From a virus (Duplodnaviria; Heunggongvirae; Uroviricota; Caudoviricetes): a stretch of 64,000 bases of DNA. The translations under genes and the position numbers were made by a program. The number at the start of each line of letters is the position of its first letter. Within the stretch, counting starts at the first letter, position 1. Shown here one piece after another: positions 1-64,000 of the stretch. The notes under the pieces were generated by a model that was not told the DNA's origin, ran no database searches, and saw nothing but the letters and a program-made list of their open reading frames with translations. Location: IMG/VR virus record IMGVR_UViG_3300032315_000486, one strand, 5' to 3'.

Positions 1-127
1 GAACGTCGTTATGCTCTAGGCTACAAAACTTGCCTAGAGCACTCAGAACCTATGAAACAGTTTACAGTAGCTCCTGCGTATAACAAAGGAGCATATCAAC
101 TTATTACTAGAACATCGGTGGCAGACA

Positions 128-646
128 TTGGGCGATAAACAACTTTATGAGCAGCTAGCCGGGTCTTGGGCTAGCCAGTGCGAAGACGTAATTAGGACCT
201 GGACTGGCTATCAAAACTTCTTACTTAGTAAACGTGAGTTAGATTGGTCTACCCGTAGACGTAGTAGCCGAGGTGGCGTATATAAAGAAGGTCCAGGTAT
301 TAGCATTGCTATGAGCTTAGCGTGTATGCCCCGTACTAATCCTTATAGAATGTATGAATATAAGAGTTTTGATGCTGATCCGCTAATTGGAGGGTTCTAT
401 GCAACAGAAGAAAATCTCTCGCTTGGACTGCATGTATGCCATGAAATGGCACATGCGGCTCAATTCTACTCTCACTTTAATCTAGGCATACTGTCAGATA
501 GACCACACGGAAATCTTTTTAAAGATTCTTATAGAAAACTAAGGGTGGCGGTATTAAATCGACACATTCCTGTAAATCAAAAACAATTAAAAGAACAATA
601 CGAAGAAATGTTACTCAGTTTTGTTCGCGGAGGCAATTTACGTTGA
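128..646 (+). CDS. HExxH (HEMAH) motif protein, SprT-like zinc metallopeptidase domain candidate
   Basis: 172-aa ORF; motif LHVCHEMAHAAQF followed by HG..F resembles SprT/WLM zincin core. Confidence 0.4.
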   Translation: MGDKQLYEQLAGSWASQCEDVIRTWTGYQNFLLSKRELDWSTRRRSSRGGVYKEGPGISIAMSLACMPRTNPYRMYEYKSFDADPLIGGFYATEENLSLGLHVCHEMAHAAQFYSHFNLGILSDRPHGNLFKDSYRKLRVAVLNRHIPVNQKQLKEQYEEMLLSFVRGGNLR

Positions 647-855
647 ATGCAATAGGCTTTTTAGGTGCTGCTCTAGTGGTGTTAGGTATTTTGGGATATG
701 TGGGCGTTTTAGTATCCCTATTGGGCGGACTTATAGTTGCAATATCAACATATTCAATGTATAAATTCCATCAAGATATTTCAATATTAGCTTTCTCAAT
801 TAGTTATCAGACTGCTATGATGATGGAAGACGAGGAAGAACACGAGGAAGAATAA
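643..855 (+). CDS. small membrane protein with acidic C-tail
   Basis: 70 aa, two hydrophobic helices, EDEEEHEEE tail; ATGA overlap with upstream and downstream genes. Confidence 0.4.
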   Translation: MNAIGFLGAALVVLGILGYVGVLVSLLGGLIVAISTYSMYKFHQDISILAFSISYQTAMMMEDEEEHEEE

Positions 856-2558
856 TGGATTATCAGTCTTTAAAGAAAATCGTATTATATCACGACAAAC
901 TATATTACGATCTTGGCAAGCCTGTATTAGAAGATTCAGAATATGATGGTTTGTTTGACCAATTGGTTGAAATAGAGAAGCTACAGAATTGGAAAGATTC
1001 TGATAGTCCAACTGTGCGTATCACAGCGTCGACAGGTAAAGTAAAGCATCCTCACCGTCTGTACTCACTCAAAAAAGTGTATGAGCGTACAGATGTAGAT
1101 GCTGCTTTCTCCATTGAGCTACCCAAACTAGACGGTGTTAATCTTAGCATTACTTATGTTAAAGGTAATCTTAATACGATGCTTACTCGTGGCGATGGCG
1201 AGTATGGTGAAAGTGTTATGCACTTGAGCCGTGTGATTAAGGGTGTTCCTATTTCAGTTAACGATGACTTCACATATGTTGGAGAAGCGGTTACAGACAA
1301 TCACGATGTAGAGAACTTCCGCAACTATGTTGCGGGAGCTCTTGGTCTTAAGAGTGCTAAAGAGGCTGAAAGTAGAAACTTACGGTTTATTGTTCATGAC
1401 ATTCTTGGGTGTGAACTATCTTACCTAGGTAGAATGGCCCTAGCCCGCGCTAACGGCTTTGACACTGTAGATGTTGGCGACTATTCTGCTTACCCACAGG
1501 ACGGAATTGTATTCCGCACTGATTCTTATGATGCTGAGCAAGAACTAGGTTATACTGCAAAGTACCCTAGATTTGCTGTAGCTCTAAAAAAGAAAGAACA
1601 TTTCAGTGCCGTTACTTATCTTAAAGATATTCAATGGGCTGTAGGCCGTAGCGGTGTAGTAACTCCTGTAGGTATTGTCGAACCTGTCGTTCTAGATAGC
1701 GCCACAGTTAGTCGCGTAATTCTTCACAATATTGATTTTGTAGAACAAAATGGTTTGCGCCGTGGCGATATGGTTCTTATTGAACGCCGTATCACTCCTC
1801 AGTTCGTAAAAGTAGTTGAGCATTCAAACTATGAACTGTTTACTATTGCAGATGCTAAAGCATCACTAAATATGGATGTATACCGTAAAGGCCCAAAACT
1901 ATACGTAGACGAAGACAATGGTTATCGTCTAGTAGAATACTTTGTAAAGACTCTAGGCATAAAAGGTTTGGGTGAGGCTAGTATTAAGAAACTAGACATT
2001 CAGCACCCCAGTGAGTTGTTTGGTCGTTCTGATTGGGATATTCTAGGTAAGAACGGACAAAAGATTCAAGAAGAGCTAAACCGCCCAAAGGATTACGCTA
2101 GCGTACTAGGTTCTCTAGGTATTCCTAATGTCGGCAAAAATACGGCTAGGCTTATTGTAGATAACATTCCAAAATTTGAAGATCTCAGAAATATCGCTAA
2201 TATCAGTATTAAGGGTATTGGGCCAACTACAGTTGAGAGTATTCTAGCGTGGATTGATGTTAACGAAGACTGGGTACTAGAGCTGCCATACGAGCTAGAA
2301 GATACAAAAGAAAAACAAAACTCTTTTTCAGATACAAAGAAGATAGCTATCAGTGGTAAGTTAGATATGACTAAGAAGGAATTAGCATCTCATCTAGCTA
2401 GACACGGTTTTGTACTGAGTGACACAGTAACTAAAGATTGTCACGCACTTATCTCTTCTGGAGAAGAGTCTACTAAAACTAAACAAGCAGCTCGATTTGG
2501 TATTCCTGTATATAATTACTGGAATAACAGAGCCTCAATCTTAAAAGGATTAATTTAA
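855..2558 (+). CDS. ligA: NAD-dependent DNA ligase
   Basis: 567 aa; adenylation motif KLDGVNL (KxDG), OB/HhH-like and C-terminal BRCT-like region (GKLDMTKKEL...GIPV) typical of LigA. Confidence 0.88.
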   Translation: MDYQSLKKIVLYHDKLYYDLGKPVLEDSEYDGLFDQLVEIEKLQNWKDSDSPTVRITASTGKVKHPHRLYSLKKVYERTDVDAAFSIELPKLDGVNLSITYVKGNLNTMLTRGDGEYGESVMHLSRVIKGVPISVNDDFTYVGEAVTDNHDVENFRNYVAGALGLKSAKEAESRNLRFIVHDILGCELSYLGRMALARANGFDTVDVGDYSAYPQDGIVFRTDSYDAEQELGYTAKYPRFAVALKKKEHFSAVTYLKDIQWAVGRSGVVTPVGIVEPVVLDSATVSRVILHNIDFVEQNGLRRGDMVLIERRITPQFVKVVEHSNYELFTIADAKASLNMDVYRKGPKLYVDEDNGYRLVEYFVKTLGIKGLGEASIKKLDIQHPSELFGRSDWDILGKNGQKIQEELNRPKDYASVLGSLGIPNVGKNTARLIVDNIPKFEDLRNIANISIKGIGPTTVESILAWIDVNEDWVLELPYELEDTKEKQNSFSDTKKIAISGKLDMTKKELASHLARHGFVLSDTVTKDCHALISSGEESTKTKQAARFGIPVYNYWNNRASILKGLI

Positions 2559-2825
2559 TTGAATACTGATAATGTGGTCTATCTCAGTGCTTTTGCTAGG
2601 CACAAGCCTGAACAAAATGTTGTAAACGATCTGTTAAGCTCTGTAGTACAAGATTACAAAGATAAACTTGCTTTTTATAACATAAACGTAGAAGACCCTA
2701 CTATTGCTTTTGATGTGGCTACTATTCAGTATTTACTTCACGGTATGGCTCATCGTAGCCAAGGAGAGACGCATCCTAGTCAAACTATCTTGAATACTCT
2801 AAGAGGTAATATGCTAGGATTCTAA
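2559..2825 (+). CDS. hypothetical protein
   Basis: 88-aa ORF directly abutting ligA stop. Confidence 0.35.
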   Translation: MNTDNVVYLSAFARHKPEQNVVNDLLSSVVQDYKDKLAFYNINVEDPTIAFDVATIQYLLHGMAHRSQGETHPSQTILNTLRGNMLGF

Positions 2826-2984
2826 CTCTCCAAAGGAGAGCTTAAATGGATTCATTAGATCTACTTTATACTTCTACTGCTATGCAGGCAAAGAATAAAG
2901 GTATATTAAATTTCAAAGGAGACCGTGATAAATGGAAACAAAAAAAGAGAAATATACGAAGAACAGATCGGATGAATTTAAAAA

Positions 2985-3233
2985 ATGCAAGTAAAAATAA
3001 CGTGCCACACGTCACAACTTGAATCTTACATAGAATACTATGAAGCTTCTGGTTTCTCTCTTTTAGGAAAAAGTATAGAGGGTGAGGACGCAATCTTAAC
3101 TTTTCAAGGCCAAAGTACTGCACACGCAGCTGAGGCATCATATTGGGATTCCAGTGCTCAAGCATTTATCGAGTTTCAGGATGGAACTACTAGTCCGCTG
3201 TACGTGAGGCGTTCACGCTGGATGGAGGACTAG
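2985..3233 (+). CDS. hypothetical protein
   Basis: 82-aa ORF, no motif recognised. Confidence 0.3.
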   Translation: MQVKITCHTSQLESYIEYYEASGFSLLGKSIEGEDAILTFQGQSTAHAAEASYWDSSAQAFIEFQDGTTSPLYVRRSRWMED

Positions 3234-3280
3234 ACCATCTTTAAATAAATTTTTTGTTGCATCTGGCTCTCGAATCACGT
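3231..3280 (+). promoter_or_regulatory. sigma70-like promoter TTGCAT-N17-TAATGT with CGAATC spacer motif
   Basis: ttgttgcatctggctctcgaatcacgtaatgtatatac; same CGAATC-in-spacer architecture as promoters of the GC-rich cassette array at 59-63.5 kb. Confidence 0.45.
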
Positions 3281-3321
3281 AATGTATATACATACACAAA
3301 AACTTATGGGGTTTTAAAACA

Positions 3322-3642
3322 GTGTCAGAAACTCAACAAAACTACACAACTGAACAAACAAAGCAACTACTATCTCTCTATGAAGAGCTCGGAACAGACG
3401 GCATTGACGATATTGCAGAGCTTATGAAAAAGCCTGTAAGATCAATTAGATCTAAACTAGTTAAAGAGGGCGTATATGTACCCTCTCAAAAACAAGATAA
3501 CAAGAAAAATGGCCCTAGTAAGAAAGAACTTCTTAACACGCTAGAAAGCCTGGTAGGTTTTGACACTACTGGATTTAGTGGCTCAACCAAACAAGTATTG
3601 GCTGATTTAATTGTATATCTAGACAAAAATCACACTAAGTAA
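3322..3642 (+). CDS. small conserved protein, paralog family A (AT-rich copy)
   Basis: 106 aa, GTG start; shares NYT.E..QML.MYAELG.DGI..IAE.LGKPVRS.RSKLV.EGVYV...KKELLN.LESLVGFD with ORFs 60647-60973(-) and 63661->64000(-). Confidence 0.55.
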   Translation: MSETQQNYTTEQTKQLLSLYEELGTDGIDDIAELMKKPVRSIRSKLVKEGVYVPSQKQDNKKNGPSKKELLNTLESLVGFDTTGFSGSTKQVLADLIVYLDKNHTK

Positions 3643-3720
3643 TTAGAGTGACAGGTTAGGCTCTTAGTAAGAAGAATATCATATTAGTCTGCAATGTCAG
3701 AAGACTGTGATGAGCCATTA

Positions 3721-3748
3721 AGAAGAGCGGCGGCGGGGCTGCTTCTTA
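3721..3748 (+). repeat. GC-rich dyad aagaagagcggcggcggggctgcttctt downstream of paralog gene
   Basis: perfect 9-bp arms around GGCGGCGGGG core; resembles the GGGGCGCC core of the cassette-boundary elements at 58-63.6 kb. Confidence 0.4.
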
Positions 3749-3926
3749 AACAAATTCCCTATCAGAAGACGATAGTCTGGCGTCGGGGAGCCTGTTGTGA
3801 GTGGTACAGGTTAACAAAAAAACTCTCTGAGGGCTTGTGAATTTAACCTCAGCACACAACCAAATTTACCGATATAGAGCCGATCGTATATAAGTCCTAG
3901 TGTGCATTAGGCATGGCTTTGTTTAA

Positions 3927-3968
3927 GGCGTGTGGTAGTTAAGTGTCACACGCCTTAAATTTTATCTT
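3927..3968 (+). terminator. rho-independent terminator
   Basis: ggcgtgtg-N12-cacacgcc hairpin followed by ttaaattttatctt. Confidence 0.55.
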
Positions 3969-4007
3969 GCGTCTAAGTTATTTTTATCGTATATTATATT
4001 TATTGAA

Positions 4008-4265
4008 ATGATGGAGATAAATATGTACACAGTTCGCAAACTATTCACTGACGTATATGAAGTAGCTAACTTCGGTGATCGTAAAGATGCAGATGCAGTA
4101 TACACGGTTCGCAAAGCTAAGTGCAGCTGTCCCGCTGCTTGGGGTAAGCGATCATGCAAGCACGTAGGTCTAGTAAATCGTTTTAAAACTCTACGAGAAG
4201 GTGCTTGGTGGTTTGAGATCGTTGACAACGAAGTCATCTCCCACCGGCTACAAGCTTTCGAATGA
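4008..4265 (+). CDS. SWIM-type zinc-finger protein
   Basis: CSCPAAWGKRSCKHV fits CxCxnCxH SWIM signature. Confidence 0.5.
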   Translation: MMEINMYTVRKLFTDVYEVANFGDRKDADAVYTVRKAKCSCPAAWGKRSCKHVGLVNRFKTLREGAWWFEIVDNEVISHRLQAFE

Positions 4266-4315
4266 AATTCGATATTGACTGTAGGTTAAAAATAACTTAT
4301 AGTTAATATAACAAA

Positions 4316-4392
<77 letters not shown>

Positions 4393-4708
4393 ATATATTA
4401 CACGAGGTCTCAGTGACAGAAGAAAAACAAAAGAAGAAGTGGCCTAAAGATTATTATGCTACTGCTTATGAATGCTCCTTGGAGCATCTAAAACACACTA
4501 CTCCAAGTAGAGCACGTAAAGCTGGTATTTTAGGCTGGCGTAATTGGGATGATAAAGCCAACGTACTAGACGCAGTGAAACCTCAGGCTTAGTATGAGGC
4601 TAGATAGCTAGTAGACCTACCCTGAGGGTGTAGACGGGCAATCAAATAAAAATAGTTGTTGACACTCAGTTAACAGCATGCTATATTACTTGTAACAATA
4701 CAGAATAT

Positions 4709-4785
4709 ACTCCGGTAGCTCAATTGGTCAGAGCTGAGTGCTCATAACGCTTAGGTTGGGGGTTCGAGTCCCTCTCGGAGTACCA
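4709..4785 (+). tRNA. tRNA-Met/Ile2 (anticodon CAT), copy 1
   Basis: acceptor actccgg/tcggagt, anticodon loop ctcataa, T-arm gggggttcgagtccctc, CCA. Confidence 0.75.
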
Positions 4786-4801
4786 AAATTATAAACAATA
4801 T

Positions 4802-4878
4802 CCGAGTGTAGCGCAGTCTGGTAGCGCAATTGCTTTGGGAGCAATGGGTCGATGGTTCAAATCCTTCCACTCGGACCA
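4802..4878 (+). tRNA. tRNA-Pro (anticodon TGG)
   Basis: acceptor ccgagtg/cactcgg, anticodon stem attgc/gcaat loop tttggga, T-loop ttcaaat, CCA. Confidence 0.75.
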
Positions 4879-5058
4879 AGTTTTTCATCCCGGAACTGCG
4901 GGTGATAGAATATAGTTTTTGAAGCACTATAACTATATTTGACTATGAATTAACATAGTATTGTAAGTGCTGCAACGGGTATGCTGTCCGTCGGCATACA
5001 CAGAGATAATACTGAGTGCTATGCAGAGGTATAGGGCGGACCAAATAAAAACAATACT

Positions 5059-5141
5059 GCCCCCTTGGTGAAATGGTAGCCGCGCGAGACTTAAAATTTC
5101 GTTCCTACGGAGTGCCGGTTCGAGTCCGGCAGGGGGCACCA
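5059..5141 (+). tRNA. tRNA-Leu (anticodon TAA), type II
   Basis: acceptor gccccct/agggggc, anticodon loop cttaaaa, long variable arm, T-arm ccggttcgagtccgg, CCA. Confidence 0.75.
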
Positions 5142-5159
5142 ACCTAATAGGGTAATCGA

Positions 5160-5366
5160 ATGTCCACCACAGATAAAACTAAATATGTAAGCGGAGGAAC
5201 AGGATTTCTTGGTTTACTAACTATACTATTCATACATCATAAGCTCGTAGGTACTATTGCTTGGAGTTGGTGGTGGGTATTATCGCCTATCTGGATTCCA
5301 GTAGCTATTGCCTTAGTAGCACTCATAATTGCAGCCGCTATCGGCTTTTATTTAAGTAAACGATAA
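5160..5366 (+). CDS. small membrane protein
   Basis: 68 aa, two hydrophobic segments (WSWWWVLSPIWIPVAIALVALIIAAAIGF); sits between tRNA genes. Confidence 0.35.
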   Translation: MSTTDKTKYVSGGTGFLGLLTILFIHHKLVGTIAWSWWWVLSPIWIPVAIALVALIIAAAIGFYLSKR

Positions 5367-5450
5367 GGAAAGATCGTGAAACTGTCAAATCTGACTAACG
5401 GGTGGTTACGTAATAAACTCACGAGACGTCACGGTTAACGTCTCAACATT

Positions 5451-5526
<76 letters not shown>

Positions 5527-5825
5527 TCTATAAGTACCTGTTTGACACTTCGCCGGTCTGGCCGGAAGCAAGAGGCAGGATAAGGGTGCAAGCTCGGGGC
5601 TTACATCGCTGTCACCAGACATATACCGTCTTGTCAACGGATAATGGGCAGGTATTTTTACATGGAATACACAATCACAGATTACAACTATATAGCCAGC
5701 GCCATAGGTAATGGTATATTTAGCGGCCTAAGTCTAGAACAGATTTGGTCGTGCATTGCAATGTGTGAAACGAGAGAACAACTCGATGCTGCTATCTTAG
5801 CGGCCATCCGGTTACAAGAGTTATC

Positions 5826-5899
5826 TAGGGGTTAAGTGTTACGGTAGCACATCAGTCTCCAAAACTGAGAGCCAGGGTTCGACTCCCTGTTCCCCTGCC
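5826..5899 (+). tRNA. tRNA-Trp (anticodon CCA)
   Basis: anticodon stem tcagt/actga perfect, loop ctccaaa; T-arm cagggttcgactccctg; acceptor has two U-U mismatches. Confidence 0.6.
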
Positions 5900-5906
5900 A
5901 TATAAC

Positions 5907-5982
5907 GGGGTATTAGTGATAAAAGGTAGCACATCACACTTGCAATGTGAAAGAAACGGGGCGGTACCGTTATACTCCACCA
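5907..5982 (+). tRNA. tRNA-Ala-like (anticodon TGC) with G3:U70 but non-canonical T-loop
   Basis: acceptor ggggtat/atactcc gives G3:U70; anticodon stem tcaca/tgtga loop cttgcaa; T-stem aacgg/ccgtt but T-loop GGCGGTA; CCA encoded; only Ala decoder in the set. Confidence 0.45.
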
Positions 5983-6135
5983 AAATTCAACAATAAGGCA
6001 GATGCCGTGTGGAAAGATACGCCGTTCAGCATGTACTCGTGCAACTAGAACAACTAGCAGCACAGCTAGAGGCAGAAAATCGCCCGTCCAGGGCTTTGAG
6101 AACTGCCATAATGATAATTGCAAGGGAGATTAAGA

Positions 6136-6504
6136 ATGGTTCTTGAACATAAACACCTTATAGTACGCGCAGAAGTTAACCGCCCACCTACAAGTGAAGA
6201 GTGGGCTGTTGAGTGGGTACGAGATCTAATATCAAAAATAGGCATGAAGGCTCTAGTTGGACCTTTTGCTAAATATCTAGATGTTCCAGGAAATCGCGGA
6301 CTTACTGTGGCCTGCATCATAGAAACATCGCACATAGCGATGCACGTATGGGATGAGCCTAGTCCAGCACTCGTTCAGTTGGACGTATACACTTGTGGTT
6401 CTCTCGATATTAACATTATTTTTGATGAGTTAAAACAGTTTGAGCCTGAAAAGGTAGAATACAAATATCTTGACAGAGAGCATGGATTGAACTTTGTTCA
6501 ATAA
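6136..6504 (+). CDS. S-adenosylmethionine decarboxylase-like pyruvoyl enzyme (SpeH/AdoMetDC class I-like)
   Basis: ETSHIAMHVWDE matches the proenzyme self-cleavage/pyruvoyl signature (E-S, HxxHTWPE) of small AdoMetDC; start uncertain (ORF opens at 6118). Confidence 0.5.
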   Translation: MVLEHKHLIVRAEVNRPPTSEEWAVEWVRDLISKIGMKALVGPFAKYLDVPGNRGLTVACIIETSHIAMHVWDEPSPALVQLDVYTCGSLDINIIFDELKQFEPEKVEYKYLDREHGLNFVQ

Positions 6505-6510
6505 ATGTAT

Positions 6511-6586
6511 TGGGGGATAGTTCAGTTGGCAGAACGCGGGTTTTTGGTACCCGATGTCGGGGGTTCGAGCCCTCCTCCCCCAGCCA
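6511..6586 (+). tRNA. tRNA-Gln (anticodon TTG)
   Basis: acceptor tggggga/tccccca perfect, D gttcagttggcagaac, anticodon stem cgggt/acccg loop ttttggt, T-arm gggggttcgagccctcc, CCA. Confidence 0.8.
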
Positions 6587-6614
6587 TACAAACACTAGCA
6601 TAAGCTAATCCAAG

Positions 6615-7475
6615 GTGTTTGTAGTGAGACTATATTTGACACTAACTAAACAACACGTAGAACAAATGCTGCACGGCAATCCAGACATAGACGAGTGGTT
6701 CTCGGCTATGTCTTTATTATTTCCAAAGTATGGAATAAATGCGCCTGCACGAATAGCTGGATTTGTAGCCCAATGCGGGCACGAATCCCAAAACTTCAAA
6801 ACCTTAGAAGAAAATCTTAACTACTCAGCCGAAGGCCTAAATAAGATATTTCCTAAGTACTTCATAAAAGCTGGAAGAGACGCTCAAGCGTATCACAGAC
6901 AACCAGAAAAGATTGCAAACGTAGTGTACGCTAGCCGTATGGGTAATGGCGACACTGCAAGCGGCGAAGGCTGGAAGTTTAGAGGTCGTGGAGTTATCCA
7001 GCTAACTGGAAAAGATAATTACTCTAGATTTGCTAAGCACATAGGTAAATCACTAGACGAAACCATCGAGTATCTAAAAACAAAACAAGGCGCACTAGAA
7101 AGTGCTTGCTGGTTCTGGGAAACTAACGGGCTAAATGCAATAGCGGATAGTGGTGACATTGTTGCTATGACAAAGCGCATCAATGGTGGAACTATAGGTC
7201 TAGAGGATAGACAAAAGCACTACACACACGCACTAGCAGTTTTAGGCGGAAAAGCTCACGCAGTTAACGATCAGATAACTGATTCAGTAACTCAAACCTT
7301 GAAAAAAGGCGCCAATGGCTCTGCCGTAGCTAAAATGCAAAAAGCTTTAGGAATAAAAGCAGACGGTGACTTTGGTCCTGGCACTGAAACAGCACTTAAA
7401 AAATGGCAAACTGCTAATGGATTAACTGCTGATGGCGTAGCTGGCCCAAAAACTCTTGCTAAGTTGTTAGGATAA
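6615..7475 (+). CDS. endolysin: GH19 (chitinase-like) catalytic domain + C-terminal peptidoglycan-binding domain
   Basis: FVAQCGHESQNF...NLNYS and GRGVIQLTGKDNY typical of GH19 lysozymes; C-terminus KMQKALGIKADGDFGPGTETALKKWQTANGLTADGVAGPKT is a PG_binding_1 repeat. Confidence 0.75.
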   Translation: MFVVRLYLTLTKQHVEQMLHGNPDIDEWFSAMSLLFPKYGINAPARIAGFVAQCGHESQNFKTLEENLNYSAEGLNKIFPKYFIKAGRDAQAYHRQPEKIANVVYASRMGNGDTASGEGWKFRGRGVIQLTGKDNYSRFAKHIGKSLDETIEYLKTKQGALESACWFWETNGLNAIADSGDIVAMTKRINGGTIGLEDRQKHYTHALAVLGGKAHAVNDQITDSVTQTLKKGANGSAVAKMQKALGIKADGDFGPGTETALKKWQTANGLTADGVAGPKTLAKLLG

Positions 7476-7480
7476 CTGTA

Positions 7481-7708
7481 ATGGCCTATAAAACTTACAA
7501 AAGAGAAATCGCTGCCAGTGCATTGATCATACTGTACAGTTTTATAGGCTATACACTTTATACTCTAGCTGATTTAGGACAGACAGATGCTATGGTAGAT
7601 TTAGTTGGTATTCTGGTAATTCCTACCTTTGCTACTGTAGCTGCTGCTTTTGGCATTGACAGCTATTTTAAACAAAATAAACGAGACAAACTAGACGAAC
7701 CAAAGTAA
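7481..7708 (+). CDS. holin-like small membrane protein (2 TM)
   Basis: 75 aa, two TM helices, charged C-tail, immediately downstream of endolysin. Confidence 0.4.
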   Translation: MAYKTYKREIAASALIILYSFIGYTLYTLADLGQTDAMVDLVGILVIPTFATVAAAFGIDSYFKQNKRDKLDEPK

Positions 7709-7757
7709 TATGTTATTTGAACACTCCTGATTTATATGTTATTATTATTTATAAATC

Positions 7758-8327
7758 ATGGAGAATAGCATGGCTACTGCCCATACAGTTATCAATAACT
7801 TTACTCGCAAAGGATTCAAGATGCTTGGACACGGTTGTTATGCAGCTGTGTTTGAAAGCAACACAGATCCAAATCTGGTCTACAAAGTAGGTGCTAGGGT
7901 TACTGATCCGTTCTTGGCATACATCCAAGAACCATCGCTAATTAACAACCCTCACTTTCCTCGTATCTACGAAATCTTTACAGATGAAACTTGGTATTTG
8001 GTAAAGATGGAGAGGCTAGAGCCGACACCGTCACACAAAGTAGAAATGAGTTCAGAACTCAGTTCTGTAGTGCGCGGAGAGTCAAACACTTTACAACACC
8101 TTAAGCCTAGTCACGAGCTGTATAGTATTGCCCATCAAATTAGAGAACTATCAGAGCGTCTTGATGTAAAACTGGATTTACATCCAGGCAATATAATGAT
8201 GCGAGGCACTACTCCCGTTATTACTGATCCTCTATGCGATCACAATATTTATAGTGAATGGGCTTTGGAGAATTGGTTTGGTAAACAGAGGAACAAGGAA
8301 CAGAGAAACACGAGTTGGAGTTATTAA
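7758..8327 (+). CDS. putative protein kinase-like protein
   Basis: LGHGCYAAVFES (Gly-rich loop), VYKV (VAIK-like), LDLHPGNIMM (catalytic-loop-like). Confidence 0.4.
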   Translation: MENSMATAHTVINNFTRKGFKMLGHGCYAAVFESNTDPNLVYKVGARVTDPFLAYIQEPSLINNPHFPRIYEIFTDETWYLVKMERLEPTPSHKVEMSSELSSVVRGESNTLQHLKPSHELYSIAHQIRELSERLDVKLDLHPGNIMMRGTTPVITDPLCDHNIYSEWALENWFGKQRNKEQRNTSWSY

Positions 8328-8481
8328 AACCCCTTGCGTTTTGCTGTGCAAACTCGAAGAGGACACTTGCACAGGCTGTGGACGGTCAGTAGACCAGATA
8401 CGATATTGGAGCACTTATAGTGACGAACAACGAGAACGAATCATCAGAGAAATATTTACCGCTAAATCCGGTAACATCTAG
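8254..8481 (+). CDS. DUF1289-like Cys-rich protein
   Basis: PCVLLCKLEEDTCTGCGRSVDQIRYWSTYSDEQRERI matches C.G.C..DE..C.GCGR....I..W...S..ER pattern; start uncertain (overlaps upstream ORF). Confidence 0.4.
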   Translation: MNGLWRIGLVNRGTRNRETRVGVIKTPCVLLCKLEEDTCTGCGRSVDQIRYWSTYSDEQRERIIREIFTAKSGNI

Positions 8482-8634
8482 ATTTGTTATCAATTACAAA
8501 CGACAGTTAGTTGAGGCAATACAAATGAAAAATTCAGCGCGGGTTCGAGTAGTTCTGAGCGTGTTGGCTGCACTAAACCCCGTTGAGTATAAAGAATATC
8601 TAAATAAAAGAAAGAAGAATGTAGAGAAGTAATC

Positions 8635-9171
8635 ATGGACACTCTAGTACTAAACGCTGATGGTCTACCAGTAAGTCTTCTGCCTGTCAGTGCAGTAAGC
8701 TGGAAAGAAGCCATTCTATATATGTATCACGACAAATGTGATGTGCTAGAGTGGTATGATAATTGGGTAGTTCACAGCGCCAACTGGGAAACTCATGTTC
8801 CAGCAGTAATTATGCTTAAAAGCTACCTACGTAGAAATACAGATGTGCGTTTCAGCAAGGCAAATGTATTTCTTAGAGATAGCTATCGCTGCATGTACTG
8901 TAGTGTGGGTGTAAACAATAATACAGCTACTATGGACCACGTTCTTCCTCTTAGTAAAGGCGGTAAGACTACGTGGGAGAATATCGCTACTGCATGTTCT
9001 CCATGTAATACACGAAAAGAAGATAAGCTGCACATGAAACCACAGTATCAACCATACAAGCCAGGATACTATGAGCTTGTACGTAAACGTAAACAACTAC
9101 CATTCCAACTTCGTCATGATAGCTGGGCTAGGTGGCTAGGATTGGAGGATGAAATTGGGAAAGAGAAGTGA
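8635..9171 (+). CDS. HNH endonuclease
   Basis: CMYCSVGV...DHVLPLSKGGKTTWENIATACSPCNTRK = C..C...DH..P...GG....N....C..CN..K. Confidence 0.75.
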   Translation: MDTLVLNADGLPVSLLPVSAVSWKEAILYMYHDKCDVLEWYDNWVVHSANWETHVPAVIMLKSYLRRNTDVRFSKANVFLRDSYRCMYCSVGVNNNTATMDHVLPLSKGGKTTWENIATACSPCNTRKEDKLHMKPQYQPYKPGYYELVRKRKQLPFQLRHDSWARWLGLEDEIGKEK

Positions 9172-9715
9172 TTATGAGCGTAAACCAAGGGATTTCTACC
9201 CAACCCCGTTGGCAGCAGTTAAACCACTGATCCCGCATCTTCCTGAAAGTTTTACTTTTTGTGAGCCGTGTGCGGGTGATGCTAGATTGATTTATCACAT
9301 TGAAACCCTACATGCAGATGCTAGTTGTATTACGGCATACGATATTGAGCCTCAAGCTGACGACGTTGAAGAGCTAGATGCGCTAGATTTAGATGAAACT
9401 CATGTTGAGCATTGTGATTTTATTATAACAAATCCACCATGGGAGCGCTCGAAAAAGAGCGGATACCTACTTCATGCCATGATTGAGCGGTTCAGTGATC
9501 TTAGACCTACCTGGTTACTTTTTGATGCTGACTGGATGCACACTGAGCAAAGTGCTGATCTTGTTAAGGATCGACTTGTTAAGATTGTTAGTATAGGTCG
9601 TGTGAAATGGATTGAAGATAGCGCTGGAACCGGTAAAGATAACTGCTGCTGGTACCTGTTCGACAAGCCAAATCAGAGTGGAACGGAGTTCCACGGGCGT
9701 TCAAAACAAAAATGA
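9149..9715 (+). CDS. putative N6-adenine (DNA or RNA) methyltransferase
   Basis: DFYPTP..., FCEPCAGDA (motif I-like), IITNPPWE (NPPW motif IV). Confidence 0.55.
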   Translation: MKLGKRSDYERKPRDFYPTPLAAVKPLIPHLPESFTFCEPCAGDARLIYHIETLHADASCITAYDIEPQADDVEELDALDLDETHVEHCDFIITNPPWERSKKSGYLLHAMIERFSDLRPTWLLFDADWMHTEQSADLVKDRLVKIVSIGRVKWIEDSAGTGKDNCCWYLFDKPNQSGTEFHGRSKQK

Positions 9716-9729
9716 TCTTGCGTCTCTCG

Positions 9730-9756
9730 TTGTTTCGTGTTATTGTTATATGTAAC
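9730..9756 (+). promoter_or_regulatory. conserved promoter-like motif TTGTTTCRTGTTATTGTnTATRTAAC (copy 1)
   Basis: ttgtttcgtgttattgttatatgtaac upstream of ORF 9765; near-identical copy at 24704-24729. Confidence 0.35.
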
Positions 9757-9764
9757 AAGGAGAG

Positions 9765-10067
9765 ATGAGCATGACCAAAAATCTTAATGATAACTTCCAA
9801 GGCCGTCTGGTAAGCCCAATGAAACTCGCAGAGGTTTACAGCGCAAACGAGTGGTTCCGAAATGGATACTTGAATGCTTTTAAAGAACAGCCGTATGAGT
9901 ATGATATTCCTTTGCAGTCTGCTGCAACGGCATATGAACGCGGTCGTGCTTTTGCTATCTGGTGTAAGGCTAACAAGATGCCTCGCGCTGTGTGGCGTAA
10001 CGGAGTTACTGCTAAGACTGTACGTGAACGCCTTGTATTAGCTATCTGCCAACGAGCAGTTATTTAA
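9765..10067 (+). CDS. hypothetical protein
   Basis: 100 aa; RBS aaggagag 8 nt upstream of ATG. Confidence 0.45.
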   Translation: MSMTKNLNDNFQGRLVSPMKLAEVYSANEWFRNGYLNAFKEQPYEYDIPLQSAATAYERGRAFAIWCKANKMPRAVWRNGVTAKTVRERLVLAICQRAVI

Positions 10068-10074
10068 AATTTCT

Positions 10075-10115
10075 TCTTGCTCTGCGCTTGAGAATCACTT
10101 ATAGTATAAGAATAG
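10075..10115 (+). promoter_or_regulatory. sigma70-like promoter with A/T UP-element (tttaaaatt-N-cttgctc-N17-tatagt)
   Basis: TTGCTC/17 nt/TATAGT; UP-like tttaaaatttcttc shared with promoters at 17130 and 21735. Confidence 0.5.
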
Positions 10116-10118
10116 AAA

Positions 10119-10280
10119 ATGGCACTCCTAGTTAAAGAACGAAAAGCTCTAGAACAGTTAGAACAAGCATTTGTTCGATACTATGAGCAAATTCTTCATT
10201 TAGATCTAGCGGTTGACCAATCAAAAACTGTAGAAGAACGGCTGTTATTTTTAGCAGTCGAACTAAATACAGTACAATGA
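10119..10280 (+). CDS. hypothetical small protein (53 aa)
   Basis: ORF below the 60-aa track threshold, directly downstream of the promoter; 3' end overlaps tRNA. Confidence 0.3.
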   Translation: MALLVKERKALEQLEQAFVRYYEQILHLDLAVDQSKTVEERLLFLAVELNTVQ

Positions 10281-10350
10281 TTATTGCGGGGTAGAGAAGC
10301 GGCATCTCGTTTGGCTCATAACCAAAAGATCGTGGGTTCGAGTCCCACCC
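10275..10350 (+). tRNA. tRNA-Met (anticodon CAT)-like, copy 2, irregular acceptor
   Basis: anticodon stem tttgg/ccaaa loop ctcataa; D gaga/tctc; T-arm gtgggttcgagtcccac perfect; acceptor pairing imperfect or 8-bp. Confidence 0.55.
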
Positions 10351-10433
10351 AACGCAACCAAAGTTAGGTGCTGCTACTTGAAATGCAGCTAAGTCACCTG
10401 AATACGAAGGTAGAGCCTAAATTAACTTTTCAC

Positions 10434-10462
10434 TTGCTAACAGCTTAGAAAAGAATTATAGT
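10434..10462 (+). promoter_or_regulatory. strong sigma70-like promoter P_A (TTGCTA-N17-TATAGT)
   Basis: cacTTGCTAacagcttagaaaagaatTATAGT; consensus-like, 17-nt spacer. Confidence 0.6.
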
Positions 10463-10479
10463 TAAGTATAAGTTGGATG

Positions 10480-10491
10480 AGTTCAGCAACT
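10480..10491 (+). promoter_or_regulatory. leader dyad AGTTcagcAACT (copy 1)
   Basis: palindromic motif ~18 nt after -10 of P_A; recurs at 10596, 12183, 25903, 27206. Confidence 0.35.
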
Positions 10492-10553
10492 TTCAAAAAA
10501 TTTCTTACCATGAATCAAGAAACTTTCAAGTTCATCCAGATTTAATTTTACAC

Positions 10554-10582
10554 TTGCTAAACGGTTATTTATAAGATACTAT
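10554..10582 (+). promoter_or_regulatory. strong sigma70-like promoter P_B (TTGCTA-N17-TACTAT)
   Basis: cacTTGCTAaacggttatttataagaTACTAT; tandem duplicate of P_A 120 bp downstream. Confidence 0.6.
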
Positions 10583-10589
10583 TAATTAT

Positions 10590-11234
10590 AGGATAAGTTC
10601 AGCAACTTACAGCTCGGTATAGCAACAAGTTTATCCTGAATATTTAAAGCCTGAAAACTACCGTGCGCGGAGTGAGTAGGCATCAGCTTCGGAGTGTGAT
10701 TACCGATATTAGTTTCGGTAATAGGCGGTGTGCCGTGAGGGGAAAACACTCTAACTAATTTCTCCGTCATCTAAGATGGTAAGACGTAGGATTCAGTTTT
10801 TACGAATGGGTGGTTACAGTCCACCCCGGAGATTTGTCCCTTCTCTCCTAGGATTAGGGAACCGCTTGTAGAGTCTACACGTGTACGGCAACACGTTATA
10901 GTTGTTTTTAGTTTAGTCAGCCGATTGATCATCGGCGTTCATATAAACCCTGAAAATGAACCTTGTGACAAACTTTTTCGAGTGACCTGGGATGAACTCC
11001 AGTCAACTACCAGAGTTATGGTGATAGTAACTTTCTGGATATAGGTAGCCTGCATACCTTAAAATAGGGCAGTATATCACCGTTCAGTTCAGAATCTGAC
11101 ACGACGAAACAGTGTCGCCGGATTAGTAACCGGCTCTCAATTTAAACCGTAAACAGGACACTTCAAGCTGTTTTACGTCTCAGACAAGGCAGGCACAATC
11201 ATCCAGAGCCTGTTTACGCTTTAAGTTGAGTATC
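10590..11234 (+). ncRNA. candidate ~650-nt structured non-coding transcript / long tRNA-precursor leader
   Basis: no ORF above ~30 aa on the plus strand; driven by tandem consensus promoters; several perfect hairpins (gggtggttacagtccaccc, gccgattgatcatcggc, gacacgacgaaacagtgtc); ends at tRNA-Gly pair. Confidence 0.35.
10596..10607 (+). promoter_or_regulatory. leader dyad AGTTcagcAACT (copy 2)
   Basis: same motif, same position relative to P_B. Confidence 0.35.
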
Positions 11235-11308
11235 GCGGGTATGGTGTAGTGGCTGCGCCTCAGCCTTCCAAGCTGATGAGACGAGTTCGATCCTCGTTAC
11301 CCGCTCCA
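11235..11308 (+). tRNA. tRNA-Gly (anticodon TCC)
   Basis: acceptor gcgggta/tacccgc perfect, anticodon stem tcagc/gctga loop cttccaa, T-arm acgagttcgatcctcgt, CCA. Confidence 0.8.
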
Positions 11309-11315
11309 AACTAGT

Positions 11316-11390
11316 GCGGATGTAGCTCAGTGGTAGAGCTTCTGCTTGCCAAGCAGAAGGTCGTGGGTTCGAACCCCATCGTCCGCTCCA
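11316..11390 (+). tRNA. tRNA-Gly (anticodon GCC)
   Basis: acceptor gcggatg/cgtccgc, D gctcagtggtagagc, anticodon stem tctgc/gcaga loop ttgccaa, T-arm gtgggttcgaaccccat, CCA. Confidence 0.8.
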
Positions 11391-11394
11391 AGAA

Positions 11395-11815
11395 TAGGAT
11401 AGATTAGAGTGATTGCCTAATGTATCGCTATCGTCATAGCCTTTACGACGTAAATGCGAAGGTCGCTTGTGCAGTGCGAGAATCCTGCATCCCACCAAGG
11501 GAGTGGAAATCCTTCGGCAGGTAGTTGGTAGGTTGGCCTGTTGCGACAACTACACATATGACTTATGTTAAAGTCTCGGAGCACACAAGAGTTCTAGAAT
11601 GATTGTCTAATCAGCAATCTCTTGTATTAGTCAGCTACCTGTTGCAGGTCGATTAAATGCTGGCATGAGAGTACAATACGTGCGGCTCTCATTCTAATTC
11701 CACCTAAACATTAGTGTTTAGCTGCAATTAGGATGGCTACAGCAATAAATCAAGCATTTATTTTTGGTATGAACAAGCAACAAACCCATCCTGTAATATT
11801 GACGGAGGAGACACA
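11395..11815 (+). ncRNA. second ORF-free structured segment (~400 nt) downstream of the tRNA-Gly pair
   Basis: no ORF; hairpins gtagttgg...caactac and tgagag...ctctca; function unknown. Confidence 0.25.
11731..11752 (+). repeat. direct repeat taggatggctacagcaataaat (left copy)
   Basis: 19/22 identical to 12045-12066; the two copies bracket ORF 11819-12046. Confidence 0.4.
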
Positions 11816-11818
11816 CAC

Positions 11819-12046
11819 ATGACAAAAAACGCCTTTGAGATCCGTTCAGATATTCTAGCACTAGCCAAGGATTACATGGACAAGCAGGCCCAGATTAACG
11901 TAGAGTTTACTAAAGCGCTAATCACCGCAGGCACTGCTAATATGCAGGAAATAGCAAAAGCAGTTCAGACCAGTTATTCAATGGACGAACTTCTTAAAAC
12001 AGCCGATAAAATGTATACATTTGTATCGAAGCGAGATAAAGAATAA
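11819..12046 (+). CDS. hypothetical protein (75 aa)
   Basis: ORF with ggaggag RBS; bracketed by 22-bp direct repeats. Confidence 0.4.
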   Translation: MTKNAFEIRSDILALAKDYMDKQAQINVEFTKALITAGTANMQEIAKAVQTSYSMDELLKTADKMYTFVSKRDKE

Positions 12047-12066
12047 TAGCTAATAGGTTGGCTACA
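12045..12066 (+). repeat. direct repeat taggttggctacagcaaaaagt (right copy)
   Basis: partner of 11731-11752. Confidence 0.4.
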
Positions 12067-12125
12067 GCAAAAAGTACATACTTTGTACGTTGCAGGTTCG
12101 AGCCCTGTTCCACGCTCTTTGCGTA
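12050..12125 (+). pseudogene. degenerate tRNA-like remnant (T-arm only recognisable)
   Basis: gcaggttcgagccctgt T-arm as in tRNA-Asn at 12497 but no acceptor pairing, no D-arm, no CCA. Confidence 0.35.
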
Positions 12126-12182
12126 GATAGATCAATTGGATAGATCAACAAACTAAAACCCAACCTGAATACCTATAGAATC

Positions 12183-12192
12183 AGTTCAGCAA
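12183..12192 (+). promoter_or_regulatory. leader dyad AGTTCAGCAA (copy 3, partial)
   Basis: cagttcagcaaaaaat immediately upstream of the degenerate tRNA at 12196. Confidence 0.25.
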
Positions 12193-12195
12193 AAA

Positions 12196-12270
12196 ATTTG
12201 TAAGCTCGCTGGTAGAGCATTTGACTTCTAATCAAACTGAGCCGTTCGATTCGGCACAAAACCCCTGATT
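12196..12270 (+). pseudogene. degenerate tRNA-Arg(TCT)-like element
   Basis: D-arm agctcgctggtagagca, anticodon stem tttga/tcaaa loop cttctaa, T-arm gccgttcgattcggc (4 bp), but acceptor stem does not pair and CCA absent. Confidence 0.35.
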
Positions 12271-12405
12271 CTGAAAAAATATAACTAACTGCATAGTGTT
12301 CAACAGCTCCTCACGCTTGTATCTCGTTATACAAGGTTTTAGGGGGTGAGACCTCGCTAAATAGCAGTCAGACCAGCAAAAGCGTGAGGTTGGTCAATAA
12401 TATAT

Positions 12406-12488
12406 GCGGGTGTGGCGTAATTGGTAGCCGCACTAGATTTAGGTTCTAGCGAGTAATCGTGGGGGTTCGAGTCCCTTCACCCGCACCA
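12406..12488 (+). tRNA. tRNA-Leu (anticodon TAG), type II
   Basis: acceptor gcgggtg/cacccgc perfect, anticodon stem ctaga/tctag loop tttaggt, long variable arm, T-loop ttcgagt, CCA. Confidence 0.8.
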
Positions 12489-12496
12489 AATATTGT

Positions 12497-12572
12497 TTCT
12501 AGTTAGCTCAGTTGGTAGAGCAGCTGACTGTTAATCAGCGGGTCGCAGGTTCGAGCCCTGCACTAGGAGCCA
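12497..12572 (+). tRNA. tRNA-Asn (anticodon GTT)
   Basis: acceptor ttctagt/actagga, D gctcagttggtagagc, anticodon stem gctga/tcagc loop ctgttaa, T-arm gcaggttcgagccctgc, CCA. Confidence 0.8.
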
Positions 12573-12731
12573 AATCTCTAATCTGTGAATTGTCTTGTGT
12601 CTTATTAGAAATAGAACCTACTCCGCGAACAGGTTCGATAAGGTATAGTGAGCGGCACGGCGCTGCATTCATTGCTTTTTCTAATGCGTGACGTACCCTA
12701 AGGAGTAATCCAATACTGCAGGGCCCAAAAT

Positions 12732-12989
12732 ATGCAGAAAATGAAGATGATGTTGTGGCATCTTGACAAGACAATTCTCACATTAGAGGTAATGATGAAT
12801 ATACGACAACAAGCTGATTATGTAATATGGTCTACTCTACAGGGGGACGATTATGCGGTCGCTCTACGGTTTGTAGATCACTGTCAAAAAATGTCAGCAA
12901 TGTATGGAACTCCTATTGAAGAACTTATGCAAATTGTAAATACAAAACTAGCTGCAAATGTTTCAAGAGGTCAATCAGTTGACACTTAA
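12732..12989 (+). CDS. hypothetical protein
   Basis: 85-aa ORF. Confidence 0.3.
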   Translation: MQKMKMMLWHLDKTILTLEVMMNIRQQADYVIWSTLQGDDYAVALRFVDHCQKMSAMYGTPIEELMQIVNTKLAANVSRGQSVDT

Positions 12990-13251
12990 TATTACTGTAG
13001 ATCAGCTAGTTGATTTAGCTAAGCAGGCAGAATATAAAAACCCTATAGATTGGGGCGAACTTCCAGTAGAGGAAGATACTATCTATACTGCTTTTGCTCA
13101 TGCAATGTATAACGCATATATTAGAACTGATCCGGCTACTCGTGACCTAGTATTGCTAGCCAGCCTAATTAAACTTCAAACAGAGAACTTTGCACTGGGT
13201 CAACACCAAAAAATATTGCTCAACTCTATTGCAGCACTACAAGATAAATAA
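12958..13251 (+). CDS. hypothetical protein
   Basis: 97-aa ORF, overlaps previous by 32 nt. Confidence 0.35.
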   Translation: MFQEVNQLTLNITVDQLVDLAKQAEYKNPIDWGELPVEEDTIYTAFAHAMYNAYIRTDPATRDLVLLASLIKLQTENFALGQHQKILLNSIAALQDK

Positions 13252-13252
13252 G

Positions 13253-13341
13253 GATAGGTGGCAGAGTCTGGCTTATTGCACCGGTCTTGAAAACCGACGT
13301 ACCGACAGGTACCGTGAGTTCAAATCTCACCCTATCCGCCA
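13253..13341 (+). tRNA. tRNA-Ser (anticodon TGA), type II
   Basis: acceptor ggatagg/cctatcc perfect, anticodon loop cttgaaa, long variable arm, T-loop ttcaaat, CCA. Confidence 0.75.
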
Positions 13342-13359
13342 ATATGCAAAGGATAATAT

Positions 13360-13920
13360 ATGTCAGAATTAAAAATGCTAATAAATACCCCTTCAGATAT
13401 AAATGAACATCTAGAGGTAATGCACTCCTACGCTAAGAAGTGCGATCATATTACTGAGATGGGTGTACGAGATATAATATCTGCCTGGGCATGGATAGAA
13501 GCACACCCTAGTAAATTAGCGATGTATGATTTTGCTGATCCTCCATCTGATAGGTTAGCTCAAATACAAAATTATGCTGCTGAACACGGCATTGAATTAA
13601 CCTTTACAAAAGCAGATGTTCTAGAAGTAGAAATAGAAGAAACAGATCTATTATTTATTGATACTGCGCATTACTACGATCAACTCAAAAAAGAATTTGA
13701 GCTTCATGCTCCTAAGACTAGAAAATATATTATACTTCACGACACCGAATTTTTTAAGTATTTTGGAGAAGACTCTAAAGGAAACAAATACGATAGCGCA
13801 GGTACTAGGTATCGCGGTCTAGGAGCTGCAGTAGATGAGTTTCTTAGTGAAAATACTAATTGGACTTTAAAAGAACATCGCCCCAATAATTGGGGGCTTT
13901 CTGTTCTAGAAAGAAAATAA
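13360..13920 (+). CDS. class I SAM-dependent methyltransferase-like (CmcI/O-MTase-like) protein
   Basis: ITEMGVRDIIS (motif I-like) and LLFIDTAHYYDQ...YIILHD resembling the ID..H....L...Y..V..G.Y..V.D pattern of CmcI-family MTases. Confidence 0.35.
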   Translation: MSELKMLINTPSDINEHLEVMHSYAKKCDHITEMGVRDIISAWAWIEAHPSKLAMYDFADPPSDRLAQIQNYAAEHGIELTFTKADVLEVEIEETDLLFIDTAHYYDQLKKEFELHAPKTRKYIILHDTEFFKYFGEDSKGNKYDSAGTRYRGLGAAVDEFLSENTNWTLKEHRPNNWGLSVLERK

Positions 13921-14111
13921 CTTATTGCCTAAATCTCCGGTATTTGGTCTAGGACGTAATTGGAAGCACCGCCCTCGTGGTAGTTCTTACGCTCCATCGG
14001 CTGCTAACGTAAATCTGCGAGGCAAGAAATATCGACGCATGGGTTGCGGATGTTGTTTCTGTCTAGATTTTAGAGAAGACGCTGCTCGTAAAGAGCACGT
14101 AAAAGAAATAC

Positions 14112-14202
14112 GGAGCGTTGGCCGAGAGGCTTAAGGCAGCGGTTTGCTAAACCGTCGTACCTGAATAGGGTACCACTGGTTCGAATCCAGTACGCTCCGC
14201 CA
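14112..14202 (+). tRNA. tRNA-Ser (anticodon GCT), type II
   Basis: acceptor ggagcgt/acgctcc perfect, anticodon stem gcggt/accgt loop ttgctaa, long variable arm, T-arm actggttcgaatccagt, CCA. Confidence 0.8.
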
Positions 14203-14210
14203 ATGAAATT

Positions 14211-14286
14211 GGCTTGTTAGTCGAGCGGTCAAGACGCCTGCCTGTCACGCAGGAAATCACGGGTTCGATCCCCGTACAAGTCGCCA
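14211..14286 (+). tRNA. tRNA-Asp (anticodon GTC)
   Basis: acceptor ggcttgt/acaagtc, anticodon stem cctgc/gcagg loop ctgtcac, T-arm cgggttcgatccccg, CCA. Confidence 0.8.
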
Positions 14287-14302
14287 TAAAAGGAAAACAC
14301 AC

Positions 14303-14581
14303 ATGTCACACATTGTATACTTCGGACAAGAAGAAGATAAAACCGACAGTTCATTAGACCGCTGGAATCAGTTGATCTATGATTTGCAAGGTACTTGCAT
14401 CGAGTTAAATTCTTTTCTTGAACGACATAATGCAGAAGACCTAATCGACCATATACCTTTTCTAGAGTATCTAGATAATCACATTTTTCTATGTGACAGT
14501 TGTGGTTGGTGGTGTGAGCTGTCAGAAATGTCTGATGAAGGCGTGTGCAGTGATTGCTGCTATAATGAATACGAAGAATAA
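14303..14581 (+). CDS. zinc-ribbon protein (Cys-rich C-terminus)
   Basis: CDSCGWWCELSEMSDEGVCSDCC; aaggaaaacacacATG RBS. Confidence 0.45.
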   Translation: MSHIVYFGQEEDKTDSSLDRWNQLIYDLQGTCIELNSFLERHNAEDLIDHIPFLEYLDNHIFLCDSCGWWCELSEMSDEGVCSDCCYNEYEE

Positions 14582-14582
14582 T

Positions 14583-14658
14583 GGTTCTATAGCACTACGG
14601 TAGTGCAGCCGTGCCCTAACACGGTCGGAAGCAGGTTCAATTCCTGTTAGGACCACCA
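14583..14658 (+). tRNA. tRNA with non-canonical anticodon arm (8-nt or 6-nt loop; candidate anticodon CCT or CTA)
   Basis: acceptor ggttcta/taggacc, D gcac-tacggta-gtgc, T-arm gcaggttcaattcctgt, CCA; anticodon region gccgtgccctaacacggt folds only as 5-bp stem + 8-nt loop or 6-bp stem + 6-nt loop. Confidence 0.55.
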
Positions 14659-14841
14659 TAATCACCCACCTCTCGGCGATGTGGCGCCAGAGCTAGGCAA
14701 GGGGACGGATATAGGCATAGATAAAACCGCTCCACCAAATAAACTATAACATCAGGAGATACACTTTGTAGATTACTAAACCACCTTAGCCTTGATTAAT
14801 GCTTAAAGATAACGTATTTTAACATAATCAAGGAGATAAAA

Positions 14842-15309
14842 ATGTCTGTAGAACTAAAAATTAAATCTAAACATCTTAGCGTAGAAGCTCAAATCATTCG
14901 TTTTGAAGAACAAAAGCTACTCAAACAGTATCAGTGGTCCCTAGACAAATACACTAAAGCAGGAAACAACGATATGTATCCTCGTTGGAAAGATACCGCT
15001 TTTATGAGTTATTGCTCACTGAACAATCACCGTCGTTGGGACGTTCGTAATGAAAACCGTGCAACATTTCTAGCACGAGCTTACATTTCTGGTGTGCCGT
15101 ACAATTCAGTTGAGAAAAAACGCAAACCAGAAAACGAGCTTAAGTTTAAAACTTATATCTTTCCTCGTGTAGTAGCAATGGCTGCTAAGTATGGTAAAAT
15201 AAAAGTACCGTTAAAGATTTATGACAGAACAAAAGGTGGTTACGTAGATAATCCTGCACTTGCTAGGATTGCTAAAGACGTAACTCAATGGATTGAGACT
15301 ACTGCGTAA
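14842..15309 (+). CDS. hypothetical protein (155 aa)
   Basis: ORF with aaggagataaaaATG RBS. Confidence 0.5.
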   Translation: MSVELKIKSKHLSVEAQIIRFEEQKLLKQYQWSLDKYTKAGNNDMYPRWKDTAFMSYCSLNNHRRWDVRNENRATFLARAYISGVPYNSVEKKRKPENELKFKTYIFPRVVAMAAKYGKIKVPLKIYDRTKGGYVDNPALARIAKDVTQWIETTA

Positions 15310-15735
15310 GCAGTAGCAATCAAAGCCCAGTAGAGCCAGCGTAGCAAATCTACTTAGGATGGATACTGCAACTAATAACGTGTAGCAATACACATTATCA
15401 TGAATGGGTTGGATAGTATCGTTGAGGTCCACAGACCATCCAGTAACTAAATTGTGGATAGTATGCGATATGAATCCAATCACTGCTTACGGTAGTTAGC
15501 TCTGGTAAACTAAGCGTAAGCATTTCGCTCTAGATACCTATGTATAGCAGTCGCAAGACGGGTCACTCAATTCTAGATGTTAGACTCAAAGTGTGAGAGT
15601 CATTTATTATAAACGGCATTTATATCTTTCAAGATGCGGTTGCTAGTTCCGTGCCATAACTAGCCTAACACTCTATACCCAAGCGCGTTTTAGCGCCAAA
15701 ATAGCGGTCTTAAAATAGAGTGTTCCAGATAGATT

Positions 15736-15810
15736 GCGGAATTAGCTCAGTGGTAGAGCGCCTCGTTTACACCGAGGATGTCGGGAGTTCGACCCTCTCA
15801 TTCCGCACCA
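15736..15810 (+). tRNA. tRNA-Val (anticodon TAC)
   Basis: acceptor gcggaat/attccgc perfect, D gctcagtggtagagc, anticodon stem cctcg/cgagg loop tttacac, T-loop ttcgacc, CCA. Confidence 0.8.
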
Positions 15811-15830
15811 AATAAATTAGGAGAAGTACA

Positions 15831-16016
15831 TTGGAATCCCACAAAAGATCAATCGTCAAGTCTATAACTTGGCGAGTCATTGCCACGCTAATTGCAGCCT
15901 GGTGGGTGGGATTTCAGGTAGCTATTATAATGAATATAGTCCAGACTGTAGCGTACTACATACACGAACGTGTGTGGGTGCGTATCAATTGGGGCATGAA
16001 TAAGGGCACTCAGTAA
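15831..16016 (+). CDS. small membrane protein
   Basis: 61 aa, hydrophobic (ITWRVIATLIAAWWVGFQVAIIMNIV). Confidence 0.35.
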   Translation: MESHKRSIVKSITWRVIATLIAAWWVGFQVAIIMNIVQTVAYYIHERVWVRINWGMNKGTQ

Positions 16017-16189
16017 AGAGTCAAGATTGACAGCGCCACAAATCACATAGTGTGCGGTGATAATAAAGACGTTAGTCTGCGGAGTGTGAATCTCCAAGTG
16101 TCTACCAATTATGTCGGTACTCTTCGCGCGAAGATTGAGCTAAGTTAATGTGATAATCTGAAGCCGACAGCAACTAATAGAATCATTAC

Positions 16190-16236
16190 AGCAACTAATA
16201 AAAATGACTGGTTCGATTCCAGTACTCCCCACCACT
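16190..16236 (+). pseudogene. tRNA 3'-half remnant (T-arm + acceptor strand + CCA only)
   Basis: actggttcgattccagt-actcccc-a-cca; no complementary 5' acceptor (ggggagt), D- or anticodon arm upstream. Confidence 0.35.
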
Positions 16237-16535
16237 GGTACATTGGCTGAGGTGCGTAGCTCTTCGGAGTAGAAATCAGCATAACAGTGTATCTTTGACG
16301 GGAAGTATGGCAAGGTGCCGCTAAGAGCAATCTTAGCTTCCCCAATGATTCTGACAATTTTGAGGTAGGGAAAGCGTGCTATGCTAGCTAGATAGTACGG
16401 CAGAGTAATTAACTGCAAACGGAGCATGGGCACCTAAGAGGGTTATTCCTCTTGGCAGATACCGCACCGGCCTCAACTTAATTAATCTTGCTTGATAGTG
16501 TTTGATCTGTTATCTTGTATAAAAGGAGATAAATC

Positions 16536-17135
16536 GTGATCCACGTTCAAGGCAAAATTCCTCGCACAGTGTATGTAGCGTTCAGCGGCGGAGTTGACAG
16601 TGTTGCTGTTGTAGATTTTCTACGCCGCAACCACACCGTAGTTCTAGCGCACATCAACCACGGAAATGAAATTTCCTCGGCGGAGCAGGCTTTTGTAGAG
16701 CAGTTTGCTGAGAATCGTCAACTCCCTTTGCTACTCAAGCAAGGCAACGCTGATAAGCCGGCCGATGAATCTTGGGAAGAACACTGGCGTAATGAGCGTT
16801 ACCGTTTCCTGCATACTATTAACGGCACAGTAATCACTTGCCATCACCTCGACGATTGTGTTGAGACTTGGTTGTGGAATATGTGTAACGGGCGTGACCA
16901 GACTATCGCCTATCGTAATGTTAATGTAATTCGTCCATTCCGTACCACAAGAAAATCTGAATTTGTTGACTGGTATCAACGCAAGCAGCTCGCGTGGTAT
17001 GAAGATCCTACCAATGCTAACCCACAATTCGCTGTTCGCAACTACATCCGTCACGTGATGGTTCCTGCTGCAATGAAGGTTAACCCCGGCATTCACACTA
17101 CAATTCGCAATAAGCTGTTGCAAGAAAAAATTTAA
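16536..17135 (+). CDS. tilS: tRNA(Ile)-lysidine synthetase-like PP-loop ATPase (short TilS-like)
   Basis: GTG start with aaaggagataaatc RBS; PP-loop VAFSGGVDSVAV; CHHLDDCVETWLWNMCNG....IRPF matches the TilS motif HLDDQAET..LRLLRG....IRPLL. Confidence 0.65.
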   Translation: MIHVQGKIPRTVYVAFSGGVDSVAVVDFLRRNHTVVLAHINHGNEISSAEQAFVEQFAENRQLPLLLKQGNADKPADESWEEHWRNERYRFLHTINGTVITCHHLDDCVETWLWNMCNGRDQTIAYRNVNVIRPFRTTRKSEFVDWYQRKQLAWYEDPTNANPQFAVRNYIRHVMVPAAMKVNPGIHTTIRNKLLQEKI

Positions 17136-17170
17136 AATTGTTCTTGCCTATCCGCTGAAAATAACCTATA
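17130..17170 (+). promoter_or_regulatory. sigma70-like promoter with UP element (tttaaaattgttcTTGCCT-N17-TATATT)
   Basis: same tttaaaattgttcttgcc module as at 21735. Confidence 0.5.
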
Positions 17171-17171
17171 T

Positions 17172-17350
17172 TATATTTAACAAGGCAAAAGCCTTTTGGA
17201 GAGAAAAACAATGAACACCTGCATGATTAAGACCGAGCGTTTTTATCACAGCTCCAGTGGAGGGGCAAACTCGTGAAATGATAATTTCACCTGTTTGTTA
17301 GTGTTTGTTTACACCCCCTAGAATCTGAATGGTTTTAGGGGGTTTTTTAT
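17172..17350 (+). ncRNA. candidate small RNA (~180 nt) bounded by promoter and intrinsic terminator
   Basis: only a 20-aa ORF inside; hairpin aaggcaaaagcctt near 5' end; terminator acacccccta-N-tagggggttttttatt at 17323-17350. Confidence 0.35.
17323..17350 (+). terminator. rho-independent terminator
   Basis: cccccta...tagggggtttttta. Confidence 0.5.
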
Positions 17351-17351
17351 T

Positions 17352-17427
17352 GGTCGGGTGCTAGAATTGGTTATAGCGCGGATTGCAAATCCGTTGTATG
17401 TGGGTTCGAGTCCCATCCCTACCTCCA
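17352..17427 (+). tRNA. tRNA-Cys (anticodon GCA)
   Basis: acceptor ggtcggg/ccctacc (one mismatch), anticodon stem gcgga/tccgt loop ttgcaaa, T-arm gtgggttcgagtcccat, CCA. Confidence 0.65.
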
Positions 17428-17443
17428 AATTTAGGAGACTGTT

Positions 17444-17614
17444 ATGATAGCTTGGATTTACACTTACGACCTGGACAAATACATGCACCTGATGCGTGAT
17501 GAAGGATGTGACCCATCGGTAATTTCTCAGACTGACGATAAAAGTCATGTCGAAATGACCCTCAACGTAGCTTCCGAATGGAATATGTTGGGTCTCTGGT
17601 ACGAAATGGGCTAA
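17444..17614 (+). CDS. hypothetical small protein (56 aa)
   Basis: ttaggagactgttATG strong RBS, between two tRNAs. Confidence 0.45.
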   Translation: MIAWIYTYDLDKYMHLMRDEGCDPSVISQTDDKSHVEMTLNVASEWNMLGLWYEMG

Positions 17615-17622
17615 ATAATACG

Positions 17623-17697
17623 GTGTTGTAGCTCAGCTGGTAGAGCAGTAGACTCATATTCTATTGGTCGTAGGTTCAAGTCCTACCAACACCACCA
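17623..17697 (+). tRNA. tRNA-Met/Ile2 (anticodon CAT), copy 3
   Basis: acceptor ggtgttg/caacacc perfect, D gctcagctggtagagc, anticodon stem gtaga/tctat loop ctcatat, T-loop ttcaagt, CCA. Confidence 0.75.
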
Positions 17698-17930
17698 ATT
17701 AACTGTAATAATACGGAACTAACCAATGAAAAACCTGCCTAAAGAAGAAATCCTAGTAGATCTAAAGTTTATGCTAGAACAAAGCTACCTTGTGGCGGTA
17801 AGGGGGAATCATTGAAAGCATCATCGAAGCTGAACTGACAGACGTCTCTCCTGTGGTCTACGTGCTGTAAGAAACTGTTTGCTTGACAGGTTAGTTTCAG
17901 TTATATTGTTTATATGAGATAAAAAAAAAT

Positions 17931-18014
17931 GGGTTGGACGCCGCAAGGTGCGGCAGCGGACTGTAACTCCGTCGCTGAGAAGCACGCTAGGTTCGATTCC
18001 TAGTCAACCCACCA
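17931..18014 (+). tRNA. tRNA-Tyr (anticodon GTA), type II
   Basis: acceptor gggttgg/tcaaccc, anticodon stem gcgga/tccgt loop ctgtaac, long variable arm, T-arm ctaggttcgattcctag, CCA. Confidence 0.75.
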
Positions 18015-18031
18015 TACAACAAGGATTTTAA

Positions 18032-18313
18032 ATGTACTATCTTTACATTGTAAACTCTGTCAGTGATGTGTGCGATGAAGTCCCATATGAGAAACGTGAA
18101 TGGTGGTTATTAGAGCAAAAATCTGCTGACAAGCAGTATCTAATAAATATAGCCTCAGAACGTAAGTCTCCGTATTGGAGACACAAACTCGTATATGCTG
18201 AATACACTCTTAGCGACTTCTTTTACCCGCGTGCAGAAATTAAACGTAGAACAAACGCATCAAAAATGCTTAAAGCCACAGGATATGGAAATGAAACAAA
18301 AACAAGCACCTAA
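18032..18313 (+). CDS. hypothetical protein
   Basis: 93-aa ORF. Confidence 0.4.
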   Translation: MYYLYIVNSVSDVCDEVPYEKREWWLLEQKSADKQYLINIASERKSPYWRHKLVYAEYTLSDFFYPRAEIKRRTNASKMLKATGYGNETKTST

Positions 18314-18473
18314 GCCACGAAATCCTTTCGTGCAACATCTGGTGAAGCGCAAAAGTGGCGCCCACCAAAAACCTTACAAAACTGTTCGCAGAGATGCTAA
18401 GGTGGAAATGAAAAAAGACTACTCCGAAAAACACGACGATGTTTCTCCGAGTAGTCTTTGGATCGGTAGCTGA
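18285..18473 (+). CDS. small basic protein, weak ArfA-like (ribosome-rescue factor) resemblance
   Basis: MEMKQKQAPKPRNPFVQHLVKRKSGAHQKPYKTVRR resembles ArfA core (..NP.FRQRVVK.KKGKGSY.RK); larger ORF opens at 18195. Confidence 0.25.
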   Translation: MEMKQKQAPKPRNPFVQHLVKRKSGAHQKPYKTVRRDAKVEMKKDYSEKHDDVSPSSLWIGS

Positions 18474-18536
18474 GTTGGTTTAGCGATGGACTTTTAATCC
18501 GTGTCAACGTGGGTTCGAACCCCACCCGATTCACCA
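18460..18536 (+). tRNA. tRNA-Lys (anticodon TTT)
   Basis: acceptor ggatcgg/ccgattc, anticodon stem atgga/tccgt loop cttttaa, T-arm gtgggttcgaaccccac, CCA. Confidence 0.75.
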
Positions 18537-18709
18537 TTATTTTGACGTGTCTAGTAGCTGTGGTCAGTTTCTCTCTAATCGAGGTCAAACGTCCTTAATT
18601 CAGCTCTCGACGGCATCGGGATTGATCACCCACCGCCAAGATACGCTAGCAGTGAGATCCTGTAGTTCTAGAGCCTTACAGGAGTTCATACTAGACACTT
18701 CTAAATAAT

Positions 18710-18785
18710 GCCTATGTAGCTCAGTTGGTAGAGCAGTGCGCTGAAGACGCACGTGTCAGCGGTTCAATTCCGTTCATAGGCACCA
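18710..18785 (+). tRNA. tRNA-Phe (anticodon GAA)
   Basis: acceptor gcctatg/cataggc perfect, D gctcagttggtagagc, anticodon stem gtgcg/cgcac loop ctgaaga, T-loop ttcaatt, CCA. Confidence 0.8.
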
Positions 18786-19082
18786 TTACTTTAAATTATG
18801 CGTAAGACGCTCTTCAATAACAGCTATGTTTTGACGATTAACGGCAATAGCTTCTTTGTTTTGTTCGATTAGATAAACTAAATCTTGACGTAGTTTTTCT
18901 CTTGCAAGTTCAGCACCAGTATTAACTGCTTGTTTGTTATCATCTGTTACTACCAAACTAACTTTGGATCGTAACTCTTGAATTTCGCCTTGCATAGTGC
19001 CTATCACTGTTACCACATATATAACACCCGATGACAGTATAGGTAGTAAGGCTAGCAGCCCGTTTTTAAGAAAATCGTTCAT
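18786..19082 (-). CDS. N-terminal TM + coiled-coil protein (i-spanin-like topology)
   Basis: 98 aa; TM LLALLPILSSGVIYVVTVIG then heptad-rich periplasmic segment. Confidence 0.35.
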   Translation of the reverse strand: MNDFLKNGLLALLPILSSGVIYVVTVIGTMQGEIQELRSKVSLVVTDDNKQAVNTGAELAREKLRQDLVYLIEQNKEAIAVNRQNIAVIEERLTHNLK

Positions 19083-19094
19083 AAATAATTCCTT

Positions 19095-19409
19095 TTATAT
19101 TTTAGTGGTGTCCTCAACAGTAGCTGTTTCTTCTTCTTTTTTTCTAGATGCCGATCTAGAACTGGTCAACATAATACCTGACAGTGTTCCTGTTAAGAAT
19201 GTTGCAATAGGTTGGATTAGTTCAAAGAACTTCTGGTCATTAGGCGCTGAAGCATTCATTGGCTGAGTAACGTGTATTAGTGAATACAGCACAGCAAATA
19301 TTATTCCTGTTAGCGTAAATGATAGGCAGATTCCTACTATAAATTTAAGCTTGGCTTCAAGTAAATCTATATAATCTTCTTTTCTTATTTTACTCATTAG
19401 GTGTCTCAC
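19095..19409 (-). CDS. membrane protein
   Basis: 104 aa, two TM segments. Confidence 0.4.
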   Translation of the reverse strand: MRHLMSKIRKEDYIDLLEAKLKFIVGICLSFTLTGIIFAVLYSLIHVTQPMNASAPNDQKFFELIQPIATFLTGTLSGIMLTSSRSASRKKEEETATVEDTTKI

Positions 19410-19677
19410 TCGTGGCCGTTAGGTCACTACTAAATTCTAGAGTCGGAGAAACAGATTCACTGTACACCGATTCTGGTATATCTATAAGATATTTTGTGCA
19501 TAGACCCATTGCTTCACAAGCTGGCGGTTGACATTCTTCAGTCTGCCAGTTAGCAGGGTCCATACATGGATAGCGATACACGTCTTCACCAAATATTATA
19601 AAGTAAAAACATGTCAGTATTAGTATTACAGGTAAAGCTATATACATGATTAGTGATTTCATTTCCTTTCTCCGCAC
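19390..19677 (-). CDS. membrane-anchored/secreted Cys-rich protein
   Basis: N-terminal hydrophobic segment then CMDPANWQTEECQPPACEAMGLC. Confidence 0.4.
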   Translation of the reverse strand: MRRKEMKSLIMYIALPVILILTCFYFIIFGEDVYRYPCMDPANWQTEECQPPACEAMGLCTKYLIDIPESVYSESVSPTLEFSSDLTATSETPNE

Positions 19678-19821
19678 TATTATATTAGCACGATTTTACT
19701 GTAAAGACAACAGAATAGTTTTTAATAACCAAAAATGGTATACTGTTTTTTTGGTTTTGCTCATGAAATGAGCCGTGCCCCTGGGGTTGGGCATGTCAAA
19801 GCAATCATCCCACTGAATTTC

Positions 19822-19907
19822 TGTCGTATACTTCAGTTGGTAGAAGGCTGAGCTGATAACTCAGATGTCACTGGTTCGATCCCAGTTGCGACAACCAATG
19901 ATAACTT
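19822..19907 (+). tRNA. tRNA-Ile (anticodon GAT)
   Basis: acceptor tgtcgta/tgcgaca, D cttcagttggtagaagg, anticodon stem ctgag/ctcag loop ctgataa, T-arm actggttcgatcccagt, CCA. Confidence 0.75.
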
Positions 19908-19944
19908 GCTCTCTTGCTTTAGATGAGCTATTATATATTATAAC

Positions 19945-20021
19945 GTCCCCATAGATTACGATGGCTAGATCATCGCCCTTTCAAGGCGAAGAAACGGGTT
20001 CGACACCCGTTGGGGATACCA
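19945..20021 (+). tRNA. tRNA-Glu (anticodon TTC)
   Basis: acceptor gtcccca/tggggat, anticodon stem tcgcc/ggcga loop ctttcaa, T-arm acgggttcgacacccgt, CCA. Confidence 0.75.
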
Positions 20022-20035
20022 ATAGAAAGCCGACT

Positions 20036-20305
20036 ATGCCTTTAGTTTTAAACGCTCGTAAAAGCGGTATGTTAGTTGACAACAGTGTGTATGTAGGTAG
20101 ACCTTCTGAGTTTGGCAATCCTTTTAAAGTAGGAGTTGACGGTAACAAAGTAGAGGTCATCGAAAAATACGAACAACATGTTCGTTCAAATGCAGAACTG
20201 CTAGCACTAGTCAAGGCAGAGTTGAGAGGGAAGCATCTAATTTGTTGGTGTGCCCCCGATTTTTGCCACGCGGACGTATTGCTTAAAATTGCTAATGAGG
20301 AATAA
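20036..20305 (+). CDS. DUF4326-family protein
   Basis: C-terminal KHLICWCAPDFCHADVLL motif typical of DUF4326; the 19961 start in the ORF track overlaps tRNA-Glu, so the ATG at 20036 is preferred. Confidence 0.5.
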   Translation: MPLVLNARKSGMLVDNSVYVGRPSEFGNPFKVGVDGNKVEVIEKYEQHVRSNAELLALVKAELRGKHLICWCAPDFCHADVLLKIANEE

Positions 20306-20306
20306 A

Positions 20307-20843
20307 ATGGATTATAACAAATATATACTCCCTGTTAAATATCTAGTATTCCTTGATATTGATGGGGTTTTTACTTCGGCCCGTGTGCAGTACGCAAGTG
20401 CTAATCCACACGACTTATGGAATAAGTTCGACCCTATTGCTATTGAGTTTATGAATAGGATTCATGATCGAGTTGACGGTGTTTACTTCATGCTGATCTC
20501 TACCTGGAAAGACCACCTAGTTACGGATGATGTAATGCTAGAGTATTGGATTACGTCCAGTTTTAGAAATGCAGGTTTCCGTGGAGAATTTAATCGTCCT
20601 TGGAAGACTAACCATCAGAACATCTATAATAACAGAGAAACTCGTGCTCACGAGATTAGAGACTTCATCAAGGGCAGAGATTTAAAAGACTATATCATCT
20701 TTGACGATTCTGACTATGAGTTTGATAAAATTCTAGGTAAGCGTCGCCACATTAAAACTGACAGTGAGAATGGCTTACTGTTTAAACACATGAGAAATGC
20801 TATGAGCATCATCGGAGAATGGGAGCCAAAAAATGGAACCTGA
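20307..20843 (+). CDS. HAD-superfamily hydrolase-like protein
   Basis: motif I LVFLDIDGVF (DxDG) near N-terminus; later STWKD and FDDSDYEF acidic motif. Confidence 0.45.
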   Translation: MDYNKYILPVKYLVFLDIDGVFTSARVQYASANPHDLWNKFDPIAIEFMNRIHDRVDGVYFMLISTWKDHLVTDDVMLEYWITSSFRNAGFRGEFNRPWKTNHQNIYNNRETRAHEIRDFIKGRDLKDYIIFDDSDYEFDKILGKRRHIKTDSENGLLFKHMRNAMSIIGEWEPKNGT

Positions 20844-21486
20844 AACAGTATGGAATAAATCAGATCACAATAGTTGGATGCGAAGCGCACTTATAGATGC
20901 TATGCGCTCTGGAAAACCTCTACCAAGCCGCGATATTGTAGGCTCTCGCTTTAAAGATGGAGACTTTGTACGTCTTAAGAATGGTACTTCTCCTATGAGA
21001 GTGGTTGAGGCTAAAGGCTATGCAATTCGTTGTGAGTATATGTCTAGCGGCAAGCAAATGGCATTTAGAAGCCAAGACGACTTTGTTATATACGAAGCCG
21101 ACACTGCAAAAGAATTAAATGAAATCACAGTAAAAAAGGAAACTGAAATGACTGTTAAACTATATAAAACCGTAGACGGCAATCGTTATGGCGAATACAA
21201 AGCTAACGATGGCGACAAAATCCTCCTGTTGATGCAGGACTCAAATACCTATGAAGCCTTCACCCCAGACGCAATCAAGCGTGTTATGGCTTTCACTTTC
21301 GACGTAATGTTCAATGGCCAAGATAAGGTTTACTCTTATCTAGGTACTGAAGGCGAAGTTGCTGTAGGCGACTTGCTGCTAACTGACGAAATGAGCATCG
21401 CTCGCGTTGTAGCTGTCGGTACCGAAAGCGAAACTGCTACCAAGCGTTTCAAAGGTGTTAAACTAGCCGCTGTGCGTCTAGGCTAA
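20833..21486 (+). CDS. hypothetical protein (217 aa)
   Basis: ORF overlapping upstream stop by 11 nt. Confidence 0.5.
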   Translation: MEPETVWNKSDHNSWMRSALIDAMRSGKPLPSRDIVGSRFKDGDFVRLKNGTSPMRVVEAKGYAIRCEYMSSGKQMAFRSQDDFVIYEADTAKELNEITVKKETEMTVKLYKTVDGNRYGEYKANDGDKILLLMQDSNTYEAFTPDAIKRVMAFTFDVMFNGQDKVYSYLGTEGEVAVGDLLLTDEMSIARVVAVGTESETATKRFKGVKLAAVRLG

Positions 21487-21493
21487 TACCGCT

Positions 21494-21568
21494 GCCCCAG
21501 TAGCTCAGCGACAGAGCAGCGCTTTAGTAAAGCGAAGGTCCGCGGTTTGATCCCGTGCTGGGGCACCA
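21494..21568 (+). tRNA. tRNA-Thr? (anticodon AGT, A34)
   Basis: acceptor gccccag/ctggggc perfect, D gctcagcgacagagc, anticodon stem gcgct/agcga (27:43 mismatch) loop ttagtaa, T-loop tttgatc, CCA. Confidence 0.6.
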
Positions 21569-21574
21569 TATAAC

Positions 21575-21649
21575 GTCTCTATAGCTCAATGGATAGAGCA
21601 CCGCGCTACGAACGCGATGATGTGGGTTCGACTCCTACTAGGGACTCCA
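21575..21649 (+). tRNA. tRNA-Arg (anticodon ACG)
   Basis: acceptor gtctcta/tagggac, D gctcaatggatagagc, anticodon stem ccgcg/cgcga loop ctacgaa, T-arm gtgggttcgactcctac, CCA. Confidence 0.75.
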
Positions 21650-21655
21650 ATATAT

Positions 21656-21731
21656 TCTGACATAGTGTTAGCGGACAGCACGTCTGATTGTGGATCAGAT
21701 AGGAGTGGTTCGAATCCACTTGTCAGGACCA
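21656..21731 (+). tRNA. tRNA-His (anticodon GTG)
   Basis: acceptor tctgaca/tgtcagg, D gtgt-tagcggaca-gcac, anticodon stem tctga/tcaga loop ttgtgga, T-arm agtggttcgaatccact, CCA; no encoded G-1. Confidence 0.7.
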
Positions 21732-21734
21732 AAT

Positions 21735-21775
21735 TTAAAATTGTTCTTGCCATCGCGTTTATCTTAGTGTATATT
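21735..21775 (+). promoter_or_regulatory. sigma70-like promoter with UP element (tttaaaattgttcTTGCCA-N17-TATATT)
   Basis: drives the Dps-like gene. Confidence 0.5.
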
Positions 21776-21809
21776 ATTATTAACGCTAGAGAGCGTAGGA
21801 GAAATAAAT

Positions 21810-22256
21810 ATGGAACAAGACAATGAAAATCTTATTGACCAACTGAAGGTAGCTCTTGCTACAGCTTTCACTTTTTACATGAAAGCACACAACTATCACA
21901 TCAACGTAGAGTGCAGAAACTTTTCTGAAGTTCATGAGTTTTTTGGTGAGATCTACGAAGAAGTTCACGGGTATACAGACAGTATCGCAGAGCTGATTCG
22001 CACGTTAGGCACCTACAGCCCATTCTCGTATTCTAGGTTCATAGAACTATCTAATATCTCAGAAGAGACTACAGTACCTACTGTAGATATTATGTTCCAG
22101 AATCTGTGTTCGGACAACGAAACACTACTTGCAACTCTATACAGCACTCGCAAAGCTGCTGAAGATGTTGGAAACTATGGCATAACTAATCATCTAGAAG
22201 AGCTGATTACTGCCACACAAAAAAGACACTGGATGCTAAAAGCACATAAAATGTGA
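21810..22256 (+). CDS. Dps-like ferritin-fold DNA-binding protein
   Basis: YMKAHNYHINVECRNFSEVHEFFGEIYEEVHGYTDSIAELIRTLG resembles the Dps ferroxidase-site region (H.W..G..F..LH..F.E.Y......D.IAERI..LG). Confidence 0.55.
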   Translation: MEQDNENLIDQLKVALATAFTFYMKAHNYHINVECRNFSEVHEFFGEIYEEVHGYTDSIAELIRTLGTYSPFSYSRFIELSNISEETTVPTVDIMFQNLCSDNETLLATLYSTRKAAEDVGNYGITNHLEELITATQKRHWMLKAHKM

Positions 22257-22356
22257 TAAGCGTCGGTTTGTTTCAGCATAAAATTTATCTATCACATTGA
22301 ACAAGCGGAAGACGGGAGTCTCCGCAACAAACCAGAAATCTTTGAAAGGAAACTAA

Positions 22357-23778
22357 ATGAACACTTTTGCTAACGCAGTCCTAAATGACAGCATCACTCC
22401 TCGTACCGCTAATGGTATGCGTGCACACGCTACCACTTCTAGTGCAGTACTCGATCTATTCGGTATGATCGGCTCGGCTCGTGGCAAAGATGTGTCACAG
22501 CATTTCATGGCTGCTATCGGCGAGAACGAAGAACTTGCCGTTCGCACTCTGCTTTGGGCTCGTGACATCCGTGGAGGTGCTGGTGAGCGCCAGACATTCC
22601 GTAATCTGCTAGCTGCCTTAGAGCGCGCTAATGCTTCTCTTGCTGGCCGTATCATGCACAAAGTTCCAGAGCTTGGTCGCTGGGACGACTTGTTCACTTA
22701 CGCTGAACACTTCAACCGTACTGCTGCTATGGAGATGATTCGTCAAGCCCTTGCGGACAATAATGGTCTGTGTGCAAAGTGGATGCCTCGTAAGGGTCCA
22801 GTTGCTGTTGAGTTGACTCGGTTCCTTGGCCTATCGCCTAAAGCTTATCGTAAGCTGATAGTTGGCCTGACTCAGGTTGTTGAAACTCAAATGTGTGCTA
22901 AGACTTGGACTGAGATTAATTTCTCACACGTTCCTAGCGTTGCTAGCGCTCGCTACCAGAAGGCATTTGGTCGTAACGCCTCCGAAGCGTATACTCGTTA
23001 TATTCAGGAGCTTCAGAAGCCGCAGGCTGAGCGTGATCCTAAGGTCAAAATCAACGCAAGTGCAGTTTACCCACATGACGTTGTAAAAAGCGTCGCTAAT
23101 GGTAATGCTGCTGTAGCCAACGAACAGTGGAATGCTCTTCCAAACTACGTTGGCGATGCAATGGTATTCCCCATGGTTGACGTTTCTGGTTCGATGGGTA
23201 GCCTAGCATACTCTCGTCCTGGCCACGTTCAGCCAATCGAAGTTGCCGTTGCTCTGGGTCTATACCTTAGTGCCAAGAACTCCGGTCCTTTCAAAGACCT
23301 GTTCCAGACTTTCTCTGGTCGTCCGACTATGGTAAAGCTGACTGGTTCTTTGAGTGATCGTATTCGTACCATGAGCACTGCTCATTGGGAAATGAATACT
23401 AATCTGCACGCTGCTTTTGATCAGATTCTGCAAGTTGCTGTAAACGGTAACGCAGATCCTGCAGATATGCCTCAGATTCTTCTGATCCTTAGCGATATGC
23501 AGTTTGACCGTTGCACTCGCTATGACGACAGTGCGCTGCAGATGATTGCTCGCAAGTACGAGCAGGCTGGATATGCGATGCCAAAGATCGTGTTCTGGAA
23601 TCTGAACTCTGGCTACGGTAACGTACCTGTTCAGTTCGATAGTCGCGGTACTGCACACGTCTCTGGTTTTAGCCCAGCAATCATGAATAGCGTTCTGGCA
23701 AACGATCTTGAAGACTTCACGCCTTACAATGTAATGCTGAAGACTCTGATGGACGATCGCTATGCTTTCGCTGCATGA
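22357..23778 (+). CDS. Ro60/Rsr-like TROVE + vWA (MIDAS) domain protein (DUF2828-like)
   Basis: N-terminal LDLFGMIGSARGKD and LLWARDIRGGAGERQTFRNLL resemble TROVE motifs (FLCFGSEGG.., LLYARDERG.G.G.R..FR); MIDAS DVSGSMG plus downstream LILSDMQFD. Confidence 0.5.
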   Translation: MNTFANAVLNDSITPRTANGMRAHATTSSAVLDLFGMIGSARGKDVSQHFMAAIGENEELAVRTLLWARDIRGGAGERQTFRNLLAALERANASLAGRIMHKVPELGRWDDLFTYAEHFNRTAAMEMIRQALADNNGLCAKWMPRKGPVAVELTRFLGLSPKAYRKLIVGLTQVVETQMCAKTWTEINFSHVPSVASARYQKAFGRNASEAYTRYIQELQKPQAERDPKVKINASAVYPHDVVKSVANGNAAVANEQWNALPNYVGDAMVFPMVDVSGSMGSLAYSRPGHVQPIEVAVALGLYLSAKNSGPFKDLFQTFSGRPTMVKLTGSLSDRIRTMSTAHWEMNTNLHAAFDQILQVAVNGNADPADMPQILLILSDMQFDRCTRYDDSALQMIARKYEQAGYAMPKIVFWNLNSGYGNVPVQFDSRGTAHVSGFSPAIMNSVLANDLEDFTPYNVMLKTLMDDRYAFAA

Positions 23779-23905
23779 GAGGTTCGGCCACTGGCTGCAA
23801 CAACGATTAATGTCTACGCCCCGACAAGGGCGTAGACGACCCCAACCAAACAAAGATTTAATCTTAACTCGCATCCTTCTTAAAATTTTAGCCCAGGAGT
23901 AATAG

Positions 23906-24181
23906 ATGGCAAAAGGTAAAAAATCGTCCGGTAAGAACTACACATCGTCAGGTCTTCACCGCAATGTAGCTCGCAAGATGACCAATGCTCTACGTAGTGA
24001 GTATCTGGCTTCTGGTGATCGGCTAGCTAACCAGCTTAATGCTTTTCGGTCAGGTAAGCGTGTAGTGCTAACTATCGAGAACCCAAACAAGGAAGAACGC
24101 AATAAGCCGTTCATCCGTGTAGAAGCCTCTACGGTATGGAAGAACCGTTCTGCTGATGGTTTCGTTATTAAAGGAGCATAA
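23906..24181 (+). CDS. small basic hypothetical protein
   Basis: 91 aa, Lys/Arg-rich N-terminus; aggagtaatagATG RBS. Confidence 0.45.
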   Translation: MAKGKKSSGKNYTSSGLHRNVARKMTNALRSEYLASGDRLANQLNAFRSGKRVVLTIENPNKEERNKPFIRVEASTVWKNRSADGFVIKGA

Positions 24182-24690
24182 TGTTAAGAGTATGTAAAAT
24201 ACACCCATCAGCCTACCTACCTAAGTTGGCTACTGCAGGTTCAGCCTGCTTCGATGTACACGCATCGCTAATACCCGGCACTACCGTTAAGTGTTATTGC
24301 TATGGAGAAACTGCCCCTAGCGATCTTGTAGTAAACGCTTTTAGTTCTATCACTATTCCCGCAGGGGCTCGTACACTCGTCCCTCTAAACCTTGTTCTGG
24401 ATATTCCTCTAGGCTACAGTGTGCGATTTCACCCACGTAGTGGGATTAGCCTTAAGCAAGGTCTAACACTGTTCAACTGTGAGGGTGTTATTGATAGTGA
24501 TTACGTAGATCCGTGCTTCGTGACGCTCTACAATATTTCAGGTGTTGATCAGATTGTGTGCGACGGAGATCGCATTGCCCAAGGGGAATTGGTTGTGACA
24601 CTCGAATACACCATTGAAGAGACAGATACCGCTCCCGTTCAGAAAACTGATCGAGCTGGTGGTTTTGGGTCTACTGGCGTTAAATCGTAA
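24181..24690 (+). CDS. dut: dUTP diphosphatase
   Basis: ATAGSACFDVHA (motif I AGSAG.DL), PRSG (motif II), NCEGVIDSDYVD (motif III G.IDSDYRG), RIAQ (motif IV). Confidence 0.85.
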   Translation: MLRVCKIHPSAYLPKLATAGSACFDVHASLIPGTTVKCYCYGETAPSDLVVNAFSSITIPAGARTLVPLNLVLDIPLGYSVRFHPRSGISLKQGLTLFNCEGVIDSDYVDPCFVTLYNISGVDQIVCDGDRIAQGELVVTLEYTIEETDTAPVQKTDRAGGFGSTGVKS

Positions 24691-24703
24691 CTTGCTCAAC
24701 AGC

Positions 24704-24729
24704 TTGTTTCATGTTATTGTGTATATAAC
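24704..24729 (+). promoter_or_regulatory. conserved promoter-like motif TTGTTTCRTGTTATTGTnTATRTAAC (copy 2)
   Basis: ttgtttcatgttattgtgtatataac; near-identical to 9730-9756. Confidence 0.35.
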
Positions 24730-25116
24730 ATGAAAGGGATGAACATGATTATTATTGCAGACGATAAAACTCTGTATGACCTGGCTGCGTTCGCCGCAGT
24801 CAGGCTTCATCTTATTGACGAGGACCTAGAGGTCGATATTGAGATTAAACCTGGTCTAGCAGATCTGATGCACGGGTATATGATTGGTGACGAGGATGTG
24901 TACCTGGTACGAGTAGCTTCAGTAGACCCCGTCACTGTTTTTCACGAAATGGTACACATTGACCAGTATGTTACTGGCCGCCTTGTGCGCGCTCATGGTA
25001 AAGCTTACTGGCGTGGTCAGGAGATCTCTGATGATGTTCCGTACTTGGAGCGTCCTTGGGAGATTGAAGCTGAGCAAATGGCTCTTGAAATGGCTGAATG
25101 GTGGGATATACAATGA
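24730..25116 (+). CDS. HExxH (HEMVH) motif protein, SprT-like metallopeptidase domain candidate
   Basis: VFHEMVHIDQY...HG..W; second HExxH protein in the window. Confidence 0.35.
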   Translation: MKGMNMIIIADDKTLYDLAAFAAVRLHLIDEDLEVDIEIKPGLADLMHGYMIGDEDVYLVRVASVDPVTVFHEMVHIDQYVTGRLVRAHGKAYWRGQEISDDVPYLERPWEIEAEQMALEMAEWWDIQ

Positions 25117-25493
25117 GAGTATTAGTTTGTGGGGGTCGAGATTATGGGAAGAACCCAGACGGCTCGATCAACGACATAGAAATGGATTTTCTATTCAACT
25201 TTCTTACTGAATTACTACTAAAACACCCCGATATGTTAGTGATTCAAGGAGAGGCACGAGGTGCCGATAGATTGGCCAAGAACTGGGCAGAATTTATAAA
25301 TGTTCCAGTAGTTTCTTTTCCAGCGGATTGGGTTCGTTACGGACGTAACGCAGGGCCAGTAAGAAACCTGCAAATGGTTCAAGAAGGTAAGCCAGACCTA
25401 GTAGTTGCTTTTAGGGGTGGAGCTGGCACTAGAGATATGATTAAACAAGCAATGCAACATAATATAGAGGTACAAACACCATGTTTAAAGTAG
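25113..25493 (+). CDS. DUF2493 / SLOG-family (DprA/LOG-like Rossmann) protein
   Basis: MRVLVCGGRDYG....IQGEARGADRLAKNWA....AGPVRN....DLVVAFRGGAGT matches DUF2493 signature. Confidence 0.5.
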   Translation: MRVLVCGGRDYGKNPDGSINDIEMDFLFNFLTELLLKHPDMLVIQGEARGADRLAKNWAEFINVPVVSFPADWVRYGRNAGPVRNLQMVQEGKPDLVVAFRGGAGTRDMIKQAMQHNIEVQTPCLK

Positions 25494-25849
25494 GCGACAA
25501 ATTTTACACAGTAAGAGAAGAACTGACAGGCCTTGGCCGTAAGAAGATTTCTATGACAGACGAGAACGGTATTGAGTGGTATCGGCACGACAAGCCTGTT
25601 CGTATTTATATTATCGAAGAATGGTCTATTGTAGGTAGAGGCGAGTTCAGCCTTGAGGGAGAGCAAGTGCCGTGTGAGTGGTTTACTACTGGGCCAGTAC
25701 TGTACTGCTCAGGCCCAGAAGCAGAAACTGATGTATTTCCAGAAGAAGATTTTCAACAGTGGATTGATTCTGGAAAGTACTATTTCGCAACAGCAGAAGC
25801 TGCACAAGCCCACATTGACGCAACTATGCTAGAAGAGAAAGGTGTTTAA
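25481..25849 (+). CDS. hypothetical protein (122 aa)
   Basis: ORF, no motif. Confidence 0.45.
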   Translation: MFKVGDKFYTVREELTGLGRKKISMTDENGIEWYRHDKPVRIYIIEEWSIVGRGEFSLEGEQVPCEWFTTGPVLYCSGPEAETDVFPEEDFQQWIDSGKYYFATAEAAQAHIDATMLEEKGV

Positions 25850-25877
25850 ATTAATTAACTTTTAGCTTGCCAGCCTG

Positions 25878-25905
25878 CTTGTTAGGTGCTATATTATATG
25901 TATAG
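25878..25905 (+). promoter_or_regulatory. sigma70-like promoter TTGTTA-N16-TATAGT upstream of natV
   Basis: cttgttaggtgctatattatatgtatagt. Confidence 0.45.
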
Positions 25906-25919
25906 TTCAGAGAGAACTA
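25903..25919 (+). promoter_or_regulatory. leader dyad TAGTTCagagagGAACTA (copy 4)
   Basis: perfect 6-bp inverted repeat at predicted TSS of natV. Confidence 0.4.
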
Positions 25920-25946
25920 TATTAACTGTAAAAGGAGTTTTTACAA

Positions 25947-27020
25947 ATGCGTGATGCACTAGTATTTATCGGTCGGTTCCAGCCGTTTCACAATGGACAC
26001 AAAGCAGTTATTGATGCTGCACTTGAGCAAGCTAAAGAGGTAGTTGTAGTAGTCGGCTCTAGCTTTGCTGCTCGAAATATACGAAATCCATTTACGTTCC
26101 AAGAACGCAAGGCTATGATTGAAGTCTGTTTCAACAAACCACAGCACTTTGCTTATGAGGGTGCTCAAGGTCGAGTGAAGACGTCTCGCGTAAAAGTTGT
26201 TCCAGTCTCTGACTTCCCGTATGACGACAATAAATGGGTCAATGCAATTCAACGTATTGTTGATGTGACTGTTCCTGATGCACAAGATGTTGGTCTGATT
26301 GGTCACTCAAAAGACAGCACTAGTTACTACCTGAACATCTTCCCTCGCTGGAAGAACCATATTGAAGTTGATGATGTTGGTGGTATTAATGCTACTGACA
26401 TTCGTAAGCTGATGTTTGAAGGTAACGACGCTGGTACAAGCTCGCACTTTATTTCTACAATGATGCCTAAAGAAGCTCACGGAAAGATGTGTGACGTTAT
26501 CAATCAGAATGCCAAGATCGGCGGTGCATGGGACACTATTTGCAAAGAATACCAAATGGTACGAAAATACAAAGAAGCGTGGAAGGCCGCTCCGTTCCCT
26601 CCTACTTTCATGACTGTTGACGCTGTTGTTATTCAAAGCGGTCATATTCTTCTTGTAAAGCGTGGCGACATGCCTGGCAAAGGTCAATGGGCACTGCCAG
26701 GTGGTTTCTTGAACCAAGACGAAACTATGCTTGACGGGGCTATTCGTGAACTGAAAGAAGAAACCAAGATCAAAGTTCCTGCTCCGGTTTTGAAAGGTTC
26801 TATCAAAGCTTCCAAGACTTTTGACGCTCCTAACCGTTCTACTCGTGGCCGTACTATCACTCAAGCATTCTTGATTGACCTTGGTGTTGGCGAGCTTCCA
26901 AAGGTTAAAGGTTCTGATGATGCTGAAAAAGCATTCTGGGTTCCTTTCAAGGATGTGAAGCAAGAGAAGATGTTTGAAGACCACTTCCACATCATCGACA
27001 ACTTTATCAACATTGGATAA
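25947..27020 (+). CDS. natV: bifunctional NMN adenylyltransferase / Nudix ADP-ribose pyrophosphatase (NatV-type)
   Basis: N-terminal FIGRFQPFHNGH (nucleotidyltransferase HxGH); C-terminal Nudix box GGFLNQDETMLDGAIRELKEETKI. Confidence 0.8.
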   Translation: MRDALVFIGRFQPFHNGHKAVIDAALEQAKEVVVVVGSSFAARNIRNPFTFQERKAMIEVCFNKPQHFAYEGAQGRVKTSRVKVVPVSDFPYDDNKWVNAIQRIVDVTVPDAQDVGLIGHSKDSTSYYLNIFPRWKNHIEVDDVGGINATDIRKLMFEGNDAGTSSHFISTMMPKEAHGKMCDVINQNAKIGGAWDTICKEYQMVRKYKEAWKAAPFPPTFMTVDAVVIQSGHILLVKRGDMPGKGQWALPGGFLNQDETMLDGAIRELKEETKIKVPAPVLKGSIKASKTFDAPNRSTRGRTITQAFLIDLGVGELPKVKGSDDAEKAFWVPFKDVKQEKMFEDHFHIIDNFINIG

Positions 27021-27023
27021 CAG

Positions 27024-27200
27024 ATGGTTAAAGTAATTTCAGTGGGTGCTTTACAGGTTACCTGTCACAAGTGTAAATCTGTATTAGAGTACACTCACAG
27101 TGATATAAAAGAGTACCATGACTATGACTATGGTGGAGGTCATGATATTTACCGTGGGTTTAACTGCCCAATTTGTAATACGCTACTAACGCCAAAATAA
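27024..27200 (+). CDS. zinc-ribbon small protein (58 aa)
   Basis: CHKC...CPIC pairs; below track threshold. Confidence 0.35.
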   Translation: MVKVISVGALQVTCHKCKSVLEYTHSDIKEYHDYDYGGGHDIYRGFNCPICNTLLTPK

Positions 27201-27205
27201 AAGTC

Positions 27206-27222
27206 CAGTTCAGAGAGAACTG
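27206..27222 (+). promoter_or_regulatory. leader dyad CAGTTCagagagGAACTG (copy 5)
   Basis: perfect 6-bp inverted repeat 25 nt upstream of nadV ATG. Confidence 0.4.
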
Positions 27223-27247
27223 GCATTAACTTTAGAGGAGTTCTAAA

Positions 27248-28678
27248 ATGAAAACAGTACTACATCTTATCTCAGCTATCCTTCGTACCGATAGCTACAA
27301 ATTTTCTCAGTGGGTTCAGTATCCAGCAGGTACTACTCACATTTCTTCGTACATTGAAAGCCGCGGTGGCGAAGATGAGAGTGTGTTCTTTGGTCTGCAA
27401 GCGTTTATGAAAGACTATATGACCACGCCTATCACAATGGCGGACGTAGATCGTGCAGAACGTATTGTTCTAGCACACGGTCTACCTTTCAACCGCGAAG
27501 GTTGGGAAATTATCGTAAACGAATATAACGGTATGTTGCCAGTGCTGGTAGAAGCAGTACCAGAAGGTACGGTTATGCCAACCCATAACGTACAGGTTCA
27601 GGTAGTTAATACAGACCCGCGCCTGTGGTGGTTGACTTCGTACTTGGAAACAGCTATGCTTCGTGGTGTGTGGTATCCTTCTACTGTGGCGACGAAGTCG
27701 CGCAAGATGAAGAAAATCATCAAGCGTGCTCTTGAAGAAACATCTGACGTTTCAGTAGAAGCTCAGATCAATTTCAAGCTCCATGACTTTGGTGCTCGTG
27801 GCGCATCGTCTAGTGAAACTGCGATGCTCGGCGGCATGGCTCACCTAGTAAACTTTATGGGTACTGATACTGCCGAAGCTCTTGTAGGTGTTATGGAATA
27901 CTACAACACTGATGAGGTTGTTGGGTTTAGCATCCCAGCTAGTGAACATAGCACTATCACTTCTTGGGGTCGTGCACATGAAACTGATGCTTATGACAAC
28001 ATGATCGACCAGTTCGCAGGTGAAGGCAAGCTGTATGCTTGCGTATCTGATAGCTTCGACATCTATCACGCAGCTGGCCATCTATGGGGTGAAGTTCTTC
28101 GTGAGAAGATAATCAATTCAGGCGGCACCTTGGTGGTACGTCCTGATAGTGGTGATCCCGAAACTGTACCTGTAGAGATTGTCAAAATCCTTGCTAGCAA
28201 GTTTGGAACTACTACAAACTCGAAAGGGTTTAAGGTTCTGCACCCAAGCGTTAGAGTTATTCAAGGCGATGGTATCAACGAACACTCGCTACCTAAGATT
28301 CTAGAAAATCTGAAAACGGCAGGGTTCTCGGCAGAAAACATCACATTCGGTATGGGCGGCGGGTTGCTACAAGCTTGGAACCGTGATACTCTCAAGTATG
28401 CAATGAAGGCATCAGCTATTCGTGTTAATGAGAGTGATTGGGTTGGATTCTCAAAAGACCCAGTAACTGATCACGGTAAGCGTTCTAAAGAAGGCCGTAT
28501 TGCTCTAGTCAAAGAAGCTGGATTTGGTATTGCTCCATACATCCGCACCGTTCCAGCAGACTATTTCTGGGAGCGTCCAAGCGCAGAAAACCTGTTGCAG
28601 CCCGTGTTCATGAACGGCGTTATACTCGTTGAAGATACGTTTGAAAACATTCGTGAACGTGCAAAGGAAGGTGTGTGA
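27248..28678 (+). CDS. nadV: nicotinamide phosphoribosyltransferase (NadV-type NAMPT)
   Basis: 476 aa; TDSYKFSQW, HDFGARG, GTD....EHST blocks characteristic of NAMPT/NadV. Confidence 0.85.
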   Translation: MKTVLHLISAILRTDSYKFSQWVQYPAGTTHISSYIESRGGEDESVFFGLQAFMKDYMTTPITMADVDRAERIVLAHGLPFNREGWEIIVNEYNGMLPVLVEAVPEGTVMPTHNVQVQVVNTDPRLWWLTSYLETAMLRGVWYPSTVATKSRKMKKIIKRALEETSDVSVEAQINFKLHDFGARGASSSETAMLGGMAHLVNFMGTDTAEALVGVMEYYNTDEVVGFSIPASEHSTITSWGRAHETDAYDNMIDQFAGEGKLYACVSDSFDIYHAAGHLWGEVLREKIINSGGTLVVRPDSGDPETVPVEIVKILASKFGTTTNSKGFKVLHPSVRVIQGDGINEHSLPKILENLKTAGFSAENITFGMGGGLLQAWNRDTLKYAMKASAIRVNESDWVGFSKDPVTDHGKRSKEGRIALVKEAGFGIAPYIRTVPADYFWERPSAENLLQPVFMNGVILVEDTFENIRERAKEGV

Positions 28679-28814
28679 TGAATCGTAGTGATGAAGCACG
28701 TCTAATGGCAGAAGCATGGCGCCTAAACGACGAGCGCAACAAGCGACGAGCAGCAGAAGCAGCTGAGGCAAAGAAGTGCTACACACCAATCGACGACCCA
28801 AATCAAGAGTAAAT

Positions 28815-28848
28815 GAACAGGCGGTGGAAACACTGCCTGTTTTCTTTT
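28815..28848 (+). terminator. rho-independent terminator
   Basis: acaggcggtg-gaaa-cactgcctgt hairpin then tttcttttg. Confidence 0.55.
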
Positions 28849-28899
28849 GCTCAGTTCCTTTTCTTTGTGTTATAAATAATTATAAAGAAGGAGAGAGAG

Positions 28900-29721
28900 A
28901 TGAGCGACTGGAACAGCTTTGTTGATTCACTGACAGACGATACCACGCCTATCCCTCTGAAGGCGTCGGCAGAAAAGCGTTATCCGTGCGGCCAGTGTGC
29001 TGGCACGGGCTTGTACAGTGGTGTGCGTGTGCATCAGGACAAGCGTGAGTGCTTTGCTTGCCGCGGTAAAGGTTATTTCAAAACCGACCCTCGCAAGCTG
29101 GAGAAGGCTCGTCAACAGCGCGCTAAGAAAAAGCAAGATGCCGTCGAAGCTGCACAGCAGTTGAACCGCGAGACTGCTATCTATGCTCAAGTGTTTGCTA
29201 TGGTCGGTTGGAATGATCTGGCTCGGTCCTTGGCTGAGCAGCACAACGCAGGTAAGGCTTGGAGCGAAAAACAGGTAGCTGCTATTCAGGCTATGCTGGT
29301 TCGCATGGAAGAGCGTCGCGCCCAACGTGAAGCCGAGGCTAAAGAGGTCAATCTTCAGTCGATCATTGATATGTTTGATTATGCTCGGGAGAAAGGCTAC
29401 AAGCGTCCTGTGTACCGTGCTGAAGGCTTGAAGATTTCTCTGGCTCCGGCTACTGGTAATAATGCAGGTGCTCTGTATGTCAAGACTGAGAATGACGAGT
29501 ACATCGGTAAGGTTGCAGACGGTCGTTTCTTTGGTACTCGCGAAGCTACTGACGAACATAAGACGGCTCTCAGTGTGATTGCAGAGAACCCGCGTGAAGC
29601 AGCTGTTCGTTATGGTCGTCGTACTGGTTCGTGTGCTTGCTGTGGTCGTGTACTTTCTAATAAACAAAGCATTGATCTTGGGATTGGCCCAATCTGTGCA
29701 GAAAAATGGGGATTTATATAA
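28900..29721 (+). CDS. Cys-cluster protein (N-terminal C4 zinc ribbon, coiled-coil, C-terminal GSCACCGR...GIGPICAEKWG)
   Basis: CGQCAGTG...CFACRGKG; long Ala/Glu/Arg-rich helix; terminal Cys cluster. Confidence 0.5.
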   Translation: MSDWNSFVDSLTDDTTPIPLKASAEKRYPCGQCAGTGLYSGVRVHQDKRECFACRGKGYFKTDPRKLEKARQQRAKKKQDAVEAAQQLNRETAIYAQVFAMVGWNDLARSLAEQHNAGKAWSEKQVAAIQAMLVRMEERRAQREAEAKEVNLQSIIDMFDYAREKGYKRPVYRAEGLKISLAPATGNNAGALYVKTENDEYIGKVADGRFFGTREATDEHKTALSVIAENPREAAVRYGRRTGSCACCGRVLSNKQSIDLGIGPICAEKWGFI

Positions 29722-30275
29722 AAATGTCAGGAAATATTTGGCTAGTAAGCGACACACACTTTAACCATTCTAACATTCTCAAGTTTACCGACTCTGAGTC
29801 TGGTGAGCTTATTCGTCCGGGGTTTTCGTGCGTAGAAGAAATGAACGAGGTTATGATTCATCGTTGGAATACGATGATTAAGCCGGGAGACAAGGTTTAT
29901 CACCTTGGCGACGTAGTTATGGGCAACGACCAAGAAGATTGGATGAAGCGCCATTGGCCCCGTCTAATGGGTCAAAAGCGTCTCGTTGTGGGAAACCACG
30001 ATAATATCAAGATGCTTGCCAGCGGTGGCTGGTTTGCTAAAGTTGAAATGTGGCGGGTATTTAGCGAGTTTGGTATTATCCTAAGCCACGTTCCACTGCA
30101 TGAGAGTAGCCTGTATCGTGGTGGGGGCGAAGGCAAGCAGATGCTTAACGTGCATGGGCATATTCACCAGAACCTAAGTCCGAAAGGACCATACCACTGC
30201 GTTTGTGTTGAGCAAACTGATTACTACCCTGTCAATATCGAAGATCTAGCTGCAATCGCAAGGAAAATGCAATGA
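29706..30275 (+). CDS. calcineurin-like metallophosphoesterase
   Basis: LVSDTHFNH (D.H), YHLGDVV (GD), VVGNHDN (GNHD), HGHIH. Confidence 0.75.
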   Translation: MGIYIKMSGNIWLVSDTHFNHSNILKFTDSESGELIRPGFSCVEEMNEVMIHRWNTMIKPGDKVYHLGDVVMGNDQEDWMKRHWPRLMGQKRLVVGNHDNIKMLASGGWFAKVEMWRVFSEFGIILSHVPLHESSLYRGGGEGKQMLNVHGHIHQNLSPKGPYHCVCVEQTDYYPVNIEDLAAIARKMQ

Positions 30276-30418
30276 GACTAATCTATGCACTAACTACAGT
30301 AGTGTTTGCTGTAGCAAGTTATCAAGTATTTACTGACGGTTTTAGTCAGCCTTGGGTATCCGCCGCTCTAGGTTGGGGTCTTTCATGGTTTGCAATATCT
30401 GCTATTAAAGGAGACTGA
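30272..30418 (+). CDS. small membrane protein (48 aa)
   Basis: hydrophobic ORF filling the gap; below track threshold. Confidence 0.3.
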   Translation: MRLIYALTTVVFAVASYQVFTDGFSQPWVSAALGWGLSWFAISAIKGD

Positions 30419-30419
30419 C

Positions 30420-30797
30420 ATGTCTTGGAATAATGTAATTCCTAACGATGTACTGCATGAATGGATGGCTAAGAATCCCATCCCTGAGCGCAAACCGATT
30501 GAAAATCCACGCGTGGACATCCCAGAACATCTAGTTACTGACTGCTTGATTCGTTACGACTTTGAAGGTCATTACGGAGTTACCGCAGCGCACGAGGACC
30601 ACCCAGCTTTTGCAGAAGTGCGTCGACTACTTAAATCACGTGGGTACATTGAAATTCCGCCTTACGCTTGTTGGAATGGTGATCGAGTTCTAAAACGCTT
30701 TCGATTTAACGGATTTCAGCTAGAACCTGGAGATACGTTTTATTGTGCTGCTGCTTGGGCTAATAAAATTTCTTTTGAGAAGAGAAAATCGCTATGA
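30420..30797 (+). CDS. hypothetical protein
   Basis: aaaggagactgacATG RBS; track ORF opens at 30390. Confidence 0.45.
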   Translation: MSWNNVIPNDVLHEWMAKNPIPERKPIENPRVDIPEHLVTDCLIRYDFEGHYGVTAAHEDHPAFAEVRRLLKSRGYIEIPPYACWNGDRVLKRFRFNGFQLEPGDTFYCAAAWANKISFEKRKSL

Positions 30798-31159
30798 TAG
30801 AGCTATATGAGTTTGTAGTTGCAGATTATTTTGCAACAGGAGAAGGACGTACTGTATGTATGCTAGTTACTCGCGCCTATCCTAAAAGTAGCGATTATGT
30901 AAAAGAGAGTCACTTTGACGAATACGGAAAATGGCACTACGAACCAGAGACTAGGAACACACCTGCTGAACGAGCGCGGCGAGAGTTCGAAGATCTATTC
31001 GGAGCATACATGACTACAGGTGCAGAGGTAGTAGATCGTAAAACATTCTTGTCTCGTTTTGACAATATGATACCGCCTGCACTAAAACATATGTTGGCTC
31101 ATGCTGATCAACCTGGTAATATGAGTTTCTCGCAAGAATTTCATGTTAATTTTTCATAA
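30794..31159 (+). CDS. hypothetical protein (121 aa)
   Basis: ATGA overlap with upstream gene. Confidence 0.45.
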   Translation: MIELYEFVVADYFATGEGRTVCMLVTRAYPKSSDYVKESHFDEYGKWHYEPETRNTPAERARREFEDLFGAYMTTGAEVVDRKTFLSRFDNMIPPALKHMLAHADQPGNMSFSQEFHVNFS

Positions 31160-31170
31160 GGCACGATTAA

Positions 31171-31326
31171 ATGACAGTACTACTAATTTTAGCAGTTGTA
31201 GTATATGCTGTATACTGGTTCGCTCGTAGAGCGGCAGGCGGTACAGCAAGCTACACATACGAACAATATGTCGATGAACACGGCAACACAATTGAACAAG
31301 TAAAAGAAAACGAAGGAAATAACTAA
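31171..31326 (+). CDS. small membrane protein (51 aa)
   Basis: MTVLLILAVVVYAVYWFARR...; below track threshold. Confidence 0.35.
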   Translation: MTVLLILAVVVYAVYWFARRAAGGTASYTYEQYVDEHGNTIEQVKENEGNN

Positions 31327-31327
31327 C

Positions 31328-32701
31328 ATGAACGAACAAGAATTTATCTCTATGCTTAAAAAGATTGCTAAGCGCACAGCCCTAGGTGTAGCAGGCCTAT
31401 TCGTAGCAACGTCCACTTGGTTCACTACCAGTGAAGGCTATATCTACTACGTACAGAATAAGCTGACTGGTAATACCGAAGTGTATTCCGAGCCGGGCCT
31501 ACACTTGAAGATGCCGATGTTTACTAACATCTATGAGTACAAGCGAGTAGCTACAATTGATATGTCGGCTGATGCTGCAACTGAGTTTACTCGTGATCTA
31601 GATGCGATCGGTGTTACTTTTGCTGATACGTATGGCGCAGATGTTCCGATGACATTCCGCTTCCGTCTTCCAATTGACGAGAACAACTTCCGCAAGTTGC
31701 ACCAAGAATTTCGTAGCTTTGAGAACCTAGTTGATGCGCTTCTTGTAAGCAATGCTCGTAACGTCGCTGTAGTTACCGCAACTCAGTATACTGGCGAAGA
31801 GTTTATTCAAGGCGGTGTTAACTCTTACAAGGCTCAGATGGAAGATCAGCTTCGTAATGGTTTGTATGTTACTAAGCGTGAACAGGTAGAAGTCAAAGAT
31901 AGCGGTTATGCACCGGTAAGCTCTACCAACTCTGATTCCCGCAAGGTAGAAGAGACTACTCGTCTGGTTATGAAGAACGTAATTCAGATTGATAGCGCAT
32001 CTGGACTACCTAAACGTCTTGAGAACCCAATGGAGCAGTATGGTATTGAGGTTAGCCAGGTTAGTGTTGCCGCCGATCCAATTCCTGATGAACAACTTAA
32101 TGTGCTGTTGCAAGAAAAGCGTAAGCTGGTTGGTAAGAAAATCTCTGCTCAACAACAGATCGAAACCGCTCAGGCCGAAGCCGAGGCTGCAAAGCAAGAG
32201 CGCGAGATCCAGAAGCAGCGTGACATCCAGGATGCACAGAAGCAGAAAGAACTTGCTATCATCGGCGAGCAGCAGCAGACTGAAGTCGAACGTCAGCGCG
32301 CACAAAAAGAAACTGTGCAGCGTGAGAAAGAGAAGGCTCTAGCTGTTATCGACAAGCAGCGTGAACTCGAGATCGCTCAGGCGAACCGCGGGATTCAGGA
32401 AGCTGCTGCAGAAGCTGCTCGATTCGAAGCGGATGCTATTCGGGCCAAAGGTCTTGCAGAAGCAGAAGTTGAACGTGCAAAGCTGAACGCAAAGCAATCT
32501 GCTGCCGACATCTACATGGCAGAGATTCAGCGTGACATTGCTCAGGTCATGTATCCTGCTCTTAAGGATGTAAAAATCGACATGCCCGACTTCTACTCAG
32601 GAGCAACTGCAAGTGGGGCGGCCCCAACCAGTCTAGACGTATATACTACTCTAGGCGCGTTGAAAGAGCTTAAGGACCGTCAGGAACAGCCTGTAAAATA
32701 A
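31328..32701 (+). CDS. SPFH/band-7 (stomatin/flotillin/HflC-like) membrane protein with long coiled coil
   Basis: N-terminal TM, SPFH-like core (PMFTNIYEYKRVATIDMSAD...), then ~150-aa QAEAEAAKQEREIQKQRD... coiled coil. Confidence 0.55.
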   Translation: MNEQEFISMLKKIAKRTALGVAGLFVATSTWFTTSEGYIYYVQNKLTGNTEVYSEPGLHLKMPMFTNIYEYKRVATIDMSADAATEFTRDLDAIGVTFADTYGADVPMTFRFRLPIDENNFRKLHQEFRSFENLVDALLVSNARNVAVVTATQYTGEEFIQGGVNSYKAQMEDQLRNGLYVTKREQVEVKDSGYAPVSSTNSDSRKVEETTRLVMKNVIQIDSASGLPKRLENPMEQYGIEVSQVSVAADPIPDEQLNVLLQEKRKLVGKKISAQQQIETAQAEAEAAKQEREIQKQRDIQDAQKQKELAIIGEQQQTEVERQRAQKETVQREKEKALAVIDKQRELEIAQANRGIQEAAAEAARFEADAIRAKGLAEAEVERAKLNAKQSAADIYMAEIQRDIAQVMYPALKDVKIDMPDFYSGATASGAAPTSLDVYTTLGALKELKDRQEQPVK

Positions 32702-32788
32702 TTAGTAGGGCAGGGAGCAATCTCTGCCCTTTTTCATTTGCACGCCTGCTTTAATTTTGTTATATTGGTTTATAAGAGGAGAATCAAT

Positions 32789-32941
32789 ATGCGAACTGTT
32801 GAAGAAATTAAACGCGACATTCAAGCACTTCGTCAAGAGATTAAGTATGCTCAGGTTGATGGGCAAGAACTAGAAGTTGAACTTCTGATGGTAGACCTAG
32901 ATGAACTCCAAGAGGAATTGTGGGCTTCACAAAGTGCATAA
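32789..32941 (+). CDS. small coiled-coil protein (50 aa)
   Basis: aagaggagaatcaatATG RBS. Confidence 0.35.
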   Translation: MRTVEEIKRDIQALRQEIKYAQVDGQELEVELLMVDLDELQEELWASQSA

Positions 32942-33229
32942 ACTAGGGCGTATCATAACTGTAGAAATCTCCCTAGGAGGAAGGTATAACTCAGAACTTG
33001 GTCTGCTGTTAACTATGGGAGCAGGCCAACATAATGGTCAACTAGACAGTAGTTGGACAGTGACATCTTTTGATAGTGTACCTCACCATTTCATGAGTAA
33101 AGACGAAGGTAATGTGGCTTTTCTAGTTAGTTTTTTAGCACATCTGATGAATAAAGCAGACGTTACCAAGATAAGTGATCTGGTAAATAAGCCAGTGCTC
33201 TGTGAGTTTAAAGAAGGCGAGTTAATATC

Positions 33230-33772
33230 ATGGAACTTGTGGGACCAGACAGTATAGCCGTGCATCTGCATGGGCGGTATTTTAGTATGAATCTACACCG
33301 TGCTTGGCTGGGTGAAGATACTGCTATCGTTCCTCTATGGAATCTTAGTGGGCAGCTAGTTGGGTATCAACAGTATAGACCTAACGCTTCAAAAGAAGCT
33401 AAAAACGATCCTCGTGAGGGTAGATACTTTACTCGCTTAGCCAGAGACCGAGTAGGCGTTTGGGGATTAGAGAGCTGGCAGTTCAGCGACACGCTATTCC
33501 TGTGTGAAGGTGTGTTTGATGCTTGTAAGGTTACTTGGCTAGGTTACAGCGCACTAGCAGTTTTCAGCACTGAGGTTAATGATACTACAGCTAATTGGCT
33601 TAGTGTTTTGAGAAGCCATAGACGAGTTGTAGCACTTTGTGACGGAGATCACGTAGGGCTACGTCTAGCTAAATATGCTCATGACCACATTCAGATCTCG
33701 CCTTGGCATGATGTAGGTGATGCGCCACTTGGCTATGTTAACGACCTTTGCCAGCGGTTCAACGAAGATTGA
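33230..33772 (+). CDS. TOPRIM-domain protein
   Basis: LCEGVFDACKV...VALCDGDHVG fits Toprim E....D.D acidic signature. Confidence 0.4.
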   Translation: MELVGPDSIAVHLHGRYFSMNLHRAWLGEDTAIVPLWNLSGQLVGYQQYRPNASKEAKNDPREGRYFTRLARDRVGVWGLESWQFSDTLFLCEGVFDACKVTWLGYSALAVFSTEVNDTTANWLSVLRSHRRVVALCDGDHVGLRLAKYAHDHIQISPWHDVGDAPLGYVNDLCQRFNED

Positions 33773-33824
33773 ACTTGCTGGCAGGTTTGTTTATTGCTAT
33801 ATTTATTTATAAGAGGAAATTTAT

Positions 33825-34025
33825 ATGTTATTCACTGTTGACCAAATTAATAAGATCCACACACTACTACAAGAATACCCTACCGCTACTCACGTTTCTA
33901 TTATTGACAAGGCCAATGAATCAGGAATTGGTCCCAATACAGAAGCAAAGTTTTTGGTCTGGAAGTTCCCTAAAAAATCTGAAATACTTGGAACCGTTAA
34001 CATAACTGATGTAGGAACATGGTAA
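33825..34025 (+). CDS. hypothetical protein
   Basis: aagaggaaatttatATG RBS. Confidence 0.4.
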   Translation: MLFTVDQINKIHTLLQEYPTATHVSIIDKANESGIGPNTEAKFLVWKFPKKSEILGTVNITDVGTW

Positions 34026-34228
34026 TGAACACTTGGGCTGAACGTATTCGTCAACACGCAACCTGTCATTATACCGAAGATGGCTGGGATATTCTAGTAG
34101 AGTGCTGGACTGATGAGTACATCAACGAAATCATCGGCGACTGTAAAACCTACGAGGATGCAGTCGTTCAGTGCTCGGAAGTATTGAGTGTTATGGACGA
34201 CTTTCGAAGAGAGATTCAACTTGCATAA
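34019..34228 (+). CDS. hypothetical protein
   Basis: ORF overlapping previous stop. Confidence 0.4.
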   Translation: MVMNTWAERIRQHATCHYTEDGWDILVECWTDEYINEIIGDCKTYEDAVVQCSEVLSVMDDFRREIQLA

Positions 34229-34273
34229 TTGCTTGGTTATACGCTATATTAGTGTGTAAGCAAGGAGAAAACT

Positions 34274-34585
34274 GTGTCTAAGCAAAGATTTGACATGACT
34301 GCTATTATTTATGATAAGCGTGGTCGTGTTCTTAGCATCGGTAAGAATAGTTATGTAAAAACCCATCCGCTTCAGCATCATCATGCGTGCAAAGTGGGTC
34401 TGCCTGATAAACAGTTTCTTCACGCAGAGATTCATGCAATTGCACGTTGTCGTCAGCTTGATCGAGCGCATCGTATTGTAGTTACTAGATTTGGCTCTCA
34501 TGGAGAGCCTAAAAACGCTAAACCCTGTCCTGTATGTGAGAGTGCTATTCGAGCAGCAGGTATTAAATATGTAGAACATACTTGA
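34274..34585 (+). CDS. small cytidine/deoxycytidylate-type zinc deaminase-fold protein (103 aa)
   Basis: HAEIHAI (H[AC]E zinc ligand/proton shuttle) and PCPVCESAI (PCxxC); GTG start with caaggagaaaact RBS. Confidence 0.55.
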   Translation: MSKQRFDMTAIIYDKRGRVLSIGKNSYVKTHPLQHHHACKVGLPDKQFLHAEIHAIARCRQLDRAHRIVVTRFGSHGEPKNAKPCPVCESAIRAAGIKYVEHT

Positions 34586-34593
34586 GGATATAA

Positions 34594-34824
34594 ATGAATC
34601 GTCTACTGGACCTACTCAAAACTGAACGAGTTATCGTTACCTTTACTAAGAAGGATGGTTCTCGTCGTGAAATGCTATGCACTCAGCGTAGCGATTTGAT
34701 TGATTCACTAACATATAGCCGCTCACAAGGACCAGAAGGCATTGCTTGTGTGTGGGATTTGGAGAAAGAAGCGTGGCGCAGTTTCAAGCACGATAGCGTC
34801 ATTGACTATAGGAAAGCAGAATGA
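34594..34824 (+). CDS. hypothetical protein
   Basis: 76-aa ORF. Confidence 0.45.
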   Translation: MNRLLDLLKTERVIVTFTKKDGSRREMLCTQRSDLIDSLTYSRSQGPEGIACVWDLEKEAWRSFKHDSVIDYRKAE

Positions 34825-34991
34825 CAGAATATGTATATAAAGTACTGACTGAAGACGAAGAAGTTTATTGGGTTAATGACCCTCATGAGATTACCCAGTC
34901 GTTTGGTACAGTTGCAGAAGTAGTTAAGTATAGAGTAGTCGACCCAGAAGATATTACTGATCCTATCAATGGAGAATACTACTATGACTAA
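34821..34991 (+). CDS. hypothetical small acidic protein (56 aa)
   Basis: ATGA-coupled ORF below track threshold. Confidence 0.3.
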   Translation: MTEYVYKVLTEDEEVYWVNDPHEITQSFGTVAEVVKYRVVDPEDITDPINGEYYYD

Positions 34992-35640
34992 ACAACTAAC
35001 TCGTCTAGTCGGAGACATTCATGGTCTGTTCAACGACTATAAGGCTTATGCAGTTGACAAGTTTGAAGGTCCGCACATTCAAGTAGGTGATTTTGGTGTA
35101 GGCTTTGGTCAAAGCGATTATTGGCATGAAAGCGTAGACGGTTATATGTGTGCTAGTAATGGACGTTTCATTCGTGGAAATCATGACAATCCTGCTGTGT
35201 GTAAAACATTCCAGAGCTGGATTCCAGACGGTCGTGTAGAGAATGATGTGATGTTCGTTGGTGGGGCCTGGTCTATTGACAACCCACAGGCTCCTCCTGG
35301 CTGGTATAAACGTCAGAAGAACGTAGACTGGTGGGAAGATGAAGAGTGCTCAGACGATCAGTTTGCACAGATGTTGGACACCTATAGCACCGTCAAACCC
35401 CGTGTAATGATTACTCACGACTGCCCCCATAATATTGCAGATGAGATGTTTTGGAAAACAGGGCTTCTAAAAGGTCCGCGATATAATACTCGTACTGGCG
35501 ACTTCCTACAACGCCTATTTGAGATCCATCAACCAGAAGAATGGTATTTTGGACACTGGCATCACACCGTGCACCACAAGTACGGACGCACTATGTTTCG
35601 GTGTATTGGAATTTTAGAATATGTGGATGTAGAGCTATAA
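34984..35640 (+). CDS. calcineurin-like metallophosphoesterase (second copy)
   Basis: VGDIHG, QVGDFGVG, RGNHDNP, ITHDCP, GHWHH. Confidence 0.6.
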   Translation: MTKQLTRLVGDIHGLFNDYKAYAVDKFEGPHIQVGDFGVGFGQSDYWHESVDGYMCASNGRFIRGNHDNPAVCKTFQSWIPDGRVENDVMFVGGAWSIDNPQAPPGWYKRQKNVDWWEDEECSDDQFAQMLDTYSTVKPRVMITHDCPHNIADEMFWKTGLLKGPRYNTRTGDFLQRLFEIHQPEEWYFGHWHHTVHHKYGRTMFRCIGILEYVDVEL

Positions 35641-35641
35641 C

Positions 35642-35920
35642 ATGACAGAAACTTTTGCAGAATCATATGCTCGCGCTCGCAGGCATGTAGCTTGGGAGCG
35701 CGAGAACCTTAAGCCTAAAACGAAGTTTTATTGGCCTTGGACCGAAGCTTCAGCACAATGGTGTAAGGATCAAGACAACTTTAAAAGCCATTTTGCTTTT
35801 TGGGATGAATGGACTGGTGGTCGATACGAACGGGTAGAAAACCCTGACCAATCTAAAGTCAAGGATCGTTTTAGCGTGTGCAGGACAAATGCAGTAACTG
35901 GAGAATGGGAAGCGCTATGA
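35642..35920 (+). CDS. hypothetical protein
   Basis: 92-aa ORF. Confidence 0.45.
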   Translation: MTETFAESYARARRHVAWERENLKPKTKFYWPWTEASAQWCKDQDNFKSHFAFWDEWTGGRYERVENPDQSKVKDRFSVCRTNAVTGEWEAL

Positions 35921-36201
35921 CAAAACGTTATGCTACTTTTACTACTGTATCTGTGTTCAAACACCGATACGTAGTTGAAATGAAAGAAGGCGATACTCTA
36001 GAGAACCTAGCAGATCTAGTCACATGCGATGATCTGGAAGAGTTTTCACAGAAACATGTAGACGAACTTATTGTTGATTCTTATATCGTCTCTGAAGAAG
36101 AAATGCTCAAACTGTTTAGGCAAGATAACGCCTACTTGAATAGTTGGAGCGATGAATATGTACTGAAGTGGGTTAAACGGTTAGAGGAAAAATATAAATG
36201 A
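35917..36201 (+). CDS. hypothetical protein
   Basis: ATGA overlap start preferred over 35878. Confidence 0.45.
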   Translation: MTKRYATFTTVSVFKHRYVVEMKEGDTLENLADLVTCDDLEEFSQKHVDELIVDSYIVSEEEMLKLFRQDNAYLNSWSDEYVLKWVKRLEEKYK

Positions 36202-36773
36202 CTTGTATTGTAGGTCTAGCACACGGAGGCGACGTATACATTGGATCAGATTCGCTAGGCTCTGGTAATGGTGTAAAGCAAGTATATTGCACGCCGAAAC
36301 TACTCGTACTAGACGTTTTTGAAAAGAAAGAACTTAGCCTAACTAAAATTAGCATGGGTATTGGATATACTACATCTTATAGGATGGGCGATATTCTTAG
36401 ATATAACTTTACTCCGCCGCCAATCGAATCTGATGAAGACGAAAATGAGTATCTGGTTAAAGATTTTATTCCAGAGCTTATAAAGTGTTTTGATGAACAT
36501 TCTTTTGCAAAGACAAAAGAAGGTAACAAGAGCGGAGGAAACTTTCTAGTGGGCTTGCGTGGTAGACTATTCCACGTGCAAGAGGATTTCTCAGTGCTTG
36601 AGCCTAGTTGCGATTATACTGCTGTAGGTAGTGGACAGGAATTTGCTATGGGGGCTATGTTTGCATACGCTAATAGCGCTTCAAAGCCAGAAACCTGTGT
36701 AATAGGTTCCATCAGGGCTGCAATCAAGTTCTCTACTACTGTAGGTGGATCTCCAGACTGCATTAAGATTTGA
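36198..36773 (+). CDS. Ntn-hydrolase (proteasome beta / HslV-like) peptidase candidate
   Basis: N-terminal MTCIVGLAHGGDVYIGSDS: Thr1 after Met and GSD motif typical of HslV/20S beta subunits. Confidence 0.45.
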   Translation: MTCIVGLAHGGDVYIGSDSLGSGNGVKQVYCTPKLLVLDVFEKKELSLTKISMGIGYTTSYRMGDILRYNFTPPPIESDEDENEYLVKDFIPELIKCFDEHSFAKTKEGNKSGGNFLVGLRGRLFHVQEDFSVLEPSCDYTAVGSGQEFAMGAMFAYANSASKPETCVIGSIRAAIKFSTTVGGSPDCIKI

Positions 36774-36899
36774 TTTGACAACGGGCTGAATTATGAGTAT
36801 AATAGTATCTGTAATAGCGGGATTAGTTATTTTGGCAATCTTCGCTGGATTTTATTTGACTGTGGTCTACATAGTCTACGCAATTATAACAGGTGGAAA

Positions 36900-37634
36900 A
36901 TGAAAGTATATATCGGCCCTTATCGCCAATGGTTTGGTCCTTATCAACTAGCTGAAAAGCTAATGTTCTGGGTTCCCAAAGAAAAGGATGAGTACGGATT
37001 TCCCCGTACTGCGGACCGAGTACACAAGTTTGGAGAGTGGTTGGCTCACGGAAGCATTGCCCCCGATCCTGAAGTTGGGGAGATATACGATATGATGGAT
37101 TATCGTCCAAACACTATAATCTATCGCTTTCTGCTTTGGCTTGACAAGTTCAAAGAGCGTAAGATTAAGGTACGTATTGACCGTTGGGACACCTGGTCAA
37201 TGGACAACACTCTCTCATACATTGCGCTGCCTATGCTCAAACAACTTAAAGAGAATAAGCACGGAGCACCTAGTGTTGATGATGAAGATGTACCAGAACA
37301 TCTTCGTAGTACTGCTGCTCGCGCTCTTACTTCTGAAGAAAAGAACATGCACGCACCAGATGAGCACCACTTCGCTCGTTGGGATTGGGTTCTAGACGAA
37401 ATGATTCACGCCTTTGAAACTAAGGCAGGAACGCTACAAGATTGGGAAGATCAGTTTAGAAGCGGTAGCTCTCGTTTTCGATTTAAAAAGATTAGCGAAG
37501 ATGGAACCAGTGAAATGGTTAGAGATGAAGAAGACACTTACAAAATCGACTGGGATGGGCAAAAGGCTTATGCCGCTCGTATCCAAAACGGATTTCGACT
37601 ATTTGGAAAATACTATCAGGGGCTTTGGGATTAA
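36900..37634 (+). CDS. hypothetical protein (244 aa)
   Basis: ORF with ggtggaaaATG RBS. Confidence 0.5.
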   Translation: MKVYIGPYRQWFGPYQLAEKLMFWVPKEKDEYGFPRTADRVHKFGEWLAHGSIAPDPEVGEIYDMMDYRPNTIIYRFLLWLDKFKERKIKVRIDRWDTWSMDNTLSYIALPMLKQLKENKHGAPSVDDEDVPEHLRSTAARALTSEEKNMHAPDEHHFARWDWVLDEMIHAFETKAGTLQDWEDQFRSGSSRFRFKKISEDGTSEMVRDEEDTYKIDWDGQKAYAARIQNGFRLFGKYYQGLWD

Positions 37635-37636
37635 CG

Positions 37637-37948
37637 ATGCGTGAAACTACTAGTAATCTACTAGCTATCATATCTGAGCTAGGGCAGGATATGCAAAAAG
37701 AACAAGACTCTTATGAAGCCGAGAATGACGCTTGGTGGAATGGGCTTACTCTGCAAGAACGTGAAGATGCGTTTTACGCTGTAGTAAAGCGTATCTATAA
37801 AGGTGAAATCATAGACAAAGGAACTTACCGATACATTCTATATGATGTATTTGGTTTTGATGGGTCTATGTATATGCGTGGTATGGACTGCGGTTATATG
37901 ACTCTGCATAATGCTATAGTTAATGCAGATACAGGAGAACAAGTTTGA
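37637..37948 (+). CDS. hypothetical protein
   Basis: ORF (track start 37625 is TTG). Confidence 0.4.
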   Translation: MRETTSNLLAIISELGQDMQKEQDSYEAENDAWWNGLTLQEREDAFYAVVKRIYKGEIIDKGTYRYILYDVFGFDGSMYMRGMDCGYMTLHNAIVNADTGEQV

Positions 37949-38154
37949 GCAGATATGCAATTCGTCGTAATGGTGAGCTAGTGCGTCATGTAGTTTTTGA
38001 GGCTAGCAACGATAACTATGCAAACTCTAGTGTGGTGATGGTAGCTTACGATTCTATTAAGAGTGCCCAAGAACTACTTCAGATTTGGCCAGATGCACAG
38101 ATTTTTGATTTAAAAAATAATTTGCATGTTGTGTACGAATCGGGTATAGTATAA
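37945..38154 (+). CDS. hypothetical protein
   Basis: ORF overlapping previous stop. Confidence 0.4.
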   Translation: MSRYAIRRNGELVRHVVFEASNDNYANSSVVMVAYDSIKSAQELLQIWPDAQIFDLKNNLHVVYESGIV

Positions 38155-38310
38155 TGTATCGAGTAACGTTAATTAACACACAAACTAACCAACCGCATGA
38201 GGTTGGTGGTACTCCTGTTATAGTACCTACCGAAAATCCAGATTTTACCTCTGAGCAGCTTCTCAGAAATAGAGATACAAAACTATTCAGAGTTCATATA
38301 GAAAAAGAGT

Positions 38311-38508
38311 GTGAAGATGACTCGTAAAGAATGGCTAAGCAAAAAGCACCGCGAATTGGACTATCAGGTAAGTCAATTAGAAGCTGAACGAAACTTGAAT
38401 CGTGACGTAGTACATAAATCACTTCTGGTAGACTTAAAAAAGCAAAGACTAGCTGTGAGAACTGAAATTCTATCTTTAGAGGCTAATGAACAATCTAGCG
38501 TCAACTAA
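38311..38508 (+). CDS. small coiled-coil protein
   Basis: 65-aa ORF. Confidence 0.4.
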   Translation: MKMTRKEWLSKKHRELDYQVSQLEAERNLNRDVVHKSLLVDLKKQRLAVRTEILSLEANEQSSVN

Positions 38509-38810
38509 GTTGTTCATGAAATGAACTAGGGCTTGTAGGTTTGACGACCTACTAAAATACGCCAGACTGATACTCTGGAGATTTGGGCATAGCTCGACCA
38601 ACTTGGGGTCTCCCATGTAGTATAAGGGTTCCGCCTAGTGTGGAAACGAAAAAGGGTTTATATTAGTAGGCACAACCCAGAAACCCTAAAATACCTATTA
38701 AGATCGTCTGTTAGATGCCTAACCACACAAATATAATCTATACTGTAGGCGAAAAGAGCGACGGCTCCTGATAATGCCTCCACATTATCTAGCCTTTTCT
38801 TGGAGGAGAA

Positions 38811-39437
38811 ATGACTTATGAAGAATACATACTATCTAATGTAATAGATAAAAAAGTAGATAATTATGAGCTTCTGATAGAGGCTATGCTACAAACATCT
38901 GTGGCACCTAGTACTTACCTAGAAAATAAATTAACTAAACAAAAAGTTAGTGTTGGACTCACGAAAATCTTCGGAGAGAAGGCACACAAAGACAAGAATA
39001 CATCTTTTAATTTTTATTTTCTAAAACAGTACAGGGAAGAAATTTTAGGAATAGAAGAAGACACAATAAAGACATGCTCTGCTTGCAACAGAGAGTTACC
39101 AATAACGGAGTTTTACTCTAATGGGTATCAACCTAGTGGTAAGAAAAAGTATAAATCAAAATGCAAAAACTGCCAAATAGTGCAAAACGATTCTAGAAAA
39201 GAAGATATAATATTAAAAGTAGTCGGGTCTTACTCATGTAATATATGTGGGTATAGTAAATGTAAACAGGCTCTAGAGTTTCACCATGTGGACCCGCAGA
39301 TTAAAGAATACAAAATATCTGATCTAAGTACGCATAAAGAAGATATTATAGTACTAGAGTTAGAAAAGTGTATTTTAGTATGTGCCAACTGCCATAGAGA
39401 AATACACTATGGATTGCATCCAGAATATATAATTTAA
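38811..39437 (+). CDS. HNH homing-type endonuclease (very AT-rich, free-standing)
   Basis: CSAC..(n)..CKNC zinc ribbon, then CNICGYSK....EFHHVDPQIK.....LVCANCHREIH (HNH core); ~300-nt ORF-free flanks on both sides. Confidence 0.7.
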   Translation: MTYEEYILSNVIDKKVDNYELLIEAMLQTSVAPSTYLENKLTKQKVSVGLTKIFGEKAHKDKNTSFNFYFLKQYREEILGIEEDTIKTCSACNRELPITEFYSNGYQPSGKKKYKSKCKNCQIVQNDSRKEDIILKVVGSYSCNICGYSKCKQALEFHHVDPQIKEYKISDLSTHKEDIIVLELEKCILVCANCHREIHYGLHPEYII

Positions 39438-39760
39438 GTGCTCCGTTTGTAGCAAGTTGTGAAGATGGAATGGACACGGCTCTCGGATGCCGTTACCTCC
39501 ACCAACCATATTAATTATGGGGGTAAAAGGGATCGACATACGTTGTAGCAATGCGTGAGGAGCCAGTGAGCAAGCGACTGTAACCGCAAGAAAATCAATA
39601 AGTGCAAATGAAAATTCAGCACCTGTTAAATTAGCTCTAGTAGCTTAATTTAAGTGGGTATGGGTTCCACCTAGAAACAGAACGGGCCCACCTTATAAAC
39701 TTATCAGACAAAGTAATATTAATATTGCTTAGATCGGATAGTGTATGCTATATTAAGGAT

Positions 39761-39934
39761 ATGATGATTACAAGAACATATAGTGTGGATGATATATTTC
39801 AAGACATTGAGGACGATGAAGACCTCTGCCTTATGGTAATTCCACAAGAAGTATTAGACGTCACTGGTTGGGTTCCCGGCGATACTCTATCCGTCTCAGT
39901 AGAGAATCATTCTATTGTGATTACGAAAGTGTAA
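39761..39934 (+). CDS. SpoVT/AbrB (MazE-like) swapped-hairpin DNA-binding domain protein
   Basis: LMVIPQEVLDVTGWVPGDTLSVSVENHSIVITK matches the AbrB/MazE fold consensus; track ORF opens at 39725. Confidence 0.45.
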   Translation: MMITRTYSVDDIFQDIEDDEDLCLMVIPQEVLDVTGWVPGDTLSVSVENHSIVITKV

Positions 39935-39970
39935 TGCTAAAAACCCGAACTAAAACAATTGGAGTAAATA

Positions 39971-40327
39971 ATGAATAAACTACTAATCGCAGCTACCGCA
40001 GTACTAGCCATCAGCGCAGGCTCAGCAATGGCTGCAGATCTAACTGATAAACTAGCTTGGAACACCGAGCTTACCACTACTTATGACGTATCAAATGAAT
40101 TATTCGGCACTGATTTTGAAACTGGACTAGCCTTCCAAGCTACCGCAGATCTATCGGCTTACGGCACGCTGTATGCAGATGTTAAAGCCGGTGAGTTTAC
40201 TGGTTCTGAGTTTGGCGTAGTGTACGCACCATCGCAGCTCAAGTATCTAACTGCTACTACTTACATGACTCTAGACAACAACTTTGAAAAAGAACAGGCT
40301 TTTGTTGAACTGTCTGTAAAGTTCTAA
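39971..40327 (+). CDS. secreted/periplasmic protein with cleavable signal peptide
   Basis: MNKLLIAATAVLAISAGSAMA|AD (AxA site); beta-rich mature part; followed by terminator. Confidence 0.55.
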   Translation: MNKLLIAATAVLAISAGSAMAADLTDKLAWNTELTTTYDVSNELFGTDFETGLAFQATADLSAYGTLYADVKAGEFTGSEFGVVYAPSQLKYLTATTYMTLDNNFEKEQAFVELSVKF

Positions 40328-40333
40328 TTTATA

Positions 40334-40361
40334 GGGGCTGCCTTCGGGCAGCTCCTTTTTA
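40334..40361 (+). terminator. rho-independent terminator
   Basis: ggggctgcc-ttcg-ggcagctcc + ttttt. Confidence 0.65.
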
Positions 40362-41009
40362 GTGAGAAGGTTACTGGAAGATTTTGATTCGTGGGAGCTA
40401 TACCCGCAACACAGAAAGTGGTTTGATAAACTACACCTGTCTATGTTTTTAGGATACTGTTGTGGTCCTAGCGGAGTAGCACCAAAAGCGTCAGCTAAAT
40501 ATATAGTGAGACCCACATATAACCTAGCAGGAATGAGTGTAGGAGCTAAGATTGTTTACATACAGTCTGGAGATTATACTAAAGTTCCTCCAGGATATTT
40601 CTGGTGCGAATTATTTACAGGCGATCATGTGAGTGTAAACTACACTCTTGATAATGGAGTACATAACCCCGTAGTCTCTTGGTTAGGTGAAAAATCGGAA
40701 GATGGTATAAGATTTTCAAGATGGTCTCGCACTGACAAACTAATTGAGCTACCAGAACCGTTTAGAAGTATGTCAGACGTTGCAGATATAAACGCAGAAT
40801 TTATAGACGGAAAGCTAATAGAGGTTCATTTTAGAGAATCTCCCGACCCAGATTATGATGAGTTCATACCAGTCTGGGAAGATAATGAAGAAATTGTATA
40901 CAGATACATACAGCAAGGCTACACATTCATAGAGAATGAAGACGATGCCAATGGATTTTTGGACGTAAAGAGAAAAGGATTTTTAATAAATGACCAAAAT
41001 CGTATATAA
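40362..41009 (+). CDS. hypothetical protein (215 aa)
   Basis: ORF, no motif recognised. Confidence 0.45.
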   Translation: MRRLLEDFDSWELYPQHRKWFDKLHLSMFLGYCCGPSGVAPKASAKYIVRPTYNLAGMSVGAKIVYIQSGDYTKVPPGYFWCELFTGDHVSVNYTLDNGVHNPVVSWLGEKSEDGIRFSRWSRTDKLIELPEPFRSMSDVADINAEFIDGKLIEVHFRESPDPDYDEFIPVWEDNEEIVYRYIQQGYTFIENEDDANGFLDVKRKGFLINDQNRI

Positions 41010-41089
41010 CAATATGCCACTATTTCACTGCCTAGCCCAATGGTTATCGGACGGTCGGCTACTATCCATAATCAGTAGACTCTATACCT

Positions 41090-41512
41090 ATGTCTGACAC
41101 TGTAGGATTTACTTGCTCTACTTTTGACTTGTTACATGCTGGCCATATAGCAATGTTGAGAGAAGCAAAGAGTCAATGTGATTGGCTTATAGCAGGGTTG
41201 CAAGTAGACCCTTCTGTAGACCGAAATAATAAAAATAAACCTGTTCAGACACTGGTCGAACGGTATATTCAGCTTTCAGCAGTTAAGTATGTAGACGAGA
41301 TCATAGTATATCACACAGAGCAAGATCTAGAAGATATACTCAGTCTCTTTCCAATAAACGTTCGAGTACTAGGAGAAGAGTATAAGGATAAAGATTTTAC
41401 TGGAAAAGACATATGCAAGAAGCGTGACATAAGTCTCTACTTCAACACTAGAGACCATAGATTTAGTTCTAGCGGATTACGCGCTAGAGTATCGGAAATG
41501 GAAACAAAATGA
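41090..41512 (+). CDS. cytidylyltransferase-like nucleotidyltransferase (TagD/RfaE-domain-II-like)
   Basis: CSTFDLLHAGHIAML = G.FD..H.GH signature of CTP_transf_like family. Confidence 0.6.
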   Translation: MSDTVGFTCSTFDLLHAGHIAMLREAKSQCDWLIAGLQVDPSVDRNNKNKPVQTLVERYIQLSAVKYVDEIIVYHTEQDLEDILSLFPINVRVLGEEYKDKDFTGKDICKKRDISLYFNTRDHRFSSSGLRARVSEMETK

Positions 41513-42315
41513 AAATAGCTATTGTAGGCGTTGGATTTGTTGGCAATGCAGTTGCAGCAGCATTCCAAACTAATAAACTTTTACTAGTTGACCCAAAGCT
41601 GGGAGTAGACATATCTGCTGTAGTAGATTTTGAGCCTAATGTTAGTTTTGTGTGTACTCCTACTCCATCATCAGAAGATGGTCAGGCAAGTACTAAAATA
41701 ACTCTAGAGGCAATTCAATACCTACTTCAGAATACATACGGTCTTGTAGTAGTAAAAAGTACTGTTCCTCCCAGCTTTGCAGCGCAATTTGCTAAGAGCG
41801 AACGCGTAGTGTTCAATCCTGAGTTCTTAACTGAGCGTAACGCTGTAGCCGACATGATCGGAGCCAGTACCGTTATTTTAGGCGGTACTGAGTATGCCAC
41901 TGATTTAATAGAGGAATACTATCGTAAGTACTCTATATGCTTTGCATATCGGTATCAGCATGTTAGTGGTGAAGAAGCCTGCTGGGTTAAATATATTACC
42001 AACACAATGCTTGCAATGAAAGTTGCATACCTAAACGAACTGTATAACTATTTTGATGATAAGCAAAGCTGGCATCATGTAGTCAACTCACTACAAACTG
42101 ATGCTCGTCTTGGAACAAGCCATTGGTTAGTGCCAGGACTAGATGGTAAAAGAGGATTTGGCGGAGCCTGCTTCCCAAAAGATTCAAAAGCCCTCTTGCA
42201 TGAAGCTCCTGATTTGTCTATACTTAAAACTGTGATAGAAAGTAATAATTACCTTAGATCACTTTATGAACCTGAATCTCGTGAACTCGAACAAAACATC
42301 AAATTTAAGGAATAA
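41509..42315 (+). CDS. nucleotide-sugar dehydrogenase (UDP-glucose/GDP-mannose 6-dehydrogenase family), short form
   Basis: MKIAIVGVGFVGNAVA (Rossmann), FNPEFLTERNAVAD (NPEFL.EG.A), catalytic Cys block GGACFPKD. Confidence 0.6.
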   Translation: MKIAIVGVGFVGNAVAAAFQTNKLLLVDPKLGVDISAVVDFEPNVSFVCTPTPSSEDGQASTKITLEAIQYLLQNTYGLVVVKSTVPPSFAAQFAKSERVVFNPEFLTERNAVADMIGASTVILGGTEYATDLIEEYYRKYSICFAYRYQHVSGEEACWVKYITNTMLAMKVAYLNELYNYFDDKQSWHHVVNSLQTDARLGTSHWLVPGLDGKRGFGGACFPKDSKALLHEAPDLSILKTVIESNNYLRSLYEPESRELEQNIKFKE

Positions 42316-42320
42316 TACAC

Positions 42321-42590
42321 TTGTTTAACGTAAATCTGTATCGTGAACCTCATGGCCTACAAGACACTATCGAGGTAGAAGTGCTGAAACAAGAAGATGA
42401 GCGCTTCCTCAAGCGCAACCGTATCCAGGTGGATATGATTGATAAAATCTTTGGAATCGTACTTCTAGCCCGTCTAGAAGATGGTCGTGAAGTTAATATG
42501 CAGAAAGGCACTATGAGCGTTCGTGATGCCTTCTCCGCTCTCGTTGCATCTTGCCGGGAGCTGGTAAATAAACCAGCATTGGTACACTAA
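42321..42590 (+). CDS. hypothetical protein
   Basis: 89-aa ORF (non-ATG start in track). Confidence 0.35.
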   Translation: MFNVNLYREPHGLQDTIEVEVLKQEDERFLKRNRIQVDMIDKIFGIVLLARLEDGREVNMQKGTMSVRDAFSALVASCRELVNKPALVH

Positions 42591-42591
42591 T

Positions 42592-42894
42592 ATGCTTAAA
42601 TACCTTGCAGCCTTCCTGCTAGTAATGCCTACAATCGGCTATGCTCTTACAACAGAAGAAGGTTGCAAGGTACTAGCTGAACATGCAGAAATCATCGCAG
42701 TAGCCAAAGAGTTTGGACTAGAGCATGATAATGCTATTGATTGGGTCGCTGATCTACCCTATGTAGAACCGTGGTCCGGTATGCTGGCCTCTACTGTAGA
42801 GTACATGTATACAGAAGCAGATGGACTACCCCCAGAACAATTAGGCGTTAGCACTTTCATAGCTTGCGTCGGAGCAATAGGATCACTACAATGA
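42592..42894 (+). CDS. small secreted protein
   Basis: signal-like MLKYLAAFLLVMPTIGYALT. Confidence 0.4.
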   Translation: MLKYLAAFLLVMPTIGYALTTEEGCKVLAEHAEIIAVAKEFGLEHDNAIDWVADLPYVEPWSGMLASTVEYMYTEADGLPPEQLGVSTFIACVGAIGSLQ

Positions 42895-43076
42895 AAAATA
42901 TTGAAGAAGTTACCATCGGTTTTTATGATAATGGGTTTGTGCTAAGCTTCTCATATCGGGATGATCGTGATGATTATCAAACAAAACGTATGGTATTTAT
43001 GAATATCGCAGAAGTGCATAATTATCTAGACCAATTAGTAGCAGCACATAATAAGCATGGCAATACTAGCATTTGA
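42891..43076 (+). CDS. hypothetical protein
   Basis: ATGA-coupled ORF. Confidence 0.35.
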   Translation: MKNIEEVTIGFYDNGFVLSFSYRDDRDDYQTKRMVFMNIAEVHNYLDQLVAAHNKHGNTSI

Positions 43077-43761
43077 CGTTGACGGAACCATAACAAACGC
43101 TAGACGACCAATCGACCCTCTTATGCTAGATCTGATGCTAGACATATGTGCTAAAGAAGCAGTCTGGTTAATTACTGGAAGCGACGAACCAAAGTGTCGT
43201 GAGCAAGTAGGTAAGCTATTTAATGCTGCAGATCGTGTATATTGCTGTGCAGGAGCAGAGCTGTGGTTTGGTCCTGTGCGGTTTAAAGCTGACCAATGGA
43301 ATCCTCCAGTACAACTAATTCTTGATCTACACTCTGCACTTCAGCGCAGCGGGTACCCGGAACAAACAGGAAACCACGTAGAGATAAGAACTGGTATGGT
43401 AAATCTGTCTATCCCTGGCAGAAATGCTACTCAAGCACAACGAGAGAGTTTCACTGCTTGGGATGAGAAAACAGGCGTTCGTCGCCGTATCGCAGACGAA
43501 ATAAACCGTAAATACCCACTAGCACACGCAACACTAGGTGGAAAAACTGGTATTGATGTTACAGAGCGTGGTAAGGGTAAGCACGTGGTTCTAGCAGACA
43601 GAGATGATGATGTGTGGTTTTGGGGCGACGAATGTCGCGCAGGCGGTAACGATTACACTCTAGCACAAGAACTTTCACTTCGGCCCAAAGATCGTGTGTT
43701 TCACACTACCGGGTGGCAGGATACTTATCATCAATTAAAAGAGATATTGGATATTAAATGA
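43057..43761 (+). CDS. HAD-IIB phosphatase/phosphomutase, eukaryotic-type phosphomannomutase-like
   Basis: FDVDGTIT (motif I), GGKTGIDVTERGKGK, WFWGDECRAGGNDY (FGD..GGNDYE). Confidence 0.5.
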   Translation: MAILAFDVDGTITNARRPIDPLMLDLMLDICAKEAVWLITGSDEPKCREQVGKLFNAADRVYCCAGAELWFGPVRFKADQWNPPVQLILDLHSALQRSGYPEQTGNHVEIRTGMVNLSIPGRNATQAQRESFTAWDEKTGVRRRIADEINRKYPLAHATLGGKTGIDVTERGKGKHVVLADRDDDVWFWGDECRAGGNDYTLAQELSLRPKDRVFHTTGWQDTYHQLKEILDIK

Positions 43762-44333
43762 TTAACGAGAAACTAATTCTCACTGACTGCGACGGAGTTT
43801 TGCTACATTGGGAGTGGTCGTTTGATCGCTGGATGTCAAATCACGGATATGTGAAACATTCTGAAGGCGCATACGACATTGACAAGTGCTATAACATTAA
43901 CCGTACAAAAGCCGAAGAACTCGTCAAGATGTTTAACGAAACTGTGTTTGTGACTAACCTACCTCCGTATCGTGATGCTATCAAATATGTTCGCAAGCTG
44001 CACGAAGAGCACGGTTATGTATTTCATGTAATTACTAGCATCGGTGATGAACCAGAAATCGTAGAAGGGCGTGTAAGGAACTTACATAACGTGTTTGGTG
44101 TAAGCCCTTTCTACCGTATCACTTGTCTAGACCCTTCTGTATCTAAAGCATCTGTACTCAAACAGTATGCAGGCAGTGGTTGTGTTTGGATAGAAGATCA
44201 TCTAAGCAACTTCCATCTTGGCAATGATCTAGGTCTTAACAGTATTCTAGTAGATCAGCACTACAATCGGACATTCGATACAGACTCTCGTGTACGCACT
44301 TGGCGAGAGATATACAAAGAAATTACTAGCTAA
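43758..44333 (+). CDS. HAD-like hydrolase (nucleotidase-like)
   Basis: LTDCDGVLL motif I; WIEDH late motif. Confidence 0.45.
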   Translation: MINEKLILTDCDGVLLHWEWSFDRWMSNHGYVKHSEGAYDIDKCYNINRTKAEELVKMFNETVFVTNLPPYRDAIKYVRKLHEEHGYVFHVITSIGDEPEIVEGRVRNLHNVFGVSPFYRITCLDPSVSKASVLKQYAGSGCVWIEDHLSNFHLGNDLGLNSILVDQHYNRTFDTDSRVRTWREIYKEITS

Positions 44334-44661
44334 GATTGCCAGCCTTGAGCTGGCAATTCTCATATGGAGCGCACAGATGGATTGGGATATGGTTATGAGT
44401 GGTACAGAAGAATATAGTTGTGAGACACTAACAGCTGATGGGTATAAACGAACGCTACAAAATCCTGAAACCGTGTATCGTGCAATGCAGTTAGGATCAA
44501 TAGCTAAACCAGGTATAGTTGACATTATCAAGCTGTATCCAGAGCATTTCGGCAAACTAACACGCTTTGCAGAGCGTCAAAGCATACCCCTAGAAGAACT
44601 CTTCGATTGGGTTAGCGACTATATCACTTGGTCTGAATCAGAAGATTTTATAGACCGATAA
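44290..44661 (+). CDS. hypothetical protein
   Basis: 123-aa ORF overlapping upstream gene by 44 nt. Confidence 0.35.
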   Translation: MYALGERYTKKLLAKIASLELAILIWSAQMDWDMVMSGTEEYSCETLTADGYKRTLQNPETVYRAMQLGSIAKPGIVDIIKLYPEHFGKLTRFAERQSIPLEELFDWVSDYITWSESEDFIDR

Positions 44662-44683
44662 AACTAAGACAGTATAGGTACGA

Positions 44684-44861
44684 ATGACAATAACTATTGG
44701 ATTATGGGCCATACCCGCTGCAATAACTGTTATTATATGGCTGTGGGCTTACTTACAAGATAGAAAAGACCCAGTGCTAGGACAGCTTTGGGCATTTGCA
44801 GCGGCAGGAGCTACTGTCGCTAGTTGGATTTTTTATGCGCTATTGTGGATAGTGCTTTAAG
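44684..44861 (+). CDS. small membrane protein (59 aa)
   Basis: two hydrophobic helices; below track threshold. Confidence 0.35.
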
Positions 44862-44923
44862 TGTGTGCTTGCTTGTCAGGCACACATTTTGTATTATAGG
44901 TAATACAAACAAAGGAATAACCA

Positions 44924-45301
44924 ATGCTAGAAATGGCCATCGTAACTTGCCTAGCCCTTAATATTTATCACGAAGCTCGTGGTGAAAGCATTGATGCACA
45001 AATGTTAGTAGCAGAAGTAACGCTCAATCGTGCTCAAGAAGAGCATAAAACTGTGTGCGAGGTAGTGTGGGAAGACGATCAATTCAGTTGGACCAACGAC
45101 GGAAAGAGTGATCGCCCAAAAGATCTAGACGCATATGCACAGTCTGTTATCCTAGCTAATCAAGCTCTTACTGATCCACACTCGCTACTCGGTAGCGGAG
45201 CTAATCACTATCACAAAGCTTCCATTCACCCATCATGGGCAAAGCATATGACCCGTCTCGGTCAATATGGTAAACACATTTTTTACACGGATAAACTATG
45301 A
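44924..45301 (+). CDS. SleB-like cell-wall hydrolase domain protein
   Basis: NIYHEARGES.....VAEVTLNR matches Hydrolase_2 (SleB) core. Confidence 0.5.
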   Translation: MLEMAIVTCLALNIYHEARGESIDAQMLVAEVTLNRAQEEHKTVCEVVWEDDQFSWTNDGKSDRPKDLDAYAQSVILANQALTDPHSLLGSGANHYHKASIHPSWAKHMTRLGQYGKHIFYTDKL

Positions 45302-45774
45302 CAAGAATTTATTTAGACTGTGACGGAGTTCTAGCTGACTTTGACGATGGGTTTCGTCAGCAATTTGGTATGGACCCTAGAAAATATGAAGAAAAGTATG
45401 GCAGTAATACTTTCTGGCATAACATCCGTACTTCTGGTAATTTCTACCAAAACCTTCCGCTCATGCCTGACGCTCGTGAATTGTTTGAGGCGGTCGAACA
45501 TCTACGCCCAATCATTCTAACAGGGTGCCCGTTTGGCGGCTGGGCTGAACTTCAGAAGATGCGCTGGAGGGACAAACACTTTCCAGGTATTCCAATGGTC
45601 ACTTGCATGAGCAAGAACAAGCGTGACTACTGCAAGCCTGGGGACTTCCTCATTGACGACTATCTAAAATATCGTGACCTGTGGACAGAGGCTAAAGGTA
45701 ATTTCATACACCACACTAGCGCAGCTGACTCTATTCGTCAACTAAAAGATTGGGGAATCTTATATGACCATTGA
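45298..45774 (+). CDS. 5'(3')-deoxyribonucleotidase (NT5C family, HAD)
   Basis: YLDCDGVLADFD = DMDGVLADF signature of NT5C; ILTGCP; LIDDY. Confidence 0.65.
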   Translation: MTRIYLDCDGVLADFDDGFRQQFGMDPRKYEEKYGSNTFWHNIRTSGNFYQNLPLMPDARELFEAVEHLRPIILTGCPFGGWAELQKMRWRDKHFPGIPMVTCMSKNKRDYCKPGDFLIDDYLKYRDLWTEAKGNFIHHTSAADSIRQLKDWGILYDH

Positions 45775-45952
45775 TGAAGTAGCACAAATCTACGAACGAC
45801 AGTTCGGCGGGCGGTTTCCGTGTGAAAACGATGAAACTGAAGATACATTTACTGTTATGACAGCAAACGATCTATATCAGTTTGCACACGCTGTAGTAAG
45901 AGAGCATCTAGCTAAGCAATTGGAGAAGGCCTATGGACCCACTAACACCTAA
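45764..45952 (+). CDS. hypothetical protein
   Basis: 62-aa ORF. Confidence 0.4.
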   Translation: MTIDEVAQIYERQFGGRFPCENDETEDTFTVMTANDLYQFAHAVVREHLAKQLEKAYGPTNT

Positions 45953-46151
45953 ATTTACTGGTCGCCGCAGGCACCGTGTGCAAAAATTAGGTTGGTTTCG
46001 GCCTAAATATGTGTTAGTATTACAATATGAACTCGAAGGTTTTGTTCCAGAGTTCTATGGCGGACAAGTAGACGGGTCAATTAAACGTTGGTGGGTAGAT
46101 GCCCGCCCAGAGTGGGAAATGCAACATGACGAAGGTGAATCAGCTTCTTGA
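45933..46151 (+). CDS. hypothetical protein
   Basis: 72-aa ORF. Confidence 0.4.
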   Translation: MDPLTPKFTGRRRHRVQKLGWFRPKYVLVLQYELEGFVPEFYGGQVDGSIKRWWVDARPEWEMQHDEGESAS

Positions 46152-46500
46152 GAAAGCTCTCTCCACTCAAAGTGAAGAGGAAGCAATCTCATGTTTGCGC
46201 TTGGCTCGTAAACGACATACAGGCGAGGCAGTAGATGTAAAACCTACGGCAGCACAGCAAAGTAAAGAACTTTACTGGCGTGAAGTGGCTGAAAAGTATC
46301 TTCGTATGGCTCAGGGTTATGACAATCAAGCTGCGATACACAGGCGTCTGGCCTCTGAGTATCTGGACAAATATCTCGACGAATCCAAACGCAGCCAGAA
46401 GCTCCAAAGTGAGAATAGCGGACTAAGAATTAATGTAGCTCTCTGGAGAGTGTTGTCCGCAGTCCTCTTTGGATTAATGATAGTAGCAGTGCTCATATGA
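46099..46500 (+). CDS. membrane-anchored protein (C-terminal TM)
   Basis: 133 aa; C-terminal LSAVLFGLMIVAVLI. Confidence 0.4.
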   Translation: MPAQSGKCNMTKVNQLLEKALSTQSEEEAISCLRLARKRHTGEAVDVKPTAAQQSKELYWREVAEKYLRMAQGYDNQAAIHRRLASEYLDKYLDESKRSQKLQSENSGLRINVALWRVLSAVLFGLMIVAVLI

Positions 46501-46859
46501 CATACACTCTTTTCTTAGACGACATCAGATTTCCAGAAGATGTCAAGTACCCCTATGGACACTACTCTAACGTAATTGTATGTCGTAGTTTTGATGATGC
46601 AGTTTGGACAGTAAAACATCATGGCGCTCCCCGCTTTATTAGCTTTGATCATGATCTGGCAGATGTACACTATATTATTGGTGACGGAGAAAAGACTGGC
46701 TACACTTTTGCTAAGTGGTTTTGTGATTGGGTTATTGATAATGACGTTGATCTTGGGTCTCGTTTCAATTTTCATGTTCATAGTATGAACCCTGTAGGTG
46801 CTGAAAACATCCGGTCGTACATGAGAAACTTCCTAGATAGGTATAAATATGTTTCGTAA
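46497..46859 (+). CDS. hypothetical protein (120 aa)
   Basis: ORF; LFLDDIRFPED N-terminus. Confidence 0.45.
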   Translation: MTYTLFLDDIRFPEDVKYPYGHYSNVIVCRSFDDAVWTVKHHGAPRFISFDHDLADVHYIIGDGEKTGYTFAKWFCDWVIDNDVDLGSRFNFHVHSMNPVGAENIRSYMRNFLDRYKYVS

Positions 46860-47181
46860 AATCGTATGCGCTCTAGGCTTTCATCGTTGGTACACTGTAG
46901 ACGCGACGAACTGCTTTGCAACCACCTACAACGATATGCCGCGTTGGGAGCCTCGTCATCACATGGTGTGGTATCAGCAATGTTCATGCTGTGGAAAACG
47001 TCGAGCGAAAGATACAGTTAAACAAGATTCCATAAGCGGTCATGAGCGTCACAACGGAGTTGAATTGGCGAGAGTCAATTGGGTAGAGAACGGTGTTATG
47101 TATTTAGGATCTAAAGGCTCATTCAAAGTACCTCCAGTACGGCGTAAACCACGACTAACAGTAATTAAAGGAAAAGAATAA
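46849..47181 (+). CDS. Cys-containing hypothetical protein
   Basis: 110 aa; CSCCGKRR. Confidence 0.45.
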   Translation: MFRKIVCALGFHRWYTVDATNCFATTYNDMPRWEPRHHMVWYQQCSCCGKRRAKDTVKQDSISGHERHNGVELARVNWVENGVMYLGSKGSFKVPPVRRKPRLTVIKGKE

Positions 47182-47669
47182 TGGCAACAGTAATTAAAGC
47201 TCCAGAACCACACGAATTAGACGATCGTGTAACCGTGTTCCTAGGTGGTTCTATTGACATGGGGGCTGCAGAACTCTGGCAAGACCGACTAGTTAAAGAT
47301 CTAGAAGACTATGACAATCTAGTTCTACTAAATCCTCGTCGTGATGATTGGGATTCATCTTGGACGCAAGACCCAACTCCAGGCACTCAGTTCTATGAGC
47401 AAGTAGACTGGGAACTACGTTGGCAAGACCAAGCTGATCTAATCGTTTACTACTTCGCTGCAGATTCTAAAGCGCCAATCACTCTTCTAGAAATGGGCCT
47501 ATTTTCAGGCGATCATGTTCTAGTCTGCTGCCCTCCGTCATTCTATCGCTATGGTAATGTGAAGATGGTGTGTAGGCGTTATGGAATTGACATGGTAGAG
47601 AGCTACGAGGATATGGTTTCTCATCTTCGTGCAGCCATAGATGCGGAGCCTGACAATGCAGACATTTAA
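47181..47669 (+). CDS. nucleoside 2-deoxyribosyltransferase-like (NDT/Rcl fold) protein, AT-rich copy
   Basis: VFLGGSIDMG...WQDRLV...NPRRDDW...QVDWELRWQDQADLIVYYF....TLLEMGL matches the NDT-like flavodoxin-fold pattern. Confidence 0.5.
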   Translation: MATVIKAPEPHELDDRVTVFLGGSIDMGAAELWQDRLVKDLEDYDNLVLLNPRRDDWDSSWTQDPTPGTQFYEQVDWELRWQDQADLIVYYFAADSKAPITLLEMGLFSGDHVLVCCPPSFYRYGNVKMVCRRYGIDMVESYEDMVSHLRAAIDAEPDNADI

Positions 47670-48057
47670 GATTAATCGCAACTCTTGGCACTATCGACTA
47701 AACCGTTCTTGCTGGAATGAGAACGAGCACTATATGGAACCTTGGGAACGTAAACACTCTAACTTTTGCGCCTACTGGCGTGCTACTGTATTTCGCATGA
47801 TAGGCGTTGCACTTGTGAGCCTGTTTCTAATTAGTCTAGGTGCTATGCTTGCTGCCGCCGTTGTGTCAAACCCTGCCGCAGCTGGATACACTATTGTAGG
47901 TGTTGTAGGATTCTTTGCAACAATCATTGGCCTTGCTATAGGTCACGAATACCTGCAAGGTTACAAGGAAAAGAACCCTGAACCAAAAACTCTAGTCGGT
48001 AAGCAGTATACAGCATATAAGAGCAAAATCTGCCCGACAGTGGAGTTTGGCCAGTGA
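47656..48057 (+). CDS. membrane protein
   Basis: 133 aa with two TM helices. Confidence 0.45.
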   Translation: MQTFKINRNSWHYRLNRSCWNENEHYMEPWERKHSNFCAYWRATVFRMIGVALVSLFLISLGAMLAAAVVSNPAAAGYTIVGVVGFFATIIGLAIGHEYLQGYKEKNPEPKTLVGKQYTAYKSKICPTVEFGQ

Positions 48058-48239
48058 AATATCTAATTGTATCTCCAGATGGCTCACTACGAATTACAGA
48101 AGACCCTGTTGGGGATTTTGAACAAGGCAAGCTGAGCAAAAACGATAAGATTCATACTGTCGGACCAGAACAACGAATTAAGATCGGTCTAGACAGCTAT
48201 AAGGTTACAAGGAGTATCAACCCTCATGACGACCGATAA
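48054..48239 (+). CDS. hypothetical protein
   Basis: 61-aa ORF. Confidence 0.4.
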   Translation: MKYLIVSPDGSLRITEDPVGDFEQGKLSKNDKIHTVGPEQRIKIGLDSYKVTRSINPHDDR

Positions 48240-48540
48240 TTTTGAACGGTGGTTCAACGAGCTAGAAGGATACTCAACTCGCTCTGAACGTTTCTGGGAA
48301 GACCTAGAGTGTAGTGACCCGCAACGAGTTAAGGATTGGCTTCGTGCTGCGTATAATCAAGGCGCTAGGGACGCTCAACAGATTAATGTGTTTGAGCAAC
48401 TATTTCCTAGCCCAACTAAAGCTCCTGTGTTTGTTCAGCCTAAACGCACCTGCTCTCGTTGTGGAATAAGCCTAGAAGGTGTAATGGGTTATGTGTGTAG
48501 CGATAGCCATTGCCCAACTTTCATAAAACCTACTTGTTAA
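48226..48540 (+). CDS. hypothetical protein with C-terminal Cys cluster
   Basis: CSRCG...CSDSHC. Confidence 0.4.
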   Translation: MTTDNFERWFNELEGYSTRSERFWEDLECSDPQRVKDWLRAAYNQGARDAQQINVFEQLFPSPTKAPVFVQPKRTCSRCGISLEGVMGYVCSDSHCPTFIKPTC

Positions 48541-48551
48541 GGAGTGAATAA

Positions 48552-48725
48552 ATGACTAAGAATGTTCGCGTTGAGAACGCAGATACCTCTAGCTATGTTG
48601 TCGTTGTAGAAGTTTGGGATGTTGCAACACAGAAATGTGTAGAGACACGTAGACTTCCAAATCCGGCAGATCTAGGAACATTTTCTATTTGGAAAGGTCG
48701 ATACCTAGTAGTTAAGGAAGAGTAG
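48552..48725 (+). CDS. hypothetical small protein (57 aa)
   Basis: ggagtgaataaATG RBS. Confidence 0.35.
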   Translation: MTKNVRVENADTSSYVVVVEVWDVATQKCVETRRLPNPADLGTFSIWKGRYLVVKEE

Positions 48726-48775
48726 CGCTTGCTGCTCTTCTTTTCATATGCTATTATCTTATAAAGGAGATAATA

Positions 48776-49009
48776 ATGAAAAACTATACAGACGAAGTTG
48801 TTGCGGCTTGTATTTCCAATCTACTAGCCAGACTGGATGAAGTATATGGCGAAGGTATGCACTGGTACGGTCAAACACCGGATTGGTATGTGTGTGCAGC
48901 TATGGTATCGTGCGACATTGAAGATACAAACGGTGAAGCCTCCCGATATATTTTAAAAGAAGCAGAAGAGCGTAAAGAAAATGATTCTAGTGATTCTACA
49001 CACAGCTGA
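48776..49009 (+). CDS. hypothetical protein
   Basis: aaaggagataataATG RBS. Confidence 0.45.
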   Translation: MKNYTDEVVAACISNLLARLDEVYGEGMHWYGQTPDWYVCAAMVSCDIEDTNGEASRYILKEAEERKENDSSDSTHS

Positions 49010-49178
49010 ACGTACTGAGTATGATTACAACGGTCGCATTATTGAAGAGAAGGGTACTGTATTAGTGTCACACGGCATTGACTGCGAAACTGGTAAAACA
49101 GTCATTCTACCTTGTGAACGTTGGAGCAATTTCAGGCACCACTGTGTGCAATATGAAGGGGAGTGGTATTTACGATGA
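48981..49178 (+). CDS. hypothetical protein
   Basis: 65-aa ORF. Confidence 0.35.
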   Translation: MILVILHTAERTEYDYNGRIIEEKGTVLVSHGIDCETGKTVILPCERWSNFRHHCVQYEGEWYLR

Positions 49179-49329
49179 GGTATCATATAGCAGTAGCGTA
49201 TTCTTCAAATGAACTCGTCATTCTAGTTAACGACTATATTAAAAATGGTTGGCGGCCTTATGGTGGAGTAGCTTTCACAGCAGAGGGTGGGCGAGAAAAG
49301 TGGGCACAAACGATGGTGAAAGATGATTA
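49165..49329 (+). CDS. hypothetical small protein (54 aa)
   Basis: ORF filling gap. Confidence 0.3.
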
Positions 49330-49523
49330 AGGTAACAGTAGCGACTATTCCAGATTTCGACTTTGAGGTTATAGATGTAGTAATTCGCATCGAAGATGAT
49401 CGTGGTACTAGTAACTGCTGGTCTCGCGGTTTTGATGATGATGAGTGGGAAGCAGCAGAACAATATGCTCGTGATCTGGCTAAAGCATTAGGTTGTGAGT
49501 ATGTAGGCGAGGTTGAAGAATGA
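49323..49523 (+). CDS. hypothetical protein
   Basis: 66-aa ORF. Confidence 0.4.
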   Translation: MIKVTVATIPDFDFEVIDVVIRIEDDRGTSNCWSRGFDDDEWEAAEQYARDLAKALGCEYVGEVEE

Positions 49524-49672
49524 CTGTAGCACAACTAATTGAGTTACTAAAAAAGATGCCTCAAGATGCCGTTGTATTTCGTGATGGCGGAGATTATGCT
49601 GATGATTGGCGACGCATCCACTCAGTAAACAATCTAAACTCCTGGGGAACACAAGGAGTACTAATAGAATGA
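49520..49672 (+). CDS. hypothetical small protein (50 aa)
   Basis: ATGA-coupled. Confidence 0.3.
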   Translation: MTVAQLIELLKKMPQDAVVFRDGGDYADDWRRIHSVNNLNSWGTQGVLIE

Positions 49673-49980
49673 AGATTGATCCTGATTGGAAAAAGTACTC
49701 TAAGATAGTTCCTTGCATGACATGTAAAGGTACTGGGGTTGTTGAGCGGTCCGAGTGTACATCTTACCACAAAGCAGACTATGATTACTGGAATGAGCTA
49801 TGTGCTAGATGTGATGGTGATGGTAGGCTTGTTCAGGTAGAGTATTCATTTCGTGTAGAGTTCACTACTCCAGACAGTAAATACCAGTTTGCTGATGCGC
49901 ACCAAGATTACATGCACACAGCCGTAGAAAAGCTAGATGGTCGTAAGACTTCAGACGTTTACGAGATAGGCAGACGATGA
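49669..49980 (+). CDS. DnaJ-type CxxCxGxG zinc-finger protein
   Basis: CMTCKGTGVV and CARCDGDGRL repeats. Confidence 0.45.
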   Translation: MKIDPDWKKYSKIVPCMTCKGTGVVERSECTSYHKADYDYWNELCARCDGDGRLVQVEYSFRVEFTTPDSKYQFADAHQDYMHTAVEKLDGRKTSDVYEIGRR

Positions 49981-50195
49981 TTAATTTTTATCAGGCTTGG
50001 AAAGAAGATAAAGAGAGCAATCCTAAGATCCGTCGAGGCAAGGTCGGCACGGAGTGCCGCATTTGCGGAAAGTATGTAGGCGGCTTGAAAAGCCACGTAG
50101 AAGACGCACACGGTCGTGGAATGTGGTCTCGGTACTTAGCAGCAGAAGAACGTGAACGTCAGCTAGTCAAGCAAAGGTTTTTGGAGCTGTTATGA
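49977..50195 (+). CDS. small zinc-finger protein
   Basis: CRICGKYVGGLKSHVEDAHG (C2H2-like). Confidence 0.4.
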   Translation: MINFYQAWKEDKESNPKIRRGKVGTECRICGKYVGGLKSHVEDAHGRGMWSRYLAAEERERQLVKQRFLELL

Positions 50196-50377
50196 TGGAT
50201 GATAAAGACTACGACACCCTAAACGGCAAGTACATCGGCTCTGAGTATGGCGATATGCGCCGAGAGCGTAAACAGCTGATGGAACGCATGATTTTTAGAA
50301 ATGATGCTACAGTTAAGCCTCGTATTCGTGAATTAACCTTACAAATGCTGGAGTACATGCGATGCCGTGCCACGTAA
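50192..50377 (+). CDS. hypothetical protein
   Basis: 61-aa ORF. Confidence 0.4.
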   Translation: MMDDKDYDTLNGKYIGSEYGDMRRERKQLMERMIFRNDATVKPRIRELTLQMLEYMRCRAT

Positions 50378-50616
50378 CATTTGACTTCTTATCAGACCAT
50401 AACGGCGAGTACTGGTACAAGTGTGATACTTGCGGAGCTCGTGATTGGTTTGGTAGATCAGCAAGCCCTCGCAGCGATAATCCTCTAGAAGGTTGTCAAG
50501 CTAAAGACCTGCAAGACATGACACGAGAGCAGTTGATGGGTCAGGTGATGCGATATCGCAGACGTCTAGACCGGATTGAAGATTGGCTAGAAACGTTTCC
50601 AGGAAAGAAGCCATAA
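50362..50616 (+). CDS. hypothetical protein
   Basis: 84-aa ORF; CDTCGARD. Confidence 0.45.
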   Translation: MPCHVTFDFLSDHNGEYWYKCDTCGARDWFGRSASPRSDNPLEGCQAKDLQDMTREQLMGQVMRYRRRLDRIEDWLETFPGKKP

Positions 50617-50850
50617 ATGAAGCTACACTTTAAAGATACAGAAATCTCTTTCACTCCTATGATGCGCCAAGAGATTGACTACTGGCTGAGTCGAGGATAC
50701 AAGATTTTTACTCACCGAGGAATTAACTGGATGCGAGTTCTTCATGCTGACGGCCATCGCATAATGATTATGGCTCCAGATGAAGAACTAGAACGTATCG
50801 ACACTCGTAGATTTGAACGTGTCGGTATGGTAACGAGGATGAAACAATGA
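50617..50850 (+). CDS. hypothetical protein
   Basis: 77-aa ORF. Confidence 0.45.
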   Translation: MKLHFKDTEISFTPMMRQEIDYWLSRGYKIFTHRGINWMRVLHADGHRIMIMAPDEELERIDTRRFERVGMVTRMKQ

Positions 50851-51251
50851 AGTTTTTTACATGGGCAAAAGATGGAGGTCCAGAATCTCCAGTAGATGCC
50901 TTCTTCCTATTTGAGATTAAGAGTGTGTGCAGCGTAGCCTTTCTACGTTTTAATCCTGGAAGCCGTGAAGCGTCTCACACTCATGCGTTCAACGCTTGGA
51001 CTTGGTTTATTAGCGGAGAGCTGCTAGAAGAACATCTAGACGATGATGGCTGGATTAAGTACAAGTTTTACAAGCGTTCACTACTTCCCAAGGTCACACG
51101 CCGCAGTAGAAACCATAGAGTGCTAGCAGATCGCACATCTTGGTGTTTTACTGTTCGTGGGCCTTGGGCTAAAACTTGGACAGAAGATACAGACACCCAT
51201 CGTATTACGCTAACGCACGGGCGTAAGATTGTAGAGAGAGTTGAGAAATGA
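50847..51251 (+). CDS. hypothetical protein (134 aa)
   Basis: ORF. Confidence 0.45.
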   Translation: MKFFTWAKDGGPESPVDAFFLFEIKSVCSVAFLRFNPGSREASHTHAFNAWTWFISGELLEEHLDDDGWIKYKFYKRSLLPKVTRRSRNHRVLADRTSWCFTVRGPWAKTWTEDTDTHRITLTHGRKIVERVEK

Positions 51252-51610
51252 AACTATACATCGCAATTCTTGACGAATTTCCAGACTACATGACGCCAAC
51301 TCTTGTAGCTCATGCTATGTTAGGAGCACATCTAAACTTCATGGCTGACATTGAAATACTAAATATTTTCGATGAAGAGCAAACTGAAAACTTAAAAAAC
51401 TACGAACGGTGGATTTCTCAGTCGTTCAAGAAGTGTGTAGTGCGAGTCAACCAACGAGAGTTTGACAAGATTGCAGCTCTACCTAACGTATATCTAGCGC
51501 ATGAAAGCACAGTTCTTGAAGGCCGTAAATCGTGTGCAGTTGTTTGCCCACGCGAAGAACTGCCTAACGTACTCAAATTCGCAAAACTATGGAAACCAAA
51601 GCATGAGTGA
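51248..51610 (+). CDS. hypothetical protein (120 aa)
   Basis: ORF. Confidence 0.45.
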   Translation: MKLYIAILDEFPDYMTPTLVAHAMLGAHLNFMADIEILNIFDEEQTENLKNYERWISQSFKKCVVRVNQREFDKIAALPNVYLAHESTVLEGRKSCAVVCPREELPNVLKFAKLWKPKHE

Positions 51611-51833
51611 ACCAGCCCTTGAAGCAATTCGACTAGCCTTAAAGACTTGCGAGACAGGTGATGTACCTGATCTCGCTCAAGGCATACTTGCCGTTCTGCG
51701 GATGGAAGGATTTGATGTAATCAAACAGGCTCCTAAAGGATGGAGACAGAGCATCTACCAAACTATGGCTGAATGCGACTGTCCTCGTATGGACCTTTGT
51801 GAAGCTGTGGGACAGTGTTGGTTAGATGATTAG
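51603..51833 (+). CDS. hypothetical protein
   Basis: ATGA-coupled start preferred over 51501. Confidence 0.4.
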   Translation: MSEPALEAIRLALKTCETGDVPDLAQGILAVLRMEGFDVIKQAPKGWRQSIYQTMAECDCPRMDLCEAVGQCWLDD

Positions 51834-52005
51834 GTGGTATGATTGGGCAGTAGCTGTATTTGTAGCTGATTGGATTGTAGCTTCAGCAATTGCATCTGTA
51901 ACAGCAGCAGTGTGGTGGCAATCAGCGCTGAGTGTAGCTTGTGTGTATATGCTTTTTGTGTTATGGGATGATTGGTGTCAATGGAGACTGGAACGTGAAC
52001 GATAA
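51829..52005 (+). CDS. small Trp-rich membrane protein (58 aa)
   Basis: MIRWYDWAVAVFVADWIVASAIASVTAAVWWQSAL...; below track threshold. Confidence 0.3.
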   Translation: MRWYDWAVAVFVADWIVASAIASVTAAVWWQSALSVACVYMLFVLWDDWCQWRLERER

Positions 52006-52231
52006 AGATAAAGAATTTGTAGACGAGGTTAATGATGTGGCATATGCACACATCAATCATGTTCTCAAGCGTGTCGCGAACAACAAGATGAGCACCGCCG
52101 AGTTTGTTGGTAAGGCTTATGCATACATGGTAGCTGCGGAAGCCTTAGGATACCCACTACGTTCAATGTATCGCAAGTCTCGTCGAGTAGGAACTGAGTT
52201 GAGAGATCGGAGTGAAAAAGATGACGTCTAA
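51991..52231 (+). CDS. hypothetical protein
   Basis: GTG start downstream of membrane ORF; track ORF opens at 51941. Confidence 0.3.
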
Positions 52232-52385
52232 CATTGGGCTTTATGATGTGACGATGGTCGCGTTGGGAGCAGTAGCGCTCTGGGCAGTTACTGGTTACAT
52301 CTTTACTAGTATCATTCTGTCCGCCTGCTTTTACTTTGCGGGCATGGTCTTAGGCGAGTGGATTGTAGATAGGATTACACGATGA
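52220..52385 (+). CDS. small membrane protein (54 aa)
   Basis: hydrophobic ORF; below track threshold. Confidence 0.35.
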
Positions 52386-52630
52386 GCGAATCTCGCGACG
52401 AAGTCGCACGGGTGGTAACGCAGGTAGCTGAAGGAGGACTGCCACATCCCCGCAATCTAGATGCTGCATTGGATGCGATATTTGAGAGCATCAATAACGA
52501 ACAACTTCGACACTTTAGAGATATTAAATCAGCGCTCATAGACCTACTCGGAGCACTAGACGACGAAGATAATGAGAGAGTAGCCTGGGCTATGCAAGAA
52601 GCCCTAAATAGTCTAGGAGATATTGAATGA
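52382..52630 (+). CDS. hypothetical protein
   Basis: 82-aa ORF. Confidence 0.45.
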   Translation: MSESRDEVARVVTQVAEGGLPHPRNLDAALDAIFESINNEQLRHFRDIKSALIDLLGALDDEDNERVAWAMQEALNSLGDIE

Positions 52631-52887
52631 TTGAAGAAGAGATGATCGGATGGTTGGTCCGTAAAATCAACGCACTAGGTCCAACGTTTGTAGTTCAATT
52701 CGTTGACAGCTCTCGTGACAGCCTAGTGAAATATCACGACAGCCTAGGACGTATGATTCGTAACGAGTTCAAGATGTGGGACAACGATTGGAAGCCTCTC
52801 ATTGTCAACGGAGTTGACCACAGTCCAGAACATCCAGATCAGCGATCACAACGAGTTATCGAACAAACATGGGAACGCCTACAATGA
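52627..52887 (+). CDS. hypothetical protein
   Basis: 86-aa ORF. Confidence 0.45.
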   Translation: MIEEEMIGWLVRKINALGPTFVVQFVDSSRDSLVKYHDSLGRMIRNEFKMWDNDWKPLIVNGVDHSPEHPDQRSQRVIEQTWERLQ

Positions 52888-53426
52888 TTATAGCCTTCGC
52901 AGGGTTTAAAGGAAGCGGAAAGAGCGAAGCCGTCGCAACACTTGAACAGTTAGGTTTCGTAGATGTGAAGATGGCAGCACCGCTAAAACAGATGCTGAGA
53001 ATTATGTATCAGTATTGCGGTCTAACACACGACGAAGTGGAACGTCGTCTAGAAGGGGATCTAAAAGAGCAGCCAGATGAATGGTTGATCGGTCAAACAC
53101 CGCGCCATGCAATGCAACAGCTGGGTACTGAGTGGCGAAACTCGATCCATCCAAACCTCTGGATACCAATGTGGCAGCGTCGAGTGAGAATGCTCAAACC
53201 AAACTCGGTCTGCTGTAGTGATGTGCGCTTTCCTCACGAAGTGGACGCACTTCGTGCGGTAGGGGGCCGGCTCATCTGGATTGACCGTCCTGGAACTAAG
53301 AGTGATGGACACGCTAGCGAGCAAGATATTCGGCATCTAGCTGATAGCGTCATCACTAATGATCACGACCTAAACACATTAAGAAGCGCGGTACGCCGCA
53401 TAGCCTTGGAGCCTCAACTTGATTGA
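52884..53426 (+). CDS. deoxynucleoside monophosphate kinase (T4 gp1-like)
   Basis: P-loop AFAGFKGSGKSEAV; AAPLKQML; C-terminal RLIWIDRPG...DGHASEQDI....DSVITNDHDLNTL resembles T4 gene 1 (TVIHVVRPG..DTHITE...DLVITNDGSLEEL). Confidence 0.55.
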   Translation: MIIAFAGFKGSGKSEAVATLEQLGFVDVKMAAPLKQMLRIMYQYCGLTHDEVERRLEGDLKEQPDEWLIGQTPRHAMQQLGTEWRNSIHPNLWIPMWQRRVRMLKPNSVCCSDVRFPHEVDALRAVGGRLIWIDRPGTKSDGHASEQDIRHLADSVITNDHDLNTLRSAVRRIALEPQLD

Positions 53427-53952
53427 AATCGTAGCCTTACTTATCATTGCCATTCTAGGAATTGCATCAGTTGAATGGGACAACTCGTTTGGAGCTTTTG
53501 TAACATTTGTTGGAACTCTAGCTGTTGTTCAGTGGTGGTTTGCACTTCCAGTGTGGGCAACGTTAGTTGCAAACCCGCTGCTCATTGTGGCAGCCTTAGT
53601 CCTCTATGTGATCATTGGACTCTCATACTCAACTCTCATTCGCTTTCCTCGTTGGATTAATGCGTGCGGCCCTCAAATCTCTAGCCTGTGGGACGACTAT
53701 GTGAAGGCAAATCCAACCGACTATTCCCACGAAGAGTTTCGTCAGTCGTATCGTTTCCGGGAGTATACAGCCTCATGGAACGGTGACCGAATTGCTAGCT
53801 GGGCCATCATGTGGCCGTGGGGTCTAGCATGGGATCTGATTAATCGTCCTATCCGCGCTGTATATCGTCACATCTACCGAGCGTTTGAAGGTATCCTAGC
53901 ACGAGTAGAACGTCGTGCAATTGAACAAGCATCTACCAAAAAGGGCCCGTAA
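53419..53952 (+). CDS. polytopic membrane protein
   Basis: 177 aa, 3-4 TM helices. Confidence 0.5.
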   Translation: MIEIVALLIIAILGIASVEWDNSFGAFVTFVGTLAVVQWWFALPVWATLVANPLLIVAALVLYVIIGLSYSTLIRFPRWINACGPQISSLWDDYVKANPTDYSHEEFRQSYRFREYTASWNGDRIASWAIMWPWGLAWDLINRPIRAVYRHIYRAFEGILARVERRAIEQASTKKGP

Positions 53953-53970
53953 TGGGCCCTTTTTTATTTA
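53936..53970. terminator. bidirectional rho-independent terminator
   Basis: aaaaa-gggccc-gtaat-gggccc-ttttttattt between convergent gene sets. Confidence 0.8.
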
Positions 53971-54974
53971 GCTGGTATGAGTATGCGAGAGAACTGTTCA
54001 TAACACGATTTCCATGTCCAACGCGTAGAACTATCATAAGCATCCTGCCTGCTCAGTTTCATTGCTTCAACCACAGCTTCATGTAGATCATCACTTAAGT
54101 ACCCATTAACTCCTTGAGTTAATATGTCTATAGGCCCAGTAACAGGATATGCAGCTACAGGAGTTCCACAAGCCAGCGCCTCAATGTTTACAACTCCAAA
54201 TGTATCAGATCGAGAAGGAAATACGAACACTGATGCTCGTCTATACCAGTCACCAAGCTCGTGCCCTGTTCGCTTTCCAGCAAAAAGAACATCTGGATAC
54301 CGAGCCTTCAAAGCCTCCAGATATGGTCCATCACCTACTAGCACCTTTTGAGTGCCTGGAATGTCAAGACTGCAAAAGTCGTCCAGACCTTTTTCATGGC
54401 TCACACGGCTCACGCACAACACAATCTTAGTAGACCCAGCCTCTCCCGTGTATGGATAGAACGTGGCAGTATCAACTCCGCGTGTCCATGAGTGAACTGG
54501 CTGAGTGAATCCGTGACCGCGCAGCTCTCGAACCATTGATTCAGTTGTGGTTAAAACCGCAGTAGCATCACGATAAGCCCAACGCATCAGCCGCCAACCC
54601 CGCTCAACACTGATCCAAGGCCAACGAGCATTGACAAACTCAGGAAATTTGGTATGGCATGATGCTGAGAACGGGATGCGCAGTCTGCGACAAGTTCTAG
54701 CAAATGCAATTCCAAGTGGGCCTTCTAGAGTTGCAATGTGAATGTGATCCCAGCGTTGACGCTTGAGCAGTCTACGAATGTGCAGAGGATTTGGGATTCC
54801 TACCGTAACCTCAGGATACTGAGGAAGCGAGAACCGGACAGTACAGCGTCCAGGATGATAAACGTGTACCACATCTCCATGGTTTCTAGCTTCACGAACG
54901 AGGTTCGTTAGGGTTGTGACCACTCCATTAGTTTGCGGATGCCAAGCATCAGTTATCAGAAGTATTCGTGCCAT
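53964..54974 (-). CDS. glycosyltransferase family 4 (GT-B fold)
   Basis: MARILLITDAWHPQTNGV N-terminus; EX7E motif region FVFPSRSDTFGVVNIEALACGTPVAAYPV. Confidence 0.7.
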   Translation of the reverse strand: MARILLITDAWHPQTNGVVTTLTNLVREARNHGDVVHVYHPGRCTVRFSLPQYPEVTVGIPNPLHIRRLLKRQRWDHIHIATLEGPLGIAFARTCRRLRIPFSASCHTKFPEFVNARWPWISVERGWRLMRWAYRDATAVLTTTESMVRELRGHGFTQPVHSWTRGVDTATFYPYTGEAGSTKIVLCVSRVSHEKGLDDFCSLDIPGTQKVLVGDGPYLEALKARYPDVLFAGKRTGHELGDWYRRASVFVFPSRSDTFGVVNIEALACGTPVAAYPVTGPIDILTQGVNGYLSDDLHEAVVEAMKLSRQDAYDSSTRWTWKSCYEQFSRILIPAK

Positions 54975-55707
54975 CTAACCTAAACTCTATGATTTCAAAC
55001 CGACCGTCTGAGTGTTCTACAAGGGCAGTTGCGCTTTCAACCCAATCACCGCAATTCATGTATGCAACCCCATCAATCTGCTTGATCACAGCTGTGTGAA
55101 TGTGTCCGCAGATGATCCCGTCATAGCCTTCACGTTTGCAATATGCAGAAACGTGAGTTTCAAAGTGTGTGATGAATGATACAGCTTGTTTTGTAGTCTG
55201 TTTGAGCCAGTTGCTCAAACTCCAGTATTCTAGACCAAACCAACCTCTCACTCGGTTAAATTGAATGTTCGCGACGATGGCCGCGTTGTATGCCACATCA
55301 CCGATGTGCATCAGCCAACGTTTGTCAACCATCAGCGAGTCAAAGAAGTCTCCATGAATCACCAGCAGCCGCTGTCCGCTCACAGAGTGATAGTCACAAC
55401 GATCTACCAGACGGATGTTGCCAACTTCAATGTCGAATTGAGTGAACTTGCGAAACACCTCATCGTGGTTTCCGGTCGTGTATGTGACCTCAGTTCCTCT
55501 TTTCGCTGCGGTAAGGATACGACGTATCACATTCGCATGGCTTTGAGGAAACCACCACCGACGGCTAAGTTGCCAGCCGTCGACAATGTCTCCAACCAGA
55601 AACAGTCGATCGCATGTGTGCTGCTTTAGAAACGCACACAGCGCGTCTGCTTGACAACCGCGAGCTCCTAGGTGAATGTCCGATATGAAAATGCTGGTGT
55701 AATGCAT
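54949..55707 (-). CDS. LpxH-like calcineurin-type metallophosphoesterase
   Basis: FISDIHLG, LVGDIVDGW, TGNHDE; overall layout as UDP-2,3-diacylglucosamine hydrolase family. Confidence 0.65.
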   Translation of the reverse strand: MHYTSIFISDIHLGARGCQADALCAFLKQHTCDRLFLVGDIVDGWQLSRRWWFPQSHANVIRRILTAAKRGTEVTYTTGNHDEVFRKFTQFDIEVGNIRLVDRCDYHSVSGQRLLVIHGDFFDSLMVDKRWLMHIGDVAYNAAIVANIQFNRVRGWFGLEYWSLSNWLKQTTKQAVSFITHFETHVSAYCKREGYDGIICGHIHTAVIKQIDGVAYMNCGDWVESATALVEHSDGRFEIIEFRLDGTNTSDN

Positions 55708-56510
55708 TATGCGCTAAACACGACCCCAACATAATTTGCAGAGGCCTGGGAGGCTCCACCCCAGAAATATGTGGTGACCGGTTCACTAGCTTGGAACGCT
55801 GAGATACCATATCCACCAGTGGTAAGAGCAGGTCCTGGAGTGTCGCCGTCAAGACGAGCTCCCGGCTGGATTCCCCAAACTCCGTCATCACGAGAGAAGA
55901 ATGAGGTTGTATGATAACCGTTGGCAGTAGGATCTTGAGCCGATGAAAACTGAAATCCACTAGTTTCATTGCTGCCATCTAGGATGATGTCTCCAGTGTT
56001 AGATATGATGATCGGACGATATTGACGGAACAGTCCATCACCAGTTTGAGGTGAGAACATGGTGGCTGGTGTGGTAACAGGTCGAGCAGAAGGAACGACA
56101 GTTCCCCCAGAGTCTATCGTAGCGCCTGTCCAAGCCCAAACTAGGATCCCACGGAATTGAGTTCCATCCCAGAATGCCATAGCGCTCCAAGGTAATCCGC
56201 TAGCAGCAGCCGTCCCAGTTAGAGTTCCCAGATCACGAACCCCGAGAGGACCGCTAGCACGGTAACGGAAGTTACCTGCGCCAGGAATGGTCTGAACTCC
56301 TGTCATTGACTCACTCATGAGTGTGGGGACGGGAACTGCCCACGCTGAATATCCACGTAGCTCTACAGCTGTGACAGCCGCAGCCACGGCAGTGGCGTTG
56401 GCAGTGACCGAGGAGAGCGTTCTAGCCAGCGAACGTAGTTCGCCCAAAACTGTCCCACCTCCTCCAGGCACCCAAGAGTTAACTCCGAAGGTGTCGAAAG
56501 GTGATATCAT
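55707..56510 (-). CDS. Gly/Thr/Ala-rich protein (possible fibre/surface protein)
   Basis: 267 aa, low complexity. Confidence 0.45.
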   Translation of the reverse strand: MISPFDTFGVNSWVPGGGGTVLGELRSLARTLSSVTANATAVAAAVTAVELRGYSAWAVPVPTLMSESMTGVQTIPGAGNFRYRASGPLGVRDLGTLTGTAAASGLPWSAMAFWDGTQFRGILVWAWTGATIDSGGTVVPSARPVTTPATMFSPQTGDGLFRQYRPIIISNTGDIILDGSNETSGFQFSSAQDPTANGYHTTSFFSRDDGVWGIQPGARLDGDTPGPALTTGGYGISAFQASEPVTTYFWGGASQASANYVGVVFSA

Positions 56511-56749
56511 CCTAGAGTAACCTCACTTGGGAAGCTGGAACGAACCCAAACCACATTTCCACTAGCAGTTGGGAATATGTCAGTTAAAGCTCCGCGGTCT
56601 CCTTGGTTAGCCTCATAGACAAATCCGGCCGCAGGTGATACGTTAGTTCCTAGTCCTACGAAAACTGCACCCGATCCAGTGATCTGAAAAGCTACAGTTG
56701 AGTTGGCTGAGGCTACACGCCAGTCAGCATTTGTTGTAATTGTATACAT
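56507..56749 (-). CDS. small Gly/Ala/Val-rich beta-type protein
   Basis: 80 aa, aaaggagaaaatcgaATG RBS; first gene of minus operon. Confidence 0.45.
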   Translation of the reverse strand: MYTITTNADWRVASANSTVAFQITGSGAVFVGLGTNVSPAAGFVYEANQGDRGALTDIFPTASGNVVWVRSSFPSEVTLG

Positions 56750-56769
56750 TCGATTTTCTCCTTTGATTT

Positions 56770-56798
56770 AGAATACCACGGTCACCAGCTGAGGTCAA
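56770..56798 (-). promoter_or_regulatory. sigma70-like promoter of minus operon (TTGACC-N17-TATTCT)
   Basis: reverse complement of ggtcaa(56793-98)/agaata(56770-75). Confidence 0.5.
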
Positions 56799-56820
56799 GC
56801 ATAATCGTCTAAAAAGTGCA

Positions 56821-56833
56821 GCAACGGAGTTGC
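56821..56833. promoter_or_regulatory. operator-like palindrome GCAAC-gga-GTTGC (site O1)
   Basis: just upstream of the -35 of the minus-operon promoter; same family as O2-O5. Confidence 0.4.
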
Positions 56834-57247
56834 GCTGGGGGCAGGGCATTAAAGAATATTTTTAAAATGGTCGTCAACCATTGTTTTTGACAACTTTGCT
56901 ACTAGACTTTTTATTCATTTAGGTGTACGATTGAGAGGTAGACAAAAGAGCAGGGAGAACGAGATAGGCAATGGAATTGCCGTGCGTACTAAGATCACGC
57001 AGTGAAACGGCGGGGCCAGCAGCAGGCTACGAGCGTTAGCGAGCGCTGCTGACAGCATCACGAAGTGAATTAGTGGTGATCGAAGCGGATATTTGAGTCG
57101 TACTTACGTTTAAATCACTGTGTTAGATTGTTTAAACGTATTTTAACCTGTTTACGTCGTATTCTAGTTTATAGTATTATTATTCAGGCACATTCAGGCC
57201 TGCCAAGAATTGGCACAGGCGGCAAGTGATACTATCCCAGCCTGCGT

Positions 57248-57262
57248 TGCAACGTAGTTGCA
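57248..57262. promoter_or_regulatory. operator-like palindrome TGCAAC-gta-GTTGCA (O2)
   Basis: perfect 6-bp inverted repeat. Confidence 0.45.
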
Positions 57263-57306
57263 TTGGGTTGTACTGGCCTGCCATGAAATGGCTCGGGGTT
57301 GATTCC

Positions 57307-57332
57307 GTTGCATTGGTTGCAACGAAGTTGCA
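57307..57332. promoter_or_regulatory. overlapping palindromes CGTTGCA-ttggt-TGCAACG and TGCAAC-gaa-GTTGCA (O3)
   Basis: two dyads sharing the TGCAAC arm. Confidence 0.45.
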
Positions 57333-57368
57333 CTGGTGGTCCATGAAATGGCTCGGGGCCCTTACATC

Positions 57369-57385
57369 GTGCAAAGTATTTGCAC
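57369..57385. promoter_or_regulatory. operator-like palindrome GTGCAAA-gta-TTTGCAC (O4)
   Basis: perfect 7-bp inverted repeat. Confidence 0.45.
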
Positions 57386-57694
57386 TGGTGGGCCATGAAA
57401 TGGCTCGGGGTTTTTAGGTTTTCCTACTAGGATTCCGTCTATTTTTTAGACTCTCTTCGGATCCAGGACTCTGTCTAGTGATTATTTTTCAAATAAGAGA
57501 GATTTTAGTCTAGTAACGTATACTATCGGTAGCCGACCGCGCCAGAAATTCATAAAAACAGGTTGGTACCAGTGGTCTTGCCAAATAATCATTTAAAAAG
57601 TAGGATTCCTCAAAAATATTTCAAAAAACAACCGTTAATTGCTTGACCCCTGCCCGTCAGACCCGTGAAACTACGTTTCATACCGAATATGGCG

Positions 57695-57709
57695 TTGCAC
57701 GAAGTGCAA
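57695..57709. promoter_or_regulatory. operator-like palindrome TTGCAC-gaa-GTGCAA (O5)
   Basis: perfect 6-bp inverted repeat adjacent to terminator. Confidence 0.45.
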
Positions 57710-57745
57710 AAGGCCCCTAGGAGTGATCCTAGGGGCCTTTTTAGT
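57707..57745. terminator. bidirectional rho-independent terminator
   Basis: aaaa-ggcccctagga-gtga-tcctaggggcc-ttttt, 11-bp perfect stem. Confidence 0.75.
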
Positions 57746-57826
57746 ATGATTCGGTAGCCTGTGGCGTACCCAGGACCTTGTTTCAATCATTCACTAGTCA
57801 AAATCCTACCACACGCATCAAAATTC

Positions 57827-58158
57827 TACTTGCCGTTTGCCTACTGGTGCTTCGCACCCACCCACATCACGAAGTGATGCACCGTTGCAGGACTTTGAAA
57901 CGTAGTTTCGAATCGCACGAACCCCGCCACGCGCTTTGATTTTGTACTTGCCATTTGCCTACTGGTGCACGCACACACTTGCAATTAAACAGCAGCTGGA
58001 CCGAATCCCGCGTTTAAAATTTACTTTGTACTTGCCAAATGCCTACTGGCGCAGGGCCGCGCACACAGACTGACCGTCAACACGGACCTAATCGAAATTG
58101 CACTCGACGGCCGCATGGTCGAAAGTCTACTTTCTACTTGGCGCAAGCTGCGCTTGCC
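57827..58158 (+). repeat. iteron-like direct repeats TACTTGCCnTTTGCCTACTGGyGC (3 good copies + 1 degenerate)
   Basis: copies at 57827-57850, 57945-57968, 58029-58052, degenerate 58134-58158; spacing 118/84/105 bp. Confidence 0.55.
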
Positions 58159-58212
58159 AGCTATGCCTGCGGTTGCGGCGAAATCGCGTGGTGGTTGTGG
58201 TGGAAAAGATGA

Positions 58213-58270
58213 ATGAAATCAATTGCTTGGGAGGCCGGGCGCCCCGACTGTTAACCTGTTGAAATCCAAT
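58213..58270. repeat. cassette-boundary dyad element R1 (degenerate)
   Basis: aatcaattgcttgg...ggccgggcgccccg...ctgttaacctgttgaaatcc. Confidence 0.4.
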
Positions 58271-58509
58271 GGTTATTTTTCATTTGCATCAGTGCTGAGA
58301 ATCATGTATAACGTATGAGTAGGCAGTAAAGAGAAGCCTAGCCGATGCCGCGATAGACTGCACCGCTTACACTGTTCATGACAGGCGGCTTGCACGGATG
58401 ATACGGGTTGGTCAGATGAAGCGGGGTAGAGATGCGCATCCCCTGCCAATCGAATAGGCTTCTCCTTAGTGCCTACCAATAAACTCTTTGATTTCAGTAA
58501 CTTGGAATC

Positions 58510-58555
58510 AGAGGCGCCCCGCCCTGTATGTCCTTGAACATACAGGGTTTTTTAG
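58510..58555 (+). terminator. rho-independent terminator oriented for plus-strand transcription (R0)
   Basis: ggcgccccg then ccctgtatgt-ccttga-acatacaggg hairpin + tttttt. Confidence 0.7.
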
Positions 58556-58773
58556 TGCGCCTCGAATTGTGGGACTAAAGCCCATTCAACATTAGACAGC
58601 TCAGTCAACTCGCCATCTTCAATGCCGAGCATTTTCCAATTGCTGTAAGCGTCCCAGTCCTTTTTATCAATGGCCCCGCCTTCCCAGAGTTTACGGAATT
58701 CAGCATTGATTTGCGGAAGTGTGCCTTGTATAAAACAAGGCACTTCATCCTCCGTATAGATCAGCACATACAT
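58552..58773 (-). CDS. hypothetical acidic protein (73 aa)
   Basis: last gene of a tricistronic minus unit. Confidence 0.45.
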   Translation of the reverse strand: MYVLIYTEDEVPCFIQGTLPQINAEFRKLWEGGAIDKKDWDAYSNWKMLGIEDGELTELSNVEWALVPQFEAH

Positions 58774-58784
58774 TTTATTTCCTT

Positions 58785-59015
58785 TCAGAAAACAGATTGA
58801 GGATGGCCGAACAACACAACCAGAAGGTCATAGCCGTCGAGCAGATCAGCCAGAGCGGCAACGCGGTCAACCTCGTCCCATTCAGCGTATTCGACTTCGC
58901 CAGCGAGTGACACCCAAGCGGCACTGGTCATGAGATTGGGATCAACATCGGTTTCAACTTCGGTGAGCATATAATGGTCACCGCCATCACGCCAGACTAC
59001 AGTGTAGTTTTTCAT
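58785..59015 (-). CDS. hypothetical acidic protein (76 aa)
   Basis: ORF. Confidence 0.45.
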   Translation of the reverse strand: MKNYTVVWRDGGDHYMLTEVETDVDPNLMTSAAWVSLAGEVEYAEWDEVDRVAALADLLDGYDLLVVLFGHPQSVF

Positions 59016-59026
59016 GTCTTTTCCTT

Positions 59027-59149
59027 TCAGAGGATTGTGAGTGATTCGACAGTGGATTCATCTTCTGCCAAATGGTAACCAAAGTCAAGCAGAATTTGCA
59101 TAGTCAAATGATTCAGGTAGTCGATGTATTCTTCGTAGGTCAGGTCCAT
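59027..59149 (-). CDS. hypothetical small protein (40 aa)
   Basis: ATG 8 nt after ggaaaaacaaa RBS-like and correctly spaced from promoter Pm1. Confidence 0.3.
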   Translation of the reverse strand: MDLTYEEYIDYLNHLTMQILLDFGYHLAEDESTVESLTIL

Positions 59150-59172
59150 TTTGTTTTTCCTTTCGATGATTA

Positions 59173-59201
59173 TGTATAGGCTGATTCGTTACGCGTTGCA
59201 A
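59173..59201 (-). promoter_or_regulatory. cassette promoter Pm1 (TTGCAA-N17-TATACA, CGAATC in spacer)
   Basis: minus strand ttgcaacgcgtaacgaatcagcctataca. Confidence 0.55.
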
Positions 59202-59221
59202 GCCCTAAATTACTGCGTAAT

Positions 59222-59270
59222 ATCAATGAGTTACGACCCGGGGCGCCGGGGTGGTTAACCCCTTGTTATT
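59222..59270. repeat. cassette-boundary dyad element R2
   Basis: caatgagttacgacccggggcgccggggtggttaaccccttgttatt. Confidence 0.6.
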
Positions 59271-59466
59271 ATTCAGTTTCTTCCTCTGGGATGTCTTCAA
59301 CCTCGATTAGTTTCGCATCTAAATTATGCGAATCAAAGGTTTGCTCTTCCGAATCTTCCCAATCACCATTGCGGACCATAGCCCTAGCCTCTTCTTCTGA
59401 TTCGGCTTCAAGCCAGACTGTTTGCCGCCCGCTGAACGGCATTGAAAAGGTGTAAAGTTTGCTCAT
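59269..59466 (-). CDS. hypothetical acidic protein (65 aa)
   Basis: start MSKLYTF after gggagatcaaagc RBS; track ORF opens at 59505. Confidence 0.45.
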   Translation of the reverse strand: MSKLYTFSMPFSGRQTVWLEAESEEEARAMVRNGDWEDSEEQTFDSHNLDAKLIEVEDIPEEETE

Positions 59467-59546
59467 GCTTTGATCTCCCTGATCAGTTGTTTCAGGCGCG
59501 CCCAACGGCTACGCTTGGGCTTGCTCAGTCGAACTTTAATCCTCAT
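59463..59546 (-). CDS. 27-aa basic peptide (MRIKVRLSKPKRSRWARLKQLIREIKA), translationally coupled on both sides
   Basis: TAAAATG overlap with upstream stop and ATGA overlap with downstream start. Confidence 0.25.
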   Translation of the reverse strand: MRIKVRLSKPKRSRWARLKQLIREIKA

Positions 59547-59547
59547 T

Positions 59548-59775
59548 TTAGCAGCTCCCGATTTCAAGAATGTCAGAGTTAAATTGCGGTTGCAGAGTAT
59601 TTACCACATCTTCCCAAGTGGTAAATGATCCTCCAGCAGGATCACCATCACACCAAACACTATCATCAGATTCATCATCGCAGACAACGCTGAAATTAGA
59701 ATCCTCTTCCAAAGTGCCATAGCACTCCACGTCCCGACCTTGGTAGTGGACGATGTATACATGATTTGCTTCCAT
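59548..59775 (-). CDS. hypothetical Cys/Asp-rich protein (75 aa)
   Basis: aaaaggagaaacaaagATG RBS. Confidence 0.5.
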   Translation of the reverse strand: MEANHVYIVHYQGRDVECYGTLEEDSNFSVVCDDESDDSVWCDGDPAGGSFTTWEDVVNTLQPQFNSDILEIGSC

Positions 59776-59799
59776 CTTTGTTTCTCCTTTTGATGATTA

Positions 59800-59829
59800 A
59801 CTATAGCCCGAATCATGAGGACAGTGCAA
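59800..59829 (-). promoter_or_regulatory. cassette promoter Pm2 (TTGCAC-N18-TATAGT, GATTCG in spacer)
   Basis: minus strand ttgcactgtcctcatgattcgggctatagt. Confidence 0.5.
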
Positions 59830-59848
59830 GCACAAAGTTTCTGTGTGT

Positions 59849-59900
59849 TCTCAACGGGTTATGCTGCGGGGCGCCGGGGTGGTTAACCCCTTGTTATTAT
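59849..59900. repeat. cassette-boundary dyad element R3
   Basis: caacgggttatgctgcggggcgccggggtggttaaccccttgttatt. Confidence 0.55.
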
Positions 59901-60319
59901 AATTCTTCAACAGGTAGATATTCCCATTTAAAAGACCTAGAACCAGAAATTTCTAGCAGAGGAGATTCTGTCTTTTTATTGTATTTCAGAAAAGACTTGA
60001 CCTCCTTGAGCACGTGTTTGGCTTGTAGGAAAGTAATTGCAAAAACCTCAGTTTGCCCGCTATTCATTTTAAACCCTTGGCCGGTCTTAGGGTCTTGAAA
60101 GTTACCTGATACAACCACCTCGTATGCTTTGCCGCCTTTCTTTTCTGCAAGCATATGTGCAAGCACTTCAGCATCGGAATCTTCAATCTCAATGCTAGCC
60201 ATGCGAATGCGATCAGACTTTAGAAACCCGATTTGTTTTGCTCGGGACGTAACACTTCCGCGAGTTACACCGATTTTGGTAATTCCAAAACCTTCGTAAG
60301 TGACAGCATAGAGTTTCAT
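59897..60319 (-). CDS. GIY-YIG/T5orf172-like domain protein candidate (140 aa)
   Basis: start MKLYAVTYEGFGITKIGVT (..LY....G..KIGvT); promoter-consistent ATG at 60319 rather than 60373. Confidence 0.4.
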   Translation of the reverse strand: MKLYAVTYEGFGITKIGVTRGSVTSRAKQIGFLKSDRIRMASIEIEDSDAEVLAHMLAEKKGGKAYEVVVSGNFQDPKTGQGFKMNSGQTEVFAITFLQAKHVLKEVKSFLKYNKKTESPLLEISGSRSFKWEYLPVEEL

Positions 60320-60344
60320 GGTTGCTTCCTTTTCTGTTACCTTG

Positions 60345-60373
60345 TTTATAGCTGCTAAACTATAAGTCGTCAA
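60345..60373 (-). promoter_or_regulatory. cassette promoter Pm3 (TTGACG-N17-TATAAA)
   Basis: minus strand ttgacgacttatagtttagcagctataaa. Confidence 0.5.
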
Positions 60374-60393
60374 TATCGTTTAAAGACGATAGA

Positions 60394-60446
60394 AATCAAT
60401 GAGTTAGCTGCCCGGCCGCCCCACCCGCTAACCTGTTGAAATCATT
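60394..60446. repeat. cassette-boundary dyad element R4
   Basis: aatcaatgagttagctgcccggccgccccacccgctaacctgttgaaatcatt. Confidence 0.6.
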
Positions 60447-60471
60447 ACACATTTTCCGTGTCTTTCGTGCA

Positions 60472-60504
60472 ACAAAAAAGCCCCCGCATTGCTGCGAGGG
60501 CTTT
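60472..60504 (-). terminator. rho-independent terminator (minus orientation)
   Basis: minus strand gccctcgcagcaatgcgggggc + ttttttgtt. Confidence 0.55.
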
Positions 60505-60646
60505 AAGCGTGCATACTGTCTAGCACGATCAACCGGCGGGTGACGCAACCGACACGGATTTGTTTTGACCATTTAACGTCGGGTCTGGAGTCTTATCTGA
60601 ACCGAGACGATAGTTGGGTGTGACATTTCTGCCACACCCGTTAGGC

Positions 60647-60973
60647 TCAGGCGGCTTTCACCGCCTGCGCCAGAGCGATCACAGAGGCGATTGCCTCTTT
60701 AGTCGCACCCAGCAAACCGTCAACGGGAAAATCGACCAGCGACTCCAGTTCGTTGAGCAGTTCCTTTTTGGTCGGGCCTTCGACCTTGGCAGCCTTCGGA
60801 GCCTTCGGCTCGGCCACATAGGCACCCTCGCGGACCAGCTTGGACCGGACGGACCGGACAGGCTTGCCCAAGGTTTCGGCAATCTTTTCGATGCCGTCAT
60901 TGCCCAACTCGGCATACATCTGCAACATTTGCTCGACCATCGACTCGGTGTAGTTCACTTTTGCTTCAGCCAT
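60647..60973 (-). CDS. small conserved protein, paralog family A (GC-rich copy 1)
   Basis: MAEAKVNYTESMVEQMLQMYAELGNDGIEKIAETLGKPVRSVRSKLVREGAYV...KKELLNELESLVDF; start chosen from ggagaaaatcATG. Confidence 0.55.
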   Translation of the reverse strand: MAEAKVNYTESMVEQMLQMYAELGNDGIEKIAETLGKPVRSVRSKLVREGAYVAEPKAPKAAKVEGPTKKELLNELESLVDFPVDGLLGATKEAIASVIALAQAVKAA

Positions 60974-61004
60974 GATTTTCTCCTCAGATGGGCTGTTTCG
61001 CTTT

Positions 61005-61033
61005 CCGTTCAATATATATAGACGATTCGCGGG
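61005..61033 (-). promoter_or_regulatory. cassette promoter Pm4 (TTGCTG-N17-TATATA, CGAATC in spacer)
   Basis: minus strand ttgctgcctgcccgcgaatcgtctatata. Confidence 0.5.
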
Positions 61034-61103
61034 CAGGCAGCAAGAGTAATTTTTCGCTTGACACGCACAAAATGGGGTCTTGAAGTGACTAAATTATGCA
61101 ATG

Positions 61104-61162
61104 AAATCAATGGGTTAGCCGCCGGGGCGCCGCCCCAGCTATCTCATTGAAATAGCTGGGTT
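61104..61162. repeat. cassette-boundary dyad element R5
   Basis: aatcaatgggttagccgccggggcgccgccccagctatctcattgaaatagctgggtttttt. Confidence 0.6.
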
Positions 61163-61167
61163 TTTTG

Positions 61168-61371
61168 TTACAGTTCGTCAACGAGAGTTTCGTCGTCACC
61201 CTCCCAAGCGGCGTTCATCAGACACGAGTCTGCGCCTTCTTCTGGAGTCATGCCGCACTCATAGGAGTCACGGCTAAGCCAGTCGGGCAGCATCATACTG
61301 TCAAGCCCGCCAGTCCGCTTGACGAGAATGCGATCAACCTGCGTCATCCATTCTTCATAGGTTATAGTCAT
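61168..61371 (-). CDS. hypothetical acidic protein (67 aa)
   Basis: ggagg RBS; ATGA overlap with upstream gene. Confidence 0.45.
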   Translation of the reverse strand: MTITYEEWMTQVDRILVKRTGGLDSMMLPDWLSRDSYECGMTPEEGADSCLMNAAWEGDDETLVDEL

Positions 61372-61559
61372 TCAAAGTGTCCTCCAAATCGAGTGTGGCC
61401 GATAGCTACAGGAATTTCGTGCGTGGGATATCCATCAGCTTTGAGTTGTGAAGCCAGGGTTTCATCAGAACGAGTCAAGCCTTTCGGCCATGTTTTGGGA
61501 AATCCATACCGCCAGCCGCTTGGCGGGTCATACCAGTCAGGGACGAAAACTTTAGTCAT
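61368..61559 (-). CDS. hypothetical protein (63 aa)
   Basis: start MTKVFVPDWYD after caggaggttgct RBS; track ORF opens at 61634. Confidence 0.45.
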   Translation of the reverse strand: MTKVFVPDWYDPPSGWRYGFPKTWPKGLTRSDETLASQLKADGYPTHEIPVAIGHTRFGGHFE

Positions 61560-61580
61560 AGCAACCTCCTGTGATGATCG

Positions 61581-61609
61581 TATATAACGTGATTCGTTAG
61601 TGCGGACAA
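61581..61609 (-). promoter_or_regulatory. cassette promoter Pm5 (TTGTCC-N17-TATATA, CGAATC in spacer)
   Basis: minus strand ttgtccgcactaacgaatcacgttatata. Confidence 0.5.
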
Positions 61610-61628
61610 TAGGCAAATTTGTGTGCGT

Positions 61629-61680
61629 TATCAATGAGTTAGAATCGGCAGCGCCCCGCCCGCTAAGTGCTTGATTTAGT
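61629..61680. repeat. cassette-boundary dyad element R6
   Basis: atcaatgagttagaatcggcagcgccccgcccgctaagtgcttgatttag. Confidence 0.55.
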
Positions 61681-61710
61681 TGAGAAAAATGAGGGGCCGA
61701 AGCCCCTCAC

Positions 61711-62433
61711 TTAGGCGTTGACAACCTGCGGCAACTGTGCCTTGCCGTCGATGCCGAGTCGGGTGTTGATTTTCTTCCACACCGCGCCAGCCAGTTCGGC
61801 AGGGGACTTGACAACAGGCATTCGTTTCTTGCGCGACAGCGTCCGCACCAGCAAATCCGATTCGATTTCCACGTCGGACCAAGCGATATGCCGCTCTACA
61901 AATTCCGCTTGACAAAATTCGTATTTGTAAGCGGACTCGGCAGAGGTCGAAACGAATCGGCCAGACGCGCTGGCAGCGGCGACCGTGCCATAATGACGCG
62001 GCACCGATTCGCCCCAGAAATCCCAAATGTCCATCAGTTCCACGCGCTTGTCAAGCCACCGCGTAACCGTGCCGCCCGTCAAGACAGAGACGGTTTCAGG
62101 CAAGTATTTGAAATCAAAGGCAGAATTGTAGGCCGCGCAGATCACTCGATGGCCTGCCACCTGAAATTCGCCAATTTGGCGGTTATACTCCGCGCGAACG
62201 TCCAGCACATCCGCAGGCTGAATCAGCTTGCCATATGCGTCGTCAAAGTAGTGGCCCAGCTTTTCAGCGAAGAAAGGCACATCATGGCGGAACGCCTCGC
62301 GAATCACATACGACCCGCGACCATATTCGCGGCCACGCTTGTCAATGGTTTTCCATGCCACATCAAACGCGATGCGTTTTTTCATGGTGGTTTCAATGTC
62401 AGTCACGACGAACAGGGTGGGCTTATGGGTCAT
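61711..62433 (-). CDS. DEDDh 3'-5' exonuclease (DnaQ-like fold)
   Basis: Exo I LFVVTDIETT (D.E), Exo II ICAAYNSAFDFKYL, Exo III HIAWSDVEIESDL (H....D); start at 62433 consistent with promoter/RBS. Confidence 0.6.
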   Translation of the reverse strand: MTHKPTLFVVTDIETTMKKRIAFDVAWKTIDKRGREYGRGSYVIREAFRHDVPFFAEKLGHYFDDAYGKLIQPADVLDVRAEYNRQIGEFQVAGHRVICAAYNSAFDFKYLPETVSVLTGGTVTRWLDKRVELMDIWDFWGESVPRHYGTVAAASASGRFVSTSAESAYKYEFCQAEFVERHIAWSDVEIESDLLVRTLSRKKRMPVVKSPAELAGAVWKKINTRLGIDGKAQLPQVVNA

Positions 62434-62470
62434 GGCAGGTTTCCTTCGTTGTCTGCGCTTCCTTATGATC

Positions 62471-62499
62471 TTTATACGGTGATTCGCAGGGGGATGCAA
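62471..62499 (-). promoter_or_regulatory. cassette promoter Pm6 (TTGCAT-N17-TATAAA, CGAATC in spacer)
   Basis: minus strand ttgcatccccctgcgaatcaccgtataaa. Confidence 0.5.
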
Positions 62500-62517
62500 C
62501 AACTAAAAAACGCAGCA

Positions 62518-62580
62518 AAATCAAGGGGTTAGCGGCGGGGGCGCCGGGGTGGTTAACCCCTTGTTATTCAATGATTTCTG
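62518..62580. repeat. cassette-boundary dyad element R7
   Basis: aatcaaggggttagcggcgggggcgccggggtggttaaccccttgttattcaatgatttc. Confidence 0.6.
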
Positions 62581-62749
62581 TCCACACCGAAATCTTCTGG
62601 CAAGCCTCATCATATAAGCTATTGTTCACGCCTTCGATATAGAGGTCGATAGCACCCGCCCCTTGGGCAATTACTTCCTCAGGAATTTCCTCGATCCATT
62701 CTGTATCAGTTCCGGCATATCCCATGCTATAACCCATTTTAATCTTCAT
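62564..62749 (-). CDS. hypothetical acidic protein (61 aa)
   Basis: last gene of tricistronic unit. Confidence 0.4.
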   Translation of the reverse strand: MKIKMGYSMGYAGTDTEWIEEIPEEVIAQGAGAIDLYIEGVNNSLYDEACQKISVWTEIIE

Positions 62750-63039
62750 TAGTATTCTCCACTCGGCAAGATGTTTTGATATACAGGACCATTTTCCGCG
62801 ATTTTAATATCCTCATACGGGCCGACGATAACGCGGTTCAGTTCCATTTTAGCGCATTCCAGAGCGCCAACCATTTCATTGACCACGGCGTATTTCAGCC
62901 CTTTAGTGCGGATATAATTGGCGATGAATGTGGAAACCACGAAGTTCAATTCACCCGCATTTTCAGGAATCCAATCAATTCCAACATCTTGCATATCAAG
63001 ATGAATATCTTCGCGCTGTTGTTCGGGGATATACGGCAT
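62749..63039 (-). CDS. hypothetical protein (96 aa)
   Basis: ORF coupled to upstream NDT-like gene. Confidence 0.45.
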   Translation of the reverse strand: MPYIPEQQREDIHLDMQDVGIDWIPENAGELNFVVSTFIANYIRTKGLKYAVVNEMVGALECAKMELNRVIVGPYEDIKIAENGPVYQNILPSGEY

Positions 63040-63040
63040 T

Positions 63041-63487
63041 TTAAGCGACCTTTCTCAGGGTTTCAACATTGCGACCACGGCGGCCAATTTCGGAGGCAAT
63101 GGCGTGATACGCGCCTTTCACCAGATTGTCAGTATCAAGCCAAGTCCAGAGGTGGTGATGCGTAAATGCCACATCCGAAATTGCATTCGGCTTGATAGAG
63201 CGGCAGCTACCGACAGCATACACCGGCTTGCCCATACCGTAGGCCATACCGATTTCAACCAGAGCGCCGCGCTGTTCTTCCGATTGATCCTCAGAGTAGA
63301 GCAGCACGAAGTCCGAGTCGCGCACATCTTCGTAGCACATTTGCCACAGTTGGTCTTTGTGATTGGTGACAATCGGATCATTCTGGTTCAAGTCGATCCA
63401 GCGAGCCTGAACAGGCAGACCCAGCGTGTCACGCAACATTTTGAATTTGTCAGCGTGCCAGATTTTGCCAGCGGTGTAGAATTTCAT
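63041..63487 (-). CDS. nucleoside 2-deoxyribosyltransferase-like (NDT/Rcl fold) protein, GC-rich copy
   Basis: MKFYTAGKIW....SDFVLLYSEDQSEEQRGALVEIGMAYGMGKPVYAV matches NDT-like pattern; aaaaggaacctgccATG RBS. Confidence 0.5.
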   Translation of the reverse strand: MKFYTAGKIWHADKFKMLRDTLGLPVQARWIDLNQNDPIVTNHKDQLWQMCYEDVRDSDFVLLYSEDQSEEQRGALVEIGMAYGMGKPVYAVGSCRSIKPNAISDVAFTHHHLWTWLDTDNLVKGAYHAIASEIGRRGRNVETLRKVA

Positions 63488-63519
63488 GGCAGGTTCCTTT
63501 TCTCTCTTGCCGATGATTA

Positions 63520-63548
63520 TGTATAGGCCGATTCGTTGGGCATTACAA
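63520..63548 (-). promoter_or_regulatory. cassette promoter Pm7 (TTGTAA-N17-TATACA, CGAATC in spacer)
   Basis: minus strand ttgtaatgcccaacgaatcggcctataca. Confidence 0.55.
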
Positions 63549-63565
63549 CAGAAAAGAATCGTTGT

Positions 63566-63620
63566 GAATCAATGGGTTAGCCGCGGGGGCGCCCCGCCCC
63601 GTAAGTTGTTGAAATCATTC
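63566..63620. repeat. cassette-boundary dyad element R8
   Basis: aatcaatgggttagccgcgggggcgccccgccccgtaagttgttgaaatcattc. Confidence 0.6.
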
Positions 63621-63660
63621 AGAAAAATGTGGGGGAACCTGTGCGGTTCCCCCTTGACGG

Positions 63661-64000
63661 TCAGGCCGATTCGGTTTCATCCTCATCGGCGGGCGCTTCG
63701 TCCTGCGACTCAGCCAGCGCGATAACGTGCGCGATGGCTTCCTTCGTGGCACCCATCAGTCCCGACACGTCGAAGCCAACCAGCGACTCGAGCTGATTCA
63801 GAAGTTCCTTCTTCGTCGGACCTTCTTCCTTCTTCGCCTTGGGCTTTTCAGCCGCGGCGACGTAAACGCCTTCGCGCACCAGCTTCGAGCGGACCGAACG
63901 GACGGGCTTGCCGAGAGTCTCAGCAATCGTATCCAGACCTTCGTTGCCGAGGTCCGCATACATTTGGAGCATGGTTTCCACCATAGCTTCCGTGTAGTTC
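63661..64000 (-). CDS. small conserved protein, paralog family A (GC-rich copy 2), 5' end beyond window
   Basis: ...NYTEAMVETMLQMYADLGNEGLDTIAETLGKPVRSVRSKLVREGVYV...KKELLNQLESLVGFD; alignment with 60647 copy shows N-terminus continues past 64000. Confidence 0.5.
   Translation of the reverse strand, partial: NYTEAMVETMLQMYADLGNEGLDTIAETLGKPVRSVRSKLVREGVYVAAAEKPKAKKEEGPTKKELLNQLESLVGFDVSGLMGATKEAIAHVIALAESQDEAPADEDETESA

Follow-up and report, generated by a model that had tools for sequence, protein, structure and literature searches.

To our knowledge, A2 of bacteriophage T5 is one of just two proteins necessary for the second step of the two-step injection of T5 DNA. A2 is a dimeric double-stranded DNA binder that associates with A1 and is needed for second-step transfer (bioRxiv 10.1101/866236). 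Two further systems are relevant here, the GcrA/CcrM pair and the PeSL cassettes of T4-type phages. [quoted passage not shown] PeSL cassettes are mobile regulatory units in which a repeated composite of stem-loop and early promoter flanks the gene (PMC2839356, PMC4122927).

We considered three small ORFs in a 64,000-nucleotide stretch of DNA from an uncultured phage, referred to throughout as the window. A preliminary description had taken them for a family of small regulators, one member of which had been transposed long ago together with its promoter and terminator. Our best overall explanation, held at a probability of about 0.6, is that they are T5 A2-like paralogs, two in a T5-like pre-early block and one long established elsewhere, with sigma70-type promoters carrying a common box and with translational specialisation between the copies. 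The T5 A2 family and its multi-copy arrangement in related phages are already known; judged by sequence, the shared promoter is real and its motif matches the methylation-dependent site of the alphaproteobacterial activator GcrA.

Three A2-like paralogs and their predicted fold

The ORFs (copies 1 to 3, Table 1) each encode about 105-120 aa. Copies 1 and 2 are 50% identical, copies 1 and 3 are 49% identical and copies 2 and 3 are 78% identical, so the 40-70% first given for the family suits the pairs with copy 1 and is slightly too low for the third. Similarity is full-length, with 43 invariant columns in the three-copy alignment, which rules out low complexity or chance as its source; the grouping of the three as a paralogous family at these positions is upheld. 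The reading frame of copy 3 starts NYTEAM... at 63999, and a longer, TTG-started ORF extends copy 2 to 61012.

Profile and pairwise comparisons show that the three ORFs are, at the level of sequence, paralogs of the T5 pre-early protein A2 (T5.006; PF26822, phrog_1725). The top PHROG for all three is phrog_1725 (E = 1.3e-4, 1.4e-6 and 1.1e-5 for copies 1, 2 and 3), which T5 A2 itself matches at E = 4.3e-52. Copy 2 aligns with T5 A2 by BLASTP at E = 3e-7 (36% identity over 76 aa), hhalign gives E = 1.6e-5, and PF26822 (Phage_T5_A2) is precomputed on many close homologs of the window copies. The likeness is clear only in the N-terminal domain and linker. A Pfam model set without PF26822 gave just sub-threshold Myb and sigma70-r4 matches to the window proteins, and 50,697 phage records searched by tblastn with copy 2 gave no match. 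Among sequenced phages there were no near relatives, the only matches being to tRNAs, and no relatives of solved structure were found by sequence. The preliminary description had the helix-turn-helix (HTH) type right and missed that the family was already known.

An AF2 model of copy 1 (mean pLDDT 83.8) has helices at residues 10-23, 25-35, 39-49, 67-78 and 90-102. The predicted fold runs from an N-terminal Myb/SANT-type three-helix HTH through a Lys/Pro-rich, flexible basic linker to two C-terminal helices, with PVRSVRSKLVREG as the predicted recognition helix. The segment GKPVRSVRSKL, earlier singled out as helix-turn-like, is helix 3 of this domain, and the suggestion of a small nucleic-acid-binding protein gains support from it. 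The environmental A2-like family is large and diverse (1,067 clusters at 50% identity). A 69-member alignment has 26 invariant positions, among them R40, S41, R43, S44, K45, L46, V47, E49 and G50 in or beside the recognition helix. By analogy with T5, the paralogs would be double-stranded DNA binders whose C-terminal helices probably mediate dimerisation or contact with a partner. They would function as infection begins, at the transition between the DNA that enters first and the remaining genome.

Table 1. Positions of the A2-like genes, their promoters and associated elements in the window
Feature	Position	Strand	Details
A2-like copy 1	3322-3642	+	106 aa, GTG start
A2-like copy 2	60647-60973	-	108 aa, ATG start
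A2-like copy 3	63661->64000	-	5' end beyond window edge
Copy 1 promoter	3240-3285	+	A/T-rich stretch 3240-3256, -35 TTGCAT 3257-3262, 17-nt spacer
Copy 1 promoter, spacer box and -10	box CGAATCA 3271-3277; -10 TAATGT 3280-3285	+	sequence pattern
Copy 2 promoter	61015-61043	-	TTGCTG-N17-TATATA, box CGAATCG at 61029-61023
Other box-type promoters of block	span 59173-63548	-	63548, 62499, 61609, 59829 (GATTC), 59201
AT-arm box-type promoter	10077-10105	+	TTGCTC...AGAATCA...TATAGT; precedes 53-aa ORF and tRNA-Met
AT-arm box-type promoter	38122-38150	+	TTGCAT...CGAATCG...TATAGT
Hairpin downstream of copy 1 (UUAAGAAGAGCGGC...GCUGCUUCUUAA)	3718-3749	+	-13.5 kcal/mol; weak terminator candidate
GC-rich palindromic intergenic element (TCAATGGGTTAGC-GC core-...TTGAAAT)	61093-61154		just upstream of copy 2 promoter

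The GC-rich block and its promoter class

The block at about 58.5-64 kb, which contains copies 2 and 3, is made up of small genes that are individually supplied with a promoter and a palindromic GC element; it may be a T5-like pre-early module. The palindromic element occurs in about nine copies in 58.2-63.6 kb, including 60382-60443 and 63555-63616, and is also found upstream of A2-like genes in six related loci (L001, L013, L022, L036, L039, L040). As simple strong RNA hairpins these elements did not hold up, one of the two tested being no better than shuffles. The block is bordered by a repeat region at 56.9-58.5 kb that is not translated. Two or three A2-like paralogs lie beside T5 dmp homologs (E 1e-13 to 1e-14) in almost every related locus; the window itself contains no dmp homolog within its 64 kb. 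A search of related phages for further copies had been suggested, and such copies were indeed found; what had been overlooked is that related metagenomic phages as a rule carry two to three paralogs beside T5-type dmp genes. A2-like genes often lie less than 5 kb from the ends of metagenomic contigs, which, like the repeat region beside the block, hints indirectly at a place in a long terminal repeat.

GC3 within the block is mosaic, ranging from 0.36 to 0.72: copies 2 and 3 are at 0.70-0.72, the 148-aa and 240-aa genes at 0.60-0.64 and the others at 0.36-0.50. Together with the GC-rich A2-like genes in several related loci of varying GC, and with a block gene order that varies between relatives, this raises the possibility that copies 2 and 3 and some neighbours are newcomers from a GC-richer related phage, that copy 1 is native, and that the contrast between them is the footprint of a recent transfer. 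However, copies 2 and 3 have positional orthologs in L024 and L022, respectively, where the neighbouring genes are unchanged and the DNA is 86-90% identical (90% for copy 3 in L022), and are therefore not recent. They are also sisters in the tree, and their 78% identity implies duplication within the lineage; moreover, all block promoters have a lineage-specific box (see below), so the block is integrated into the regulation of the phage. We consider such a transfer quite unlikely. Assembly chimerism is ruled out, as L024 is collinear over window positions 62357-51219 and L005 is 100% identical. The copy 2 protein is also identical on L005. An identical copy 2 protein in different contexts was rejected as proof of mobility, the contigs concerned (L006, L008, L010) simply being collinear variants at 93% in which the ORF was called differently.

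The promoters of the block share the pattern TTGnnn-N8-9-[C/A]GAATC[A/G]-N2-3-TATAnA. This class accounts for six of the seven candidate promoters at 58.5-64 kb versus 3/51 in the AT-rich arm. Six matches were observed against 1.16 expected, a count that none of 100 shuffles reached, and all strict instances of the box in the window (7/7) read CGAATC[A/G]. The preliminary description had placed TTGCAT-N17 with CGAATC ahead of copy 1, as in the GC block, and the enriched pattern is present there at 3257-3285. All three A2-like genes would be driven by sigma70-type promoters, that of copy 3 lying beyond the window. The copy 1 promoter layout is kept in L009 (CGAATCACG) and L004 (AGAATCACG), the 10077 promoter in L009, and the L024 ortholog of the copy 2 promoter has GATTC at the same place. 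An A2-specific operator, TTGCAY-NN-TGCT after the -35, was also considered and is enriched relative to all matches of the pattern (Fisher p = 9e-5), but it occurs in many other plausible promoters and is therefore a general promoter feature rather than evidence of autoregulation.

Distribution of the box among relatives is uneven. Three relatives (L022, L024, L040) have it in 6-10 promoters each. The copy 1 orthologs in L012 and L023 have the same promoter layout with the box absent, and it is likewise absent from the pre-early promoters of four more distant loci (L001, L013, L014, L036). These absences imply that the box was added in situ and was not inherited with a cassette; going by the promoter sequences compared, it is a lineage-specific addition to pre-existing promoters.

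Origin and codon use of copy 1

Copy 1 is placed in the early region, with the NAD ligase on one side and, just downstream, the tRNA cluster on the other. The order of ligase, three small ORFs and A2-like gene is kept in L004, L009 and one ENA contig, and the ORF preceding copy 1 is kept in L012 and L023 as well. In the tree, copy 1 belongs to a monophyletic deep clade. Relatives with as little as about 70% identity keep it in syntenic position behind the ligase, and we regard copy 1 as an old resident, a long-established paralog.

The proposal that copy 1 is an older transposition of the block's promoter-gene-terminator cassette, since ameliorated to AT-rich composition, has several observations on its side. 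Copy 1 has a rare promoter class, being one of only 3/51 AT-arm candidates; a hairpin follows it; its composition equals the local background (ligase GC3 0.30); and it is the deeper-branching paralog. The block looks modular, since relatives have the same gene families reordered and promoter-plus-palindrome units repeat, and in this respect it is reminiscent of PeSL cassettes in T4-type phages (PMC2839356). However, no DNA homology joins the flanks or coding sequence of copy 1 to the GC block beyond the 10-12 nt promoter core, and copy 1 has no flanking palindromic GC element. The box is missing from the L012/L023 copy 1 promoters and the distant pre-early promoters, and two AT-arm genes unrelated to copy 1, at 10077 and 38122, are driven by the same promoter class, which speaks against transposition as the origin of the shared promoter. 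In other lineages all copies are at intermediate GC, so the direction of compositional change is not fixed. With a box that is lineage-specific and absent from distant orthologous promoters, and flanks without block homology, cassette transposition is not supported: the evidence for a jumped cassette appears weak and we rate the event as decidedly improbable. What survives of the proposal is the greater age of copy 1 and its shared promoter class; the cassette origin does not.

The dyad reported at 3721-3748 corresponds to the hairpin in Table 1, and is not the block's palindromic element GGGGCGCCCC with its GCTAAC...TTGATTT flanks. The hairpin is no more stable than shuffles (z = 0.22); in L004 it is kept with one compensatory change and is followed there by a U-run. 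A stronger terminator-like hairpin lies at 3921-3960. Rfam found nothing meaningful in 3640-4320.

The AT-rich codon usage noted for copy 1 is borne out by GC and GC3 of 0.37 and 0.29, against 0.58 and 0.72 for copy 2 and 0.59 and 0.70 for copy 3. Exact phage-tRNA-cognate codons make up 58% of copy 1 and 23-29% of copies 2 and 3 (23% in copy 2). Copy 1 (0.58) is above the AT-arm gene average (0.45), and this looks like selection, not drift; the earlier idea of drift towards the host phage composition is thus right about composition, which equals that of the surroundings, but does not account for the tRNA match. We suggest, from codon content, that the paralogs have split by temporal specialisation rather than by passive drift, and the composition contrast may reflect translational specialisation. 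Copies 2 and 3, which avoid phage-tRNA codons, would fit a time of expression at which the tRNA genes are not yet available; copy 1, built of phage-tRNA codons, would fit its site just upstream of the tRNA cluster. The averages of the other block genes (0.39) and of the AT-arm genes (0.45) differ by a small gap, so the translational-timing reading applies mainly to the A2-like genes and two neighbours. The paralog split is a compact natural example of a possible partition between host-dependent and phage-tRNA-dependent translation in a tRNA-rich phage.

Comparison with GcrA, PeSL cassettes and T5

On the opposite strand, CGAATC[A/G] corresponds to the Caulobacter GcrA consensus, YGAKTCG. As in Caulobacter GcrA promoters, the box lies in the spacer near -20, with top-strand GAATC in the orientation of the PcsM box. 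It ends 3-4 nt before the -10. With a start site placed 7 nt downstream of the -10, its centre is estimated to fall at about -18/-19, whereas a GcrA-activated promoter would have it at -20 +/- 1 or at -30 +/- 2; on the same assumption of a standard start site, it is 1-2 bp nearer the -10 than in PcsM. No CcrM-type GANTC methylase was recognised within the window, and the one ORF with an NPPW motif, 9149-9712, was rejected as a CcrM-like methylase, having no Pfam family. Across the window, global GANTC bias as a methylation signal is absent (202 observed vs 214-229 expected). Host inference from genome bins was set aside, as their taxonomy was inconsistent and the bins probably held mis-binned phage contigs.

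It is conceivable, though we lean clearly against it, that a distantly T5-like lineage rewired its whole pre-early promoter set and three early promoters, including that of copy 1, with a GcrA-type methylated-GANTC spacer box. If so, first transcription after DNA entry would depend on an epigenetic reader. This could be the GcrA of the host in complex with sigma70 or, in a more radical version, the A2-like proteins themselves with their Myb/GcrA-DBD fold; in the radical version, the T5-type role of A2 in completing DNA entry would be transcriptional. A functional GcrA-type box would mean that in a virulent phage the promoters used first depend on a methylation reader of the host, and would point to an alphaproteobacterial host for this uncultured phage group.

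That the A2-like proteins read the CGAATC[A/G] box as viral GcrA analogues with a tail that would bind polymerase, activating or shutting off their own promoter class as an autoregulatory set, strikes us as very improbable. In the model their layout is that of GcrA (PF07750), a predicted three-helix N-terminal fold as DNA-binding domain (DBD), then a basic flexible linker and a C-terminal domain, and invariant family residues partly match GcrA DNA-contact residues (GcrA/A2-like: R33/R40, G38/S44, K39/K45, R42/R-K48, G44/G50; PMC5887438). Several phage proteins annotated GcrA are among the weak fold matches, and T5 pre-early proteins have been reported to co-purify with RNA polymerase (older work, summarised in PMC7472727). 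However, the GcrA DBD gives a weak hhalign score (E = 0.018, probability 2.6%), none of the 69 family members match Pfam GcrA at E<=1, tblastn with the GcrA DBD over the window and related DNA found no homolog, and in the fold comparison GcrA scores no better than many Myb/SANT domains. Conservation does not extend to N34 and I37, the methyl-pocket residues of GcrA. The CCCH zinc-finger sigma70-interacting domain of GcrA, formed by loops around the zinc site (PMC5887438), is absent from the A2-like proteins, which end in two helices; copy 1 lacks cysteine altogether. Lastly, the recognition helix is invariant even in lineages with box-free promoters, which makes the box an unlikely candidate for the conserved DNA target.

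Like PeSL cassettes, the block consists of short genes preceded by a palindrome and an early-type promoter, and its gene order varies between relatives. It differs in sequence and phage group, and the likeness is one of sequence layout. The stem-loop and early promoter composite is seen at the 58-64 kb block genes and not at copy 1, which has the promoter core without a palindromic element or flank homology.

T5 and the window phage are distant, the window ligase being about 32% identical to Demerecviridae ligases. Identity to T5 A2 is only about 36% and limited to about 75 residues. T5 has one A2 gene per terminal repeat, whereas the window phage has three diverged paralogs, one of them (copy 1) outside the pre-early module in the early region. 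The A1 partner present in T5 was not detected in the window nor in 518 kb of related DNA, and there was no T5.007 homolog in the window or related loci. T5 has its terminal repeat and two-step transfer; the window phage is likened to it by its genes. Set against these differences, the window copies, as modelled, share with T5 A2 the small size, an N-terminal HTH and linker with the SVRSKL recognition-helix motif, a helical C-terminal part with an L-x-x-LES-like motif, strong sigma70-type promoters, and a module that in relatives of the window phage also has T5-type dmp (dNMPase) genes. With its invariant positions, confident fold model and natural paralog sets, the A2-like family offers concrete material for finding what A2 binds.

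Members of the T5 A2 family

The three small proteins are real members of the known T5 A2 family. A profile search returned >3,000 homologs, many carrying a precomputed PF26822 match, a family listed as Phage_T5_A2 in a related contig's gene table; two genes at that locus are annotated PF26880 (Phage_T5_dNMPase). Copy 2 matches T5 A2 itself by BLASTP (E=3e-7, 36% over 76 residues, with the SVRSKL motif in common) and by hhalign (E=1.6e-5). T5 A2 hits phrog_1725 at 4e-52, and the same PHROG is the best one for copies 1, 2 and 3 (E 1e-4 to 1e-6). Utilizing an exhaustive profile search (E<=1e-3), we obtained 1,067 family clusters at 50% identity, every one small and single-domain; no solved structure was found by sequence among these relatives.

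A2-like genes and other genes of note in the window
Feature	Position	Strand	Remarks
A2-like copy 1	3322-3642	+	GTG start, 106 aa
A2-like copy 2	60647-60973	-	108 aa
A2-like copy 3	63661 to beyond right window edge	-	frame opens NYTEAM at 63999
tRNA-like gene	14583-14658	+	called by ARAGORN; abnormal 2-nt anticodon ('ct')
NAD salvage genes	25947-28678	+	NUDIX / cytidylyltransferase-like fusion and NAPRTase/NAMPT, alongside the NAD-dependent ligase
Glycosyltransferase (GT4) and metallophosphoesterase genes	53964-55707	-	missing from the otherwise collinear contig L024, hence an indel between close relatives

All three paralogous ORFs exist as the preliminary description had them. Copy 1 is 50% identical to copy 2 and 49% to copy 3, copies 2 and 3 share 78%, and the similarity is full-length (43 invariant columns), not confined to low-complexity segments. 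Two to three A2-like genes within 4-5 kb are the usual state (31 viral-contig loci, among others), and paralogy is a trait of the lineage. Rooting a neighbour-joining tree on T5 A2 places copy 1 and its relatives in a deep clade of their own. Copies 2 and 3 pair as sister genes, and for each there is a separate ortholog in L024 or in a second metagenomic contig, L022. The gene order at copy 1, ligase followed by three small ORFs and the A2-like gene, is shared by relatives whose proteins are 98% and 80% identical, and the ORF preceding copy 1 is likewise kept in relatives at about 70%. Given this conserved position, copy 1 is a long-settled, stable gene of the early region. What is new here is the arrangement: the three paralogs have diverged, their codon regimes contrast, and one of them lies outside the pre-early module. 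All are assigned to a lineage-specific promoter class with a GcrA-like box.

T5 A2 is a dimeric dsDNA binder that partners A1 and is needed for second-step DNA transfer (Davison, bioRxiv 10.1101/866236). Homologs of T5 dmp (E 1e-13 to 1e-14) are interspersed with A2-like genes in related loci. No A1 homolog was found in the window or those loci. The window has no dmp; its 148-aa nucleoside-deoxyribosyltransferase-like gene belongs to a distinct family. No close sequenced phage exists at the DNA level, and the best relatives of the NAD-dependent ligase are T5-like phages (Demerecviridae, about 32% identity).

Composition and codon use

GC content is 0.36-0.49 up to ~53 kb and 0.44-0.54 past that point. 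An assembly artefact at this junction is ruled out by an independent metagenomic contig, L024, collinear with the window from 62357 to 51219, and by another, L005, identical (100%) over 2.7 kb. Copy 1 does have the AT-rich usage ascribed to it (GC 0.37, GC3 0.29), as do its neighbours (0.30 for GC3 of the ligase); GC3 is 0.72 in copy 2 and 0.70 in copy 3.

The window encodes 27 tRNA genes between 4.3 and 21.7 kb, the first about 700 bp downstream of copy 1. Exact cognates of phage-encoded tRNAs make up 58% of copy 1 codons, and NNA codons with a phage tRNA 40%; the corresponding shares in copies 2 and 3 are 23-29% and 11-13%. Exact-cognate codons average 45% in genes of the AT-rich arm and 39% in other genes of the GC-rich, pre-early-like block (~58.5-64 kb). 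With 58% against 23-29%, the paralogs thus mark the two extremes of reliance on phage tRNAs. Copies 2 and 3 would be translated while the tRNA cluster is not yet available, and copy 1 together with the cluster, a split in timing that would fit the codon figures. Because GC3 within the block is mosaic (0.36-0.72), horizontal acquisition of some of its genes is also possible.

In relatives, a tRNA-Leu(UAA) and tRNA-Met pair resembling window tRNAs 5059-5141 and 4709-4785 lies within the pre-early-like module, directly upstream of an A2-like gene (L022:8538-8691, L001:6059-6222, L036:5869-6030). In this phage the equivalent position would fall just to the right of the window. A2-like genes are very frequently found 0.1-5 kb from the ends of metagenomic contigs (L015, L016, L022, L024, L027, L030, L037, L039 and others), and L022 and L024, from one sample, abut at window ~62340-62357. 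Assemblies break within this module, which is what terminal repeats or repeated cassettes nearby would lead one to expect.

The promoter box and its surroundings

Copy 1 is preceded by TTGCAT (3257), a 17-nt spacer containing CGAATC (3271), and TAATGT (3280). This pattern occurs more often in the window than expected (6 matches, 1.2 expected; 6 reached in 0/100 shuffles). Aligning all CGAATC occurrences gave a promoter class with an A/T-rich upstream, TTGyww, 8-9 nt, [C/A]GAATC[A/G], 2-3 nt and TATAnA. Among candidates from a generic promoter pattern, GANTC lies 3-4 nt before the -10 in 6/7 on the minus strand at 58.5-64 kb, but in only 3/51 on the plus strand at 1-53 kb, namely 3257 (copy 1), 10077 and 38122. 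The assignment of copy 1 to the promoter type of the block is therefore correct and non-trivial.

The same description took this likeness as the mark of an older transposition of the same type of cassette, which our comparison does not support. The flanks and coding sequence of copy 1 share only a 10-12 nt promoter core with block DNA, and copy 1 has no palindromic GC element of the block's kind. The box, CGAATC[A/G], occurs in most block promoters of close relatives (L022, 10/16; L024, 6/7; L040, 8/13) and is absent from those of L001, L013, L014 and L036. It is also absent from the orthologous copy 1 promoters of L012 and L023, where the layout is otherwise kept. The box is lineage-specific, and we reject it as a relic of a transposed cassette. 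Being lineage-limited and without flank homology, it is a regulatory feature that many promoters within one lineage gained in situ.

At the third box promoter of the AT-rich arm, 38122-38160(+), the -10 region overlaps the ATG of a roughly 57-aa ORF, so either the transcript is leaderless or the true start lies elsewhere. At 58284-58314(+), a box-type promoter (TTGCAT...AGAATCA...TATAAC) points rightward, antisense to the block, into a 33-nt inverted repeat and may drive a small structured transcript.

A long palindromic element rich in GC is found in ~9 copies at 58205-63616; its core is of the GGGGCGCCCC type and its flanks are TCAATGGGTTAGC / GCTAAC..TTGATTT. Each is intergenic and directly upstream of a box promoter, and the flanks are kept in distant relatives without the box; the element may act as a terminator, bind a protein or serve as a hotspot of recombination. 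Adjoining the block, 56900-58550 (about 1.6 kb) has no credible ORFs. It is packed with direct repeats (57258-57410 and 57802-58052), carries an inverted repeat (58314-58346 / 58449-58481) and is enriched in GANTC (11 observed, 4-8 expected). In this it is reminiscent of T5, whose terminal repeat has an untranslated repeat / injection-stop region.

Downstream of copy 1, the dyad described earlier is present (3718-3749, -13.5 kcal/mol) and conserved in one relative with a compensatory change, but it folds no better than shuffles. Between it and a terminator-like hairpin (3921-3960), non-coding 3775-3880(+) is almost invariant in two related loci, L009 and L004. Two hairpins are predicted in it, and in one of them a G-C pair is replaced by A-U through a compensatory change. 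The stretch has no Rfam match and may be a small RNA.

Resemblance to GcrA sites

Of greatest interest is the promoter box, for what it implies about the host, methylation and the function of A2. Read on the opposite strand, CGAATC[A/G] is [T/C]GATTCG, and TGATTCG / YGAKTCK is the preferred site of Caulobacter GcrA (Haakonsen et al., PMC4647560). GcrA, a cofactor of sigma70, activates promoters whose GANTC is methylated by CcrM, at sites "narrowly centered around -20" (PMC4647560). Going by this sequence-level likeness and the literature, the box resembles a GcrA-type site. The window has no global GANTC bias and no detectable CcrM-like methylase, and no GcrA homolog was found in it or in related loci.

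It is improbable that the A2-like proteins themselves read the box. They share with GcrA a layout of DNA-binding domain, linker and tail, and some GcrA DNA-contact positions fall on invariant family residues (PMC5887438). However, hhalign of the family against the GcrA DNA-binding domain is weak (E=0.018), no member matches Pfam GcrA, the zinc-finger sigma-binding domain is missing, and the recognition helix is invariant even in lineages without the box. On this evidence we favour a host factor as the candidate reader. [quoted passage not shown] The box described here stops 3-4 nt short of the -10 and, assuming a standard start site, would be centred at about -18/-19, in agreement with the position of GcrA sites within 1-2 bp.

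What the first reader, a model, noticed from the sequence alone, without database searches (positions are those of the whole stretch)
14583..14658. tRNA with an anticodon arm that cannot form a canonical 5-bp stem/7-nt loop (possible CCU or CUA anticodon)
Acceptor, D-, T-arms and CCA are normal. The 23-nt stretch gccgtgccctaacacggtcggaa folds either as a 5-bp stem + 8-nt loop (gccctaac) or a 6-bp stem + 6-nt loop (ccctaa). An 8-nt loop is the hallmark of +1 frameshift suppressor tRNAs. A CUA reading would make it an amber suppressor. It could otherwise be a tRNA-Arg(CCU) with an insertion.
Basis: seen in the sequence. Interest (0 to 1): 0.6.

Follow-up and report, generated by a model that had tools for sequence, protein, structure and literature searches.

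The report
Phage amber-suppressor-type tRNA with odd loop
This is a real phage tRNA gene from a conserved family whose anticodon (CUA) reads the UAG stop codon, but this phage's copy has an extra base in the anticodon loop of a kind known to make tRNAs shift the reading frame. What it does here is unproven, because no gene that needs it was found.

Summary
Window 14583-14658 (+) is a well-folded 76-nt tRNA gene with an encoded CCA. Its anticodon arm can only form a 5-bp stem with an 8-nt loop (GCCCUAAC), or a 6-bp stem with a 6-nt loop (CCCUAA).

It is not a sequencing error. A second metagenome contig, about 95% identical over 3.4 kb, carries the same 76 bases.

Seven other phage lineages carry an orthologous tRNA at the same place, just upstream of the same 155-aa ORF. 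All seven have a canonical 7-nt loop, C(U/C)CUAAA, with anticodon CUA. Their stems co-vary: 10 of 21 pairs show compensatory changes.

By descent, then, the anticodon is CUA (amber-suppressor type), not CCU. The window lineage alone gained a G between positions 31 and 32, plus U33C and A38C. This geometry matches the SufJ +1 frameshift suppressor, and the loop resembles lab-evolved UAGN decoders.

I found no in-frame TAG and no TAG-linked +1 junction in the 64-kb window or in fragments of relatives, including some late genes. TAG ends only about 4% of called genes.

The function is unproven. It could be an altered UAG reader or +1 shifter, or an inactivated relic. Verdict: a new variant of a known kind, of moderate interest.

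The parts
14583..14658 (+). Whole tRNA gene (76 nt), with encoded A73 and CCA
   Evidence: ARAGORN; Rfam RF00005 at 45.9 bits; cloverleaf MFE; family covariation
14608..14625 (+). Anticodon arm: 5' strand GCCGT (14608-14612), inserted G31.5 (14613), loop CCCTAAC (14614-20), 3' strand ACGGT (14621-14625)
   Evidence: Read from the sequence; aligned to 7 orthologous lineages. G14613 and C14620 can pair, which gives the 6-bp/6-nt alternative
14616..14618 (+). CTA, the anticodon by homology (reads UAG); it is followed by A37 (14619) and C38 (14620)
   Evidence: The C, T, A, A columns are invariant in all 8 lineages. The seven canonical orthologues are called anticodon cta by ARAGORN or read directly from sequence (L002)
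14613..14613 (+). Lineage-specific extra G between positions 31 and 32 (31.5)
   Evidence: This alignment column is a gap in every other lineage
14842..15309 (+). ORF155, the conserved downstream neighbour of the tRNA(CUA) in all 8 lineages; function unknown
   Evidence: Synteny; 865 homologues; no Pfam, PHROG or PDB match

Best explanation
SHOWN. The locus is a real, structurally intact tRNA gene. It is the local member of a conserved family of phage-encoded tRNA(CUA) genes (amber-suppressor type). These sit in the tRNA clusters of distant T5-like phages, always just upstream of the ORF155 homologue. The ancestral loop was C-U-CUA-A-A. On the branch leading to this phage and its 95%-identical relative, three changes hit the loop: a G inserted between 31 and 32, U33 to C, and A38 to C. 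Over the same period the D stem and anticodon stem were kept paired by compensatory changes.

INFERRED. The 3' side of the loop is unchanged in register (CUA, then A37, then position 38, then stem), so the anticodon presented is still CUA. The new G31.5 pairs with C38. This is the geometry of the Salmonella frameshift suppressor SufJ, where C31.5 pairs with A38 and nucleotides 34-37 stay in the canonical position. The loop form NNN-CUA-A-C also resembles lab-evolved UAGN decoders.

The most likely working model is a tRNA that still recognises UAG in the A site but with altered behaviour. It would be a much weaker in-frame suppressor and/or would promote a +1 shift at UAG-N. It is expressed from the early tRNA cluster of a phage in which TAG is a rare stop codon. 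The amino acid it carries is unknown. By analogy with E. coli amber suppressors bearing A73 and U35, Lys or Gln is plausible; this comes from my recollection of the literature, not from a test.
For: - Real gene. An independent contig has the identical 76 nt against 4.6% divergence over 3.4 kb.
- Family: orthologues in L001, L002, L003/L005, L008, L058, L059/L060 and L062-L064 share the acceptor stem and ACCA, and most share the T arm. All have 7-nt loops with CUA. The C32, C34, U35, A36 and A37 columns are invariant.
- Covariation on 8 distinct sequences: 95.2% of cells are paired, 10 of 21 pairs have changes on both sides, 0 of 500 shuffles reach this, and slid controls pair only 32-44%.
- Window-specific compensatory pairs: D stem GCAC/GTGC against GCCT/AGGC in the closest relatives; anticodon stem GCCGT/ACGGT against ACTGC/GCAGA.
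- SufJ precedent: a 31.5 insertion that pairs with 38, decodes in the zero frame, and causes a +1 shift (PMC4238358).
- UAGN decoding needs an 8-nt loop. Selected variants carry A37 with C38 or U38, and they read plain UAG about 20-fold worse (PMC4764823).
- TAG ends only 5 of 126 crudely called genes in the window.
Against: - No target was found. There are no TAG-split genes on the coding strand, no TAG(G) followed by a long +1 ORF beyond background, and no homology-supported in-frame TAG or frameshift in 64 kb.
- Relatives that carry the canonical tRNA also look standard-code, including 4.2 kb of late genes on the same 175-kb contig.
- Three changes in an otherwise invariant loop on one short branch is also what loss of constraint would look like.
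- U33, needed for the U-turn, is C. A14 is U. The Rfam score (45.9 bits) is the lowest of the family members scored (L001 67.8, L008 62.8, L003 47.0).
- Zero differences from L006 is weak evidence of constraint, because local divergence around the gene is only about 1-2%.
- Late genes of this phage itself were not available.
Confidence: 0.55

Rival explanations
1. Inactivated relic. This lineage no longer needs, or was harmed by, amber suppression. The loop was disabled by the insertion together with U33C and A38C. The RNA still folds but no longer decodes.
For: - There are three changes in a loop that is otherwise invariant across 7 lineages.
- C33 and U14 depart from near-universal tRNA nucleotides.
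- The Rfam score is the lowest of the family members scored.
- No UAG targets were found in the window.
- The same tRNA cluster holds other degenerate tRNA-like genes, at 12197-12260 and 5907-5979.
- 8-nt-loop CUA tRNAs read UAG about 20-fold worse.
Against: - All four stems are perfect, and were kept so by window-specific compensatory changes.
- The inserted G and the A38C change complement each other, which looks coordinated rather than random.
- The gene is identical in a phage that is 4.6% diverged overall.
- C33 also occurs in L008, within an otherwise canonical and high-scoring member (62.8 bits).
Confidence: 0.27
2. The loop was remodelled to escape a host anticodon nuclease, or the RNA acts as a decoy. 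Under this reading, the changes were selected for resistance to tRNA-cleaving defences rather than for new decoding.
For: - Phage tRNAs are proposed to evade anticodon nucleases through loop mutations (PMC10264068).
- The cluster carries RNA-repair-type genes: HAD_SAK_2 at 20250-20843, DUF7788/DUF2828 at 22357-23778, and a PP-loop enzyme at 16536-17135.
Against: No nuclease that targets CUA tRNAs is known to me, and a host would have no such tRNA to target. Nothing in the window ties this particular tRNA to a defence system. The idea is not testable with these tools.
Confidence: 0.08
3. tRNA reading AGG (anticodon CCU). With a true 6-bp stem and a 6-nt loop C-CCU-A-A, counting back from the 3' side gives CCU. 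That would make it an Arg-like tRNA lacking position 32.
For: - The 6-bp/6-nt fold is the thermodynamic optimum.
- The acceptor stem and ACCA are identical to tRNA-Arg(CCU) genes of some phages and alphaproteobacteria.
- The closest paralogue in the window by global alignment is tRNA-Arg(UCU).
- The window has no tRNA-Arg(CCU).
Against: - Every orthologue has CUA in a canonical loop.
- By alignment, the inserted base is on the 5' side, so the 3' register is unchanged.
- The ArgRS identity elements are missing: A20 is U, and C35 would have to be newly created (E. coli identity rules, recalled from the literature).
- The same acceptor stem also occurs in Val, Met and Ile tRNAs, so it is not diagnostic.
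- AGG is the rarest Arg codon in the window, at 3.3 per 1000.
Confidence: 0.06
4. Sequencing or assembly error that created a spurious extra base.
For: None beyond the prior plausibility of single-base indels.
Against: The 76 nt are identical in an independent JGI metagenome contig whose flanks differ. The difference from the relatives is three changes, not one.
Confidence: 0.01

Closest known systems
Phage-encoded amber suppressor tRNAs (tRNA-Sup CUA) of stop-codon-recoded phages such as crAss-like, Lak and related clades (Borges et al. preprint, 10.1101/2021.08.26.457843)
   Same: It is a phage-borne tRNA with a CUA anticodon, encoded among standard-code early genes, in a genome where TAG is a rare stop. 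That paper also reports suppressor tRNAs in standard-code relatives, as a possible step before recoding.
   Different: No in-frame TAG was found in the window or in fragments of relatives. No RF2 or aaRS gene was seen among the larger ORFs scanned. The phage group is different: distant T5-like, probably environmental with an alphaproteobacterial host. This copy has a non-canonical loop.
Salmonella +1 frameshift suppressor tRNA SufJ (tRNA-Thr with a C31.5 insertion; PMC4238358)
   Same: There is an extra nucleotide between 31 and 32, giving an 8-nt loop. The extra base can pair with position 38 and encloses six nucleotides (32, 33, 34-36, 37).
   Different: SufJ is a laboratory-selected mutant of a sense-codon tRNA with U33 intact and a C31.5/A38 pair. 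Here the gene is natural, the anticodon reads a stop codon, position 33 is C, and the new pair is a Watson-Crick G-C. Frameshifting is untested.
Laboratory-evolved UAGN quadruplet decoders derived from tRNA-Pyl(CUA) (PMC4764823)
   Same: Both have an 8-nt loop of the form NNN-CUA-A-N38, with position 38 changed from A to C or U.
   Different: The evolved tRNAs converged on U33 and U33.5 directly 5' of CUA. The window has G-C-C there. By alignment, its extra base sits next to the stem, not next to the anticodon.
Yeast mitochondrial tRNA-Thr1(UAG) with an 8-nt anticodon loop (PMC3113583), and the other natural non-standard-loop tRNAs listed by Atkins et al. 2016 (PMC5009743)
   Same: These are natural tRNAs with enlarged anticodon loops. 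The review notes such tRNAs 'in a phage' and says none is known to mediate frameshifting.
   Different: Those read sense codons as triplets. This one derives from a stop-codon reader.

Membership tests
tRNA (Rfam RF00005, cloverleaf) | Covariance-model score above the gathering threshold | tested here: met
   45.9 bits against 29, E = 2.5e-8. The hit was missed by the whole-window gathering run because of the filters.
tRNA (Rfam RF00005, cloverleaf) | 7/4/5/5-bp stems supported by compensatory changes among homologues | tested here: met
   95.2% of cells paired, 10 of 21 pairs with both-side changes, 0 of 500 shuffles reach this.
tRNA (Rfam RF00005, cloverleaf) | 7-nt anticodon loop with U33 and a purine at 37 | tested here: not met
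   The loop is 8 nt (or 6 nt with an extra G-C pair). Position 33 is C. A37 is present.
tRNA (Rfam RF00005, cloverleaf) | Conserved tertiary nucleotides (U8-A14, R15-Y48, G18 G19, T54 Psi55 C56) | tested here: inconclusive
   G18 G19 and TTCAATT are present. Position 14 is U and the 15/48 pair is A/A.
Phage tRNA(CUA) family upstream of ORF155 (defined here) | Sequence homology across the acceptor stem, T arm and ACCA | tested here: met
   The acceptor stem and ACCA are identical to L001, L058, L059, L063 and L008; the T arm is identical to L001 and L003/L005. The family profile HMM gives 76 bits.
Phage tRNA(CUA) family upstream of ORF155 (defined here) | Position directly upstream of the ORF155 homologue | tested here: met
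   The window tRNA ends 183 nt before ORF155. The same order holds in L001 (with a PTOX gene inserted), L002, L003, L005, L008, L058, L059, L060 and L062-L064.
Phage tRNA(CUA) family upstream of ORF155 (defined here) | Loop C-(U/C)-CUA-A-A of 7 nt | tested here: not met
   CUA and A37 are kept, but the window has an extra G and C38.
Amber suppressor tRNA (functional class) | Anticodon complementary to UAG presented at positions 34-36 | tested here: inconclusive
   CUA is present and homologous. The register in a 6/8-nt loop cannot be settled from sequence.
Amber suppressor tRNA (functional class) | Inserts an amino acid at UAG in vivo | not testable with these tools
   Needs reporter assays or mass spectrometry.
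+1 frameshift suppressor tRNA, SufJ type | Extra nucleotide between 31 and 32 that enlarges the loop to 8 nt and can pair with position 38 | tested here: met
   The alignment places the extra G at 31.5. The G-C pair is predicted. For the SufJ description.
+1 frameshift suppressor tRNA, SufJ type | Causes a +1 shift at its cognate codon | not testable with these tools
   Needs frameshift reporters.
+1 frameshift suppressor tRNA, SufJ type | Genes that require a +1 shift at the cognate site (UAG-N) | tested here: not met
   Among TAG-ended ORFs, +1 continuation is no more frequent than for TAA or TGA. No homology-supported frameshift junction was found. Only the 64-kb window was tested.
tRNA-Arg(CCU) | CCU at 34-36 in a canonical loop, with the ArgRS identity elements A20 and C35 | tested here: not met
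   Position 20 is U. CCU is in register only if a 6-bp stem is assumed. All orthologues are CUA. The shared acceptor stem is not specific to Arg.
Stop-codon-recoded phage (TAG as sense, code 15) | Many genes, especially late and lysis genes, interrupted by in-frame TAG | tested here: not met
   Window: no TAG-split genes on the coding strand, and the endolysin is intact. Relatives' late genes are intact: L045, L050, L067. This phage's own late genes were not available.
tRNA pseudogene | Loss of fold or of conservation | tested here: inconclusive
   The fold is intact and compensated. Only the loop departs from the family. The identity to L006 is not statistically decisive.

The most novel reading that the evidence does not exclude
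A natural, phage-encoded SufJ-like tRNA(CUA) that turns UAG-N into a programmed +1 frameshift or quadruplet codon, or gives a tunable read-through. It would act on one or a few genes outside this window, for example late genes. That would make it the first natural stop-codon-directed frameshift tRNA used by a virus.
Probability: 0.12. Interest if true: 0.85.

Novelty: new variant of a known kind. Interest (0 to 1): 0.5.

Why it matters
Natural tRNAs with non-standard anticodon loops are very rare, and none has been shown to cause frameshifting (PMC5009743). Here the canonical and enlarged-loop forms are natural orthologues in closely related phages. That gives a ready-made pair for asking what a 31.5 insertion does to a stop-codon reader.

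The family-level result is a separate puzzle. A tRNA(CUA) with an invariant loop and co-varying stems is kept by at least 8 lineages of T5-like phages that otherwise look standard-code, and it is always next to an uncharacterised 155-aa protein. This bears on how stop-codon recoding begins in phages, namely the proposed stage of a rare stop codon plus an acquired suppressor.

Tried and rejected
- Cultured-phage matches. Megablast and blastn of the locus and of the tRNA against INPHARED gave nothing beyond generic tRNA similarity. No cultured relative is available. The ligase is only about 32% identical to that of T5-like phages.
- First pattern scan. An exact-flank pattern with a variable loop found nothing in IMG/VR. 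The 186-aa upstream protein found no relatives.
- TAG recoding. I compared ORF length under TAG, TGA or TAA read-through. I also looked for same-frame ORF pairs split by one stop and measured read-through extension lengths. Finally I looked for homology-supported in-frame stops and frameshifts, in both directions. All were negative or indistinguishable from the TAA and TGA controls. A cross-comparison of late-gene loci was swamped by off-frame conservation and was discarded.
- Reaching this phage's own late genes. Look-ups of window-end proteins returned only a 5-kb Logan contig. I therefore used relatives.
- Isotype of origin. Global alignments to all tRNAs in hand were inconclusive, because they were biased by the acceptor-stem pattern used to fetch those tRNAs.
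- ORF155 function. Pfam, PHROGs and a PDB profile search gave no hit. The AlphaFold2 model is confident (pLDDT 88.8). It has no informative PDB fold match (best E = 0.44) and matches only uncharacterised phage proteins in BFVD.
- Downstream spacer and signals. Folding 14655-14845 gave nothing significant (z = -1.25). The promoter and terminator scan was at background.

Full report
**1. What is there**

Window 14583-14658 (+) reads GGTTCTA-TA-GCAC-TACGGTA-GTGC-A-GCCGT-G-CCCTAAC-ACGGT-CGGAA-GCAGG-TTCAATT-CCTGT-TAGGACC-A-CCA.

It is one of 27 tRNA genes that ARAGORN finds between 4.3 and 21.7 kb, all on the + strand. It is the only one reported as 'tRNA-??? anticodon (ct)', meaning a 6-nt loop. 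The Rfam tRNA model scores it 45.9 bits (gathering score 29, E = 2.5e-8) and places 8 nt where the model has 7. RNAfold returns the cloverleaf with a 6-bp anticodon stem and the 6-nt loop CCCUAA. The energy is -28.9 kcal/mol, z = -3.5, and no shuffle of 200 folds as well.

Two minor deviations went unnoticed: U14, and an A15/A48 pair.

**2. Not an artefact**

JGI contig Ga0247723_1000580 (L006) comes from another metagenome. It is 95.4% identical to the window over 3.4 kb, with 142 mismatches and 10 gaps, and it carries the identical 76 nt. Neighbouring tRNAs behave alike between the two phages. Cys and Val are identical, and Met has four changes, including a compensatory pair.

Local divergence around the gene is low. 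The identity is therefore consistent with purifying selection but does not prove it.

**3. Genomic setting**

No cultured phage is close. Several features mark a distant T5-like phage:

- an NAD-dependent ligase about 32% identical to those of T5-like phages;
- T5 A2-like, T5 dNMPase and T5 small-terminase families in the flanking DNA or in relatives;
- a large tRNA cluster interleaved with small ORFs.

The window matches ENA scaffold KRAE22-1_SAMEA4981854_METAG-scaffold_127 (89,980 bp) wherever the two could be compared.

**4. Orthologues settle the anticodon**

Searches used the downstream ORF, tRNA patterns and a family HMM. They recovered orthologous tRNAs in seven other lineages:

| Lineage | Loop |
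|---|---|
| L058 (neighbour ORF 78% identical) | CUCUAAA |
| L059 = L060 (76%) | CUCUAAA |
| L001 (75%) | CUCUAAA |
| L062 = L063 = L064 (69%; NCBI contig JACCDQ010113532.1, 175 kb) | CUCUAAA |
| L002 (missed by ARAGORN because of a C54 T-loop) | CUCUAAA |
| L003 = L005 | CUCUAAA |
| L008 | CCCUAAA |

Every one has a 75-76-nt cloverleaf with a 7-nt loop and anticodon CUA. Every one lies directly upstream of the ORF155 homologue.

Across the 8 distinct sequences, 95.2% of pair cells are standard pairs and 10 of 21 pairs show changes on both sides. No shuffle of 500 reaches these values, and slid controls pair only 32-44%. The loop columns C32, C34, U35, A36 and A37 never vary while the stems do. 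This is a functional tRNA family in which the CUA loop is the constrained part.

**5. What changed in this lineage**

Compared with its nearest relatives, the window copy has three changes:

- an extra G between 31 and 32;
- C in place of U33, a state it shares only with the distant L008;
- C in place of A38.

The rest of the molecule was maintained. Its D stem is GCAC/GTGC, against GCCT/AGGC in the closest relatives. Its anticodon stem is GCCGT/ACGGT, against ACTGC/GCAGA. Both differ through compensatory pairs. The inserted G and the new C38 are complementary to each other, and that is what produces the 6-bp/6-nt alternative fold.

No lineage intermediate between about 99% and 78% neighbour-ORF identity exists in the databases searched. 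The odd loop is so far confined to one species-level lineage, seen in two independent metagenomes.

**6. How it probably works (inference)**

By alignment the insertion is on the 5' side, so the 3' side of the loop keeps its register: CUA, A37, position 38, stem. The triplet presented should therefore still be CUA.

This matches the SufJ frameshift suppressor. There, C31.5 pairs with A38, residues 34-37 superimpose on a normal anticodon stem-loop, decoding in the A site is in the zero frame, and the distorted stem promotes a +1 shift later (PMC4238358).

Directed evolution of UAGN decoders showed three relevant things (PMC4764823). An eighth loop nucleotide is required. Selected variants change A38 to C or U. 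Such tRNAs read plain UAG about 20-fold worse.

An enlarged loop does not guarantee frameshifting, however. The yeast mitochondrial tRNA-Thr1 reads triplets. The Atkins review notes that no natural odd-loop tRNA is known to frameshift.

My best model is a UAG-recognising tRNA with weakened in-frame suppression and/or +1 activity at UAG-N. The alternative CCU (Arg) register would need a true 6-bp stem. Descent argues against it, as do the absence of A20 and the rarity of AGG at 3.3 per 1000 codons.

**7. Search for targets**

On the coding strands of the window there is no pair of ORFs of 70 aa or more split by a single TAG. TAG-ended ORFs are not followed by long +1 ORFs more often than TAA- or TGA-ended ones. 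A crude gene call gives stop codons TAA 73, TGA 48 and TAG 5, with ordinary read-through extensions. Comparison with 19 loci from relatives shows no in-frame stop or frameshift on the coding strand that survives a frame check. The GH19 endolysin at 6615-7475 is intact.

Relatives with the canonical tRNA also show no recoding in their tRNA regions. Late genes in relatives are intact under the standard code:

- L045, whose late block includes a gene called at 1136 aa;
- L050;
- L067, whose 4.2 kb of late genes has 0 internal TAG and lies on the same 175-kb contig as a canonical CUA tRNA.

This phage's own late genes could not be fetched. The group thus looks like standard-code phages with rare TAG stops that carry a suppressor-type tRNA. 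Borges et al. describe that state as a possible precursor of recoding.

**8. Rivals**

- **Inactivated relic (0.27).** This fits the burst of loop changes, C33 and U14, the low model score, and the other degenerate tRNA-like genes in the cluster. It fits less well with the compensated stems and the complementary G31.5/C38 pair.
- **Nuclease evasion or decoy (0.08).** This is suggested only by context: RNA-repair-type genes in the cluster and the published hypothesis.
- **CCU/Arg reading (0.06)** and **sequencing error (0.01)** are unlikely for the reasons given above.

**9. Comparison and novelty**

The closest known things are the following:

- phage amber-suppressor tRNAs, which belong to the same functional class but differ in loop and genomic context;
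- SufJ, which has the same insertion site but was selected in the laboratory and reads a sense codon;
- lab-evolved UAGN decoders, which have the same loop size and 3' half;
- natural 8-nt-loop triplet readers.

I rate it a new variant of a known kind. Interest is moderate at 0.5. The natural canonical/variant pair and the unexplained conservation of tRNA(CUA) plus ORF155 are worth an experiment, but no function is shown.

**10. Side observations**

These are listed separately: a permuted alpha-type tmRNA, two tRNA-like genes that ARAGORN missed, a TilS-like PP-loop protein, RNA-repair domains, NAD-salvage genes, and the orphan fold of ORF155.

Noticed in passing
window 39404-39692 (+): Permuted (two-piece) tmRNA: Rfam tmRNA_permuted 81.7 bits at 39440-39648, and alpha_tmRNA 59.9 bits. 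A tag reading frame GCA AAT GAA AAT TCA GCA CCT GTT AAA TTA GCT CTA GTA GCT TAA (ANENSAPVKLALVA) is visible. ARAGORN did not report it. It suggests an alphaproteobacterial host. A phage tmRNA alongside a suppressor-type tRNA is a notable pairing.
   Followed up: partly
window 5907-5979 (+): tRNA-like gene missed by ARAGORN (Rfam 40.9 bits). Its anticodon loop CUUGCAA gives UGC (Ala), and it has G3-U70. Its T-loop is aberrant (GGCGGUA). It is probably the 'missing' tRNA-Ala of the set.
   Followed up: partly
window 12197-12260 (+): Degenerate tRNA-Arg(UCU)-like element (Rfam 37.8 bits, model positions 3-68). It has a 4-bp T stem, a weak acceptor stem and no CCA.
   Followed up: partly
window 14842-15309 (+), and L001, L002, L003, L005, L008, L058-L064: ORF155 always follows the tRNA(CUA). 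It has 865 homologues at E <= 1e-10 and the conserved motif HRKWDVRNENRATFLARAY. The AlphaFold2 model is confident (pLDDT 88.8): long helices plus a beta-hairpin. It has no informative PDB fold match and no Pfam or PHROG family.
   Followed up: yes
window 16536-17135 (+): PP-loop ATPase (PF01171, 106 bits), the family of tRNA(Ile)-lysidine synthase TilS. It lies inside the tRNA cluster, which has three CAT-anticodon tRNAs. Homologues are present in relatives.
   Followed up: no
window 20250-20843 (+) and 22357-23778 (+): A HAD_SAK_2 domain ('Swiss Army Knife' RNA-repair proteins) and a DUF7788/DUF2828 protein lie within and next to the tRNA cluster. They may form an RNA-repair or counter-defence module.
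   Followed up: no
window 25947-27020 (+) and 27248-28678 (+): NAD-salvage genes: a cytidylyltransferase-like plus Nudix (NadR-like) protein, and a nicotinamide phosphoribosyltransferase.
   Followed up: no
L001 2305-2908; L002 2650-2762: In L001, an alternative-oxidase/PTOX-like ORF is inserted between the tRNA(CUA) and ORF155 (my reading of the translation; not scanned against any family library). L002 keeps only a C-terminal remnant of it. The window has none.
   Followed up: no
window start; L041, L042: Three independent assemblies all end about 1.14 kb upstream of the ligase gene. This may be a physical genome end or a repeat boundary.
   Followed up: no
L067 4400-5000: In a relative, a tandemly repeated non-coding block of roughly 70-nt units containing GCGTTATACACAGAGTGTATTAGGGGG lies between the late genes and the pre-early genes.
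   Followed up: no
window 14740-14800; L001 2905-2965; L002 2915-2955: A conserved intergenic motif (TGTAGATYAYTAARCCACC) lies upstream of ORF155 in three lineages. It may be a promoter or operator.
   Followed up: no
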